Shown: positions 1-64,000 of the stretch, one piece after another
Position numbering within the stretch: position 1 is the stretch's first letter
Layout of the letters: each line of letters starts with the position of its first letter
Assembly: GCF_046119375.1 (NCBI RefSeq)
Contig: NW_027362761.1
Span: forward strand, 537,788,001-537,852,000
Origin: Phyllobates terribilis
Lineage: Eukaryota
Direction of reading: 5' to 3'
Length of the DNA stretch: 64,000 bases
Notes under the pieces: generated by a model
Told to the model about the DNA's origin: nothing
What the model saw: the letters and a program-made list of their open reading frames with translations, nothing else
Databases searched by the model: none
Program-made: the position numbers and the translations under genes

Positions 1-179
1 ACAGTAATATGGTGTCCGGCTGTAGAAGGTTGCTTCGTTTGGCCTTACAAACATCTCCCTGATCCTTTTATGATTCCTACTCTTTCTCGCTTGGATATTC
101 TGGTCGCACCATAAGAGGTTCCGGCGGCGTTCAGACTGAGCACTCGCTGTACCAACTGTTTTCCCAGAGCCTCTTACCT

Positions 180-193
180 GTTGCCATGGAAAC
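180..193. promoter_or_regulatory. RFX X-box-like motif GTTGCCATGGAAAC
   Basis: One mismatch from the palindromic X-box GTTGCCATGGCAAC. Confidence 0.4.
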
Positions 194-1332
194 CATCACA
201 GCCGTTACAAATTACAATATGACATGTGGAAAAAAGAAGAGGAAGGAAGTGGATGAATGGAAGGGGGCAAGGTGGGATGGAAGCGCGGCGGGTGTGGGAA
301 GAAGGGCCATGTCTGCTAAGCAGAGAGTGAATACATAAAGTGGATGGATACAACAAGCATGTCTGACATTACAGAAGCTGCTAAATAATGGGAAAGATCT
401 ACATTGTTCAGACTCCGTCCACCTACTCGGACACTCGTACATTATAACATCCACAATATCCGGAGATTTCCAGGTAAGGCAGCATCACACACCCATGTTT
501 CTTGGTCCGAGTACAGACTGGCCCCTGGTCTCCTGATCCGAACATACTGTAACAGCCTGAAAGCCATATATACCATAGTGGTGAGCAGGAGACCCCCGAC
601 TGGTCCGCACATCACAGTCTGTACTCGGATCATGAAACACGGATGTGGGACTCCGGCCTAAGTCTGTAACTTGTGTAGGATTTGGTTCTCAGCTGCTTGA
701 GGTAGGCACACAATACAGTTTGTTTAAAAAAAAAATGTCCACAGCAGGTTTATTGGGACTTCATAAACCGCATATGAAAAGTAAACAAAACACAGCCCTG
801 TCCAGCACAGAGTAACAAAACACCAGAACAAACAGTCCATGCAATATGGCGGGTTCACCCGCTCACAGGGAGTGTCCTTCAGTACAAACACACTGGAGGT
901 CTCCACACCTCCAGCCACAGACACTGAATGAGACACTCAGTGTCCATTTTATACACACACCCTGGGGTGGGAACATGTGAGCAGCCAATCCCTTCCATCT
1001 TATATGACTGCTCGTAAAAACCGGCCCTGATACGCCCAATTAACCCTCTCAGCACTACGTGTGCTGGAGCATGCTTTTCCCGTTTTACATCACTTGAAGC
1101 TACCAACCTCAGCGATACATATCTCCCCTCAAGGACATGTCCGGCGGCCATCTTACACTTCTTACACTTGGTATAACAAAAGCCATATATCAGCCTTATA
1201 TTGCAGTATTATGATAACGCATAGATTGCTGCCAACATGTAATGTTAACTGAAAGTTTCTAATTGTGATATCGCACCCTGTTAAAAAGAAAAACACAGCA
1301 GTAGGATCCAACTCTAACTTTCCTGAATGTTA

Positions 1333-3348
1333 TGTAGTTATATTCTTGTATATAGGGGGCAGTATTATAGTAGTTATATTCTTGTATATAGAAGCAGTAT
1401 TATAGTAGTTATATTCTTGTATATAGGGGGTAGTATTATAGTAGTTATATTCTTGTATATAGGGGGCAGTATTATAGTAGTTATATTCTTGTACATAGGG
1501 GGCAGTATTATAGTAGTTATATTCTTGTATATAGAAGCAGTATTATAGTAGTTATATTCTTGTATATAGGGGGCAGTATTATAGTAGTTATATTCTTGTA
1601 TATAGGAGCAGTATTATAGTAGTTATATTCTTGTATATAGGGGGCAGTATTATAGTAGTTATATTCTTGTATATAGAAGCAGTATTATAGTAATTATATT
1701 CTTGTATATAGGGGGCAGTATTATAGTAGTTATATTCTTGTACATAGGGGGCAGTATTATAGTAGTTATATTCTTGTATATAGAAGCAGTATTATAGTAG
1801 TTATATTCTTGTATATAGGGGGCAGTATTATAGTAGTTATATTCTTGTATATAGGAGCAGTATTATAGTAGTTATATTCTTGTATATAGGGGGCAGTATT
1901 ATAGTAGTTATATTCTTGTATATAGAAGCAGTATTATAGTAGTTATATTCTTGTACATAGGGGGCAGTATTATAGTAGTTATATTCTTGTACATAGGAGC
2001 AGTATTATAGTAGTTATATTCTTGTACATGGGGGCAGTATTATAGTAGTTATATTCTTGTACATAGGGGCAGTATTATAGTAGTTATATTCTTGTACATA
2101 GGGGGCAGTATTATAGTAGTTATATTCTTGTACATAGGTGGCAGTATTATAGTAGTTATATTCTTGTACATAGGTGGCAGTATTATAGTAGTTATATTCT
2201 TGTACATAGGGGCAGTATTATAGTAGTTATATTCTTGTACATAGGGGCAGTATTAGGCTATGTGCCCACGATGCAGAAATGCTGCATATTTTTTACGCTT
2301 CTCCCTGGCAGGAAAAACGCATGCGTTTTTTACATGCGTTTTTCCCACCAGGTAGTAGCGTTTGTCAAGCGTTTTTGCATGGATTTCTGCATGCGGGTTA
2401 TCAAGCGCTATTCCAAACGATTTTAGCATCACTTGGAAAAGTGCTTGACAACTTGTTCACACTATATAAATCCATGCAACCGGCATGGATTTATAGTAGT
2501 GTGACCAAGTTAGTTAAAAAAAAAAAAGAATAAAATGGTAAAAAATAAAAAAATAAAGATTATACTCACCTTCCGGTGTCCTCCCGGTGTTCTCTCTGCC
2601 GCGTCCGGTGTGTTGGGCGGCTCGCGGTGGTGTGAAGGACCTGCGGTGACGTCATTGAGCCATGTGATGGGTCACATGACTCAGTGACGTCATGGCAGGC
2701 CCTTCACAACAGCGGGAGCATTGCAATAGACCGGACACGGCAGAGATAACACCGGGAGGACATCAGAAGGTGAGTATAAACTTTATTTTTTATTTTAAAT
2801 TCTTTTTTTTTACAGTTTCTATGGTACCCGGGTCATAGAAACGCATAATATCCGTGTGTACAAATGTACTGACACGGATATTATGCGTTTCAATGCAAGT
2901 CAATGGCGGCGATTACGCTGCGTGTCCGCAAAATTAATGGACATGCTGCAGATTTTTGAGCACAGCATAAACGCTGCAGAAAAATCCGCAGCATGGGCAT
3001 TGACATTGCGGCTTGTCATTGGGGACCATGGGGGCGGATTACGAAGCGTTTCCCAAGCGTTTACGCTGCGGAAATTCCGCAGCATATACGCTTGTAAAAC
3101 GCTACGTGGGCACATACCCTTATAGTAGTTTTATTCTTGTACATAGGGGGCAGTATTATAGTAGTTATATTCTTGTACATAGGGGGCAGTATTATAGTAG
3201 TTTTATTCTTGTACATAGGGGGCAGTATTATAGTAGTTATATTCTTGTACATAGGGGGCAGTATTATAGTAGTTTTATTCTTGTACATAGGGGGCAGTAT
3301 TATAGTAGTTATATTCTTGTACATAGGGGGCAGTATTATAGTAGTTAT
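1333..3348 (+). repeat. 36-bp minisatellite (GTAGTTATATTCTTGTACATAGGGGGCAGTATTATA)n interrupted by a MITE at 2256-3119
   Basis: Tandem units are directly visible, and they explain the IIVVIFLYIGGS-repeat ORFs. Confidence 0.95.
2256..3119. mobile_element. PIF/Harbinger-type (Tourist-like) MITE, 864 bp
   Basis: TIRs GGCTATGTGCCCACG ... CGTGGGCACATACCC, TTA TSD at 2253-2255 and 3120-3122, internal inverted repeats around 2540-2790. Confidence 0.85.
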
Positions 3349-5285
3349 AATATTTAACTTATAGGAATATTAGCAGTTGGGTGACTATTTACTGGTGACT
3401 TTAAAGGGCTTAATTTAGAGTAGAGGAAACTTTAGACTTTACATTACACACCTTAACTAGGCAGAAACTCAGCTTGCAAAGGATTAAGAAGCTTCATGTT
3501 AACGACTTCCCTTTCAACCAATCAGTGAGCTCTGCGGCCCTAAGCAGCTTGTACCATCTACTCTGGCTGAGCCGTTGAGCTCACTGATTGGCTGAAGCTT
3601 GCTGACGTAATGTTAGTGCTGCAGACAAACAGACATGAGGAGCAGCAGGATCAGCAATGGACCCAGGGAGGACCCTTTCTTATCAAGCTATGCCTGAGGA
3701 CAGGGGTTATATGAAACAATAAAACCCTTTTACGGCAGGAGGTTATGCACTGATCTAGCAACACCTTATTGTGTTTGTCTCATTAAGACTACCCATGTCC
3801 ATTTGCCCTGTTACTTGCCAATTCTTTCTGTCCTTTGGAAAAGTTTGAACCTACTTTTTCCATTTTATTACAATGCCAGCAAAGTGTCCATCTGAACCTT
3901 ATACCAAACTTAACCCCATCTTTCTAATTTCAGCCTTCTGCTGAGTAGAAGGCCCCTGGGTGTCTGTATCTTCTGTGCTATATAAACTCTGCAGAAGCTC
4001 ATCATGTGATTTATCTATTTTAAATAAACCCAAACGCTATTATCTTGCAGATATGGGTTAATCTGAATGTTAATATTGTTACATTGCTGTCCTGCTGCCT
4101 TACTGAAAGTGCAGCTACTGGGAAAAAAATTTCTATTGATCCCAGGATCCGCCGGATGATTTCAGTCATTGCTCAGTACACAATTAGCAGAATTAGTAAA
4201 CACAACCCTTTAATTGACAGCTTGCTGTGCAGCGCATGTGTTCAGAACAAGCGGTCAATCATAGTGCCAGGGCATGCTTACAGTCGCCACTCAGAATGTT
4301 GTGAGTTTTGACTGTAGCCGCTTCAAGCACACCTCTATGACTGAAAGCCGGCAGCTCCTGTGAGAAACAAAGTTTATTTTCTCCCAGTAGCTGAGATTTC
4401 AGTGTGGTGGCCAAACAGCATTGTAATGCTATTAACCACTATATCTGCAGGATAAAGTATTAGCGAACAACATGACAGGTTCCCTTTAACGTTACATTCT
4501 CCTCTGCACAGAGGCTGGGCAACATTTGGCGCATGCTCAGAAACAGGAGTGGTTATTGTTGGTTACATGTGAACTTAAATGTGAACAAGCCAAATAGAGC
4601 CAATGCAACTCATGTAATTACCTCCGCCTGCATCAGATCCCAGTGAAAGCAATCAGTTTTGCGAGAAAAGCGGTGTCAGACAGGTGCATGCCTAACTGCG
4701 AAGGGCCCATCACATGCCAGAAAAGGGGTACAGGATGCCCGCATCTCTTCTCATGGCCTAATGGAGATAAAAAACGAGCGCTGAACTCTGCTTTTATTCG
4801 CCCCAATGACACCAATTGAAACAGCAGTTCTAGTTATCATGGGGTCCACGTAGGGGGACCTCCAGATATCATGACTAGGTGATAAATTCCTATTATGGGA
4901 ACACCCCTTTAAGCAGGATTTTAATTTTCAGGACAAATAACTGTATGAACTGTATACAAGCTCAAGGGGTCTCGTATATCCAGCTGTCTCCTTAGGGGAC
5001 CACGGTTACCTGATCAGCTGTCTGGCAATCAGAACGAGCTGTCTCTTCAGATCATCCGCTAAGACCTGAAATAGCATCAGACAGAGGTTTGGAGGGAGAT
5101 GAGGACACAGACAAATTAGGCAGGTTGAAATGAGGACGGGAGACGTATTAAATCCACCCACACAGTAACACAGCTGGTACAGTACATAGGCGCGTTCTTC
5201 ACAGCCCAAACTGACAGTATATAAAGGGTTTATCTATATGTGTCACTCAGACATCAGCTCATAGTGCATACCCTCATATCACCAT

Positions 5286-5862
5286 ACTAGATGGTGGCCC
5301 GATTCTAACGCATCGGGTATTGTAGAATATGTATGCGGCCGACCGGGCGCGACTAATCAGCGAAGCAGTGTGTAAATGGGTTGTGCACTACTTTAAATTA
5401 ACCCCCCAATGTATCCCCCCCGGGGCCCCTAATGAATTTTGTAATTACGTCATGTTGTCAATACTGCTTGTGACAACATCGCTGACCACGCACAGCCAGC
5501 ACGTAATTCCCCCGGCTGCAGCCGGCTCTTGCTTCCGCTTACATCACGACTATTTGCGGCTGCAGCCGGGGGTCTCCTGTCCCGCGTACCACGGTGAATG
5601 AAACGTGACAGAAGTACGTCACACTGTGACTGACAGAACGTGTTCACTGAACGTGACAGAAGTACATCACACACTGTGACTGACAAAACATGTTCAGTGC
5701 GTCATGTGGGTGAGTCACATGACCACATGGGCGGAGTCAGCCCTGCTATCTCCCGACTTGTTCTGAAATCCCGCGTCGCTAACTGGCCGCGGCCGGACCA
5801 ATCAGTGATGCGGGATTTCCTGGATGGACAGACAGACGGGATAAGCCGATTATATAGTAGAT
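5286..5862 (+). mobile_element. Non-autonomous Helitron-like element
   Basis: Starts ACTAGATGGTGGCCCGATTCTAACGCATCGGG and ends with (CAGA)n then ...TATATAGTAGAT. No TIR or TSD seen. The architecture resembles remembered Lep1-type Helitron derivatives. Confidence 0.45.
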
Positions 5863-5877
5863 AAGCACCTCATCACC

Positions 5878-6009
5878 AAATGGCCAGTACACTTCCATAT
5901 AACTTCATATATACCTATATAACCTCATATACCAATATAACCAGTACACCTCCATATAACCTCATATATACCTGTATAATCAGTATACCTCCATATAACC
6001 TTATATATA
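5878..6009 (+). repeat. Degenerate minisatellite (AACCTCATATATACCTATATAACCAGTACACCTCCATAT-like), resuming at 9670-9735; another patch at 11075-11230
   Basis: Repeated ATAACCAGTACACCTCCATAT motifs. Confidence 0.8.
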
Positions 6010-7330
6010 CAGTACAGACCAAAAGTTTGGACACACCTTCTCATTTAAAGATTTTTCTGTATTTTCATGACTATGAAAATTGTACATTCACACTGAAGGC
6101 ATCAAAACTATGAATTAACACATGTGGAATTATATACTTAACAAAAAAGTGTGAAACAACTGAAAATATGTCTTATATTCTAGGTTCTTCAAAGTAGCCA
6201 CCTTTTGCTTTGATGACTGCTTTGCACACTCTTGGCATTCTCTTGATGAGCTTCAAGGGGTAGTCACCAGAAATGGTTTGCTGTGTCTGTCAGCGTAGTG
6301 TCCAGAGGCTGGAGGTGCTACCAGGAGACAGGCCAGTACACCAGGAGACGTGGAGGGGGCCGTAAGAGGGCAACAACCCAGCAGCAGGACCGCTACCTCC
6401 ACCTTTGTGCAAGGAGGAACAGGAGGAGCACTGCCAGAGCCCTGCAAAATGACCTCCAGCAGGCCACAAATGAGCATGCGTCTGCACAAACGGTTAGAAA
6501 CCGACTCCATGAGAGTGGTATGAGGGCCCGACGTCCACAGATGGGGGTTGTGCTCACAGCCCAACACCGTGCAGGACACTTGGCATTTGCCACAGAACAC
6601 CAGGATTGGCAAAGTCGCCACTGGCGCCCTGTGCTCTTCACAGATGAAAGCAGGTTCACACTGAGCACATGTGACAGACGTGGCAAGAGTCTGCTGACGC
6701 CGTGGAGAGCGATCTGCTGCCTGCAACATCCTTCAGCATGACCGGTTTGGCAGTGGGTCAGTAATGGTGTGGGGTGGCATTTCTTTGGAGGGCCGCACAG
6801 CCCTCCATGTGCTCGCCAGAGGTAGCCTGACTGCCATTAGGTACCGAGATGAGATCCTCAGACCCCTTGTGAGACCATATGCTGGTGCGGTTGGCCCTGG
6901 GTTCCTCCTAATGCAGGACAATGCCAGACCTCATGTGGCTGGAGTGTGTCAGCAGTTCCTGCAAGATGAAGGCATTGAAGCTATGGACTGGCCCGCCCGT
7001 TCCCCAGACCTGAATCCGACTGAGCACATCTGGGACATCATGTCTCGCTCCATCCACCAACGTCACGTTGCACCACAGACTGTCCAGGAGTTGGCGGGTG
7101 CTTTAGTCCAGGTCTGGGAGGAGATCCCACAGGAGACCATCCGCAACCTCATCAGGAGCATGCCCAGCCATTGTAGGGAGGTCATACAGGCACGTGGAGG
7201 CCACACACAGTACTGAGCCTCATTTTGACTTGTTTTAAGGACATTACATCAAAGTTGGATCAGCCTGTAGTGTGTTTTTCCACTTTAATTTTGGGGATGA
7301 CTCCAAATCCAGGCCCCCATTGGTTAATAA
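6010..7330 (+). mobile_element. Decayed Tc1/mariner (DD34E) element, + strand, with frameshifted transposase at 6283-7216
   Basis: Left TIR CAGTACAGACCAAAAGTTTGGACACACC after TA. Motifs [21 protein letters not shown] and SPDLNPTEH, with 34 residues between the second D and the E. Frameshift near 6685 and no right TIR. Confidence 0.92.
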
Positions 7331-7334
7331 ATTT

Positions 7335-8250
7335 ACCAAACGCGACGTGGCGTCCGCTCTCAATTCCAGCCAATTTTGCATTCAAAAAGTCACATGGTGC
7401 TCCTTCCCTTCTGAACCCTGCCGAGTGGCCAAACAGTGTATTTTCCCCACATATGGGATATCGACGTACTCAGGAGAAATTGAACAACAGTTTTTGGGGT
7501 CCATTTTCTCCTCTTACCTTTGTGAAAATAAAGAATTTGGGGCTAAAAGATCATTTTTGTGGGAAAAATGTGAAAATTTTATTTTTACGGCTCAATGTAA
7601 TAAACTTCTGTGAAGCACCTGGGGGTTCAAGGGGTTCACCACACATCTAGATAAGTTCCTTGAGGGGTCTAGTTTCCAAAATGATGTCACTTGTAGGGCT
7701 TTCCACTGTTAGTCACAACAGGGGCTCCCCAAATGCGACATGGCATCCGCTAATTATTCAAGCAAATTTTACATTCAAAAAGTCAAATGGCACTTCTTTC
7801 CTTCCAAGCTCTGCCGTGTGCCCAAACAGTGTTTTTACCCCACATATGGGGTATCTGTGTGCTCAGGAAAAATTGCACAACATGTTGCGAAAATAAAAAA
7901 AAATTGGTCTAAAGCAACATTTTTGTGAAAAAAAAAAAATTCATTTTTTCTTCCACATTCCAAAAATTCCTGTGAAGCACCTGAAGGGTTAATAGACTTC
8001 TTAAATGTGACTGAGCACCTTGAGGGGTGCAGTTTTTAGAATGGTGTCATTTTTGGGTATTTTCTGTCATAGAGACCCCTCAAAATCACTTCAAATGTGA
8101 TGTGGTCCCTAAAAAAAAAAAAAAAAAGGCTTTGTAAATTGTTGGAAAAATGAGAAATCGCTGGTCAACTTCCTAACAAAAAAACAACAACACTTTGGTT
8201 CCAAAATTGTGCTGATGTAAAATAGACATGTGGGAAATGTTATTTATTTA
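7335..8250. mobile_element. Fragment of an anuran interspersed DNA-transposon-like repeat with an internal duplication of about 390 bp period
   Basis: CATTCAAAAAGTCA...CCCCACATATGGG recurs near 7380 and 7772. Family not determined. Confidence 0.5.
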
Positions 8251-9669
8251 CTAGATTGTGTGACATATCTCTCTCTGATTTAAGGGCATGTGGTAGTTGT
8301 GGATGAGGTTCTTTAATTTCTCAAATGGTAGAGCAGCCCATTCGTCTTGGCAAAAAGCCTCCAGTTCCTGTAAATTCCTGGGCTGTCTAGCATGAACTGG
8401 GCGCTTGTGATCTCCCCAGAGTGGCTCAATGATATTGAGGTCAGGAAACTGAGATGGCCAATCCAGAACCTTCACTTTGTTCTGCTGTAGCCAATGACAG
8501 GTCGACTTGGCCTTGTGTTTTGTATCTTTGTCATGTTGGAACATCCAAGTACGTCCCATGCGCAGCTTCCGGGCTGATGAGGGCAAATTTGCTTCCGGTA
8601 TTTGCTGATAACGTGCTGCATTCATCTTTCCTTCAACTCTTACCAAGTTTCCTGTGCCTTTGTAGCTCACACATTCCCCAAAACATCAGCGATCCACCTC
8701 TGTGCTTTACAGTAGGAATAGTCTTCCTTTCATCATAGGCCTTATTGACCTCTCTCCAAATGTAACGTTTATGGCTGTGGCCAAGAAGATCAATTTTGGT
8801 CTCATCACTCCAAATTACCTTGTACCAGAAGTTTTGAGGCTTGTCTCTGTGCTGTTAGGCGTATTGTAGGCTAGATACTTTGTGGCATTTGCGCAGTAAT
8901 GACTTTCTTCTAGCGACTCGACCATGCAGCCCATTTTTCTTCAAGGGCCTCTTTATTGTGCATCTTGAAACAGCCACATCGCTAGTTTTCAGAGAGTCCG
9001 GAATTACAGCTGATGTTATTTGTGGGTTTTTCTTTGCATCCCAAACAATTTTCCTGGCAGTTGTGGCTGAAATTTTTGTTGGTCTACCTGACCGTGGTTT
9101 AGTTTTTACAGAGCCCCTGATTTTCCATTTGTTAATCACAGTTTGAACACTGCTGACTGGCATTATCAATTCCTAGGATATCTTTTTGTATCCCTTTCCT
9201 GTGTTATACAGTTCAACTACCTTTTCTCGTAGATCCGTTGACAATTCTTTTGCTTTCACCATAACTCACAATCCAGAAATGTCAGTGGTTGGATTAAAGA
9301 TGCAAGAGTCTTTCTGGATCCCAGAAACTCACTCAGCTTTTATGCACACACACTGATTACAAGCAAACAGGTCACAGGTGAGGATGTTACCTTTAGTAGC
9401 CATTCAAACCCATTTGTGTCAAATTCTGTGCATGTTATCAGGCCAAAATCACCAGGGCATGTGAACCTTTGATCAGGATCATTTGGATGTTTTTGGTTGT
9501 CATTAAGATTTAAAAAGAGAAAACACAGTAGTTTGACAATAAATGGTTTCACCGACCAATAACCATGAGTGGAGAAAAAAAAAGTTTTTTTGTTATCATT
9601 CATATTCTCTGAAACAAGGCCAAGAAAGCAAAAATTCTGCTGGGGTATGTAAACTTTTGAGCACAGCTG
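8251..9669 (-). mobile_element. Decayed Tc1 (DD34E, IR/DR-type) element, - strand; transposase pseudogene starting at ATG 9262
   Basis: MVKAKELSTDLREKVVELY...GYKKIS* start, RSGRPTKIS, ARRK, FQHDKD...PDLNIIE (DD34E). TIR CAGCTGTGCTCAAAAGTTTACATACCCC next to TA at 9670, inner repeat near 9457. Confidence 0.92.
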
Positions 9670-12159
9670 TACCTATATAACCAGTATACCTCCATATAAC
9701 CTCATATATACCTATATAACCAGTACACCTCTCATGGAAAATATTAAAAATCTCTCTCTCCCTCCAAACCCCTCTTCCCCCCTCCCCTATACCATTGTCA
9801 AAGGAGAAGAGCTTGCAATCTAGAAAGCTGCTTCTATGCAAATGGCAGTACACACAAGAAGTGGCAAACTTAATTATCCAGGCTAATTACCATACCAAAT
9901 GGAGCTCCTGGGAAAGAAGACATGTGTGACAAATAGACACCTTTGAACATATGGACCAGAGATTGAAAGAGACAGGAAACATCTCGTTAAGGCTTCAAAG
10001 GGAAACTATCACACTCCGTACAATAGTCAGGCCCTTCTCATTTGCACACTCCTTTAATCACCAGACATCAGGCAGACACTTAAGCACCAAAATGAAATAT
10101 GGAATATTGGAAGTTCTATAATTCCGATTGTGATGGGACACATTTTTAGTAGCGGGGCTAACTAAGGAACAGTACGCATATTTTTCCATATCTGAGCCCC
10201 ACCGGTGAGCTGTAGCGAAAGAGGGCAAACATAACAGACAGCAGTCATGTTATGTTTGGTCTCTAAAGAAAGGTAAAAATTGCAATAAAGAATATGGCAT
10301 CACTTGCTAACTTTTGCGATCCTTGAGGGAGGAAATATCGCATAAAGTAGAGATTTAATAAAACCATGAAGGGCGGAGACCAGCCCATGTGAGGTCATCA
10401 CAGGGCAGTGTGTGGGCAAGGCCCCCTTCGGCATAAAAGGTCAAGCCGAATATTGATCTATGCTCATGCTGTGAGATACATTTGTGTAAGCAGGGGTGTC
10501 ACTCCATAACGGTCCATTGGAGTGCTTCCCTCCAGCTAAACTGTATAGTCTCTGTGATTGGTATAGTACGTTTCTTCTGTTAATCCCTTTTTTATTTTGA
10601 GTAACTGTATATGCGGTATTGTTTTGTCCCCCTTTGTAAAATCTTTTGCATATTTTTTCATAAACACTGCCCCCCTTTGGATAAAATATAAAATGTAATA
10701 GTTCTGCTTCTTCTGTTCTGTAATCGTTCCTCCCCCGAAGCCACACGCTACCTATAAAGGCGTCCAATCAGGCCTGTATTTTAAAAGTGATTGGTAGTGG
10801 CAGCAAATAATCTTTTTGGGGTTATCGTGAAGCTAGCAGTGATTGTACGACGGTATATACATATATTCCATGTGTTGGAAGGAAGTGTGTATACCAGGTG
10901 CTCACTTTCATCTTTCCAATAACTAATAAGTGCGAACAGTCTGTGGTCCACTCAATTGATCGTGGGCAAATCGTGCAATTGTCCGGACAATAGGGGGCGG
11001 CAGAGAGCTGTTCACTCCAGAGATCATAGTGGGTGGTCTCTGAGTTATTAAGATCGTGTGTGAATCCCTGACAACCTCCATATAACCTCATACACCTTTA
11101 TATAACCAGTACACCTCCATATAAGCTCATATATACCTATATAACCAGTACACCTCCATATAACCAGTACACCTCCGTATAAGCTCATACACCTCTACAT
11201 AAATCATCATGTCTCCACATAACCAGTATAATATCACACCCTGATGTGTCTCTATTAGCGACTATCTGTACCGACCTTGCACACATGTGTAATTTCCTTG
11301 CGGGCCGTGGTTACACAGTGATGCCGGCAGTCAGCGGCCATAGTTACCATGGAGATCAGTGAATGACTCCCCGCACGTTATTCACCGCTCGCCTTTATCC
11401 GGCATTTCACTCATTGTCACTTAGTGGGATCACGTATAACTTGTTATCGTGCTTCGTTAATCCCACATGTGACATCCCACTGTTGTGGGGGAAACTTCAC
11501 CAGCCTGACATCAGCAAATGACACAATTCTCCTGTTTAGCATATTTCTCATCCTTCTCCTGCAGATACAGCAGTGAGTCACCCCCCGATTATCACCTCCA
11601 GTGCTGGAAACATGTACCGGCGTTGCTACAGTAAGGCTACACTTACACTGGAAAATAATCGCCAAACGAGCGTTCATGATCATCTCGCCGTGTAAACAGG
11701 CTGCCGATCATCCGATGAACAAGCACAAGGCTCATGTATCACGGGACCTGATCCTTTGCGCTTCAACAATGGCAGCCTATGCCGACTGAGGGATTTATTA
11801 GATTGCGGTGCGCACTGTTTGCCGTAGTCTGCTGCCTGTGTAAACCTGACATCTAGTCAGAATGTGGCCAGAAATATGTAAATCACATACTTGCAGTCAC
11901 ATGACCACTAACTCCCGCAACGAAGAATCCTCACAGCGTGCAATGTGCGCAATATGAGGATTCACAAGTCTGCAGTCACTATAGATCTGTACCCCAAGTC
12001 TGGACAACCCCTTTAACATAAAATACTGAATGTATCATTGACCATAAGACACCAAATGCTACATGGACCATAGACCACAAATGTGATCTGTACCAATGGA
12101 CATCACAAATCAAATACTGAATGTGCTCCCAACCATCAGACAAATACTTAAAGAAGCGC

Positions 12160-13580
12160 TGACCACCACATACGCCATGCACCATTGACCACCACGACCA
12201 CACACCGTGCACCACTGACCACCACGACCACACTCCATGCACCGCTGACCACCACGACCACACGCCATGCAAAGCTGACCACCACAACCACACGCCATGC
12301 ACCGCTGACCACCACGACCACACGCCATGCACCGCTGACCACCGCGACCACACGCCATGCACCGCTGACCACCACGACCACACGCCATGCACCGCTGACC
12401 ACCGCGACCACACGCCATGCACCGCTGACCACCGCGACCACACGCCATGCACCGCGACCACACGCCATGCACCGCTGACCACCACAACCACACGCCATGC
12501 ACCGCTGACCACCACGACCACACGCCATGCACCGCTGACCACCACGACCACACGCCATGCACCGCTGACCACCACGACCACACGCCATGCACCGCTGACC
12601 ACCGCGACCACACGCCATGCACCGCTGACCACCGCGACCACACGCCATGCACCGCGACCACACGCCATGCACCGCTGACCACCGCGACCACACGCCATGC
12701 ACCGCTGACCACCACAACCACATGCCATGCACCGCTGACCACCACGACCACACGCCATGCACCGCTGACCACCATGACCACACGCCATGCACCGCTGACC
12801 ACCATGACCACACGCCATGCAAAGCTGACCACCACAACCACACGCCATGCACCGCTGACCACCGCGACCACACGCCATGCACCGCGACCACACGCCATGC
12901 ACCGCTGACCACACGCCATGCACCGCTGACCACCAAGACCACACTCCATGCACCGCTGACCACCATGACCACACGCCATGCAAAGCTGACCACCACAACC
13001 ACACGCCATGCACCGCTGACCACCGCGACCACACGCCATGCACCGCGACCACACGCCATGCACCGCTGACCACACGCCATGCACCGCTGACCACCACAAC
13101 CACACGCCATGCACCGCTGACCACCACGACCACACGCCATGCACCGCTGACCACCACGACCACACGCCATGCACCGCTGACCACCACGACCACACGCCAT
13201 GCACCGCTGACCACCACGACCACACGCCATGCACCGCTGACCACCACGACCACACGCCATGCACCGCTGACCACACGCCATGCACCGCTGACCACCGCGA
13301 CCACACGCCATGCACCGCTGACCACCGCGACCACACGCCATGCACCACTGACCACCGCAACCACACGCCATGCACCACTGACCACCGCGACCACACGCCA
13401 TGCACCGCTGACCACCACAACCACACGCCATGCACCGCTGACCACCGCGACCACACGCCATGCACCGCTGACCACCACGACCACACGCCATGCACCGCTG
13501 ACCACCACGACCACACGCCATGCACCGCTGACCACTACGACCACACGCCATGCAAAGCTGACCACCACGACCACACACAC
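12160..13580 (+). repeat. 30-bp minisatellite (ACCACCACGACCACACGCCATGCACCGCTG)n with internal deletion variants
   Basis: Tandem units are visible and account for the long repetitive ORFs on both strands. Confidence 0.95.
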
Positions 13581-14807
13581 CATACACCGAGGCTCAGATT
13601 CATCAAGACTGGCATTTTGTATGTCAGTTCAGATGAAGGGTACATCTCTTAATGAATTTGTGTTTGTGACATTTCAAACCATTTTTCACCAGAATTATGG
13701 CAAAATCTGTTTGATGAATCAGAGCCCGAAAGTAGCATTGACCACCAGATAACATTCTGCATGTACCTCCACCTATCACAATACGCCATGCCGGTCACAC
13801 ACATGACTCCCCTCCATAGAAAACCGCCCAATGTACAGGAAACATGATGGACCTCAGTCATTTCTTACACTGTTGAGGTAAAATGAAAGCTGAGCGATGA
13901 CTGGTTGCTATGGTAAAATGAAAACGGAACTCTGGTTGCTATGGGAAACAGAACAAAGCCAGTATTACTGTAAGACAGTTCTGGAGAATAGGTGTCGTCC
14001 TGTGCAAATCCCATAAGGGAAACGGGGGGCCTTGCTCTTCGAGGGCCTCTCTATGTTCATCTCTTGCCCACAAGGTGGGGTGACTGGATTCTCTCTATAC
14101 CTGTGCAGCATTTCTTGATTATTCTGTTGTATCTTTATGGTATTTGACTGATGTATAACAGGTCTTCTAGAAGTATAACTAAGGGTAATGTCTTAATAGG
14201 TCGTGGTTTGAAAAGATTCATGTGACTTCCACCCCAGGTTATTAGTATTTCAGTTTAAGCTGCTGTGACACCAAACACTGGCTCTTTGTCAGGTCAGTTG
14301 CGGTGACATCACTGCAGTAAGGTCACTTCTCTGACATCGCAACAGTTTCAGGTTGTAAAGTGCTATAGATCTTTAACGAGGTCTCGGACTGGTAAGATTC
14401 GATGACATCATAACTAGTTTCAGTCAGACATCTTGGATAAGGGTCGCTACTGTTGATGACCATAATATGTTAGGCTATGTTCACATGTCCAGTTATCATC
14501 AGTTAAAACAGATCCAAAAGAAATCTGTTGACAAAAAAGTTGTGCAGAAACAACTTTTTTGTCCGTCTAAAAAAAAAAAAAAAATTCAACTGGATCCGTT
14601 TTTTCAATATTGAAGTCTATGGAAGACGGATCAGTTAATTAGCTATTTGCCTTCCATTTGAAACTGATCCGGTAAGGAAAAAAATTATGATCTTTTTTCA
14701 AGAAGAAAACGGATGTCTAATTCACAGATCCAGTTGAAAAACTAGATTATATGCTTATACTATTTTAGGTTGCTTTGACTACATGACCCCTGACATCATT
14801 CCCCCAT

Positions 14808-15399
14808 TGTCATGCTAGGTATGGGAAGAACCCAGTGTACGATGATGGGAAAAGGGAGGAAAGCCCAGAAACTAGGGAAAGGGGAAGTGGAGACCCCTAA
14901 GCAGATCTAACAACACCCTGACTCCCCTATTGTCCCTAAATAGGTTCCGCACATATCGACGAGCAGCATACCTTAGCCCTGGCTGACCCTAGAGCTAGGC
15001 CTTAGGTAGGGAGGGGCAGGGGTGAGCACTAGTCAGCTCCACTACAACTAAAGACAGACAAGGTAAACATTTAAGGGATACAATTAGCTTTGAGAAGACA
15101 CCAGAGAGATAACGACTACAATCCACAATGAAACTCCAAGGAGAATCTAGCCACCTGCTAGAATTCCAGACCTGAACAGAGGAATTAACTCTTTCACCAG
15201 CAACACTCTGGAGAAACTGAGTGCATTTAAAGATACAGCAAGGGTGTGGTAATTAGCAGCAGAAGGTGGAGATCACCGCTGGGTCCTAGAGAGGGAGGGA
15301 GGATGAAAGGATCAAGAAGGTGTCTGCAAGGCCAAGCGCAGCGACCTTTTACAGCCGGATCCAGAATGACTGTCTGCCAAACCTGACACAGCCGTGACA
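14808..15399. mobile_element. Probable solo LTR, about 590 bp
   Basis: TGTCA...TGACA termini, flanked by CCCAT/ACCAT (imperfect 5-bp TSD). It interrupts a GACTACATGACC short repeat. Confidence 0.65.
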
Positions 15400-15779
15400 A
15401 CCATGCTCTGACTACATGACCTCTGTCATCACGGTCCTGGACTACATGACCTCTTTGACATGACCTCTGACATTTTGACCACAGCACAGAGATACTAACA
15501 AGCAATGTTTCCCGCCCGGGCAGATGGAGCGTCCATATAATTCACCTGACTGGTCGCTATGATGTAATATTTGATAACTTGCTGGGATTATTAGTTCCTC
15601 AGCGCATGTACAGCTACATTTGCCTTAAATGTAGTAGAACTTCCATACATACAATTTGCAAAAAATACTTGCGGCGTCACAGATTAACTCTTTGGTGCCC
15701 TTTTGCTATAACCCTCTTTGGATCTGATTATCCATACACTTGTATTACTGTATTATTTACATGGATCTGGATACCTTAC

Positions 15780-16037
15780 ATCTGTTTATTTCATTGGATT
15801 ATCCACCTACAAGTCCATTCATTTAGGACTATTTACAGTTTTAGATTTATCAGTATTTGGTCAGTATTATTTCTCAGGAGTGGGAGCCAAAACCAGGAGT
15901 GGGTGATAAATGCAGAATTGGTGCACTGGTCTCTATTATACCTTTTCTCTGATTGTTCCTCACCTGGTTTTGGCTCCCACTCCTGAGAAAAAATACTGAC
16001 CGAATACTGACCAAATACTGAACACGTGACCATACCC
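15780..16037. mobile_element. Short palindromic Harbinger-type MITE; same family at 49921-50113, 50128-50293 and 59972-60154
   Basis: Shared core CAGTATTTGGTCAG...GAGCCAAAACCAGGAGTGGG...TGGTTTTGGCTC...CTGACCAAATACTG. Confidence 0.75.
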
Positions 16038-16233
16038 TAAGGAGTAAAGCCAGGCAGGGCTCTCCGACAGCCCCGGACATCCATTCCTGGGAGCTGCGCC
16101 TGCACAATACTTACAATCCTGAGCTTCTCCATCATGGACTATAAATATTACTTGATGTCACCCAACAAATTCGTTCTCCACCTCCTCCGTGACATCAGGC
16201 TTCCTGGTGACATCACGCCAGCATCCTTTACGT

Positions 16234-16235
<2 letters not shown>

Positions 16236-16282
<47 letters not shown>
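16236..16282. repeat. (TA)n microsatellite just left of the promoter
   Basis: Directly visible. Confidence 0.95.
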
Positions 16283-16289
<7 letters not shown>

Positions 16290-16640
16290 ACTCGTAACGT
16301 CTCGACTTCTCCAGCCAATCAGAATACGAGCTACAACCTGAGCACTAACCAATCATGGCTCAGAATCAGAATCCGCGTGGCCAATCATCAGCGCCTGAGC
16401 AGAACAGTTTCTGAATAAAAACTGACGTGGCTCCGCCTACTCGTCGAAGAAAAAAAAAAATACACGCTGTGTGGAGCTAAGCGGTGATTGGAGGTATGCG
16501 AGAACCTGCGGCCAATGAAATCGACTTGCACCAGGGTGCGTGGGCGGGTTTCCCGTGACGTCACAGCTGCTGCTAGTTGCCGGCAGTCTCTTGACTCTGG
16601 GATTCAGTTGGGTGCTGAGAAAGCAGCCGGGCGGCGGACG
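16290..16640. promoter_or_regulatory. CpG-rich TATA-less promoter of DNAJB5, probably bidirectional
   Basis: CCAAT at 16315, 16349, 16381 and 16512, ATTGG at 16487, TGACGTGG at 16423-16430, GC box GGGCGGG near 16542, perfect CRE TGACGTCA at 16556-16563. Confidence 0.75.
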
Positions 16641-16641
16641 G
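16515..16641 (+). other. DNAJB5: Probable DNAJB5 first (5'UTR) exon; 5' boundary uncertain
   Basis: CpG-rich segment ending in consensus donor CGG|gtaagt at 16642, just downstream of promoter motifs. It is the best upstream partner seen for the acceptor at 32938. Confidence 0.65.
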
Positions 16642-17389
16642 GTAAGTAAGCGCTGTTCTGCGCATGCGTGTGACTGATTATTTGACCATTTGTGCCTGCT
16701 TGTTACCATGCATCACTGCAGTGGGTCAGATCACCTGGAGGAGGGAGGAGGAGATTGTCACCCGCTGCCTGCAGACATTGCCGGCACCCTGTGAACGAAG
16801 ACCTGGAACTGTCAGATCCGCATATTAGGGGTTATTCTACAGTATAGAGCACCCCTTTAAGAGCAGGCATCTCCCTTTAATTCTATAATTACCATTGTGT
16901 GGTCAGCTCTAATTATGTGTTCCCCACTACTATCACCCCCATCCTCTGCCCTCTCACCCGTCATTAATATTATGTGACCCGCCCCCCTTAATTTAGGCAG
17001 CAATTGAAATGTGATGTGAGTATGTAGGAAATGTTTTACCCCTTGAATGGTCCTGGGACCCTGACGCTGATCTTGAGATCAGGGCGATCTCTATGGCTTA
17101 TTGTTTCCTCACCCATGCCCTGTGCTGGTACACTACGGATCCTGTAGGGTCATACGGGCAGCAGTGTGTCCCCGAGCCATGACTTCTGTCACCATCCGTC
17201 CCATGACCCTTATTTTAGGACTAGCGGTTTGGGGAGCCTTCGATTGGTAGCGACGTAAGAAACAGACTTGGGACCATAGTGCGTCCCTGTGTGTATACTA
17301 CCGGGAATCATGGGACGGGAAGGACCAGAGCTCTTCTGTCTGGTTCCCTTAGTCTGTGATCCTCCCCTCCATAATGATCCCCCCTTCCA

Positions 17390-20300
17390 TAGTCTATGAT
17401 CCCCCCCCCCCCTTCCATAGTCAGTGATCACCCCCCCCTTCCATAGTCAGTGATCACCCCCCCCTTCCATAGTCAGTGATCACCCCCCCCCTTCCATAGT
17501 CAGTGATCACCCCCCCCCCCTTCCATAGTCAGTGATCACCCCCCCTTCCATAGTCAGTGATCACCCCCCCCTTCCATAGTCAGTGATCACCCCCCCCTTC
17601 CATAGTCAGTGATCCCCCCCCCCTTCCATAGTCAGTGATCACCCCCCCCTTCCATAGTCAGTGATCACCCCCCCCTTCCATAGTCAGTGATCACCCCCCC
17701 CTTCCATAGTCAGTGATCACCCCCCCCTTCCATAGTCAGTGATCACCCCCCCCTTCCATAGTCAGTGATCACCCCCCCCTTCCATAGTCAGTGATCACCC
17801 CCCCCTTCCATAGTCAGTGATCACCCCCCCCTTCCATAGTCAGTGATCACCCCCCCCTTCCATAGTCAGTGATCACCCCCCCTTCCATAGTCAGTGATCA
17901 CCCCCCCCTTCCATAGTCAGTGATCACCCCCCCCTTCCATAGTCAGTGATCACCCCCCCCTTCCATAGTCAGTGATCACCCCCCCCTTCCATAGTCAGTG
18001 ATCACCCCCCCCTTCCATAGTCAGTGATCACCCCCCCCTTCCATAGTCAGTGATCACCCCCCCCTTCCATAGTCAGTGATCACCCCCCCCTTCCATAGTC
18101 AGTGATCACCCCCCCCTTCCATAGTCAGTGATCACCCCCCCCTTCCATAGTCAGTGATCACCCCCCCCTTCCATAGTCAGTGATCACCCCCCCCTTCCAT
18201 AGTCAGTGATCACCCCCCCCTTCCATAGTCAGTGATCACCCCCCCCTTCCATAGTCAGTGATCACCCCCCCCTTCCATAGTCAGTGATCACCCCCCCCTT
18301 CCATAGTCAGTGATCACCCCCCCCTTCCATAGTCAGTGATCACCCCCCCCTTCCATAGTCAGTGATCACCCCCCCCTTCCATAGTCAGTGATCACCCCCC
18401 CCTTCCATAGTCAGTGATCACCCCCCCCTTCCATAGTCAGTGATCACCCCCCCCTTCCATAGTCAGTGATCACCCCCCCCTTCCATAGTCAGTGATCACC
18501 CCCCCCTTCCATAGTCAGTGATCACCCCCCCCTTCCATAGTCAGTGATCACCCCCCCCTTCCATAGTCAGTGATCACCCCCCCCTTCCATAGTCAGTGAT
18601 CACCCCCCCCTTCCATAGTCAGTGATCACCCCCCCCTTCCATAGTCAGTGATCACCCCCCCCTTCCATAGTCAGTGATCACCCCCCCCTTCCATAGTCAG
18701 TGATCACCCCCCCCTTCCATAGTCAGTGATCACCCCCCCCTTCCATAGTCAGTGATCACCCCCCCCTTCCATAGTCAGTGATCACCCCCCCCTTCCATAG
18801 TCAGTGATCACCCCCCCCTTCCATAGTCAGTGATCACCCCCCCCTTCCATAGTCAGTGATCACCCCCCCCTTCCATAGTCAGTGATCACCCCCCCCTTCC
18901 ATAGTCAGTGATCACCCCCCCCTTCCATAGTCAGTGATCACCCCCCCCTTCCATAGTCAGTGATCACCCCCCCCTTCCATAGTCAGTGATCACCCCCCCC
19001 TTCCATAGTCAGTGATCACCCCCCCCTTCCATAGTCAGTGATCACCCCCCCCTTCCATAGTCAGTGATCACCCCCCCCTTCCATAGTCAGTGATCACCCC
19101 CCCCTTCCATAGTCAGTGATCACCCCCCCCTTCCATAGTCAGTGATCACCCCCCCCTTCCATAGTCAGTGATCACCCCCCCCTTCCATAGTCAGTGATCA
19201 CCCCCCCCTTCCATAGTCAGTGATCACCCCCCCCTTCCATAGTCAGTGATCACCCCCCCCTTCCATAGTCAGTGATCACCCCCCCCTTCCATAGTCAGTG
19301 ATCACCCCCCCCTTCCATAGTCAGTGATCACCCCCCCCTTCCATAGTCAGTGATCACCCCCCCCTTCCATAGTCAGTGATCACCCCCCCCTTCCATAGTC
19401 AGTGATCACCCCCCCCTTCCATAGTCAGTGATCACCCCCCCCTTCCATAGTCAGTGATCACCCCCCCCTTCCATAGTCAGTGATCACCCCCCCCTTCCAT
19501 AGTCAGTGATCACCCCCCCCTTCCATAGTCAGTGATCACCCCCCCCTTCCATAGTCAGTGATCACCCCCCCCTTCCATAGTCAGTGATCACCCCCCCCTT
19601 CCATAGTCAGTGATCACCCCCCCCTTCCATAGTCAGTGATCACCCCCCCCTTCCATAGTCAGTGATCACCCCCCCCTTCCATAGTCAGTGATCACCCCCC
19701 CCTTCCATAGTCAGTGATCACCCCCCCCTTCCATAGTCAGTGATCACCCCCCCCTTCCATAGTCAGTGATCACCCCCCCCTTCCATAGTCAGTGATCACC
19801 CCCCCCTTCCATAGTCAGTGATCACCCCCCCCTTCCATAGTCAGTGATCACCCCCCCCTTCCATAGTCAGTGATCACCCCCCCCTTCCATAGTCAGTGAT
19901 CACCCCCCCCTTCCATAGTCAGTGATCACCCCCCCCTTCCATAGTCAGTGATCACCCCCCCCTTCCATAGTCAGTGATCACCCCCCCCTTCCATAGTCAG
20001 TGATCACCCCCCCCTTCCATAGTCAGTGATCACCCCCCCCTTCCATAGTCAGTGATCACCCCCCCCTTCCATAGTCAGTGATCACCCCCCCCTTCCATAG
20101 TCAGTGATCACCCCCCCCTTCCATAGTCAGTGATCACCCCCCCCCTTCCATAGTCAGTGATCACCCCCCCCCTTCCATAGTCAGTGATCACCCCCCCCTT
20201 CCATAGTCAGTGATCACCCCCCCCTTCCATAGTCAGTGATCACCCCCCCCTTCCATAGTCAGTGATCACCCCCCCCTTCCATAGTCAGTGATCACCCCCC

Positions 20301-23160
20301 CCTTCCATAGTCAGTGATCACCCCCCCCTTCCATAGTCAGTGATCACCCCCCCCTTCCATAGTCAGTGATCACCCCCCCCTTCCATAGTCAGTGATCACC
20401 CCCCCCTTCCATAGTCAGTGATCACCCCCCCCTTCCATAGTCAGTGATCACCCCCCCCTTCCATAGTCAGTGATCACCCCCCCCTTCCATAGTCAGTGAT
20501 CACCCCCCCCTTCCATAGTCAGTGATCACCCCCCCCTTCCATAGTCAGTGATCACCCCCCCCTTCCATAGTCAGTGATCACCCCCCCCTTCCATAGTCAG
20601 TGATCACCCCCCCCTTCCATAGTCAGTGATCACCCCCCCCTTCCATAGTCAGTGATCACCCCCCCCTTCCATAGTCAGTGATCACCCCCCCCTTCCATAG
20701 TCAGTGATCACCCCCCCCTTCCATAGTCAGTGATCACCCCCCCCTTCCATAGTCAGTGATCACCCCCCCCTTCCATAGTCAGTGATCACCCCCCCCTTCC
20801 ATAGTCAGTGATCACCCCCCCCTTCCATAGTCAGTGATCACCCCCCCCTTCCATAGTCAGTGATCACCCCCCCCTTCCATAGTCAGTGATCACCCCCCCC
20901 TTCCATAGTCAGTGATCACCCCCCCCCTTCCATAGTCAGTGATCACCCCCCCCTTCCATAGTCAGTGATCACCCCCCCCTTCCATAGTCAGTGATCACCC
21001 CCCCCTTCCATAGTCAGTGATCACCCCCCCCTTCCATAGTCAGTGATCACCCCCCCCTTCCATAGTCAGTGATCACCCCCCCCTTCCATAGTCAGTGATC
21101 ACCCCCCCCTTCCATAGTCAGTGATCACCCCCCCCTTCCATAGTCAGTGATCACCCCCCCCTTCCATAGTCAGTGATCACCCCCCCCTTCCATAGTCAGT
21201 GATCACCCCCCCCTTCCATAGTCAGTGATCACCCCCCCCTTCCATAGTCAGTGATCACCCCCCCCTTCCATAGTCAGTGATCACCCCCCCCTTCCATAGT
21301 CAGTGATCACCCCCCCCTTCCATAGTCAGTGATCACCCCCCCCTTCCATAGTCAGTGATCACCCCCCCCTTCCATAGTCAGTGATCACCCCCCCCTTCCA
21401 TAGTCAGTGATCACCCCCCCCTTCCATAGTCAGTGATCACCCCCCCCTTCCATAGTCAGTGATCACCCCCCCCTTCCATAGTCAGTGATCACCCCCCCTT
21501 CCATAGTCAGTGATCACCCCCCCCTTCCATAGTCAGTGATCACCCCCCCCTTCCATAGTCAGTGATCACCCCCCCCTTCCATAGTCAGTGATCACCCCCC
21601 CCTTCCATAGTCAGTGATCACCCCCCCCTTCCATAGTCAGTGATCACCCCCCCCTTCCATAGTCAGTGATCACCCCCCCCTTCCATAGTCAGTGATCACC
21701 CCCCCCTTCCATAGTCAGTGATCACCCCCCCCTTCCATAGTCAGTGATCACCCCCCCCTTCCATAGTCAGTGATCACCCCCCCCTTCCATAGTCAGTGAT
21801 CACCCCCCCCTTCCATAGTCAGTGATCACCCCCCCCTTCCATAGTCAGTGATCACCCCCCCCTTCCATAGTCAGTGATCACCCCCCCCTTCCATAGTCAG
21901 TGATCACCCCCCCCTTCCATAGTCAGTGATCACCCCCCCCCTTCCATAGTCAGTGATCACCCCCCCCTTCCATAGTCAGTGATCACCCCCCCCTTCCATA
22001 GTCAGTGATCACCCCCCCCTTCCATAGTCAGTGATCACCCCCCCCTTCCATAGTCAGTGATCACCCCCCCCTTCCATAGTCAGTGATCACCCCCCCCTTC
22101 CATAGTCAGTGATCACCCCCCCCTTCCATAGTCAGTGATCACCCCCCCCTTCCATAGTCAGTGATCACCCCCCCCTTCCATAGTCAGTGATCACCCCCCC
22201 CTTCCATAGTCAGTGATCACCCCCCCCTTCCATAGTCAGTGATCACCCCCCCCTTCCATAGTCAGTGATCACCCCCCCCTTCCATAGTCAGTGATCACCC
22301 CCCCCCTTCCATAGTCAGTGATCACCCCCCCCTTCCATAGTCAGTGATCACCCCCCCCTTCCATAGTCAGTGATCACCCCCCCCTTCCATAGTCAGTGAT
22401 CACCCCCCCCTTCCATAGTCAGTGATCACCCCCCCCTTCCATAGTCAGTGATCACCCCCCCCTTCCATAGTCAGTGATCACCCCCCCCCTTCCATAGTCA
22501 GTGATCACCCCCCCCTTCCATAGTCAGTGATCACCCCCCCCTTCCATAGTCAGTGATCACCCCCCCCTTCCATAGTCAGTGATCACCCCCCCCTTCCATA
22601 GTCAGTGATCACCCCCCCCTTCCATAGTCAGTGATCACCCCCCCCTTCCATAGTCAGTGATCACCCCCCCCTTCCATAGTCAGTGATCACCCCCCCCTTC
22701 CATAGTCAGTGATCACCCCCCCCTTCCATAGTCAGTGATCACCCCCCCCCTTCCATAGTCAGTGATCACCCCCCCCCTTCCATAGTCAGTGATCACCCCC
22801 CCCCTTCCATAGTCAGTGATCACCCCCCCCCTTCCATAGTCAGTGATCACCCCCCCCCTTCCATAGTCAGTGATCACCCCCCCCTTCCATAGTCAGTGAT
22901 CACCCCCCCCCTTCCATAGTCAGTGATCACCCCCCCCTTCCATAGTCAGTGATCACCCCCCCCTTCCATAGTCAGTGATCACCCCCCCCCTTCCATAGTC
23001 AGTGATCACCCCCCCCCTTCCATAGTCAGTGATCACCCCCCCCTTCCATAGTCAGTGATCACCCCCCCCTTCCATAGTCAGTGATCACCCCCCCCTTCCA
23101 TAGTCAGTGATCACCCCCCCCTTCCATAGTCAGTGATCACCCCCCCCCCCCTTCCATAGT
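17390..23160 (+). repeat. 26-bp satellite (TTCCATAGTCAGTGATCA-C8)n, about 220 copies, in DNAJB5 intron 1
   Basis: Period 26 (e.g. 17961 to 17987). Variation through the body is almost only in C-run length. Confidence 0.97.
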
Positions 23161-24859
23161 CCGTTATCTCTTCCCCCCTTCCATAGCCTTCCTCCATAGT
23201 AAGTGATCTCCCTCCATCTTCACGGAAACATCTCAGCTGTGACCCCCACACTGGCATGTTACCCGTCTCTTTCCACCATGTCCTCACCAAGGAGTTCATG
23301 CCTGGTAACGTGACTGGGAATTACCACGCTCGAGAGGCTTCATTCATAGGGAGGACGGCGGGGAACGCTGCCACGGCGCTCCCAGTCCATTCAGTCTCCC
23401 AGCGACCAGGGGAAAATCTAAATCCCCCCTCTTACCTCATCCCTCTAATTACAGATAAGGTGGGGGGCATGATGTCATGTTTTATTATCTAGGTTGGGTG
23501 AGAGGACAAATTAACCTTATAAGGACTTCTACTTTAGCGACGCCAGTAGCACGATCAATGATTTTTACATAGGACTGCATTTGCATTACATCCAAATCCA
23601 ATGGGGGGGTATTTGGGCTTTGCTACATCCGTCGCTCCTGTGAGGGTCTTGGCGCTTTCCCTCTTCTCCTGCGGGGTAACCATGGAATTAAGGTTCCTCC
23701 TTGTCGTCTGAGACGGTCTGTGCCATGTGGGACAAGGAAGGATCCCATTCTGTCTGTCACAAGTGTTGGGTCTGCAGAGCTTTCTGTGTCCATCTGTGAT
23801 GTGCAGAGCGAGCGACCCTCCCTGCACATCACTCCATTCTATATCTAGCACTGGAATCTGTCCCCTCCCCCTCTTCCAATTCCCAGAAATCCCAGAGCTG
23901 GAATCTAATCCGGATGTTTTCTTTACACAGCAGTTCACACTAATTGATGCTCATTTGCATGAAAACATCCTAATTGCTCCATTAATGATTGATTACCGTA
24001 CGAGGTGGAAGCTTTGGATCTGTTGAGACTTTGTAGTGCCGCGTCTGATAAAAAAAAAAATTGGGAGCTAGAGAAGGTTAATTATTTTTTTTTTTAAATT
24101 CCAATTTTTTTCCTTATTGTTTCAAACTATTAAGGCTATTTTAGTTAAAGGGGTTCTCTGGGTTTACGATATTGATGACATATCAATAGCAGATCGCTTG
24201 GAGTCCGACACCCGGCGCCGCCATCGATCAGCTGTTATTACTTCTGACCGCAGACAGATTTAACCTCTTCGCAGCTCGGATCAGTGTGTAGCGGTCCCTG
24301 CTGGGTACTGCAGATTGTCTACTATTCTTTTGAAGGATGGACCTAATTACAGCTGATCTTTAGGGTGCCCGATGTTGGACCCCACTTGATCGGATATTGA
24401 TGACCTTTCCTTAGGATTGTTCACTTATACCCTATGCCTAGACAACCCCTTTATATGTCGTTGCTCCATGATCCATTTCTAATGCTCTTGTGCCCATTGT
24501 AGGCACTTTCAGGAATGGACAGGTGTCAGCATGGGTACTCTGATCAATCTGTGACTACACAGCTCCCTATGGCTGAGGGACAACTGCTTACCTGGCAGTA
24601 ACCGTCTCAACCATGTGCTACAGTCGCTCTTCTGGGAGATCGGACCAGACTGGCTCGCCTTCATTCCCCACTCACTTGGGCTCACACAGGTTCACCGATC
24701 GTCCTTTTATTGGACAACTTTTGGTAGCCACTAATCACTGCATACGGAAACCCCCTGCAGGTCTTGACATTTTGGAGAATCTATGACCTAGTCATTTTTC
24801 CTGCTTCCAACACATCAGCTGCAAGATTGGGCTGTTCTCTGTTCATGGCGCTCTGTTAC

Positions 24860-25095
24860 AGCGCCATTAATTCCACAGCGCTTTACATACATCATCATCG
24901 CTGTCCCCATTGGGGCTCACAATCTAGATTCCCTATCAGTATGTCTTTGGAGTGTGGGAGGAAACTGGAGAACCCGGAGGAAACCCACACAAACACAGGG
25001 AGAACATACAAACTCCTTGCAAATGTTGTCCTTGGTGGGATTTGAACCCAGGACTCCAGCACTGCAAAGCAACAGTCTTAACCACTGAGCCATTA
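24860..25095 (-). mobile_element. tRNA-derived SINE (V-SINE-like)
   Basis: Reverse complement begins ...GGCTCAGTGGTTAAGACTGTTGC...GGGTTCAAATCCCACC (pol III A/B-box-like), followed by GTATGTTCTCCCTGTGTTTGTGTGGGTTTCCTCCGGG. Confidence 0.75.
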
Positions 25096-28000
25096 TGACA
25101 GTAATAGAGGATAGTGGTTGTGCTTGGTTATATAGACATGACAGTCAGGATTGTAGGAAAGCTGGGTGACGGGGACGACAACACGTCTTGATTTTTACCA
25201 TTAAATCACCACCGTACCTCTTATTTGTACATCAGTCTAAATAATTGCCTGAACTTCCAGGACCTCCCCTCTTCTGAATCAGCCCTCTAACAGCTTGTTG
25301 CGTTTGTATTCACGCCGGCGTGCTCAGCGGCAGACGAGCGCCTGTCACTGTGACTCACTCACAAAATGAAATAATTTGCTGCAAAGAGCCGGAATCTCGT
25401 TCTTCCGGTTTTTCCTTTTTAGGATGGCACTCTCATCTGGCTGGCACGTGTATTTGCTAATCACAGAGGTGGAAAGGGAAATGCTAATCGTCTGTAAACT
25501 GCTGGATGTGGAATTTTCTGAAATCTCTGATTAAAAATGACCTGAACCTGTGTAGAAGGAGGATGTCCAAGAGTTTGTGTTACTGGATGGGTCACCTAGA
25601 GGCTATAGGGGTTCCCCAAAGTACAGGCTGCTGTTATTTTCTTCTATACGCTAATGGGGGGCACAAGGGGGCTCAGCTGCTCATGGACTGGGTACATGCA
25701 CCATCTTATATTTCATTCCAAGCAGGATCCTCGTGCAAACATTTGCAGACCTTGGGGATTGGTTTATATATTAAACCTAGTCCTCTTTGTACAGCTGAGT
25801 ATTCACTACAGCTGTTTTCTGCCTGATAAGTGTATTTTTTTGTCTTTTTCTGATAGTTTTCAGCGATCTGACAGTGTAGGTACACAGACTGTTAAGCTCC
25901 GAGGATTGTCTAAATGGGTGAGCAGATAGGATATCGGATCGGCGGGGTCTGTCTGTTTGTTCTGTCTGCAGCGCTCATCTGAGATGCCATGTCAGCATTG
26001 GAGAGAGGGTCGTGACCCATTTAATCAGCTTTTCAGTGGGAGTCCTGCGGGTTGGACCTGCACCGATCAGACTATTATTGACCTGTCCTGAAGATAAGCC
26101 ATCGGTATTATGATTCTGAATCCCTGGCCACACACTAGAGTAACTTTTTGAAAATCTTCGGAATCTTTTCATGGTGGTGATCAATTGCGCATATAGATCA
26201 AAAAAAGTTCATCTGTCGCGTTGCTGGGTGCTGTAGTTAAAAAGTTGGTGATGTCAAATTACAGGTCTGCATCCCATCAATAGAATCCTGAATTGTTTTA
26301 ACTTCCAAAAATAAAAAATAGGGCCATATGAAGTCCCCCTACTGTATGGTCAGCTATAATTATAGCAAACTCTCGGCTTTGAGAAGTACCAGGTCTAACA
26401 GCAGAGAACTTGAGGATTGGGAAGGAAAAACAAAGTCCCAATTTCATCATTTTATGTTTTTTCTAGTGACTCTTCTTTTTGTCTTGTGGTGTTCTTTGCC
26501 GTAATTTTGCTCCAAATTCTTCAAAATGGCACACACAGGTGGTGAATTTTGTGCAAACGCAGATGCTTTTTTTGTTTTGTTATCCCTTTGGCACCTTTTT
26601 ACAACATATAGTCACATAATCCTTTAAAATGCCGTCCATTCGTCTTCAACCCCACAAAAATAAAATACTGGAGTACAATTACGCAAAAAAATTGCTTTAT
26701 CTTGAAAACTTGCAAATGATGAATTTAATCCAAAATATCTGGATAAGTAAAACCACAGCCAAATATTTTTTTTGACAAAGCCAGATTAAATTGATATTAT
26801 AAAGTGAATAAGGTGAAAACATAAGTCACTATTAGAACCATTTTTACTCAAGAAAAAATAGCGCAAAGAGCGCGTTGAATCGGAAACAAAGTATTTCAGA
26901 AAGTTGTAAAAGTTTTCAAAACAACCCTGTTAATTGAATCAAATTAAAACTATGCTGAAATATACGAGAACCCCATCTTTTAAGGGCAGGCCTAATAAAG
27001 TTGTGAAGCGGGAGATGGCAAGTGAGTACTGACATGGGGCTTTGTCCTCGTCTCGCTGTGGCTGAGGTCATGTTTCCAGCTGCACGGCTGATTCATGGCA
27101 CTAAGAATATCGGTTCTTGGAGAGAAGAGCGCTGCTTCACATCACATTGCTGAAAACACTGGGGAGCCGTGATGATGGCAACTAAGAGACATTTACCCTG
27201 GAATGTTATTAATAGCCTCTGAACAGCGGGATTGGTCGGATACGTGCAGCACTGAAGTCATTCCTTCCAGCTGGGTGACACATGGTAGAAAAATTCCTGG
27301 GATTGCCCAAGAAGTTGAGTTGGGTTTGTCTGTTGCCGTGAGGAGCTGGATGTTTTATTTCAGAGACTTTCTTGCCTAAAATAGCTGCATAGATGGTGAA
27401 TGGATCCGGACATCGAGCATTGGCAATAATGGATTCGGAGAAGTGGTTACCTCTAATTGTGTGATCAACCATGTTATCGGAGGTCTAAAAAACCCATGGC
27501 TTTGTGCTAAGTATTCATAATTCAGTTACCTTTAAAGGCTTGTGTACATCCAGCTAGCACCAAATGACTGTTTTAGTAGAATGATCTCCTGGACAAGCGT
27601 GTGCGGAATGCATCTTATCCCACCATCATACTCGCATAGAAGTCAATAGTGGTTCAGCCACCATTTGGGCTCCCAATCACGAGTGCCGCTCTGCAGGTTA
27701 TGGAGAGGCAGCAAAGTCAGATCGATAACCCCGCTTGTCATGGACTACATGGCTGGAACTATAAAATAAGGTAACTTTCACCCAGGCAGGTGAAGTGGAT
27801 GGTAGAAATTTAGCAAGAGTCTCACAACTACCTCTGTCTTGCACCCATCACACAAAAGATGGCCACCTTTACCCCTGTAGGACACCATTCAGTTTGTCTC
27901 TGGTACACATGGACTCGGCCTGTATTTCCAGGACACTGGCATCTCAAAGATGGTTCTACTCGGTCTGATGTGATCCAACCTTGACAAATGGACAAAACTT

Positions 28001-31000
28001 GAAAAAAAAGCATTATTTATACGAGAACTGCCTGATGTGGACACCCATGTTTCACGAACTTCACTGAGGTATGTGGCGTTTTGTGCCTCATGTCTACCTT
28101 ATGTTAGCTGCAGCTTGTATTCTCAGAAATTGGGGGGACTTAGCCTTCAAAACTGGCAGCATGTGGGCGACAGACGCACTGTGTAATGTTCTCAGAAGTA
28201 GGTGAGGGCACCCGATGTTCCTTAGGATCTATAGATACAGCAAGTGACAAAGTAGGTGGGCTTTACACAGAACCTCCAGCATGATATCAGAGCATTTATA
28301 CAATACAGTTCAACCGCCCACACACTCATCTGAGCACATAGTGTTTCCAGCACATAGAAGTGAGCTATAAAGGGGACTTAACCCTTTACATCCTTCGCAA
28401 AGCCATGTCCTCCCACCATGGGCTTTCCATTTATCTGTAATGTGACCCAAGTCTGGTTGTAAAAACTTCTTACAGAGATGACTCTTGGAAAAGTAATCAA
28501 AATATGCAAAAGAGGAAATCCATTTCTAGACATCTACTGCCATATTGGAGGTTCTGTAGAAGACCATATACATAGAACCACTACTGCCTCCAGGAACAAG
28601 AGGATCTTGGGTCTCTGGCTGGAGATTTCTGTAACTTGAAATGCTCCCAAATAACTATAAAAGCCACCCCGATGTCATACTGTGTAGCCCAAATTCATAT
28701 TTTTCTCGCTCTTCAATAGAATATCTCTGGTTGGCTTTGCTCTTAAATGGTCAAAGCAGAATTAATGCCCATAAAATCTCAATATTGCTGTGATGATGCT
28801 AGCAGAACTAATTCAGACAATTTAGAAGGTAGAGTAAGTCCTTACAGCAGATGTAGCGGCTTTTAAACTCTGCATTATAACCGGTTAATTGAAGCTAACC
28901 GAGCATGGACAATCCCCAAGTGATCCATCCATAGATAATTGTCTAATATTATGGTCAGGAGATTCTCATGGCTATAAATCCTATAGAAACTTGCTGAGAA
29001 ATCCTGCCAAATTCATAAGGGAATGGTTTCTATGTTCGCGACTATGCGGACTATATAAATTGGCCTTCTGCCATACCATGTACGAAGATCACCTACAGAT
29101 TTGGCATAGCAAAAAACCTAGGGTGACTATTCTTGAAGTTCTGTTAAATTCCGTGGTGCTGTAATTTTAGTGCTGGAAGTTTGAGCAGCAGTGTAGGAGT
29201 TAATTTTGTAAATTTGGCGTCTGTTGCACCTCCTGAGATAGTCTTCTGACAGGTCAATGTGACCTCTTACATAATGGTGGACTTTACACTTGAATACCAA
29301 ATGATATTTTTGAGGTGGCCTTGATCATTTGAGCAAAGTCAAGCAGCCCAGGCAATTACAGAGTGACCAGCTGACTATCTTGTATGTATGGAAGGCCTAC
29401 CAACCTTCTATACATACAAAAGAAAAGTATTGGGTATGCTAAATTTTAGTGTCCTATCTTTTTGGTCTTATAGGATATAAGCTGCCACTAGTGGAGTCTT
29501 TCAGCAGCTTACTCCCCTCTCCTGATTGAGAACATATCCACGCTTATCCAAACTGAGGGCATGTGTGTAGAGGGTTCGAGAGGGATAGCTGTCAATCAAT
29601 GGATGGCCATTGATGTTGTATCGGCACCTATGTGCAGACAGCTCTTTTGGAGTTCTTTGTTCTTTGTCAGTAAAGAATAGGTTACTGATTGGGTGAGATG
29701 CATTTTCGGCTTTCGAGGAGCACCAGTTCTCCTGGAAGAGAGTCTTGGGGGTTCCTTTACATAAGCATATAATCATTTACACAATGACCCATGCAATTGT
29801 CATTCACAACCAGTAAAAAATGTCCGACAAGTGTTTATACAGGATGAGAATCATGAAAGAAATGGTTGAACAGCGACGGTTCCACTCCTACTTTTTGCCG
29901 GTCTAATCGTCAAACATGCGAACAGTCTCCATTTACATTGCACAATCTTCAAAAGATGAATGGAGATTTTTTCACTCTCCTATGCAATATTATTGAAGAT
30001 GAATAAGTGTTTTTGGACACATCGTTCAGTTGCTCAACCCATTCACAATACTCAATTATTGTGAATGATGGGTCGTTACCACTAGAACCTGACGGACCAT
30101 CGGCCATTGTAAATGCCTCTTTACAGGCAGTGCTACCAGCACTATCTCCGCAGAAATCCACTACTGTCTCCATGAACTGTATCAAAGACATCTGTCCCAG
30201 CCAACCAGTACCCCGCTGTGTACTGATGAGGAGCAAAGACTCCAAAACAGCTGTCTACAGATGAGAATTGCTGGTTTGGCTCAGAATTCTAATCATGTTT
30301 TTAAGGCTCTTGAATGGGCTGAACGTTGACAGACTGGGGAGCTACCTTTAACAAGTGCCATTATAATAACAGTTTTCTTCCTCCTGTAACAAGAGGCAGG
30401 TTTACAATACTGACAAACACCGCCTGTGCCCCCCATATATGTAGCTGAAAATCATGCACAATGCCAACAGCTCACAACGTTTCCTCTGTTTTCCATGGGA
30501 AGAAACACTTGCAAAACCCCACTGGACATCTCTTAGCACATCCACCTATCTTACAAGACTGGCATTGGGCCGGTAATCCATTGTCACACAGGGTGTGTAG
30601 ATGATGTTGTGTTTTTGCAAAGCACAATTCGTGAGCTTTTCCTTATCACACAAAATCCTGTCCCTGCTGAGCTAGTTTTTTCAATTGAGAAGGGCAAAGT
30701 GGTCATTACTACCTCAGCATAAAGAACTTTCCTCCCAGTTCTGTCTGTGGGACCTTTGTATTAACAGCTTGTTCATTATTAGTATAGGACATTGGAAATT
30801 GTCATTGCGTATTAAACAATGTTTCACAACCTCATCTGTCTTCAACCCCCGAGAAGTTTTGTTCTGGAACCATCATCTCTGACGCTTACGCTTTTCTACA
30901 AGTTCATCATTCATCTTAATTTAAGGCTTTTATTAGTTAGGTTGGGGTCCTCACATTCTCATTAAGTAATCACCATCATGTAAGATCTTTCAGATCTTTT

Positions 31001-32976
31001 CTCATCATTTTTTTCCCCAAGTTCATCCAGTTGTACACGAAATATAAGTTTGTGATCTAGCAGAGGATTTATTGGCTGAAGGATAAAAGTTCAGAGTGTA
31101 GTACAATATATGTCTTGGGAACATCTTCTGTATCCATTATGAGTTGTCGTTGTGTTCTGTACCTCAACAATGTATTCATCAGAAGACCACTGTCATCTCC
31201 ATTCACCACGTCTTCCATTTTTCTCTTTTTTTTCCTCCATTCATTGGATTTTTTTTTCTCATTTGAACACACTGAACCTTTTAGGTCTTTCCTACCTCCA
31301 AAACTTTTTTTTTTCCTTCTACTAGATGTCTACCTAAAACACCTAGAAGGAAGCCTGCAATCCTGATGCACCTGTGGGATCTTCTAGCCCACCCCACAAG
31401 TCTGCAGGCCACAAGTCATGTTTAAGTGCGAACCCAGACAAAAAGTCGGGAACGATTTTTTTATCAAGTCTATTGGCGACGGCGCTCAGGAGAAGCGCAG
31501 AACCACGTTTTTTAGAGTGGGGATTACCTTGGGAATTCTGTCTGCTCATTTCGGGGGTAGGTACTGTATTTCTTTAAGGTTCTGTGACTTCTGCATGTAT
31601 AAGTGTTTGTGGAATCGGTGTGTATCTCAGTGACTGGTTGGAGGAAATAAATGGTACATGAGGGGTGCCGTCTCCTAAAGATGACCATTTTAATCCAGAA
31701 GCCTGGTTTATTACAACTCTGCTAAAAAGCAATTTTACCAAGGGAACTTTCCATCACATGTGTGCAGTATACATAGTTCCAATCAGGGGTGCACACTTAC
31801 ACAGCGGTAGCCTTGACGTTTTTGGGTTGGAAGCTATACTCCTTAGATAAAGGTTGCTTAAATGCTCATTTATTTTTCCTGCCCACCTTTATATACTTGG
31901 ACACTCAACCGTTTTTTCTTGAGAGGGAGAGGATAGTTACCCACTGCCAGATACCTCTGCTTATGGATTATTTCCCTTGAGAATAAACGGTCAGGCATGT
32001 TTAAAACTAACATGCCTCCTTCTTTCTACAATTGACTTTTCCACATCTACACATTAGATGGTTGGCTGATCCCGCCAAAAAATGTGTTCATCTCGCATGT
32101 ATAGCCACCCTTAGAAAGCTCAAGTTTGAGACATGGGTCATAAATCTGTTTATTGGCCTTTGTCTCTAAAAGATTACCATTATTAGCCCAGGAAAATTAA
32201 TATTGTCAGTCTGATAGGTGCTCGTATAAATGTCCATTGTCTTGGACGTGAACCAATTTTTATAAATGTGATTTAACAAATGCATTCGGGGCTGATTGAG
32301 TATCTTACTAACTTTGGCAACTTCCTGCATAGTCATTGACTTTGACATGATCAAACTTTAAACTTTAGACTTCTTGCTAAGGGTGGCCATACACAGATAA
32401 TGAGACATTGATCTGTCAGCATATAATATATTTTGGGTCCCTTATTTCTGAAGAATGATGGATGAGCTCTTCGGAAAAAGATTTTCAAGTGTATAGAGAA
32501 TATCTTTGCAATATCAAATTCATTGGCACCTACCAGTCTTGATCTGGTCCTCTATGGTCCTGTATGTACTGACGTGTACAAAAACTATGCTGAAGACTCT
32601 TGTGTTCTCTGTGAGAGAGCTGCTGATATAAGCCACCGCCAGAGATGTCTCTCTTATAAAGCAAAAGGATAGACATTCCGAAATCGGGCATACCGGATCC
32701 TTACATATCTTAATTATTATCTGTACGGTTCCCCATACACATTAGACTTGTCAGCCACACCTGTCGATGTCGGCAGGTTCAGCAGATGTCAGACTGATGT
32801 GTATGGTGGCTTTACCGTTCTCCTCTTCTTGTCTTGAAAATTAGAACTAAAATGAGCTCCGACAAGTATTATTCCACCATATTGGTTTTACTACTCATGA
32901 ATATTGATGCATTTATCACATTGTTGTTTTCCTTCTAGGAGCGAGGATTCTAGATCAGAAGCCTCAAACGGTGGAC

Positions 32977-33187
32977 ATGGGAAAGGATTACTACAAGATC
33001 TTGGGCATCCCTTCAGGGGCCAACGAAGATGAGATCAAGAAAGCCTATCGCAAAATGGCCCTTAAATACCATCCAGATAAGAACAAGGATGCCAATGCTG
33101 AGGACAAGTTCAAGGAAATCGCAGAAGCCTATGATGTCCTCTGTGATCCCAAAAAGAGAGCAGTATATGACCAGTATGGAGAGGAAG
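32977..33187 (+). CDS. DNAJB5: DNAJB5 coding exon 1 (J-domain: [37 protein letters not shown]...DQYGEEG)
   Basis: J-domain with HPD motif. Acceptor ttccttctag at 32938 (exon starts 32939), ATG at 32977, donor G|gtaagg at 33188, phase 1. Closely matches remembered vertebrate DNAJB5. Confidence 0.96.
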
Positions 33188-34804
33188 GTAAGGACCCTGA
33201 AACCAGAGTGGATGGGTCAATGACTGTGAAGTATGTCCAGTAACATGACCATAAATGCTGTGGGTCTAGCTGCTGAGACCACCACCTATCCCAAGCAAAG
33301 AGTACAAAGTCCCCCCTTGTGATTGATGGCAGTGAGCATAGGTGACCACCACTCCTGTACTCAGTGTTAGCACATGCTTATTACCACTCCATTCATACAG
33401 AGAACTTTGGGAAGCCTGTTCTCATGGTTGGTGGAGATTCCAGGAGATAAATCCCCAGTGATCATACATTTATTACCTATCCTGTTGATGGGCAACAAAT
33501 TTTAGGGTACAACCCAAATGTATAGATTGATGTTTCTTTTAGAAGTGGCCCATATAACCTATTGGAGCATGCTTCATAGGTGTCCTAGTGGGACCAATGT
33601 CATACTTGTATTAGGTTCTTTTCACAACACTTTACGGAACCCTAAATGCAATGCTGATGGCATACATGATGGACACCAGCAGTGTGGAAGTGATTGATTA
33701 GTAATAGGGTACTGCACAGCATTTGACACTTTGCCATTAAAAAAATGGCCCTGCATGCAGTTCTATATATTTTTGCATTAAATATAATGGTGTATGTCCA
33801 TTAGTCTGGGCATTATAATCCCCATGCCCATACCTGCAAGTTAGTCCAGGACTTCATGGAAACATGTGTCACACATTGCGATATCTCATCTAATGATTTC
33901 AACTTACTGCAAGTGTTTCCAAATATCTTTGTTGGACTTTCTGTCGCTGGTCTCAAGTCACACGCAACTCACTTGCCATACACTTCAATGCCAGTTGCAT
34001 GCCAACGCACCCGATCTATAACTTGTTTGCGCTTTGGCTGTTTTTTTTTTACAGCCAAATTGCAGTTGTAAAATAGTCACACAGCAGCGAGTTGAAGACA
34101 ATTTGCACAAGTGTATTTGGTCGTATGACCAAAAACATGATGCCCGGCCCGTCCCATGTTCTGAAAAGATGGCCGTCTGTAACCTGCTATTAGCAGAACT
34201 GAACACTGGCATCTAATGTTGTACATTTCCACTGTTGTTCTGTCATTATGTAGACATCTCCAGATTGCTCTTCAGCAATTATTAATAACCTGGACCTGCC
34301 AGGACTTATTTGTGCAAAACGGCCGTGCTGTTTATACTGAGAAATAATCCCGAGCCAGCTTTCTGTCTGATCATGTGTCTTGTGCACATGAGGATGTTTT
34401 CGTGGTGCTTGGAGTTAGGATATAGAGCAATAAGCAATCCCCTTGCCCAGAGCCACCACTGAGTCTGACTGCTGCAAACAAGACTAGATGTCTCCAGGGC
34501 TAATACATCTAGGGTGACCCTACAAGGAGAACTGTGCACAGCTGTGTAGTATCCAGTAAGAAGCTACATGTTGTCACTTGAAGATGTTTTCTTCACTTCA
34601 AAATGTTAAAAGGGTATTCCCATATCATAAAGTGTTGGCATATCAGTAGGATATGCAACGACTTTGATAGATTGGGGTCCCAGATATTGGACAACTGCCT
34701 ATCGTGAGAAAGAAGGGGCAGATGAGGAGTTACATCATACATTATACTTGGTACACATCCATAGTTTACGTTTTCCTGACGAATATTCTCTGTCTCCGAT
34801 GCAG

Positions 34805-35397
34805 GTCTGAAGACAGGAGGTGGATCATCTGGTAACACTGGGAACTCCTTCCATTACACTTTCCACGGGGACCCTCATGCCACCTTTGCTTCTTTCTTTG
34901 GAGGCTCAAACCCCTTTGACATCTTCTTTGGCTCAGGTCGCACTCGTATGGGCAATGGCTTCGACCACGAAGACATGGACATCGAAGATGATGATGATGA
35001 CCCCTTCAATAACTTTGGGCGTTTTGGGGTGAACGGATTCCACCGGCGGCACCCAGATCAGCTGCACAACCGACGGAAAGTGCAAGACCCCCCTGTCATC
35101 CATGAGCTTAAAGTGTCATTGGAGGAAATCTATCACGGCTGTACCAAACGAATGAAGATCACACGGAGAAGATTGAACCCAGATGGCCGGACAGTAAGAA
35201 CTGAGGACAAGATCCTAAATGTGGTGATCAAGAAAGGTTGGAAGGAGGGAACCAAGATCACCTTTCCTAGAGAGGGGGACGTCACATCAGAAAACATCCC
35301 TGCAGATATTGTGTTCCTACTGAAAGACAAACCACATGCACATTTCAAGAGAGACGGGTCCAACATAGTTTATACGGCCAAGATCACCTTGAAAGAG
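34805..35397 (+). CDS. DNAJB5: DNAJB5 coding exon 2 (G/F-rich region and C-terminal domain I: GLKTGGGSSG...FHGDPHATFASFFGGSNPF...KVQDPPVIHELKVSLEEIYHGCTKRMKITRRRLNPDGRTVRTEDK...TLKE)
   Basis: Acceptor gatgcag|gt at 34804, donor GAG|gtgagt at 35398. Phases 1 to 0 fit the flanking exons. RRRLNPDGRTVRTEDKIL matches DNAJB5. Confidence 0.96.
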
Positions 35398-36799
35398 GTG
35401 AGTGCGCTTTCTAAAAACTTCTTCTGCACTCTAAGGGCATTTTACTATAGTATACAAATGTCTGATTGGTAGGAGTACCAGTGGTGGCTGGATCCAATTT
35501 GGTAATACACACTAGGATATTGACTATTATTAAGGTTTGTAGATTTGAAGACTATATCACACAAATCTTTAAAGGCCGTTGGCTACAATAGCTGAACAAC
35601 AGTCCTAAACAAGCATGTAGAATAGAGGTCTCTTGTATAGCAGATATAATGTCCGGTGACCACCTCAGGTCCTCAACTAGTTGCCACTGATATAGGAAGT
35701 CAAGAGACTCCATGAATAATTCTCTAAAGGTGGCCATACAATTTAGATTGAAGTAGTTTGATTGAGCAACTGATCCTCTGGTGAATAGGGTTGAGATAAC
35801 AATTCACATATTTCCAGTCCAGTGACTTTGTGAGTAGTCAGTGGCAGCCGGTCAGAGCACTGTGAACCTCCTCCTACCAGCCGGCATCCTTGTAGGCCCA
35901 TCACAACATAATCATGATGTCACGTTGGGCTTGCTAATCAGAAGAGGCACCGGGATGCCAGCTGGTAAGAGGAGGCTCATAGGATTCTTGTCCTTCGACC
36001 ACGGATTACTGATATGGCTTGAGGGGTCCTGTAAATCTTTTTGCTCATCTCTCCTCTTGAGTGATCGTTTTGCCAATGCAGCCATACACATTTTGGCCAT
36101 ACATTGTGAATCGTACTGGACAAAGAAGAGAATCTTACTGAGAACATTCTTTACAGGAAAGATCATTCGTAGGGTCAAAAGATCTTTTGTAAGTGCGAGA
36201 AGAGATCTGAACCTAGTTTAAGTAGGGTAGTGCTCCCTGTGCATGCAGTATGAGCTCAGTACCAGATCCTGCTTGTTATGGGTCTATTTCGAGACACTTT
36301 GAGCTCAGCGCTGCTGTCACTGGGTGTGCATCAGGAGTAGACTCTTCACATGATATTTAAACTGACTGTATAGATGATTATATAGAGTCATCTTGTGATG
36401 AATGACTGCTGCTGGGTGGTGGTTTTCATTTTCAACATTTAATAAGGACTTGTCTCTTAATGGAAATCTGACACATTGTAACATACCATTGCGAGTTATT
36501 TCAATAGGGATTTCTTGTTTACTTACAAGGTTCTTGTAACTCTTTAGTAGGAGCTTCTTCAGAGGTTGCTCTCTAATAAGGGCTTCTTCAGGGGTTGCTC
36601 TCTAATAAGGGCTTCTTCAGGGGTTGCTCTCTACTAAGGGCTTCTTCAGGGGTTCTATGAACATAATTCTCCATCAAACTCTACCGCACCCAAGAGCACT
36701 ACAAATATTGGCTGGTGACGAGCTCATGCAGCCTTTATCTATCCCCCATTTCCTCAAGATGGCTGGTCCATCATTGTAAATAAGCACCTGTACTTTGTG

Positions 36800-36951
36800 T
36801 CATCCCCACTTCATTGTAGATTGTAAGCTCTTACGAGCAGGGTGGCCACTATTTTTGCTTTAATTATTGTATTATCTTTAACTATGTTACTTATAACTGT
36901 TGTATTTGAACCTCTGAATTGTAAAGCGCTGTGCAATGTTAGCTCTATATA
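36800..36951 (+). mobile_element. 3' tail of an L2-like LINE, continuing after the MITE at 37670
   Basis: TAGATTGTAAGCTC...GCAGGG ... TGTAAAGCGCT...CTATATA, followed after the MITE by AATAATTATTATT. Confidence 0.55.
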
Positions 36952-37669
36952 CAGTATTTTTCGGACTATAAGACGCACCCCAAATTTTGGGTTGGAATAT
37001 AGGAAAAAATATATTTTTTTATAACATGGGGGTCCGCTTAATATAGTCTGAATTGGGTATCTTACCTGGGGGGCATTGGAGCAAGGGTCACAGGAGGCAG
37101 GGTCCTTCAGAAAGCCGGTGCTCCAGCACCGGGGAGTTGCAGAGGTGGAGCAGGATCGCAGGGCCCTCCGTTCCCTCCATCAGGAACCTGGCGGCTGCAG
37201 CAGAAGAGGTGAGATGGCTGAGGGGCTGGGGATGGTGTCTGCCTGGCGGGCCAGTGTCTGCTCGGGGATAAGGGAGGGGGAGGCGGTGAGCAGCGTGGCA
37301 GATTGGCGTGCGCGGCCATCTTTCTGAAGCTGTGATCTACAGGAAAATGGCCACCCGAGCTACCAGTCTGCGCATGTACCAGCTCAAGCGGCCATTTTGC
37401 TGTAGATCAAAGCTTCAGGAAAATGGCCACGCACACCGGAAAGCCGCGCACGTCACTCTGCCACTCCGCTCACCGGCCCCCAGCATCTCACCTCTTCTGT
37501 TGCTGCTGCCGCCACGTTGGAGGGAATGGAGGGCCCTGTGATCCCGCTCCACAACCACCGCAGCTATCAGGTAAGCTCTACGTTTGGACCATAAGACGCA
37601 CCCCCTCCATTTTCCTCCCAAATTGGGGGGGTGGGGGGGGGGGTGCATCTTATGGTCCGAAAAATGCGG
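36952..37669. mobile_element. Tc1/pogo-type MITE with TA TSD
   Basis: TIRs CAGTATTTTTCGGACTATAAGACGCACC ... GGTGCATCTTATGGTCCGAAAAATGCGG, TA on both sides. Confidence 0.8.
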
Positions 37670-37913
37670 TAAATAATTATTATTAGTAGTAAGGGCTTCT
37701 TCAGAGGTTGCTCTCTAACAAGGGTTTATTCAAGTGGTTACTGTCTAGTAAGGGTTTCTTCTCAGTTTGCTTTTTATTTTTATTGCCACAAGGCTGTGTA
37801 AAACAGAATGTTTTTTACAAAATTGTAGGCAAACTGCAGCAGTTTGTCGTATTGCTGCGTGTCTGGAACTTGCATAATACTGACCTTTATATAATTCTGT
37901 GTGGTTATTATTA

Positions 37914-38618
37914 GGCTGAGTTCACACGATGCATTTTTTCATGCGTTTCCGCGGCGTTTTTGCAGTTGCGGAAAAGCATGAAAAACGCATGGTAGAAGGG
38001 CAGCAATGTTCCCCAATTGAAATCCGCATGTGCTGTGCCCATGATGCGGATTTTTCCGCAGCGTAAACGCTGCGGTCAAAAATCCGCAGCATGTCAATTA
38101 ATTTTGCGGAAACGCTGCTCTTTTGCCGCCATTGACTTGCATTAGACCGCGTGGAATCCGCATCACTGTATATGTTGATGTGCTTTTCATGCGGTCTAAT
38201 GTGCGGATGGTACCCGGGTCGCTGACGTCAGAGTCATGTGACGGGTCACGTGACGCTGACGTCGGAAGGTCCTACAGTCTTCACTGCCGGCAGCCGGGAC
38301 CGATGAAGCAGGACACCGGGGGCCATCAGAGGGTAAAGTATATATTTATTTTTTGACATTCATACACTATATAAATCCATGCTGTTTGCATGGATTTATA
38401 TATAGTGTGAAGTTGACAAGCACTTTCCAAGTGATGCTAAAATCGCTTGGGAAGCGCTTGTCAACCCGCATGCGGAAATGAAAGTGAAGACCGCTTCATT
38501 TCCGCATGTCCCTGGCAGGAAACCGCATGTACAATCCGCATGCGTTTTTTCCTGCCAGAGAGATGCAGAAACGCTCAGGAAAAAATCCTGAGCATTTCTG
38601 CATCGTGTGCACATACCC
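37914..38618. mobile_element. Harbinger-type MITE, 705 bp, an inverted copy of 39475-40303
   Basis: TIRs GGCTGAGTTCACACG / CGTGTGCACATACCC, TTA TSD at 37911-37913 and 38619-38621. Confidence 0.85.
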
Positions 38619-39117
38619 TTACTGTCTTTGCGCTTTCTGTTCTCCCCTATCCCTTTCGCCTCAGCGCCGCAGTGCAGCTCTAGGAAATGCCCCTGCGTGC
38701 GGCTGCCCTTACTTTTTTTTTGCTTCCACCTGGTCACTGCAGAGTTTCCAGAGATGCTATTAAAAGCCACATGTGTATTAATACCCAGAGTTGCCAGGGA
38801 ATCACATGTATTTAAGTGCTGCGAGACTTTGCAGTGCTGGAGAAGATTTTTTTTTCTTTTGGTTTATAAATCTGCTATTGTAGTGTTTATGCAAAAGGGA
38901 TCAGACAGTAAATTGTTACTGAAACCAGACAAGTGATCTTTAAACTTTTAGGGCTTATGTCTGGAACATTGCAGCCTCACCACATACTGTACTGATGTAT
39001 ATGTCGTCCTGATGCCCAATATTACTGCTCTTAAGTTCACACACAGTCAGTTATACTACTCAAGTGTTATTCCAGTTCAATGTGAAAATTCTCCTTATTT
39101 TTGTACATCGGGGGGTA

Positions 39118-40680
39118 GCATTATAGTAGTTATATTCTTGTATATAGGGACAGTATTATAGTAGTTATATTCTTCTACATAGGGACAGTATTATAGTAGT
39201 TATATTCTTGTACATAGGAGCAGTATTATAGTAGCTATATTCTTGTACATAGGAGCAGTATTATAGTAGTTATATTCTTGTACATAGAGGACAGTATTAT
39301 AGTAGTTATATTCTTGTATATAGGGACAGTATTATAGTAGTTATATTCTTCTACATAGGGACAGTATTATAGTAGTTATATTCTTGTATATAGGGACAGT
39401 ATTATAGTAGTTATATTCTTGTACATAGGAGCAGTATTTTAGTAGTTATATTCTTGTACATAGGAGCAGTATTAGGGTATGTGCACACGATGCAGAAATG
39501 CTCAGGATTTTTTCCTGAGCGTTTCTGCATCTCTCTGGCAGGAAAAAACGCATGCGGATTGTACATGCGGTTTCCTGCCAGGGACATGCGGAAATGAAGC
39601 GGTCTTCACTTTCATTTCCGCATGCGGGTTGACAAGCGCTTCCCAAGCGATTTTAGCATCACTTGGAAAGTGCTTATGGATTTATATAGTGTGTGAATGT
39701 CCAAAAATAAAAAATAAATCTATACTTTACCCTCTGATGGCCCCCGGTGTCCTGCTTCATCGGTCCCGGCTGCCGGCAGTGAAGACTGTAGGACCTTCCG
39801 ACGTCAGCATCACGTGACCCGTCACATGACTCTGACGTCAGCGAAGGTCCTTCATTCAACCGCGAAGTGCGCGGGAAGCCGGCAGGAGCGCTGCGCGGGC
39901 CGTCAGAAGGTGAGAATATATATATTTTTTATTTTATTCTTTTTTTTTTAATGGTACCTGGGTCTGGATGAGAGTCCTCTCATCCACACCCGGGTACCAT
40001 CCGCACATTAGACTGCATGAAAAGCGCATCAACATATACAGTGATGCGGATTCCATGCGGTCTAATGCAAGTCAATGGCGGCAAAAGAGCAGCGTTTCCG
40101 CAAAATTAATTGACATGCTGCAGATTTTTGACCGCAGCGTTTACGCTGCGGAAAAATCCGCATCATGGGCACAGCACATGCGGATTTCAATTGGGGAACA
40201 TTGCTGCCCTTCTACCATGCGTTTTTCATGCATTTCCGCGGCGTTTACGCAACTGCAAAAACGCCGCGGAAACGCATGAAAAACGCATCGTGTGAACTCA
40301 GCCTTATAGTAGTTATATTCTTGTACATAGGGGGCAGTATTATAGTAGTTATATTCTTGTACATAGGGGGCAGTATTATAGTAGTTATATTCTTGTACAT
40401 AGGAGGTGGTATTATAGTAGTTATATTTGTGTACATAGGAGCAGTATTATAGTAGTTATATTCTTGTACATAGGGAGCAGTATTATAGTAGCTATATTGT
40501 ACATAGGGGGCAGTATTATAGTAGTTATATTCTTGTACATGGGGGCAGTATTATAGTAGTTTTATTCTTGTACATAGGGGGCAGTATTATAGTAGTTTTA
40601 TTCTTGTACATAGGGGGCAGTATTATAGTAGTTATGTCCTTGTATATAGGGAGCAGTATTGTGGTATTTTTATACATAGG
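39118..40680 (+). repeat. 36-bp minisatellite (same family as 1333-3348) interrupted by a MITE at 39475-40303
   Basis: Tandem units are visible. Confidence 0.92.
39475..40303. mobile_element. Harbinger-type MITE, 829 bp
   Basis: TIRs GGGTATGTGCACACG / CGTGTGAACTCAGCC, TTA TSD at 39472-39474 and 40304-40306. Confidence 0.85.
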
Positions 40681-42909
40681 TGGCAATTTCACACTATTGC
40701 TGTTTAGCAGGTTTCCTTTTTTTCTGATTCAGTCTTGCTCTGTACTTCCATGTTCTGGAGTTGCAGGGGTTAACCGGTAAGCTAAGGGATCTTTGTGTAG
40801 CTGCATGAAGCCATGTCCTGAAAATGTGCCAAGGTGAATAGCTGTGCGCCATTAAAGGTGCGAGCCTCACAGCAGCACTCCCTGCGCTCCCGCGGGATTG
40901 CGATGTGGACGTTGTTGCAGCCTCGTCCATATTTAGCACCTCTCCGGTTCCAGGAATAGTCAGGGTCAGGTTCTGCTCCAGGCATGTAAATTTCTAAGGA
41001 GGGCAGAATTTTGTTTCCTGGCCGGTGATAGACGCAGACTACTATGGGTGCAATTACATCTAGTGTCCTCTGTGGGGGGGCTTACTCTGAATCTAGGGTA
41101 GGGAGAAGGTTGCGGATTTGAAGGAGAACTTCCGAGCTGGAGGGAATAATGTTAAAACTCTAAAATAGGGACATTGATAGATGGCTGTCATCTGATACAG
41201 GAACTTACTGTTCCAGGCACCGCAGAATATGAGTTTTCATCTTAAATTTTATTGCCCATGAATAGAATGCCAGCATGACAGTGAAGACTGACACTTTGCG
41301 TTTGTGGAAACAGAATCTATAATTATAGTTTAGTGACAGATCTTCTCATCAATGAGGATTTGCTACAATTGCCTAAGACCTCTACTGTCCCTCAGAAATA
41401 AAGGGATGCTTCTTAATCTTGGCCTGCACGTTGACGCTCCATTGTCCCTCTGTGCAGCGCAATGGCAGAATGGCCCAACTAGGAGAATGGGCAAGCTGTA
41501 GTTTCCTGCACGGCCCAGAGTCCTGCTGGGGTGAGAAACACTCCACTTCGTCCTCAGGATCAGCGGGGATCCAGAGAACTTTTATCAGATGGGAATACAC
41601 CTACAATGTGAAGCCCAACATTAAATCCAGTATTGTCATCAACTTCTATTCCTATGTGGAAACAGCCAACAAGATGCTGTTTACAGATCTTACTTACACC
41701 ATTTAGTACTTTGAGTGCACAGGGGTGTAATATTGTGAATTAGGGGTATTTCCATTTCTGTGATGAAATATTACTAGGATCTTTTATCACTGAGGGTCAG
41801 TTTCAGATATCTAAAGTTTTCCTTCATGCTTATGATGGGTGGACCCCCCAATCATAAAGTGATGGCATATCCTAAAGATAGTGATGACATGTTCCATAAA
41901 TATGGCATTAAACCTTTAACATTCACAGACTACGCAGGCGTTATTAATAAGGGTGGAGCGGCACAAGGAGGATTTGCAGAGTTGAGATCATAGGTGACTA
42001 AGTGTAGTTGGAAATAGTTACGTGTAATGATGCATTTCATTTATGATTTTCCTGTATAAAACACGCTGGTCGTAACGAATGGCTGCGTCTCCATCCTCAT
42101 TTACCATGCAGCTGGGGTGACTCACAAAGATTTCAGCTGAGGTTACAAGACAACTTTGGCTATATATGTCACCCGGCCAAAGATCGCTGCATGGCACTTG
42201 CCAGGGGCTTTTTCCGGTCACAGTACCTTGTGGGTCGCCAAAGTTGCCATGTAGCCAGAGCCTTAAAGTGGTTATCCGATCTTGTCAGTATTCACTCGCC
42301 AGCATCGAGAGGGTGACCGCAAGTATGCAATTTGCATACATGCGGTCACGTGCCAACTAGACGTGCATGGGCTCTCTCAATGCAAATGTATTGAATGAGG
42401 TCAAACACGTCTAGTCGGAATGTGGCCAGAAGTATTCTAATTGCGTACTTGCAGTCAAATGACCACCCTCTCCCAGCGTCGAGCGCTTATGCTGTGAGGA
42501 TTCACAAGTCTGCAGTCACATAGAGTGACTGCAGACTTGTAGCCTAAGGCCGTAAAGCCCATGTAACATAGGGCCAATTCCCCTTGCCACAGCCAAAAGA
42601 GCTGAATGCCCATAACTTCATACACGACATTTGTCGGGTAGCTTCTATCCCTCCTTTAGTCAGTGTGGTGCATCAGGCACCATCTACATTGTAGTCTACC
42701 CATCTGTAAGACACCGCTGTCCTGCCATCTCCACCCCGTCACTTATACTTCATGACATTACCATCCAATCAGTCTGTGTATTCATGCCCTGAAATGCTCT
42801 GTGCTGCTGGGAAATCTCTTTTCACTAGAACAAGATCAGCACTATAGGTTATAATGAGTTAGCTCTCTGGCCCTACCCTCTTATTGACCCAATACATTTC
42901 TTTTTTCAG

Positions 42910-43143
42910 GCTCTGTGTGGCTGCACCGTCAACATTCCCACCATCGATGGCCGGGTCATCCCGCTACCCTGCAGCGACGTCATCAAACCAGGAACCGTCA
43001 AACGGCTACGAGGTGAAGGATTGCCTTTCCCCAAAGTCCCCACCCAGCGCGGCGACCTAATAGTAGAGTTTCAAGTACGATTTCCAGACAGAATACCACA
43101 ACCAACCCGTGAACTTCTTAAACAGCACCTGCCATGTTCCTAG
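42910..43143 (+). CDS. DNAJB5: DNAJB5 last coding exon (ALCGCTVNIPTIDGRVIPLPC...LKQHLPCS*)
   Basis: Acceptor ttttttcag at 42909, TAG at 43141-43143. Spliced CDS 211+593+234=1038 nt, giving 345 aa. The C-terminus KQHLPCS matches DNAJB5. Missing from the ORF track. Confidence 0.96.
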   Translation, partial: ALCGCTVNIPTIDGRVIPLPCSDVIKPGTVKRLRGEGLPFPKVPTQRGDLIVEFQVRFPDRIPQPTRELLKQHLPCS

Positions 43144-43630
43144 TATTATATGTACACAGGGACCCGGGGCCCCATGCAATAAATTACAGATTTGTGCCAA
43201 GAGTTTTGCAATGGAGACCTACAGTGTCTAAAGCCTGAGATACCAGTCTATAACCCACATTCTATGCAGAAGACGACAACTTCCTACAGCTCAAAATAAA
43301 AACAATAGACTTTTTTTTTTTTCAAAGTTTGAGCCCGCTATCTTCGTGTGATGAGGAAGGGCACAGAGGGCAGGCCCTGGCGTCCGTGTGTACTGTTATG
43401 GGGGCACTATACTAGTTCTTTGTATTTTAATGTGTATGAATTCTGGACTTGATTCCCTTTATAATCCGATTTATCAGTATTTTTAGCCTCACCCACTGAA
43501 CTATGGGACTTTTAGAATACGTTTTTTAAAAGTAAAAAGAACTTGATTGTAAATATAATTTAACGTGACCGATGATTTTGACATTTCTACACACTGGGCA
43601 GAAATAAAAAGTAAAGATTGTGAATTTTAG
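43144..43630 (+). terminator. DNAJB5: DNAJB5 3'UTR with candidate poly(A) signals
   Basis: AATAAA at 43178, 43295 and 43603. The distal one follows an AT-rich tract and precedes the tandem array. Confidence 0.6.
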
Positions 43631-43744
43631 AAAGACTGATCAATGTGTTGTATGTACGGGTGACCTGACATTTGTTGAATCTGAGGGACTGTGCACCTGA
43701 CAATCCCTACTGTCGGGCACCCTTATAACTGTAGTGCTAATTAT

Positions 43745-45920
43745 CTGGATAGTTGTCACTCCCAAGAGGAATGAGCAAAAGGAGTTCAATAGGGAGGGCA
43801 CTCCCAAGACATACTTGAAGGTGGAGACTGATAGCGATGTCACTCCCAGAATGGACTTGTAGGAATAGCTGGATAGAGATATCACCCCCCAAGAAGGACT
43901 TGTAGGTAAAGATTGATTGGTCTAGTCCAAGAGGAATGTGTAGGAGGAGTTCGATAGGGAGGGCACTCCCAAGACATACTTGAAGGTGGAGACTGATAGC
44001 GATGTCTCTCCCAAAATGGACTTGTAGGAATAGCAGCATAGAGATATCCCCCCCCCCCCCCCCCCCAAGAAGGACTTGTAGGTAAAGATTGATAGGTCTC
44101 GTCCAAGAGGAACGTGTAGGAGGAGTTTGATAGAGAGGGCTCTCCCAAGACATACTTGAAGGTGGAGACTGATAGCGATGTCACTCCCAGAATGGACTTG
44201 TAGGAATAGCTGGATAGAGATATCACCCCCCAAGAAGGACTTGTAGGTAAAGATTGATTGGTCTAGTCCAAGAGGAATGTGTAGGAGGAGTTCGATAGGG
44301 AGGGCACTCCCAAGACATACTTGAAGGTGGAGACTGATAGCGATGTCTCTCCCAAAATGGACTTGTAGGAATAGCAGCATAGAGATATCCCCCCCCCCCC
44401 CCCAAGAAGGACTTGTAGGTAAAGATTGATAGGTCTCGTCCAAGAGGAACGTGTAGGAGGAGTTTGATAGAGAGGGCTCTCCCAAGACATACTTGAAGGT
44501 GGAGACTGATAGCGATGTCACTCCCAGAATGGACTTGTAGGAATAGCTGGATAGAGATATCACCCCCCAAGAAGGACTTGTAGGTAAAGATTGATTGGTC
44601 TAGTCCAAGAGGAATGTGTAGGAGGAGTTCGATAGGGAGGGCACTCCCAAGACATACTTGAAGGTGGAGACTGATAGCGATGTCTCTCCCAAAATGGACT
44701 TGTAGGAATAGCTGCATAGAGATATCCCCCCCCCCCCCAAGAAGGACTTGTAGGTAAAGATTGATAGGTCTCGTCCAAGAGGAACGTGTAGGAGGAGTTT
44801 GATAGAGAGGGCTCTCCCAAGACATACTTGAAGGTGGAGACTGATAGCGATGTCACTCCCAAAATGGACTTTTAGGAAGAGCTGGATAGGGTTATTACCC
44901 CCAAAAGGAACTTGTAGGTAGAGATTGATGGATCACTCCCAAGAGGAATGTGTAGGAAGAGTTTGATAGTCAGAGCACTCCCAAGTAATGTTACTCCTAA
45001 GACTATCTTGCAGGAGGAGCTGTAAAATTATTTCACACCCAAGAGCAGCTTGTAGGTCGAAAGTGATGTGACTCCCGTGAGGGACTTGTAGGAGGAGCTG
45101 GATAGTCATGTCTCTTCCAAAAACTAATTTGTAGGAGGAACACAATAGTGATGTCATTCCTGGCTCCTGTTAAGAGAAACATGAACATAGTACCTGCAGT
45201 CTGTCTTCATTGAACGTGGACTACAGGGTGCAGTTTTACAGAAACTGCCTCTCTTGGTAGAAGACGATGTGGAGCAAACGCCTACCATTATCAAGTTGAT
45301 ACCTCCACCACCAGAAGTCCTTACAACAGTAACAGCTTATTATCTGGAGTGGAAATTAAGAGGAGATGGCTAGTAAACTCATTCCTGAGAAGAACCTGTA
45401 GCATGAGATCCAAAGTTAAGTCTTCTCAAGAGCGACTTGGAGGTCAGTGCCAAGAAGAACTTCAAGGAAGAGATTTATGATGATGTCACTTCCAAGATGT
45501 ACTTGTAGGAGAAGACCAATAGTGATGTCATTCCCATGAGCGACTTGTAGGAGAAGCTGATAGGGATGTCTCTCCCAAGAAGAACTTGTAGGAGTAGCAT
45601 GATCATAACATACCTCCTTGGTTCCTGTTGAAAGAAACCTATACACATTATCTACTGTCTGTTTTTATTGGATGTGGTCTGCAGTGTGCATTTCTTCTTT
45701 CATTTCGAGAAAACATGGATGTGGAACAAACCCTGCCAATCCCCATATTGACCCACCACCATTTGGCACCCTTACAACTCCAACAGCTTATTATCTAGAG
45801 TGGAAAATAGGAGGAACTGGATAGTAAACTCATTCCCAAGAAGTACTTGTAGGAAAGGGTTGGTAGTGAGGTCTCTCCCAAGAAGTACTTGTAGCACAAG
45901 TTCGATAGTGATGTCACTCC
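43745..45920. repeat. Hierarchical tandem array: roughly 42-bp subunit, 165/170-176-bp monomers, about 340-bp dimer, decaying distally
   Basis: AAGACATACTTGAAGG recurs at 43806, 43971, 44147, 44312, 44484, 44649 and 44819. The subunit CCCAAGAGGA-CTTGTAGGAGGAG-TGGATAGTGATGTCACT is traceable to about 45920. Confidence 0.88.
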
Positions 45921-46529
45921 CTGGCTATACATATTACTTGCGGTCTGTCTTCATTCAATGTGGTTTGCTGTATGTATTTTTAAAGAAACTTCCCCTCTGG
46001 GTAGAAGATAATGGATGTGGTGCAGACACACACGTGCTATACAATCCATATGCCCCATAAAAAGGTCATTGTGATTTCTGAGAGTGGGACGGACACCGAT
46101 CTTCTAGGCTGTCTCATAGTGGCTGGAGTTCCTCTTTTGCAGGTCTTTAAAACTCTGGGACCCAAAGACTATTACCTAGATTGTCCGCTTTTTACGCTAG
46201 GCTTGTGTGGGTGTATTCATATACATCGTTGTAAGGGAGGATCCTAAAATAAGCAAGTACATGACAAGATGTCAAACAGGTAACACCACAAACCTTTGAA
46301 ATATTGTAACAATAAATATAGTTAAAAGAATTACGGATTTATACTGCCCAATCTATAGCTGTATGAAACCCATCTAACTATAAAACTGGCCACAAATCAG
46401 AGCTCAACTTGCTGCCGCATGATTGTGAGGGAGATGAGCAGCCATCAGACCTGGTGCTGTCTTGTATGATGGATCTTCTAAATTTTGCTAGTAAAATCTA
46501 TAGACGAGAATGAAGTTACAATAACCTTA

Positions 46530-46830
46530 TAATACTACTCCTATGTACAAGAATATAACTGCTATAATACTGCCCCCTATGTACAAGAATATAACTACTA
46601 TAATACTGCCCCTATGTACAAGAATATAACTACTCTAATACTTATCCCTGTATACAAGAATATAACTACTATAATACTGCCCCCCTATGTACAAGAATAT
46701 AACTACTATAATACTGCCCCTATGTACAAGAATATAACTACTATAATACTGCCCCCTATGTACAAGAATATAACTACTATATTACTGCTCCTATGTACAA
46801 GAATATAACTACTATAATACTGCCCCCTAT
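46530..46830 (-). repeat. 36-bp minisatellite family, reverse orientation
   Basis: ATGTACAAGAATATAACTACTATAATACTGCCCC units. Confidence 0.92.
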
Positions 46831-47950
46831 GTGGACGAACGTGAATCTTAACAAGAAGACTTTTCATATGTGACTGGCAGCAGGACCTATGACACCTATT
46901 ATGGTCCTGTTAGAATCCTGCAGCAGAGTTTCTTTATCATCGCTGACACCTTGGCTGCTCCATAGATAGCGAGGTATGAGTCACATGCAATGAATAGCAC
47001 CAACTGTTTGTGCTGACTTTTTTTCCATTTTGCACTTGAGAACATGACAGCTCTTCAGTTAATATGATTAAAAGCACTGAGGTCTCTGCCAACACAGCCC
47101 AGCATTACCCTCCGTGCCAGGCAACAGTTCAGTCTCCCCCAGCAGAAGGGAGAGAATCCGTCCTGCAGAGGGGAGAAAGCCTCAGATTGGCACACTTGCC
47201 TTAGGGTATGCTCACTCAGAGTTTTGTGTGGATTTTTTTTTTAGCCCCAAAAATCCACATATAAAAACTGGTTCTAAAAAGCATGTGATTTTTTTTGGGG
47301 GGGTTTAAAAGGTCTTATGGATTTTAGATGGTTTGATGTGTTTTTTCACATGTTTTTCTTGAGAATTTTTTCATTTTGGGTGTAACAATGTGGTTTGGGT
47401 TTTGACACGTTTCAGATGCAAAATCCCACTCTGCAAACATGCAAAAGAATTTTTACACATGGTAAGCACGCAGAAAAAAATGCGACTTATTTTCTGCTTC
47501 AAATTAAAGGGAACCTTGTTGCAAGCAAATTTGAAGCATTATTTTTTTTTAATGAGGATTTAGACACTAAATATCCACACTAAAAAAAAAACCATAAAAG
47601 CTTCATGTGAGCACACACTTGGGATATGTGCACCATTGACTTTTTGAAGTGGGAGCGCTCCATAATCCGCCTTAAGCGCTAATTAAACACTCAAAGTAAT
47701 AAACATATGTACTGCAATGTAAAAACGACTTGCTGGGCAGATGTTCAGTCTTTTGAACTTTTTTTTTTAACTGTCAGGTTTTAAAGATGCAAAACAGTTA
47801 AAAAAGTGGCCTGTCCATTCTTCAGGCAGCTTGGAAGCCGCTCACTAATTCATTCAATGCAAGTTAGAAAAAAAAAAGCTGGTGGCAAAAAAAAGTCACA
47901 AAAAAGACCAAAAAAACCTCTGGCGTGTTCTGAAGCAACTTAGAGATCAC

Positions 47951-49693
47951 TGTGATGAATGGCACCAGAGAGATCACGCAGAATCCCACCGCTGCCACCA
48001 CATGTGAAGGATCACCACTCCTCCCGCCTGACGTTGCTACTACGTCAGACGGATCACGTGATACAGATCTGCACTTTGCACCGTGACGTTCCGCACCCCC
48101 TCGGGGACATGTAAGGTCAGATTGGTACAGTTCTTCTACACAGACACCCCCTGTCCTCACGGGTTCAGGAAGATACTGGGAGTGAGAAGAGGTGGCCCGC
48201 TTAGTCACTGATGTGGCACCACACTCGCTCACACCCCTGACAGCCCCCTCTCACTGACCCCAGTGAAATAGAACCTTATCAGCCCGAAAGAGCTGCCACC
48301 AGTTCCTGTTAGACATAAGCCCCGGTCCATAATGGGGAATAATATCGGGCCAGAAACCAGCCCCGGTTGCATGTGAGTTGAACCGAACAACGGATTTTTG
48401 GATTTGTGGATCGAGATAAAATGGCAGCCCAAGGTTAAATTATATATTTAATCGCCTTAAGGGCACCGTAGATGATACACTATACACATAAGGGTTATAA
48501 ATACTGTGGCAAGACGACTCCCTCGGCTCTCCGGAGGCAGATACAGGACACACGACACAGTCTAGGTAAGCTTCCTGCGGGCTTATTGTGTGGCATAAAT
48601 TCCAGCAGCGTCACAATAAAATAAACAGTCCCTCTTGGGGTTAACGGGGAAACAAAAGATGAAAATATAATATAGTCCTCTTAGCCAGCAAGGCCTTTGC
48701 CAGCTGCAGACAGTGTCGTGAAGTGTCCGCAACACCAGTCCTTCGGTGTTGCTCTCTGGTGTCAGCCACACACAGCCTGGAGACCTTAATCTCCAGACCA
48801 CACACTCCACCCAGGAAACAAACTGACTGAACACTTATACCCTCTTCAGCCACACCCTGAAGGGAGGTATGGGGAATGACTTCCATCCCATCTCTATGTC
48901 ATTCCCATAAAACACACCCTTTTAAAGAGGTAACCCCCAGCATATAATATGCTGACACAAAATCTATTGGTTTCAATTCACACAGGCCAGCAACCTGCCT
49001 CTGTCACAATACATAATGGTCAGAGATTCAAACATAATAGTAGTGGTACAAAAATATTCAAACATATTCAGATATTAAGAGTCAGTTACCAGTACAATGG
49101 AAGACCTGGCTTGCGGGGGAGGGGCTGCAACATGGGAGGATTTTGGTTCCCTCTGTTAGGAGGCTTCTCCCACACGAGGTGTCGTTGTGGTCTCCCAGAG
49201 AAAAAGCAATAGGCCAAGAGCTGCTGGAGCTTTTTAACCCCTCTGGGTCACCCCCCCCCCCTTCTGCCCCCTGAGCTGGACCCAAATCTCCACCCCTGGC
49301 TTCTAGCAGCTAGAAACTCCAGAAACTAAGATGGTCATAACTTCTGAATGGACGGTCTGAGGGAGCCGGTTCTGGTGCAATCGGACCCAGCCGGGCCCCT
49401 GCTACGCGTGGAGACTAAACACAGTGGCCCTAGGGGTTTTCCAAATGGCTGTTCCATGTATATCACTTATCCCTATGTGCTAGACTGGGTCGAGACCCAG
49501 GCGGACATTCACCAGGTCCTTGGGATTTCAAAAATCTATTCGAGGTATGTCTAGGATGTATAGTAGTTCCATAACTCAGTATGGAATTCCTATCTGTCTA
49601 ACTAAAGGAAACCCACATGGCTTGGGACCAAGTGGCTTGTAAGTACTTTGTTCTGAGTTGAGCTGGCTTGAGGTGTGATATTTGTCACTCACA
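47951..49693. mobile_element. Possible LTR-type or non-autonomous retroelement remnant
   Basis: TGTGA...TCACA termini and GC-richer non-coding content. No convincing TSD. Confidence 0.35.
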
Positions 49694-49920
49694 GTATCTT
49701 GACCCCCCCCCCCCTGCTGCTGCTGGCTGTTTTGTTAAAACTGTACATTGAAGGGGGTATTTTAATCCCCTGACAAATAGGTTACAATGATTGACATCGA
49801 ATTATATCTCCAATATTCTTCACAATGACTAATTGCAAAGAATTTACGTGATTTTCATGCATCTCTCACCAGTTATTAATGGGAAGCTGTCAGCAGGATC
49901 TACCCCCATATACAGTGTTA

Positions 49921-51006
49921 GGCCACGTCCCTACTATCAGTATTTGGTCAGTATTTTTTTTCAGGAGTGGGAGCCAAAACCAGGAGTGGGTGATAAATGC
50001 AGAATTTGTGCACTTGTTTCTATTATACCTTTCCACTGATTGTTCCTCACCTGGTTTTGGCTCCGACTCCTGAGGAAAAATACTGACCAAATACTGATAG
50101 TGGGGTCGTGACCTTAGACCTCATTTAGGCCAGGTGTACATGTTCAGTATTTGGTCAGTATTTTACCTCAGTATTTGTGAGCCAAAACCAGGAGTGGAAC
50201 AATCGGACGAAAAGTATAATAGAAACACGTCAGACACCACACCTACATACTGATGTAAAATACTGACCAAATTCTGAACGTGTGCATGTGACCTTAGGCT
50301 ATGTTCACATGTTTCATTTTTGCTACTTTTTTATGCAAATTAAAAGTTGTGTTTTACAGTATCAACAAAAGCCATGAGATTTCAGAAATCTCACACACAT
50401 TTCTTGACTGAATTGGAAAACTGCTGCGTTATTTAAATCTCCAGCATGTCACTTCTTTCAGCGTTTTTGCAGCGCTTTTTCACCCATAGAAAGCAAAGAA
50501 AACTCAGGAACAACAGGCACTAAACTGTATCAGCTTGAGTAACGCTGCAAAAAAACGCAGCAAAACCTGTTTTTTTAAGCAGCTTCTTTACTGCTAAGAG
50601 AGCAGGTTTTGCCTGCAGAAAAAAAACGCAGGAAAAACGCAACGTGTGAACATAGCCTTGTACGTCTTATGTTCTCGTACGAGTTCTATCCGTTGTTTTC
50701 CACGGATAGCACTCGTACCTGTGATAATCTACGGGGACAATCACATGTCTGCGGGAAAATCGTGGTGACATGTTTTTGATCCGAGTCAATGCAAGTCTAT
50801 GGGTCCATGAAAAAAAATCGGACCGCACTCAGATGGGTCTGATTTTTGCAGACTGTCGCATAGAAGAAGGTGTTGAAACTTTATTTTTTTTTATTTCTCC
50901 ACGTAGGAGAAAAATGGAAGACACTTGGACCGATCTTGGATCAAACTCTGATCGAAAAAAATCAGTTTTTCTCATACGTAAGAAAAATTGACGTCTGAAT
51001 GAGGCC
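49921..51006. mobile_element. Chain of adjacent Harbinger-type MITEs (49921-50113, 50128-50293, 50297-50657, partial to about 51006)
   Basis: GGC...GCC/ACC termini separated by shared TTA. Confidence 0.75.
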
Positions 51007-52212
51007 CTAGGAGCGCTGTGCTGGCCTTGCAACCACATTTGTAACAAGGTCATTATTATAAATGTGTTTTTGGATTTGCTGCAAAATTGGAGTTGACTCT
51101 TGGCACTCCGGTCCCCCGACTATTCCAGGAGCGCCGTCACTCATCTGCACTTCACCGGCATCTCGCCCTTCGCAGCGTGATTGACAAACCAATATGTGCA
51201 AAGGAAACGGGGAGTCGGAAAAGTCGTCGTCCTTCTGCTCCTCTTCCCTGTTCTCTCTGTCAATGGAAAGAGATCGCAATAACAGAAAATATCTCAATAA
51301 AGCGAGCAAAATAAAAATTGCCTCGTCACCCATAGTAACCAATCACAGTGCAGCTTTCATTTTTCCAGAGCAGATTAAGAAATTAGAGCTCTGCTCTGAT
51401 TGGTTGCTATGGGCAACAAGGCCTGTATATTGGATACATGAGGCCTAGTAAATACAATCTATTCAGCAGAGACCTAAGAAGTGTATTAAAATGGCCATCA
51501 GCAACATCCAGTAACCCCCAATCCTCATCCTCAGACATTTTGTTACCATCTCCAGGAAACCTTATAATGTGGAAAAATTGACAGAAACCACAGGGGGAAA
51601 GGGTTAAACACACCTGCTGATGTCTGACGGTAAATCATCCGCTGAGGCGTCAAGGACGCCAGATATAACTGGGACACGGTTCCCTGTACACATTTAACTC
51701 TGCTATTTCAGGAGCAATTTCCAGGAAAGGACCAAATGAGCAATATATACATCACACCAAAATAACTCTGACCCGTCTCTCAAGCTCCAGGTGTACGATG
51801 ACACCAAAAATGGCCCAACACCCCTTCCCCAAACTCTCAAAGTGGTTTTCTGTCAGGGGGTTGCATCTGTATCCCTGAAAAATGGGATTCCCAACTCCCC
51901 CCCCCCCCCCCGTCCTCACTCCTCCCCCCAATATATATATTTACTTCAGTCAGAGAAACTGAGTCCAAAGAACTCTTTTCGGTCAATGACTTTATTTCTT
52001 GATGGACACAAAAGAGTAGTCACACGTCAAGGAGAATATTAGAGTACAGTTTTCCATTTACCATAATTCACAAAAGCGGATTTGTAAAAACTGCACAACA
52101 TTTCACTATAAACCCGCATATGTTTTTGGATGCAGTTTTCACCACATTGGTCAAAAAAGTCCCATGTAAATGACCCCTATCTGTATTCAGATATCAGACT
52201 GCATAAGGCTTA

Positions 52213-55200
52213 AAGGGGGATTCCCATGTCCAAGATCCTATCCCAAAATATGTAGTAGGTATAATTATAATATTAGCAAATACTAGGCCATGATTAAGAC
52301 TTGTTGTCGAAGCGCGTAGGTCTTTATCTTTGCACAGTTGCACCTTGCCTGTAACACCCAATGGAGCCATATTTTTAATATGGCTAATAAAAGCTAAGTT
52401 TTATCTCCTTTCTACATGCCTGTTTCGCTGGATCAATTTTTTTTTCTTTTTCCTCAATATTATCTAAAGAAAATGTAGAGTCCCTGTGGGTGGAGATAAA
52501 GGGAGGGGGAAAAAATAATAAATTACTGATAGGGGTTTGTTATAAGTCTCCAAAAATAATGGAAGCAGCTGAGAATATCCTCGTAAAGCAAATAGATGAA
52601 GCAACGACTCAAGGAGAAGTCATTATTATGGGGGACTTCAACTACCCTCAAATAAATTGGGGGACAGAAACCTGTAGTTCAAGCAACAGTAATAGGTTTT
52701 TGACAACTATGAGAGACAATTACCTTTCACAACTGGTTCAGGACCCAACAAGAAGAGGGGCACTGCTAGACCTAATATTAACCAACAGGCCAGACCGCAT
52801 ATCAAATATACGAGTTGGGGGTCACTTGGGTAATAGTGATCACAAAATAATAAGTTTTCATGTAACCTTTAATAAGATGTGTAGTAGAGGGGTTACAAGG
52901 ACACTAAACTTCAGGAAGGCAAATTTCCAACGGTTGAGAGATGATCTTAGTACAATAAACTGGGACGATATCCTGAGACATAAAACTACACAAAACAAAT
53001 GGGAGACATTTATTAACATCCTGAATAGGACCTGTGCACAATATATACCCTGTGGGAATAAACATGCTAGAAATAGGAGGAAACCACTATGGCTAAATAG
53101 AGCTGTAAGGGGTGCAATAAGTGACAAAAAGAAAGCATTTAGAGAACTAAAGCAAGTAGGTAGTGATGAGGCATTAAATAAATATAGAAAATTTAATAAA
53201 TTCTGTAAAAAACAAATCAAGGCAACAAAGATTGAGACAGAGGGAATCATTGCCAGAGAAAGTAAAAATAATCCCAAAATATTCTTTAACTACATAAATA
53301 GTAAAAAACTAAAAAATGATAGTGTTGCCCCCCTTAAAAATAGTCTGGGTGAAATGGTGGATGAGGATGAGGAAAAAGCCAATATGCTAAATGATTTTTT
53401 TTTCAACCGTATTTACACAAGAAAATCGCATGACAGAAAACATGATTAGTGATGACAAAAATTCTCCATTAAATGTCACTTGCTTAACCCAGCAGGAAGT
53501 ACGGCGGCATCTAAAAATCACTAAAGTTGACAAATCCCCGGGCCCGGATGGGATACACCCGCGAGTACTGCAGGAATTAAGTAACGTCATAGATAGACCA
53601 TTGTTTTTAATCTTTAAAGATTCCATAATAAGAGGGTCTGTACCACAGGACTGGCGTATAGCAAATGTGGCGCCAATATTCAAAAAGGGGACAAAAACTG
53701 AACTTGGAAATTATAGGCCAGTAAGCTTAACCTCTACTGTGGGTAAAATCCTGGAGGGTTTCCTAAGAGATGCTATACTAGAGTATCTGAAGAAGAATAA
53801 CCACATGACCCAATATCAACATGGGTTTACGAGGGACCGTTCCTGTAAATCTAATCTGATCAGCTTTTATGAGGAGGCAAGTTCTGGACTGGACCAAGGA
53901 AATGCAGTGGATGTTGTGTATATGGACTTTTCAAAAGCTTTTGATACGGTTCCACACAAAAGGTTGATACATAAAATGAGAACAATGGGGATAGGGGAAA
54001 ATATATGTAAGTGGGTTAAGAATTGACTCAGTGATAGGAAACAAAGGGTGGTTATTAATGGAAAACACTCAGACTGGGTCTCAGTTAACAGTGGGGTACC
54101 ACAGGGGTCAGTATTGGACCCCCTTCTTTTTAACATATTTATTAATGACCTTGTAGGGGGCATACAGAGTAATATTTCAATATTTGCAGATGACACTAAA
54201 CTCTGCAGGGTAATCAATACAGAAGAGGACAATTTTATATTACAGGAGGATCTATGTAAACTAGAAGCTTGGGCTGATAAATGGCAAATGAGCTTTAATG
54301 GGGATAAATGTAAGGTAATGCACTTGGGCTGAGGAAATAAAATGTATAATTATATGCTTAATTGTAAAACACTGGGCAAAACTGTAACTGAAAAAGACCT
54401 GGGTGTATTGGTGGACGACAAGCTCACGTTTAGTGGCCAGTGTCAGGCAGCTGCTGCAAAGGCAAATAAAATAATGGGATGCATTAAAAGAGGCATAGAT
54501 GCTCATGATGAGAACATCATTTTACCTCTATACAAGTCACTAGTGCGACCACACTTAGAATACTGTGTACAGTTCTGGTCTCCGGTGTATAAGAAAGACA
54601 TAGCTGAATTAGAGAGGGTGCAGAGAAGAGCGACCAAGGTTATTAGAGGACTGGGGGGTCTGCAATACCAAGACAGGTTATTACACTTGGGGTCATTTAC
54701 TGTGGAAAAACGAAGGCTTAGGGGTGATCTTATTACTATGTACAAGTATATGAGGGGACAGTACAAAGACCTTTCTACTGATCTTTTTACTCTGAGGCCT
54801 GAGACGGGGACAAGGGGGCATCTTCTACGTCTGGAGGAAAGAAGATTTAATCATAATCACAGACGGGGATTCTTTACTGTAAGAGCAGTGAAACTATGGA
54901 ACTCTCTGCCGCAGGATGTTGTAATGAGTGATTCACTACTAAAATTTAAGAAGGGCATGGATGACTTTCTTGAAAAGTATAATATTACAGGTTATATATA
55001 CTACATTCCTTGATAGGGCGTTGATCCAGGGAACTAGTCTGATTGTCATATGGAGTCAGGAAGGAATTTTTTTCCCCAATGTGGAGCTTAGTGTTTGCCA
55101 CATGTGTTTTTTTTTTTGCCTTCCTCTGGATCAACATGTTAGGCTATGGGTTGAACTAGATGGACTTAGTCTTCCTTCAACCTTAAAAAAATATGTTACT

Positions 55201-55499
55201 ATGCAATATTAGCAGATACCTCCAATTAGAAATTTAGTATAGTTCTTCTGATAAACTATGTCTCTTACCCCATGTGTAGGGCATTGCGGCAGCTTAGGTA
55301 TCCATGGTTATGACAACTAACTCATTATATGAGTGCTCGTAACCATGGATACCTAAGCTACTGCAATGCCCTGTTCATGGGATAAGTGACATAGTGTATC
55401 AGATGAACTATACTACATTTCTAATTGGAGGTATTTGCTAATATTATTATGCGTACTACATATTGGGATAGGCTCTTGGAGATGGTAATACCCCTTTAA
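52213..55499. mobile_element. TTAA-flanked T2-type MITE split into 52213-52283 and 55205-55499 by a CR1 insertion
   Basis: TTAAAGGGGG...CCAAGATCCTATCCCAA on the left, TTGGGATAGGCTCTTGG...CCCCTTTAA on the right. Confidence 0.6.
52468..55204 (+). mobile_element. 5'-truncated CR1-clade LINE; ORF2 (APE endonuclease plus RT) disrupted by a frameshift and stops
   Basis: IIMGDFNYP, LDLILTN, SDH (APE); KSPGPDG, NYRPVSLTS, QHGF, DFSKAFD, SGVPQGSVL, FADDTKL (RT); RPHLEYCVQFWSP, GFFTVRAVKLWNSLP. Frameshift at the T-run near 53395, TGA at about 54026 and 54330, tail ...TATGTTACTATG. Confidence 0.95.
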
Positions 55500-55867
55500 G
55501 TTCCCACGGTGCCAAAACACAGCGGATTCTCCACTATGTATTCGCTTATGGAAAAACTGTGATTTACAGCGTCAGCAAAGTGCATGAGATTTTCAGAAAT
55601 CTGCACCTGCTGGGAAATATATCCACAGTGTAAGCTAACAGGAGCTGCGGGTGTGAGATCCACGGCATGTCAATTTATGCTGCAGATAAAGTTGCGAGTT
55701 TCACTCTTTACCATGCAAAGGGTAAAATGTCTGGCTTCTCGCAACTTTTTTTTTTTTGCAATGATATCCGCAGTGGTATATACTGTTGCTGGTCCTGAAG
55801 CCCCTACTATGTGTAGCACAGGCGATCGCAGCTTCAGGTCTCCTAAGAGGTCTACTGAACACAGTAA

Positions 55868-57895
55868 GGCTATGTTCATACATCATGTTTTTTTCAGTGT
55901 TTTTTGCTGCAGATTTTTATGCAAATTTTCAGCTGCCTTTTGCAGTACCAGCAAAGTCTATGAGATTCCAGAATTCTTAGTTCACACATCATGGGTTTCT
56001 TTTCAGGATTTTGTGCCTTTCATGGTTTTTAGGAAAATAGAGCATGTCACTTCTTTCAGCATTTTTTTAACCCATAGGAAGTAATGGGCGGTGAAAAAAA
56101 ATGCTGAAAAAATGCACCAAAAACACAGGTAAATTTTTTTTCAGCATTTTTGCAGCATTTTTTGTGCATTAACCAGAATGAGATTTTTTTTTATCACTGA
56201 ACTTTATGTACATGCATAACAGAGACAAAAGGACAGTGAAAAAAACGCTGAAAAAACGCACCTGCAAGAAAACTGCAACAAAAATCCTGAACACCCTCCT
56301 GGCAAGAGATCATGTTTTACTGCAGAAAATGAACCCAAAACAAACAATGATGTGTGAACATAGCCTAAAAAGTAAAAAAAAAAGTTTTAAAACATAAAAA
56401 AAACCCACAAAAGTTCAAATCACCCCACTTTTGCCCCATTAAAAATAAAAAAATACACATATTTGGTATCGCTGCGTTCAGAAATGTCAGATCTATCAAA
56501 ATATAAAGTAAAATAATCTAATCCTTAAACAGCGTAATGAGAAAAAAATCAAAAACCCAGAATTACGTTTTTTTTGGTCGCTGCAATAAAATGCAATAAG
56601 AGGCGATCAAAACATCGTATGTACCCCAAAATGGTATCATTAAAAATGTCAAAAACCATGGTATTGCACTTTTTTTTTTGCAATTTCTCCCCATTTGGAT
56701 TTTTTTCCCCCCGTTTTCCAGTACACTATATGGTAAAATCAGGGATGTCATTCAAAAGTACAACTCGCTCCGCAAAAAAACAAGCCCTCATATGGCTATA
56801 TGGCTCTGGGAAGAAAGGGAGGAAAAAATTAAAACAGCCAGGGTGTGAAAGGGTTAAGGGCTCTTTCGAATGTCCGTGATAATCGGTCCGATGTGGGATT
56901 GCAGTGCATGGGCTGGCCGGGCATGATGACTTCATATATTGCTATACATCAGGAGATGCACGGCCAGCCCATGCACTGCGATCCCACATCGGACCGATTA
57001 TCACGGACGTCTAAAATAGCTCAAAAACTTTTAAATGAAATTCTACAAGCAATGCAAGCACTTAGTAAGCATTTAAGTGCCTTTACACACGACATTATTT
57101 GTTGTTGGAATAGCCAGATGACACCTTCCCTTTAGGCTATGTTCCCACAATGAGCTTTTGATGTTGCAGATTTTTCTGCACCTATTAAATAAATTTGGTT
57201 GCTTATGTTTTTTCGTGCATTTTTTTGACACTGAGATTTTTGTCTCTTTTTGATGTCAACTTTCTTGATACAGTCATGTGCAGATTACATGTGTTTTTGA
57301 TGCGTTTCCGCTGCGGAAATTCATATGTGTTTTTTACCTGCGGATTTTCTGCATCTTATACAAGTCTTATGGGAAAAATCTGCACAATAAAACACAGCGT
57401 ACCCTCGAAAAAAAAATCAACATGTTGCGGATTTGAAACAGGCACCGCAGGTCAGTATATGCTGCGTAAAGAAAAGCACGGAGGGCAGGAGATTTCTATA
57501 AATCCCATCCACTTTCTTGGAACTGTAAGACGCTGCGTTTTTGTTGCAGCGAAAATGCACAGTATCAAAATTGTGGGCATGCAGCTTTAGGCCTCATTCA
57601 CACGTCAGTATTTTGCAGCAGTATTTATATGCCAAAACCAGTGTCTTTAAAACAATTATAGTTTTACGCTGTAAGCTCCACTCCTGGCTTTGTCATATAA
57701 ACACTGATGCAAAATATAGATGTGTGCATAAGGTCTTAAGCGGGATTTAAAGCCTTTTGACTTGACCGTATCGTTTGGAGGAATCCGCCTCAGTGAGGTG
57801 ACATTAGGTTACGTTCACACTGAGTTTTTTGAGTTTAGGAGGAAAGTTTCAGCTCCAAAAAAACTTCTCAAAAATCTCAGTGTGAACATACACTT
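55868..57895. mobile_element. Cluster of MITEs and DNA-transposon fragments upstream of hwa
   Basis: GGCTATGTTCACA...TGTGAACATAGCC at about 55868-56364, a GGGTTAA end near 56858, further TTAGG-type termini near 57133, 57588 and 57804. Confidence 0.6.
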
Positions 57896-58582
57896 AAACT
57901 TCAGGTTTTAAAAATTGAAATGGGTAGAATACTTGAAAGCAGTTTTTGAGGAGGATCATTTTTTAAACCTTTTTTCGAACAACTCTGTCTCAGCATAGCC
58001 TAAGGATATGTTCACGCAGAGTATTTTGATGTGAATAATCATGTTGGATCTGTTCAAAATTCTTTGTATGAACATATTTTGAGGACCACTTAGAACAGGC
58101 CCCTGCCTTATTGGCCTATTGTAACCTTAACATCATAATCACCATTATATGCTGATGTCCATTAAGCATTAGCTTTACCTCTTGACCCCTCCTCGCTCCA
58201 CTCACTGTTCTCCAGGTGTTACCCGTGGGCCGACACCGGAATAATTGATGACCCTTCTCTTAAACCCCTTATTTACAGCCAGGACATCATCACTGTTTAA
58301 GATTCTTGTATATTTATATGACTGTTGTGCTTTGGCCAGTTTGGAGGAGACTAGTGGATCAGTGGTTTACAAGTCTACATGGTCGTGGTGGAACTACAAC
58401 CCTTAGCATGTTGTAAGCTTTCAGGGCATGCTGGGAAATGTAGTCTTACTACAGCTTTCAGTCCATTGAGAAGAAGTCCACCAAACCTGACTCCTGATCC
58501 TTACTCCTGGTTCCTACTATTGAGCCTTCACTTTCCTTTCCCCCTTTATCCTATTCCAAATACTCTAGGCTCTGTTAATGAC

Positions 58583-59215
58583 ATGGCGTCGGTGGTTCCC
58601 TCTCTGCCTCCCTTAATTGGGGGGAACCCTATGGCCCAGGCTGCTCCATCTGTAGAGGAGAAGTTGATTTTGCAGCCATCACTTACGCTCCTGGTTTTTA
58701 TCCTTCTCCCATGTGTGGTTTTGTTGTTCCTCCTAAATTGCTTTTTGATTTTCTTTCGCCTTCCTGCCCTGTCCCTGGAAAAAAGGGGCAAAAGGCGAGG
58801 AGGAATATCAAGGGGCAGCAAGCAGCCAGGACAAAACAGGCCAGAGCCCAGCTGCCCAGAGAAGTCCTCATATGACAGCTATTCTGGGGTCGTCAGTCAA
58901 GGTTTGGAGGCTACATTGGCCCTGGGTGCAAGTGCTCACACACCCAGCGATAGACTCCAGTCCACCAGAGAATGGTGTTATAAGCAGAACGAGACCCCAG
59001 TGAGACCCTACCGTCTGTGCACACCACATGCCATGTCCATGCCCCGTGGCCCCTCAAGGACATGTCCATGCCCCGTGGCCTTGTCACCAAACAGAGGGGT
59101 AAGCTGGAATGAGGTTGAAGATGGGGGAGGTGGCATAACATCGTACAGCGAGCAAGAGACTCCGCAGAATGCCGCTCCACCCAACACGCCAGCCGCTCCG
59201 CAAACCCTCCCTGCG
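58583..59215 (+). CDS. hwa: huluwa orthologue, coding exon 1 (short N-terminus, single TM helix SLTLLVFILLPCVVLLFLLNCFLIFF, basic stop-transfer KRGKRR, PPNTP motif)
   Basis: The TM segment resembles remembered zebrafish Hwa SLALLILVLIPCVLLLLLLNCLF. PPNTP lies at 59177-59191. Donor GCG|gtgagt at 59216, phase 0. Start could instead be ATG 58631 or 58379. Confidence 0.88.
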
Positions 59216-59615
59216 GTGAGTAAGATACTAATAATCAAAAAGCTAAACTCCCCCTTCACCTTCAAAGTAGGTAATGAGAGCACAAAAATGATATTAACTC
59301 AGCAAGACCCCCCCCACCTCTGAAGTCAGCTGCTAGGAATTCAAATCCACCATGCTTTACCCTGCAGGTTACTCAATAGATCGGAGTAACACATCACAAT
59401 CTGCCCTTAATGGAACAGAAAGATAAACTGTGAGACCTTAAACACAAGATTTAGGGCTTGATTCATCATTGCATTTCTACCATTTTTTTTTCTCAATTAT
59501 TGACTTTGTGATTTGCAACAAATTCATCAAATTATTTGTGTCTTTTTTTTCAAGTTGTCTTTTGTTAGCTTTCTAATTTTTTTTTAACATCAATGTAGCT
59601 TTTCCAGATGTTTTA

Positions 59616-60154
59616 GGGTATGTTCACACAGTGCGTTGTTTATGCGGTTTTGATGCGGTAAATCCGCACGGCTTTGTCCCCAAAAACGCATTGCAATCCC
59701 TGTCCCAGCATTTCCTATGAGATTTGGCGAGATCTGTGCACATGATCAGGAATTTTCCTTACAGAATTTCATGTATGGAAAAAGAAGTAGCATGTCCATT
59801 CTTTGTGCGGATTTGCCTGCGTTTTTCCTATACAATGCATTGGAAAAAACACATGGCAAAAACACGCATCAAAAATATGTGGAATTTCCGCAGTGTTTTT
59901 GTTGGCAAGAAGGTGCAGAAACGCTGCAGAAATTTCTGCAAGCAAATACTGATCATGCGCACGTAACCTTAGTCCATGTTCACACTTTCAGTATTTGGTC
60001 AGTCTTTTACATCAGTATTTGTAAGCCAAAACCAGGAGTGGGTGATAAATACAGAAGTGGTGACGTGTTTCTATTATACTTTTCCTCGGATTGTTCCTCT
60101 CCTGGTTTTGGCTTCCAAATACTGATGTAAAATATTGACCATGTGAACGAGGCC
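59616..60154. mobile_element. Two head-to-tail Harbinger-type MITEs (59616-59968, 59972-60154) in hwa intron 1
   Basis: TTA at 59613, 59969 and 60155, with TIR-like GGGTATGTTCACAC / GCACGTAACC and GTCCATGTTCACA / TGTGAACGAGGCC. Confidence 0.7.
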
Positions 60155-61499
60155 TTAGACAGATCCATCCAAAATTTGTCACAACTCTACTCCAGTCCTC
60201 CCCCGGAGTGATTTTATGTACACTAGTGAAAAAGTTGCATCTATAAGACATTTTGCAAAACCTGCAACTTTTTGAGCTAAAAAGTCGCCCAAAAAGTTAA
60301 AAGGCAAAAAAACACCATTTTGATGAATTTGCTGTAAAAACAACAGTGAAAACCACAAGTCAAAAAAGAAAAGTGGCTTAAAAAAATCCAAATAATGAAT
60401 AAGCCACTAAATGTTTTCTGTTTGCAGCGTAAAGCATGTTGGGGGTTGTAGTGTTCTATGTATAGAGTATAACAGCGTCAAATTATGGTCATGCCTGGCT
60501 GTCAGATCTTGCTGGAGGTTGTAGTGATTTTTGTTTATAGCACAATAAAATTGTATTATCATTGGGTCATGTTGGGGGTTGTAGTCTAAGCACTGATTCA
60601 TCAAGAATGGCATTGTTCGGGCCGGTTTTGACGAGGGGCCGTGCTGGAGTCGCCATGCCTCTTCGTGAATCAGGACCGTCAGAGAAGTGGTGTGTCCCTC
60701 CTGTGCGCGCCTTGCCACTGATTATACTCCAGTCCCTGCTGGAGTAAGATTTGTTGCATAATTTTAGCGTAGCTGGCAGTTGTGCCAAAATTATGCGACT
60801 TTTCAAAACTTTTTATGCCAGAAAAATGATGTAAAAGCTTTGTTGAATCAGCTCCTGTTACAGTAGTATGTTTAGTGGTCAGATTTGCTGGGTGTTGTAG
60901 TTCTACACATATAGTATGTTGGCTTTGTATTATGATCAGGTCTTGCTGGAGGTTGTAGTGTTTTCTTGTTTATAGTATAATAGAATTGTATTTTGATCTG
61001 GACATGTTGGGAGTTGTAGTGTTCAATTTATGGGGTGTAATTGTCTTATAGTCATGTCTAGCAGTCGGCTCATGTTGGGGGTTGTAGTGTGCTTTGTTTG
61101 GAGTATACGGCAGACTCCTGTTTCTTGCTGATACAATCCTCACGTTTGTGATCAGGTAACTTTACAGAGATATGTGCGGAGACGTCCATATACGAAGGCA
61201 GAGTTCACATTGGACCCATGATCTACATACCCGTAGCCCAGCACCGAACTCCAATTTTTGGATCATGAAAGGGCTCCAGGTGCAGGTCATGTACATTTTC
61301 CGGAAATGCACACGGTTATATGGAATGGCATTCACTGGGTCAGTGATCATACCCAGTATTCAATTTCCAGTACACACTTGTAATATGGTCATGCTGGGAG
61401 TTGTAGTGTTGTATGTATAGAATGTAATAGAACTTTATTATGGATATGTTGGGAGTTGTAGACTTGTATATTATGCATGTTACCGTCTCTTCTCTTCAG

Positions 61500-61695
61500 G
61501 TAATGACTCCAAAGGGGAAGTTCTGCCATAAGACCAGCACCCAGAGGAAGCCTGTAGGAGCATCGTTGAACCCTTTGGGGTCTATACTGTTTGACCACGC
61601 CAGCAGTATCCCCCCGGATGACACGCCAACTCGAGTTTCAGCCAACAGCAGCTTCCAGGGTCCAGGACTGGATACTGACTTTGGGGTCAGCGCAG
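61500..61695 (+). CDS. hwa: huluwa coding exon 2 (VMTPKGKFCHKTSTQ...ASSIPP...PGLDTDFGVSAG)
   Basis: Acceptor tctcttcag at 61499, donor GCAG|gtgagt at 61696, phases 0 to 1. PGLDTDFGVSAG matches remembered Hwa PGLDSDFGASAG. Confidence 0.9.
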
Positions 61696-61835
61696 GTGAG
61701 TGCATCTAAAGTCCCCAGACATGACGGGAAACTGTAATGGGACCGTATATAGTGTAAGGGAGCACAGCCGCGTGGGATTGTGGACTAGGAGGCACCATTG
61801 TGCCCATCTCCTACATAGCTGATCACGGGTAAAGT

Positions 61836-61951
61836 CCTCATGTTGTCCTCATGTTGTCCTCATGTTGTCCTCATGTTGTCCTCATGTTGTCCTCATGTTG
61901 TCCTCATGTTGTCCTCATGTTGTCCTCATGTTGTCCTCATGTTGTCCTCAC
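61836..61951 (+). repeat. 11-bp tandem repeat (CATGTTGTCCT)n in hwa intron 2
   Basis: About 10 exact copies, ending about 13 nt before the exon-3 acceptor. Confidence 0.95.
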
Positions 61952-61964
61952 GTCTCCCCCGCAG

Positions 61965-62137
61965 GTGTCTCTCTGCACATCTTATCCTCAGACAGTGATT
62001 CCTGCTCCCAGTCCTGGGCCTCAGGGATGGAATGGGATTACTACGACCCCTGTTATATGAGGAAGAACCGGCTCCGTAGAGAAACCTGGCAGAACCACCA
62101 GCTCCCAGTCATCTGCAGCAAGCAATACTGGGTATAA
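61965..62137 (+). CDS. hwa: huluwa last coding exon (GVSLHILSSDSD...WASGMEWDYYDPCY...SKQYWV*)
   Basis: Acceptor ccccgcag at 61964, TAA at 62135-62137. EWDYYDP and terminal KQYWV match the remembered Hwa C-terminus. Spliced CDS 633+196+173=1002 nt, giving 333 aa. Confidence 0.92.
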
Positions 62138-62920
62138 GAGACTGGACACCAATGTGAGGACTACGCAGATCTGCCCCACCCCATCACCCGCCCCCCCCAA
62201 AAAAAAAGTAATCTGCACAGATTGTGCCAACTCCCCTGCAACCCAAAACTGCACCGTTGCTCTCTTGGACCTCACTCATTGTCCCCACCCCGCCCCGCCC
62301 CCAATTATCTCACTAATACCCCCACCAAATTTCAAATTCCTACTTCACATACCGCACCCCCTGTATGAGTGCATAGAATACTGCCTTACACCCTTAGAAT
62401 ATACCGCTATGACACGCTAGTACTGACCCCCTAAGTTCACACACTCTCACCAGCCCCCCCATCTTTACTTGATTCTGTGCTGCACCCCCATATACACTAG
62501 ATCCCACCTTGTTCCTTCCATTGACCTATTTTGCCCACGAGTGCCATTCTTGATTATATATGAATATTGTCCTTCACTCCCGTATTCTTCCAGCGCCCCC
62601 TCCTGACACCCCCCTCCCCTATACACAGAATTATTACCTGCACCCCAGTATTCTACGTCTAGTCTATGGCACCGTGCCACATTAATATGTTGTTTGCGCC
62701 CCTTATCTCACACTTTACCTACTCCCCCCGAGTACACAGCGCCCCCTTCAGGTGACACAAAAGAGGCTATTTCTAATATGTAAAATTAACCCTTTACCCA
62801 ACTCCCTGAAGTTTCCTACCACTCTCACTACTCCCAGCACCCCAATCTGCAGAGTTCTCATCTGGATCTCTCATGTTCAGACATTTTTTTTTATTTTTTA
62901 TTAAATTTAAATTTTTATTA
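62138..62920 (+). promoter_or_regulatory. hwa: hwa 3'UTR: CAC-rich segment followed by CPEs and an ATTAAA hexamer
   Basis: About 34 CAC versus about 7 GTG in 62138-62840 (hand count). TTTTTAT at 62888, 62895 and 62912. ATTAAA at 62900-62905. Confidence 0.55.
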
Positions 62921-63712
62921 TTTATTAAGCTAAAAATATTTTGGCAATCAGATCTGTTACAAAAAAAAAGGAACTTTTTATTTGCGTCAAAAAAGATGAG
63001 CAGCGTCGCCACCAACTGAAAGGGTTAAGGACAAAAATAAGTATAATGGGACTAGTCTGGCATCGCCGCCCTCCATATCTTTTTTTTATTGTTGTCGTGT
63101 TGTGGTATCTGTCATTTTTACTTGTAGATGTCAGTACAGTATCGGGATGAGCCGGCCATGGCGGATAAAACCTGGACCACCATGGGCTTCTAATGCAGCG
63201 GGCCAGGACAGACGAATCAGTGTTTATAGCCTGAAATAATGACCTAATTATACACCGCACATGGGTTATGGCTTGTTACTGGAAACAGTCAGCTAGCTTG
63301 CCGCTAGTCGTCATATAATAATTCTGTATGTGAACGGCCAAATGTTGCCCATCTGCCATAATGTTTTGCTTTTTGGGGTTTGATAAAAATTCAGTTTCAG
63401 ACCCTAATTTGCGTGTGACCCATTTTCATGACAAAAATTGTACATATGTCCCAATAAGGCCTCGCCGTCCTGTCGCTTTTCCTGTATGTTTTGTACATTT
63501 ATCAGTATTGTATGTGCCATTGTGAAATTGTTTGTCGCCGACAGCTGCCACGCACAGCGAAAATAATTTTATTTTATTCTGTTTTATTTATTAAAAGGCT
63601 CCAAATTTTTTTTTTCTCATTTACAAATATATCTTTCCGTAAATTACTTCTTTGCCCCAACACCATTTTATATAGGACATGACCTGAATCTATGGCATTA
63701 GACTTGCAAATA

Positions 63713-63748
<36 letters not shown>

Positions 63749-64000
63749 ATAATGTGATAATCCTTCTTATGTAAGAAGTTGTCACAATCTAATATTAAAA
63801 ATTATGTAATTTTACAGAAAAAAAAATCCTCATAGGATTTAGCAACCATTTCTTTTAAAAAGGACCTGTCACCAGTTCAAATATGTTCAGTTATTTGTTT
63901 GGTTTTATTCCTTCTGCTCCCTCGAATATTCCGTTTTTTATTTTTTTACAATCTGCCCTACAGTTCCAGAGATATGGGCCTTTTTAATTTGTGCTACTTT

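What the first reader, a model, noticed from the sequence alone, without database searches (positions are those of the whole stretch)
58583..62137. Three-exon huluwa (hwa) orthologue hidden from the ORF track
Seen: three GT-AG exons with compatible phases (0, then 1) give a 333-aa single-pass membrane protein ending GLDTDFGVSAGVSLHILSSDSD...EWDYYDP...KQYWV. Known: these blocks match my memory of zebrafish and Xenopus Huluwa, the maternal determinant that stabilises beta-catenin through Axin degradation to set the dorsal axis. Inference: this is the orthologue in a non-model frog. It has a divergent cytoplasmic middle region and is easily left annotated as uncharacterised.
Basis: partly seen in the sequence, partly recalled or inferred. 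Interest (0 to 1): 0.85.

Follow-up and report, generated by a model that had tools for sequence, protein, structure and literature searches.

The report
Poison-frog huluwa gene, already annotated
This is the ordinary poison-frog copy of huluwa, the known maternal gene that sets the dorsal body axis; it is already named in public annotation, but the public protein model for this genome skips 72 residues that hold the gene's essential signalling motif.

Summary
Exons 58583-59215, 61500-61695 and 61965-62137 (+), all GT..AG with phases 0 and 1, give a 333-aa single-pass membrane protein. It aligns end to end with 'protein huluwa-like' of about 25 frogs (92% to Ranitomeya variabilis), with Xenopus laevis huluwa, and by profile with teleost, lungfish, salamander, caecilian and lizard huluwa. 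It carries every conserved block: the TM helix, PPNTP, HKTST and the GPGLDTDFG...EWDYYDP...KQYWV tail. Medaka hwa has the same three coding exons and the same upstream DnaJ-B neighbour. RNA contigs of two related species are spliced at both proposed junctions.

It is neither hidden nor uncharacterised. The window encodes exactly XP_073537566.1, 'protein huluwa-like [Phyllobates terribilis]', 261 aa, with the same start and stop. That model uses a weaker internal donor (58999|GTGAGA) and so drops aa 140-211, including PPNTP, which published work shows to be indispensable.

RNA-library contigs that match the window without differences cover introns as deeply as exons. They therefore settle neither the splicing nor maternal expression in this species.

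Verdict: a correct identification of a known gene, plus a modest gene-model correction. The scan's other notes on this gene (s1-218026, s1-217998) lie on this same window, not on other DNA.

The parts
58340..58582 (+). 5' UTR (minimum extent), contiguous with exon 1
   Evidence: The 1650-nt RNA contig of related organism B is collinear from 58340. In that relative, indels totalling 26 nt lie in 58519-58582. They break the frame from the upstream in-frame ATG at 58379, so 58583 is the start.
58583..59215 (+). Coding exon 1 (aa 1-211): 33-aa N-terminal ectodomain, TM helix, poorly conserved cytoplasmic region, PPNTP motif
   Evidence: pN/pS is about 0.34 over codons 1-118 against the relative's transcript.
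58682..58756 (+). Transmembrane helix, aa 34-58 (LTLLVFILLPCVVLLFLLNCFLIFF)
   Evidence: Hydropathy maximum. The P43-C44 and N52-C53-F54-L55 columns are invariant in 19 frogs. The helix aligns with the teleost and lizard TM.
58997..59005 (+). Internal alternative donor CCA|GTGAGA (cut 58999/59000), used by the public 261-aa model
   Evidence: Splicing 58583-58999 to 61500 reproduces P0004 (XP_073537566.1) exactly. It matches fewer than 7 of 9 positions of MAG|GTRAGT, against 7 of 9 for the 59215 donor.
59177..59191 (+). PPNTP motif (aa 199-203), counterpart of zebrafish PPNSP/Ser168
   Evidence: P-P-N is invariant in 19 frogs and aligned with teleost PPNSP. Functional data are in PMC11576741 and PMC12758137.
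59216..61499 (+). Intron 1 (2284 nt), full of dispersed repeats
   Evidence: Skipped in the relatives' RNA contigs. Medaka has its intron at the same protein position, just after PPNSP.
61500..61695 (+). Coding exon 2 (aa 212-277, first base of codon 277), with HKTST (61527-61541) and the start of the GPGLDTDFG block
   Evidence: HKTST aligns with teleost RRSST/RRCST.
61696..61964 (+). Intron 2 (269 nt), holding an 11-bp tandem repeat at 61834-61950
   Evidence: Joint 'GT..AG cut +4' in organisms B and C. Tandem repeat. Medaka has the same intron position, SAG|VSL.
61965..62137 (+). Coding exon 3 (aa 277-333 plus TAA): the most conserved block, VSLHILSSDSDS...EWDYYDP...KQYWV
62138..62746 (+). 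3' UTR (minimum extent)
   Evidence: The relative's contig is collinear to 62536. Contigs that match the window without differences reach 62746. The only AATAAA/ATTAAA downstream is ATTAAA at 62900.
32980..43131 (+). Upstream neighbour: DNAJB1-like gene (exons 32980-33234, 34972-35406, 42907-43131), a synteny anchor
   Evidence: tblastx against the medaka DnaJ gene that lies just upstream of medaka hwa on the same strand. Pfam DnaJ_C, E 6e-24. Best solved relative is DNAJB1, E 2.5e-52.

Best explanation
Window 58583-62137 (+) is the single-copy huluwa (hwa) gene of a dendrobatid poison frog, almost certainly Phyllobates terribilis. Its conserved product is the 333-aa three-exon protein. This has a 33-residue ectodomain, one TM helix (aa 34-58) and a largely disordered cytoplasmic tail carrying PPNTP (199-203), HKTST (221-225) and a highly conserved C-terminal block (265-333). 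By inference from zebrafish and Xenopus work, the mRNA is maternal. At the future dorsal membrane the protein binds Axin and is phosphorylated on the motif Thr by Axin-bound GSK3 and/or CDK16. The phospho-motif then inhibits GSK3 as a pseudosubstrate. Shown here: gene structure, orthology, motif retention, synteny, and splicing in relatives. Inferred: maternal expression, phosphorylation, and axis-inducing activity. The public 261-aa model for this genome, which skips aa 140-211, is most likely a mis-chosen or minor donor.
For: Identity: end-to-end BLASTP over 333/333 aa, 91.6% to R. variabilis, and 45-75% to 18 other frogs whose hits cover aa 1-333 or 3-333. X. laevis 'protein huluwa isoform X2' gives E 1e-26 over aa 1-275. 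A frog profile finds teleost 'protein huluwa' at E about 1e-48, plus lungfish, salamander, caecilian and lizards. Motifs: the TM, PPN[ST]P, [KR][TS]ST and GPGLD.DFG...EWDYYDP...KQYW[VIL] columns are all kept. Thr in place of Ser is functionally tolerated (S168T) and Asn is required. Structure and synteny: medaka hwa has the same two intron positions and a DnaJ-B gene upstream on the same strand, as in the window. Copy number: one copy in the window. Constraint: pN/pS about 0.34 in the least conserved part. Splicing: contigs of organisms B (depth 131) and C show both junctions and keep 59000-59204, i.e. the long exon 1. Long versus short form: the D. tinctorius and R. variabilis models are 333 aa; no other hit lacks this segment; and the 59215 donor is the only phase-0 GT in exon 1 that matches at least 7 of 9 consensus positions.
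Against: There is no direct evidence of mature, spliced mRNA from the window's own species. Organism-A contigs have depth 2-4 and cover introns (e.g. 60767-61081, 59579-59724) as well as exons, and one crosses the 59215 donor unspliced. The tissues of all runs are coded, so maternal or ovarian expression is unknown. The only public product for this genome is the 261-aa form, which may rest on RNA evidence I could not see. Zebrafish Hwa itself was not retrieved; the link to it runs through other teleost 'protein huluwa' entries and the motif peptide quoted in PMC12758137.
Confidence: 0.9

Rival explanations
1. The annotated 261-aa protein (donor 58999) is the real or main product in this species. 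It would be a Hwa lacking PPNTP, either inactive or acting as a natural antagonist of the full-length form.
For: Splicing at 58999|GTGAGA reproduces XP_073537566.1 exactly, and this is the only product on record for the species. The skip is in frame (216 nt).
Against: The donor is weaker than the one at 59215. The skipped segment holds the invariant P-P-N columns and the conserved WNEVED and SYSEQET blocks. No other species' model has this deletion. Relatives' abundant RNA contigs retain the segment. One contig that matches the window exactly crosses 58999/59000 unspliced (58946-59094). Another breaks within one base of 59215 (59081-59214, with 67 further letters not in the intron). Deleting PPNSP abolishes activity in zebrafish Hwa.
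Confidence: 0.07
2. Translation starts at the upstream in-frame ATG at 58379, giving a 401-aa protein with a longer ectodomain.
For: The ORF 58379..59323 is open and in frame with 58583. The relative's transcript starts upstream of 58379. The Engystomops model has a 40-aa N-terminal extension.
Against: All other orthologues begin M[AVG][ST][VL]..PS at the 58583 position. The relative has indels summing to 26 nt in 58519-58582, which break that frame. The Kozak context is T at -3 for 58379 against G at -3 and G at +4 for 58583.
Confidence: 0.03
3. The locus is an unexpressed or decaying copy in this lineage, as huluwa prepatterning is reported absent in annual killifish.
For: Runs that match the window exactly show only background depth over the gene. 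The title of bioRxiv 10.1101/2021.04.16.440199 says axis formation can proceed 'in absence of Huluwa prepatterning'.
Against: The 333-codon frame is intact, the splice sites are consensus, every functional motif is kept and pN/pS is about 0.34. Closely related species express a spliced transcript at depth about 131. The sampled tissues are unknown and may simply not be ovary.
Confidence: 0.03

Closest known systems
Huluwa (Hwa) of zebrafish and Xenopus laevis (Yan et al. 2018, Science 362:eaat1045, as cited in PMC11252917; mechanism in PMC11576741 and PMC12758137)
   Same: Single-pass membrane protein with a short ectodomain. The cytoplasmic PPN[S/T]P motif is followed about 20 residues later by a basic-[ST]ST motif. 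The C-terminal GPGLDSDFG...EWDYYDP...KQYWV block is shared. The gene has three coding exons, with intron 1 between the two motifs, and a DnaJ-B gene upstream (seen in medaka).
   Different: Thr replaces Ser in the phospho-motif, as in nearly all frogs including X. laevis. HK replaces RR before the [ST]ST core. The protein is longer (333 aa, against a 23-aa ectodomain plus a 248-aa intracellular domain quoted for zebrafish in PMC12758137) because of a longer ectodomain and middle region. Function in this species is untested.
XP_073537566.1, 'protein huluwa-like [Phyllobates terribilis]' (P0004, 261 aa)
   Same: Same locus. The gene span is 3555 bp, equal to 58583-62137. It has the same ATG, stop, exon 2 and exon 3, and is 100% identical over aa 1-140 and 212-333.
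   Different: It uses the internal donor at 58999 and so lacks aa 140-211 (72 aa), including PPNTP.
XP_073409229.1 (Dendrobates tinctorius) and XP_077136854.1 (Ranitomeya variabilis), 'protein huluwa-like', 333 aa
   Same: Same length and collinear over all three exons, with about 89-98% identity per exon for D. tinctorius and 91.6% overall for R. variabilis.
   Different: Only scattered substitutions, mostly in the ectodomain and middle region.
LRP6 intracellular PPP(S/T)P motifs (functional analogue, not a relative)
   Same: A membrane-tethered proline-rich S/T-P motif that, once phosphorylated, inhibits GSK3 as a pseudosubstrate (PMC12758137).
   Different: Hwa has one motif, not five, with Asn in place of the third Pro. 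It has no ligand-binding ectodomain, acts independently of Wnt ligand, and has no sequence homology outside the motif.

Membership tests
Huluwa (Hwa) | Single-pass membrane protein with a short N-terminal ectodomain and a large cytoplasmic tail | tested here: met
   There is one hydrophobic stretch, aa 34-58, followed by a K/R-rich stretch (positive-inside). It aligns with the TM of frog, teleost and lizard Hwa. Topology is inferred, not measured.
Huluwa (Hwa) | Cytoplasmic PPNSP motif with essential Asn and a phosphorylatable Ser/Thr | tested here: met
   PPNTP at aa 199-203 lies in the column of teleost PPNSP. P-P-N is invariant in 19 frogs. S168T keeps activity and N167 is required.
Huluwa (Hwa) | Second conserved motif, RRSST, about 13-22 residues downstream of the phospho-site | tested here: met
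   HKTST at aa 221-225, 20-24 residues after Thr202, aligns with teleost RRSST/RRCST/HRSST. The basic pair is H-K instead of R-R, as in frogs generally ([HNRC]KTST; X. laevis HTSST).
Huluwa (Hwa) | Conserved C-terminal block GPGLDSDFG.SAG.S...SSDS...EWDYYDP...KQYWV | tested here: met
   Aa 265-333; nearly identical across frogs and recognisable in teleosts, lungfish and lizards.
Huluwa (Hwa) | Significant sequence similarity to the experimentally characterised proteins (X. laevis, zebrafish) | tested here: met
   X. laevis 'protein huluwa isoform X2': E 1e-26, 42% over aa 1-275. Teleost 'protein huluwa': E about 1e-48 with the frog profile. The zebrafish sequence itself was not retrieved.
Huluwa (Hwa) | Orthologous locus: same exon structure and gene neighbourhood, single copy | tested here: met
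   Medaka hwa has the same two intron positions and a DnaJ-B gene upstream on the same strand. The window holds one copy. The rest of the genome was not searched.
Huluwa (Hwa) | Maternal mRNA, with protein on the future dorsal side | not testable with these tools
   Run tissues are coded. Own-species runs show only background depth, equal in introns and exons.
Huluwa (Hwa) | Induces a beta-catenin-dependent secondary axis; loss gives ventralised embryos | not testable with these tools
   This needs a bench assay.

The most novel reading that the evidence does not exclude
The in-frame internal donor at 58999 is really used in this frog and yields a membrane-anchored Hwa isoform. That isoform keeps the TM, HKTST and the C-terminal block but lacks the GSK3-inhibiting PPNTP motif. 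It could be a built-in inactive or dominant-negative form that tunes the dose of dorsal determinant.
Probability: 0.07. Interest if true: 0.45.

Novelty: already known. Interest (0 to 1): 0.12.

Why it matters
Huluwa is the long-sought maternal dorsal determinant of fish and frogs, so a correct orthologue in every sequenced amphibian is useful for comparative work. This includes poison frogs, whose eggs are large and yolky. This one adds no new biology. The gene family, its motifs and this gene's name are already public. The practical point is narrower. The only public protein for this genome omits the one motif shown to be indispensable for signalling. Anyone taking that record at face value could wrongly conclude that this species has a PPNxP-less Hwa. 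The 333-aa model should replace it or be added.

Tried and rejected
1. Own-species RNA support. Organism-A runs hold at most a quarter of the exon-1 words, at depth 2-4, with introns covered equally. They are uninformative for splicing or expression.
2. Pfam. There is no family for Hwa, for P0001 or for the exon pieces.
3. Fetching DNA of the public P. terribilis locus. The sample file was too large; only the gene span came back.
4. X. tropicalis context. That protein is not on record in the contig index.
5. Spliced 333-aa protein as a query. It has no reference form, so it was not sent to the large database tools. Exon 1 by reference, the near-identical P0001 and local BLAST in scripts were used instead.
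6. Second copy in the window. None was found.
7. Structure prediction was skipped. The tail is described as disordered (PMC11576741) and a fold would not bear on the question.
8. The third large protein search and the representative-library search were left unused, because the identity was already unambiguous.
Full report
OBSERVATION.
- An ATG at 58583, with G at -3 and +4, opens exon 1 (58583-59215, 633 nt, donor GCG|GTGAGT).
- Exon 2 is 61500-61695 (196 nt), behind a pyrimidine-rich acceptor, with donor CAG|GTGAGT.
- Exon 3 is 61965-62137 (173 nt), ending in TAA.
- Phases are 0 and 1, and the spliced frame is 333 codons.
- The only strongly hydrophobic stretch is aa 34-58. It is followed by a K/R-rich stretch, which fits an N-out, C-in single-pass topology (inference).
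- All the quoted C-terminal strings are present.
- 'Hidden from the ORF track' is overstated, because each exon sits inside a listed ORF.

WHAT IT IS. Exon 1 alone (by reference) found 26 proteins, nearly all named 'protein huluwa-like', from frogs.
- The spliced protein aligns over its full 333 residues with R. variabilis (91.6%), and over aa 1-333 or 3-333 with 18 further frogs at 45-75% identity. It aligns with X. laevis 'protein huluwa isoform X2' over aa 1-275 (E 1e-26).
- A profile of 19 frog sequences (A1) reached caecilian, salamander, lungfish, many teleost 'protein huluwa' entries (E about 1e-48) and lizards. There is one hit per species, so the family looks single-copy.
- The cross-vertebrate alignment shows the window protein keeps every conserved element. 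These are the TM helix with its P-C and N-C columns, PPNTP (aa 199-203) in the column of teleost PPNSP, HKTST (221-225) in the column of RRSST, and the GPGLDTDFG...SSDSDS...EWDYYDP...KQYWV tail.
- Pfam has no model for the family.

ORTHOLOGY BEYOND SIMILARITY.
- The medaka hwa locus (L001) has the same three coding exons. Intron 1 falls immediately after PPNSP and intron 2 falls in SAG|VSL.
- A DnaJ/DnaJ_C gene lies just upstream of medaka hwa on the same strand.
- The window has a collinear DNAJB1-like gene on the + strand at 32980-43131, upstream of hwa.
- The window holds only one hwa copy.
- Over codons 1-118, the least conserved part, 17 synonymous and 17 non-synonymous differences from a related species' transcript give pN/pS of about 0.34.

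TRANSCRIPT EVIDENCE.
- RNA contigs of two related species (organisms B and C; the B contig is 1650 nt at depth 131) are collinear with 58340-59204, 61501-61691, 61961-62263 and 62316-62536.
- The first joint carries 12 replaced letters, exactly the length of 59205-59215 plus 61500, so the cut is 59215/61500. The second is 'GT..AG, cut +4', which is 61695/61965. Both proposed junctions therefore exist in homologous mRNAs.
- Runs of organism A give contigs with no differences from the window, so they are presumably the same species. They are uninformative: depth is 2-4, and intronic pieces (59579-59724, 60767-61081) are as deep as exonic ones.
- Among these organism-A contigs, one crosses the 59215 donor unspliced (59063-59244). 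One crosses 58999/59000 unspliced (58946-59094). One stops at 59214, with 67 further letters that do not continue into the intron; this is suggestive of the 59215 splice, but its partner piece was not listed.
- Tissues are coded, so maternal expression could not be assessed.

The gene is already annotated.
- P0004, XP_073537566.1 'protein huluwa-like [Phyllobates terribilis]', 261 aa, is 100% identical to the window protein over aa 1-140 and 212-333.
- Splicing 58583-58999 to 61500 reproduces it letter for letter. Its gene span in the public assembly is 3555 bp, the same as 58583-62137. The window is thus almost certainly that genome.
- The public model uses an internal, in-frame donor (CCA|GTGAGA) and drops 72 residues (aa 140-211) that include PPNTP. 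It is the only product on record for the species.
- Several points favour the long form. The 59215 donor is the only phase-0 GT in exon 1 that matches at least 7 of 9 consensus positions. The D. tinctorius and R. variabilis models are 333 aa. No other species' model has the deletion. Relatives' transcripts retain the segment. The intron position after the motif is shared with medaka.
- Deletion of PPNSP abolishes zebrafish Hwa activity in embryos and cells (PMC11576741, PMC12758137). A PPNTP-less protein would therefore be expected to be inactive.

HOW IT MOST LIKELY WORKS (inferred from the family).
- Hwa is a maternal transmembrane dorsal determinant (PMC11252917).
- It binds Axin. Its PPNSP Ser is phosphorylated by GSK3, CDK16 or CDK2. 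The phospho-motif inhibits GSK3 more strongly than LRP6's PPPSP. This stabilises beta-catenin and allows SIAH1-dependent Axin degradation, and oligomerisation boosts the effect. An earlier model invokes tankyrase.
- The window protein has Thr at the phospho-site, and S168T is tolerated. It has the required Asn, for which only Pro and Cys are partly tolerated.
- PPNTP is the normal state in frogs, X. laevis included, so it is not a peculiarity of this species.

NOVELTY AND VERDICT. It is named as such in this genome and in dozens of others. What this check adds is a gene-model correction, 333 aa in place of 261 aa. The alternative that the short form is a real regulatory isoform has low probability (about 0.07). 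Two other first-stage notes on this same window touch the gene. Note s1-218026 (PPNTP/HKTST) agrees with what I tested. Note s1-217998 (3' UTR CAC cluster) was not examined.

Noticed in passing
window 61914-62069 versus P0021 aa 265-316, and P0019: The C-termini of X. laevis 'protein huluwa isoform X2' and of the X. tropicalis 'hypothetical protein' match a different reading frame of exon 3 (48% over 52 aa, E 0.002). They lack the conserved EWDYYDP...KQYWV tail. These public isoforms look like frame-shifted readings of the last exon. The Dendropsophus X2 and Aquarana models also stop aligning near aa 275-281.
   Followed up: partly
window 32980-43131 (+): A DNAJB1-like gene with at least three exons (32980-33234, 34972-35406, 42907-43131), collinear with the DnaJ gene that sits just upstream of hwa in medaka. 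The dnajb-hwa linkage is shared between a teleost (medaka) and this frog.
   Followed up: partly
window 17379-23186: A 5.8-kb satellite: a 26-bp unit (CCCCCCTTCCATAGTCAGTGATCACC) in 222 copies at 99% identity, strongly C-rich on the + strand (GC skew about -0.6).
   Followed up: no
window 12172-13576: A 30-bp tandem array (47 copies, 85% identity) that creates long artefactual ORFs on both strands (up to 534 aa, no Pfam hit).
   Followed up: partly
window 59970-60145 (hwa intron 1): A short element of about 170 bp with inverted-repeat character ('opposite strands' joints). It has enormous summed contig depth (7,000-54,000) in the RNA-library runs of all four dendrobatid organisms, so it is a very abundant, transcribed dispersed repeat (MITE/SINE-like). 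A related copy seems to lie near 57300-57700.
   Followed up: no
window 60430-61470 (hwa intron 1), also 58400-58450: About ten dispersed copies of a motif like CATGTTGGGRGTTGTAGTG, in both intron 1 and the 5' flank.
   Followed up: no
window 61834-61950 (hwa intron 2): A perfect 11-bp microsatellite, GTCCTCATGTT x 10.6, just upstream of the exon-3 acceptor. It generates the spurious N-terminal part of the 91-aa ORF that contains exon 3.
   Followed up: no
window 52490-56084 (+): A decayed LINE: an endonuclease (Exo_endo_phos_2, E 2e-14) and a reverse-transcriptase (RVT_1, E 4e-14) domain, split over several ORFs.
   Followed up: partly
window 1330-2255, 3120-3349, 39120-39474, 40304-40660, 46528-46832 (inverted): Five arrays of one 35-36-bp tandem unit (TTATAGTAGTTATATTCTTGTAYATAGGGGGCAGTA) are scattered through the window. 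They are probably the internal repeat of a dispersed element.
   Followed up: no
P0024, P0025, P0026, P0064 (Anomaloglossus, Bufo gargarizans, Lithobates pipiens, Ranitomeya imitator): Several public 'huluwa-like' models are only 177-183 aa. They start at an internal Met (window aa 151 in Anomaloglossus; near aa 153 and 162 in Lithobates and Bufo) and so lack the TM helix. With the 261-aa model here, this suggests hwa is often mis-modelled in frog annotations.
   Followed up: partly

What the first reader, a model, noticed from the sequence alone, without database searches (positions are those of the whole stretch)
62138..62840. Strand-biased CAC cluster in the hwa 3'UTR: candidate vegetal mRNA localisation element
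Seen: about 34 CAC versus about 7 GTG in about 700 nt, including TTCAC near 62344, 62436 and 62573 and many TGCAC/CTCAC. Known: clustered CAC motifs (E2 UUCAC, UGCAC) direct vegetal localisation of Vg1, VegT and nanos1 in frog oocytes, and hwa mRNA is vegetally localised. Inference: this is the hwa localisation element. Caveat: the segment is C-rich, which raises the expected CAC count.
Basis: partly seen in the sequence, partly recalled or inferred. Interest (0 to 1): 0.7.

Follow-up and report, generated by a model that had tools for sequence, protein, structure and literature searches.

The report
CAC-rich start of frog huluwa 3'UTR
The first 700 bases after the stop codon of the poison frog's huluwa gene (a maternal trigger of the body axis) are C-rich, G-poor and dense in CAC motifs, as in eight other frogs, which makes them a plausible but untested address label sending the mRNA to the vegetal pole of the egg.

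Summary
The gene is the three-exon huluwa (hwa) orthologue of Phyllobates terribilis, and its stop codon is at 62135-62137. RNA-derived contigs, one of them spliced, cover the segment, so it lies in the 3'UTR. The UTR runs about 1.48 kb to a conserved UUUUAUUUAUUAAAG end module at 63582-63596.

CAC exceeds local dinucleotide shuffles only modestly: 34 against 23.8, z 3.3. A REPFIND-like test gives P about 2e-6. Most of the density and all of the strand bias come from composition (C 37%, G 12%).

The new result is comparative. All nine frog hwa loci examined begin their 3' flank with a C-rich, G-poor stretch of 0.3-1.6 kb, holding 2.5-5 CAC per 100 nt. This holds even where the sequence no longer aligns. 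In Xenopus, Rana, Bombina and Ascaphus parts of that flank are lineage-specific tandem arrays, and in X. laevis the array carries eight UUUCUA. Within hyloid frogs, CAC positions are better conserved than the rest, while C-runs are not.

In zebrafish the hwa 3'UTR drives vegetal localisation through Igf2bp3 (2026 paper). So this is a predicted new member of a known kind. It is a candidate, not shown to be functional. The specific E2, VM1 and UGCAC signatures are weak here.

The parts
58583..59215 (+). hwa exon 1, coding (211 codons; N-terminal extracellular stub, transmembrane helix, start of the intracellular part)
   Evidence: ORF and donor read. One search gives E 5e-121 to R. variabilis huluwa-like (333 aa). 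Zero-mismatch RNA contigs cover 58904-59054 and 58946-59094.
61500..61695 (+). hwa exon 2, coding
   Evidence: Acceptor and donor read. The spliced contig in run X14 joins 61690 to 61960, which equals 61695|61965 because the bases cgcag occur on both sides.
61965..62137 (+). hwa exon 3 coding part, with stop codon TAA at 62135-62137
   Evidence: The C-terminus ...CSKQYWV is identical to P0001 and P0004. This part is 98% identical to R. variabilis.
62138..62840 (+). Proximal 3'UTR: C-rich (37%), G-poor (12%), weakly structured zone with 34 CAC. This is the candidate vegetal localisation element.
   Evidence: statistics; zero-mismatch RNA contigs 62200-62404, 62495-62646, 62553-62746, 62620-62966, 62630-62991, 62741-62946; same zone in 9 frogs; CAC conserved more than the rest; MFE -96 kcal/mol, z -1.0.
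62413..62507 (+). Densest CAC stretch (8 CAC in 95 nt, including UUCACACACUCUCAC and CUGCACCCCCAUAUACACUAG); best guess for a core
   Evidence: local cluster and 25-nt conservation bins of 2.0-2.3 out of 3. (62438-62537 is 92% identical to R. variabilis, the highest 100-nt bin of the zone). The block around UGCACCCCCAUAU is shared with Hyla and E. coqui.
62344..62577 (+). Span of the three UUCAC (E2-like) motifs, at 62344, 62436 and 62573
   Evidence: They are not significantly enriched (3 against 1.0, p 0.08).
62214..62643 (+). Span of the four UGCAC motifs, at 62214, 62250, 62481 and 62639. They are part of a recurring YCUGCACCC motif in hyloid frogs.
   Evidence: Observed against expected: 4/1.3 here, 5/1.1 in Hyla, 7/1.5 in E. 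coqui, 4/1.3 in X. laevis.
62770..62775 (+). Single UUUCUA (VM1-like, PTB-type site), conserved in R. variabilis
62841..63615 (+). Distal 3'UTR: AT-rich, with eight UUUUAU (CPE-like) copies between 62889 and 63587, and an internal ATTAAA at 62900 that the contigs read through
   Evidence: RNA contigs reach 62991 and cover 63068-63218, and there is depth in bin 63266-63456.
63582..63596 (+). UUUUAUUUAUUAAAG: a CPE fused to the poly(A) signal; inferred 3' end module of the mRNA
   Evidence: The identical 15-mer lies downstream of the hwa stop codon in P. terribilis, R. variabilis, E. coqui, R. temporaria, X. laevis, X. tropicalis and Bombina.

Best explanation
62138-62840 is the proximal half of the 3'UTR of maternal hwa mRNA in Phyllobates terribilis. 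It most likely acts as a multivalent platform for RNA-binding proteins that carries the mRNA to, and holds it at, the vegetal cortex of the oocyte.

Proposed mechanism (inferred). The G-poor, largely unpaired strand displays about 34 CAC-core sites (UUCAC, UGCAC, CUCAC, ACAC), pyrimidine tracts and one UUUCUA. These would redundantly recruit the conserved oocyte localisation proteins: Igf2bp3/Vera, Ptbp1/hnRNP I and perhaps Hermes/Rbpms on (U)GCAC. The resulting RNP would be trapped in the Balbiani body and/or carried in localisation granules to the vegetal pole. The distal half of the UTR, with its CPE cluster and CPE-PAS module, would handle translational timing.

Shown here: gene identity, transcription of the segment, modest CAC excess, conservation of the zone's composition and position in nine frogs, and preferential conservation of CAC positions in hyloids. 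Inferred: protein binding and localisation.
For: Gene identity. The window is P. terribilis. The segment is in RNA: with a spliced contig in X14 and zero-mismatch contigs over 62200-62991.

CAC statistics: 34 against 23.8 (z 3.3). REPFIND-like P of 2e-6 on exactly this stretch, inside the range reported for known CAC-rich elements (P<1e-4, PMC1973087).

All nine frog hwa loci start their 3' flank with a C-rich (0.28-0.44), G-poor stretch of about 0.3-1.6 kb holding about 2.5-5 CAC per 100 nt. No alignable sequence is left outside Hyloidea. Summed over species, CAC is the top trinucleotide (Stouffer z 5.4).

CAC-covered bases are more conserved against Hyla and E. coqui than the rest (1.25 against 0.99 of 2; circular-shift p 0.001; rank 3 of 37). 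C-runs, GCC and CCG are not.

X. laevis hwa begins its 3'UTR with 8.3 copies of a 19-nt unit, each carrying UUUCUA. The arrays in X. tropicalis, Bombina and Rana carry UUCAC-, CUCAC- or UCACAC-type cores.

Literature: the zebrafish hwa 3'UTR is necessary and sufficient for vegetal localisation, Igf2bp3 binds it, and the first 240 nt are critical (PMC13598100). hwa is vegetal in four species, and CAC is the shared core motif of vegetal RNAs (bioRxiv 10.1101/2021.08.01.454628).
Against: The excess over local composition is only 1.4-fold here, and it is absent in X. laevis (z 1.1-1.7) and X. tropicalis (z 0.6). In Rana it is inflated by tandem repeats.

The defined motifs are sparse: UUCAC 3 (p 0.08), WYCAC not enriched, UUUCUA 1, UGCAC 4 in 703 nt.

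P. terribilis against R. variabilis identity in the zone (0.80; 0.85 of aligned columns) is no higher than in the 5' flank, the aligned introns or the distal UTR. CAC triplet retention between these two species is 0.71 against 0.60 overall, which is not significant.

CAC clusters are common in 3'UTRs (about 10% together with CAG clusters, PMC1973087). No fish or salamander hwa DNA could be fetched, so the link to the mapped zebrafish element is by orthology and position only. The tissue of the RNA runs is unknown.
Confidence: 0.55

Rival explanations
1. The zone is mainly a C-rich, pyrimidine-rich stability or translational-silencing element of the alpha-globin/DICE type, bound by poly(C)-binding proteins (PCBP/hnRNP E, hnRNP K). 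It would keep a long-stored maternal mRNA stable and silent. The CAC excess would be a by-product of C- and A-rich composition. This reading does not exclude a role in localisation.
For: C-richness and G-poverty are the features shared by all nine species, while CAC excess over composition is not. Runs of four or more C number 20 against 14.0 expected (z 2.7). CCCC is 38 against 26.0 under dinucleotide shuffles and 13.6 under mononucleotide shuffles. Bombina has 40 such runs against 20 expected.
Against: C-run positions are not conserved among hyloids (0.96 against 1.04), and GCC and CCG are the least conserved trinucleotides, whereas CAC, ACA and CAG are the most conserved. X. tropicalis has fewer C4 runs than expected (z -4.1) and Rana has about as many as expected (z -0.7). 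The zebrafish pull-down named Igf2bp3 as the most abundant RNA-binding protein on the hwa 3'UTR (PMC13598100).
Confidence: 0.2
2. The zone has no sequence-specific function. It would be a compositionally odd, fast-evolving 3'UTR segment, prone to low complexity and tandem repeats, whose C over G skew is kept up by a local mutational bias. The CAC count would follow from that.
For: Identity to R. variabilis equals that of neighbouring non-coding DNA. Several lineages fill the zone with unrelated tandem arrays. There is no Rfam match and no fold signal (z -1.0). The 64-kb window holds another non-tandem 703-nt stretch with 32 CAC.
Against: The skew sits at the same place and on the sense strand in 9 of 9 loci, including lineages where no alignment survives. 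In the dendrobatid loci it exceeds every other 400-nt window: skew 0.54-0.57 against a maximum of 0.35, and CAC 20-21 against a maximum of 14. The zone is still colinearly alignable to Hyla and E. coqui. CAC positions are conserved above background.
Confidence: 0.15
3. The localisation signal lies elsewhere in the transcript, for example in the distal 3'UTR blocks conserved with Hyla and E. coqui (63049-63298, 63464-63675). The C-rich zone would then be a spacer or serve another purpose.
For: The distal blocks are alignable across hyloid families at 60-66% identity. The 15-nt end module is invariant in seven species.
Against: The distal conservation is explained at least in part by CPE and poly(A) functions. 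In zebrafish the Igf2bp3-critical part is the first 240 nt of the 3'UTR (PMC13598100), which corresponds in position to the C-rich zone.
Confidence: 0.1

Closest known systems
Zebrafish hwa 3'UTR vegetal localisation element (Igf2bp3-dependent; PMC13598100, 2026)
   Same: It is the orthologous gene. The element lies in the 3'UTR and its critical part sits at the start of the UTR (first 240 nt). The mRNA is vegetal.
   Different: The paper reports no motif. The frog zone is about 700 nt and is defined only by composition and motif density. Binding and function are untested in any frog.
CAC-rich localisation elements of Xenopus vegetal mRNAs (the REPFIND class of Betley/Deshler; summarised in PMC1973087)
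   Same: It is a cluster of short interspersed CAC-containing motifs in a 3'UTR. The REPFIND-like P of 2e-6 lies within the published range. The composition is conserved where alignments fail, as was reported for Tubb4.
   Different: The excess over local composition is small, and no single 5-7-mer dominates (the best are CACCCC x7 and GCACCCC x4). The class itself is unspecific: about 10% of 3'UTRs qualify together with CAG clusters.
Vg1/VegT late-pathway element (E2 UUCAC bound by Vera/Igf2bp3; VM1 UUUCUA bound by PTB/hnRNP I)
   Same: Both motif types are present (UUCAC x3, UUUCUA x1). The X. laevis orthologue carries UUUCUA x8 in a 19-nt array directly after the stop codon.
   Different: In P. 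terribilis neither motif is significantly enriched, WYCAC is below expectation, and the motifs are spread over 700 nt rather than about 340 nt.
nanos1/Xcat2 mitochondrial-cloud localisation signal (six UGCAC in 240 nt; Hermes/Rbpms-dependent; PMC4798249, PMC5311487)
   Same: UGCAC and GCAC are enriched in hyloid frogs and in X. laevis, with a recurring YCUGCACCC motif. Zebrafish hwa uses the Balbiani-body (early) route.
   Different: The density is about four times lower here (4 UGCAC in 703 nt). Rana and Bombina show no UGCAC excess.
C-rich PCBP/hnRNP K elements (alpha-globin 3'UTR stability complex, 15-LOX DICE) - recalled from general knowledge, not tested
   Same: There are many C-patches in a pyrimidine-rich, unstructured 3'UTR segment of a stored mRNA.
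   Different: The C-runs are not conserved in position, and there is no regular repeat unit in P. terribilis.

Membership tests
CAC-rich vegetal localisation element (REPFIND class) | Lies in the 3'UTR of the mature mRNA | tested here: met
   The stop codon is at 62135-62137. Zero-mismatch RNA contigs cover 62200-62991, and the same run set holds a contig spliced across intron 2. The conserved CPE-PAS module is at 63582-63596. Continuity across 62063-62200 is not shown directly.
CAC-rich vegetal localisation element (REPFIND class) | Significant cluster of CAC-containing repeats (published working range P<1e-4) | tested here: met
   My own re-implementation, not the original program: CAC n=34, +10..+703, P=2e-6, 0 of 200 shuffles reaching it; CACCCC x7 gives P=1.7e-8. 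The stricter local dinucleotide test gives z 3.3.
CAC-rich vegetal localisation element (REPFIND class) | The mRNA is vegetally localised in oocytes | not testable with these tools
   This is known for hwa in X. laevis, axolotl, sterlet and zebrafish (bioRxiv 10.1101/2021.08.01.454628; PMC13598100). No data exist for dendrobatids.
CAC-rich vegetal localisation element (REPFIND class) | The element alone localises a reporter, and CAC mutations abolish this | not testable with these tools
   This needs an oocyte injection assay.
Vg1/VegT-type element (E2 + VM1) | Several E2 sites (UUCAC / WYCAC) | tested here: inconclusive
   UUCAC is 3 against 1.0 expected (p 0.08). WYCAC is 5 against 6.7.
Vg1/VegT-type element (E2 + VM1) | Several VM1 sites (UUUCUA / YYUCU) | tested here: not met
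   There is one UUUCUA (62770), and YYUCU is 2 against 3.9 expected. The feature is met in X. laevis, with 8 UUUCUA in a tandem array.
nanos1-type mitochondrial-cloud signal | Dense UGCAC repeats (six in 240 nt in nanos1) | tested here: inconclusive
   There are 4 UGCAC in 703 nt against 1.3 expected (p 0.03), and GCAC is 7 against 2.9 (p 0.018). The motif is enriched, but its density is about four times lower than in nanos1 (PMC4798249).
Zebrafish hwa 3'UTR element | Orthologous gene, with the element at the start of the 3'UTR | tested here: met
   The zone starts at +1 after the stop codon in nine frogs.
Zebrafish hwa 3'UTR element | Sequence or motif similarity to the first 240 nt of the zebrafish UTR; Igf2bp3 binding | not tested
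The paper gives no motif.
PCBP-type C-rich stability/silencing element | Multiple C-patches that are conserved | tested here: inconclusive
   C-patches are abundant: runs of four or more C number 20 against 14.0 expected. They are not conserved in position, at 0.96 against 1.04.

The most novel reading that the evidence does not exclude
Across roughly the whole frog radiation, hwa keeps a G-poor, C/A-rich, unstructured stretch immediately after its stop codon. The stretch would be maintained not by sequence conservation but by motif turnover and repeated, lineage-specific tandem amplification of short protein-binding cores. Examples are the 19-nt x 8 UUUCUA array in X. laevis, the 59-nt x 11 array in X. 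tropicalis, the 37-nt x 23 array in Bombina and the 31- and 34-nt arrays in Rana. That would make it a compositionally conserved localisation and condensation element for the dorsal determinant's mRNA. Its valency, rather than its sequence, would be what selection sees.
Probability: 0.3. Interest if true: 0.6.

Novelty: new member of a known kind. Interest (0 to 1): 0.4.

Why it matters
Huluwa is the maternal factor that starts dorsal axis formation in fish and frogs, and its activity depends on where its mRNA is stored. A mapped element exists only in zebrafish, and no frog element has been described in the papers searched. The comparative result gives concrete, cheap constructs for the standard Xenopus oocyte injection assay: the same G-poor, CAC-dense zone directly after the stop codon in nine frogs, and an eightfold UUUCUA array in X. 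laevis. It also offers a natural series for asking whether localisation elements are conserved as motif density rather than as sequence. For the poison frog itself it is an annotation-level prediction.

Tried and rejected
- **Pfam on the three exons:** no family. Identity came from the word search instead.
- **Exact look-ups of X. laevis X2, X. tropicalis and Rana X2 isoforms:** these failed. The longest isoforms from the cluster lists worked.
- **Rfam at E<=1 over 61900-63800:** nothing.
- **Folding:** the zone is weakly structured and no better than shuffles (z -1.0). The distal UTR gives z -0.4. There is no case for a structured zip-code.
- **Tandem repeats:** none in the zone of P. terribilis, so the cluster is not an array artefact here.
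- **Repeat or transposon origin:** rejected. Contig depth is 1-6 in the UTR against thousands over the intronic repeats.
- **Coding extension:** rejected. Stop position and protein length are conserved, and the indels against R. variabilis are not multiples of three.
- **Pairwise P. terribilis / R. variabilis conservation:** uninformative. The zone is no slower than its flanks, and the CAC triplet retention is not significant.
- **miR-427/430-type GCACUU sites:** absent in P. terribilis, though GCACU is frequent in Xenopus.
- **IGF2BP-type CAUH:** not enriched.
- **Earlier scan notes:** they held nothing on localisation elements.
- **Fish and salamander hwa loci:** could not be fetched.

Full report
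**What is there.** The window is from Phyllobates terribilis. The locus fetched for the deposited protein P0004 (GCA_046119375.1) is identical to the window over all 9418 shared bases. A three-exon gene on the + strand (58583-59215, 61500-61695, 61965-62137, stop TAA at 62135-62137) encodes a 333-residue protein. Its first exon matches 'protein huluwa-like' of Ranitomeya variabilis at 90% identity (E 5e-121). It also matches huluwa proteins throughout Anura, including X. laevis HWA. The finding's segment starts one base after the stop codon.

**Is it in the mRNA?** Four small public runs were laid on 58300-64000.
- One contig in X14 covers 61536-61690 and continues at 61960-62063. This is the exon 2/exon 3 junction; the five bases cgcag occur on both sides, so it equals 61695|61965. 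The run therefore holds processed RNA.
- Zero-mismatch contigs cover exon 1 and the 3' region: 62200-62404, 62495-62646, 62553-62746, 62620-62966, 62741-62946 and 63068-63218. The contig at 62630-62991 has no base differences but one single-base gap, in an A-run at 62961.
- They read through an internal ATTAAA at 62900.
- The 15-mer TTTTATTTATTAAAG at 63582-63596 lies downstream of the hwa stop codon in seven frogs, at +1445 to +2542. It is a cytoplasmic-polyadenylation-type element fused to the poly(A) signal.
- I therefore take the 3'UTR as 62138 to about 63615, and the finding's segment is its proximal 48%.
- Caveats: the tissue of the runs is not known, and no listed contig bridges 62063-62200.

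**The observation.**
- Composition is C 37%, G 12%.
- Against dinucleotide-preserving shuffles CAC is expected 23.8 +/- 3.1 (z 3.3, p about 4e-4). GTG is as expected (7 against 5.2), so the strand bias is the C/G skew.
- With neutral borders CAC ranks 2nd of 64 trinucleotides.
- The named motifs are individually weak: TTCAC p 0.08, TGCAC p 0.03, WYCAC below expectation, one UUUCUA.
- A REPFIND-like scan of the whole 3'UTR selects this very stretch for CAC (n=34, P=2e-6, 0 of 200 shuffles). That test mixes motif clustering with the regional change in composition, as REPFIND itself does.
- In the 64-kb window only a 30-nt minisatellite is denser. The median 703-nt window has 11 CAC, and one other non-tandem stretch has 32.
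- The segment has no tandem repeat, is single-copy by contig depth, has no Rfam match, and folds weakly. Its MFE is -96 kcal/mol for 703 nt, against -171 for the equally long distal UTR. Neither fold beats its shuffles.

**Comparative evidence.** I fetched hwa loci of eight more frogs: R. variabilis, Hyla sarda, Eleutherodactylus coqui, Rana temporaria, X. laevis, X. tropicalis, Bombina bombina and Ascaphus truei.
- In all nine the DNA directly after the stop codon is C-rich (0.28-0.44) and G-poor (0.09-0.20) for about 0.3-1.6 kb, with about 2.5-5 CAC per 100 nt (Bombina lowest). It then reverts to ordinary composition.
- Primary sequence is alignable only within Hyloidea. Rana, Xenopus, Bombina and Ascaphus share nothing detectable beyond the coding exon.
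- Excess of CAC over local dinucleotide composition is seen in the hyloids (z 1.9-4.0) and in Rana (z 5.2-5.4, inflated by tandem units). It is not seen in Xenopus (z 0.6-1.7) or Bombina (z 1.6). So what is universal is the composition and hence the absolute density, not the excess.
- In several lineages part of this flank is a lineage-specific tandem array. X. laevis has 19 nt x 8.3 starting at the stop codon, each unit with UUUCUA. X. tropicalis has 59 nt x 11, with UUUCACUU. Bombina has 37 nt x 23, with CCUCACAU. Rana has 31 nt x 14 plus shorter 34- and 28-nt arrays, and the two shorter units carry UCACAC. Ascaphus also carries a CAC-bearing repeat array further downstream, from about +600.

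**Conservation of the motifs.** Between the two dendrobatids the zone is 80% identical, like the neighbouring non-coding DNA. CAC triplets are retained at 0.71 against 0.60 overall, which is not significant. In a four-species hyloid alignment (A1) the result is clearer.
- Bases covered by CAC are more often identical in Hyla and E. coqui than the rest (1.25 against 0.99 of 2; circular-shift p 0.001).
- CAC ranks third of 37 trinucleotides, after CAG and ACA. C-runs, GCC and CCG are at or below background.
- Fourteen of the 34 CAC are kept in E. coqui, against a 23% retention of all triplets.
- The densest and best-conserved stretch is 62413-62507.
- A recurring YCUGCACCC motif is the top repeated CAC-containing word in four hyloid species.

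**Interpretation.** Three points from the literature bear on this.
- hwa mRNA is vegetal in X. laevis, axolotl, sterlet and zebrafish, and CAC-core motifs are the shared signature of vegetal RNAs (bioRxiv 10.1101/2021.08.01.454628).
- In zebrafish the hwa 3'UTR is necessary and sufficient for vegetal localisation. Igf2bp3, the orthologue of the frog UUCAC-binding protein Vera, is its most abundant RNA-binding partner, and the first 240 nt are critical (PMC13598100).
- UGCAC repeats with Hermes/Rbpms serve the Balbiani-body route of nanos1 (PMC4798249).

Against that background the most likely reading (0.55) is that the zone is the frog counterpart. It would be an unstructured, multivalent platform whose many CA-containing cores and pyrimidine tracts recruit the common localisation proteins.

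It does not pass as a Vg1-type or nanos1-type element by motif content. The CAC-cluster class is also unspecific: about 10% of 3'UTRs carry a CAC- or CAG-rich cluster (PMC1973087).

Three rivals remain.
- A poly(C)-protein stability or silencing element (0.2). This is supported by the universality of C-richness and weakened by the non-conservation of the C-runs.
- A functionless, compositionally skewed segment (0.15). This is weakened by its recurrence at the same site and on the same strand in nine species, and by motif conservation.
- A signal elsewhere in the UTR (0.1).

**Verdict.** It is a reasonable, now better-founded prediction of a new member of a known kind. It matters mainly because it hands the Xenopus field specific constructs to test, including the striking X. 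laevis UUUCUA array.

Noticed in passing
window 63582-63596; L001 +1508, L010 +2318, L006 +2542, L003 +1490, L005 +2076, L007 +2248 after the stop codon: The 15-mer TTTTATTTATTAAAG (a CPE-like UUUUAU fused to an AUUAAA poly(A) signal) is identical downstream of hwa in seven frogs, from Bombina to dendrobatids. It probably marks the mRNA 3' end and suggests CPEB-type control of polyadenylation.
   Followed up: partly
window 62889-63588: TTTTAT(T) is the most significantly repeated word of the whole 3'UTR (8 copies, REPFIND-like P about 1e-12 to 1e-14). That makes a CPE-like cluster in the distal half, complementary to the CAC-rich proximal half.
   Followed up: partly
L003:7659-7815 (X. laevis hwa, starting at the stop codon): A tandem array of 8.3 copies of the 19-nt unit ACCCCCAATGGTTTCTATT at 99% identity. 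Each copy carries UUUCUA, the VM1/PTB-type motif of the Vg1 element (8 observed against 0.3 expected).
   Followed up: partly
L005:8679-9321, L007:55569-56409, L006:14000-14549 and 13715-13777: Unrelated C-rich tandem arrays lie in the same post-stop zone in X. tropicalis (59 nt x 11), Bombina (37 nt x 23) and Rana (31 nt x 14, 34 nt x 3.8, 28 nt x 2.2). Most units contain a CAC core; the main Rana 31-nt unit does not. Ascaphus also has an array further downstream.
   Followed up: partly
window 58999/59000 versus 59215/59216: The deposited P. terribilis protein (P0004, 261 aa) uses an earlier in-frame donor after ...NETP and so skips 72 residues. The 333-aa form matches the other frogs. RNA contigs at 58946-59094 and 58904-59054 run straight through the early donor, which favours the long form, or at least shows that it exists.
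   Followed up: partly
window 61834-61950: A perfect 11-nt tandem repeat (GTCCTCATGTT x 10.6, 100% matches) fills most of intron 2 and ends 14 nt before the exon 3 acceptor. Its alignment to R. variabilis is mostly gaps.
   Followed up: no
window 12172-13576 and 17379-23186: A 30-nt minisatellite (47 copies) gives the window's highest CAC density (108 per 703 nt). A 26-nt satellite of 222 nearly identical copies spans 5.8 kb.
   Followed up: no
window 59828-60209: An intron 1 segment attracts contig depths of thousands to tens of thousands in all four runs, with opposite-strand joints. It is a very high-copy, apparently transcribed repeat with an inverted structure.
   Followed up: no
window 47552-48254: This is the second non-tandem CAC-rich stretch of the window (32 CAC per 703 nt). 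Its nature was not examined, and it serves as a reminder that such densities occur outside known UTRs.
   Followed up: no
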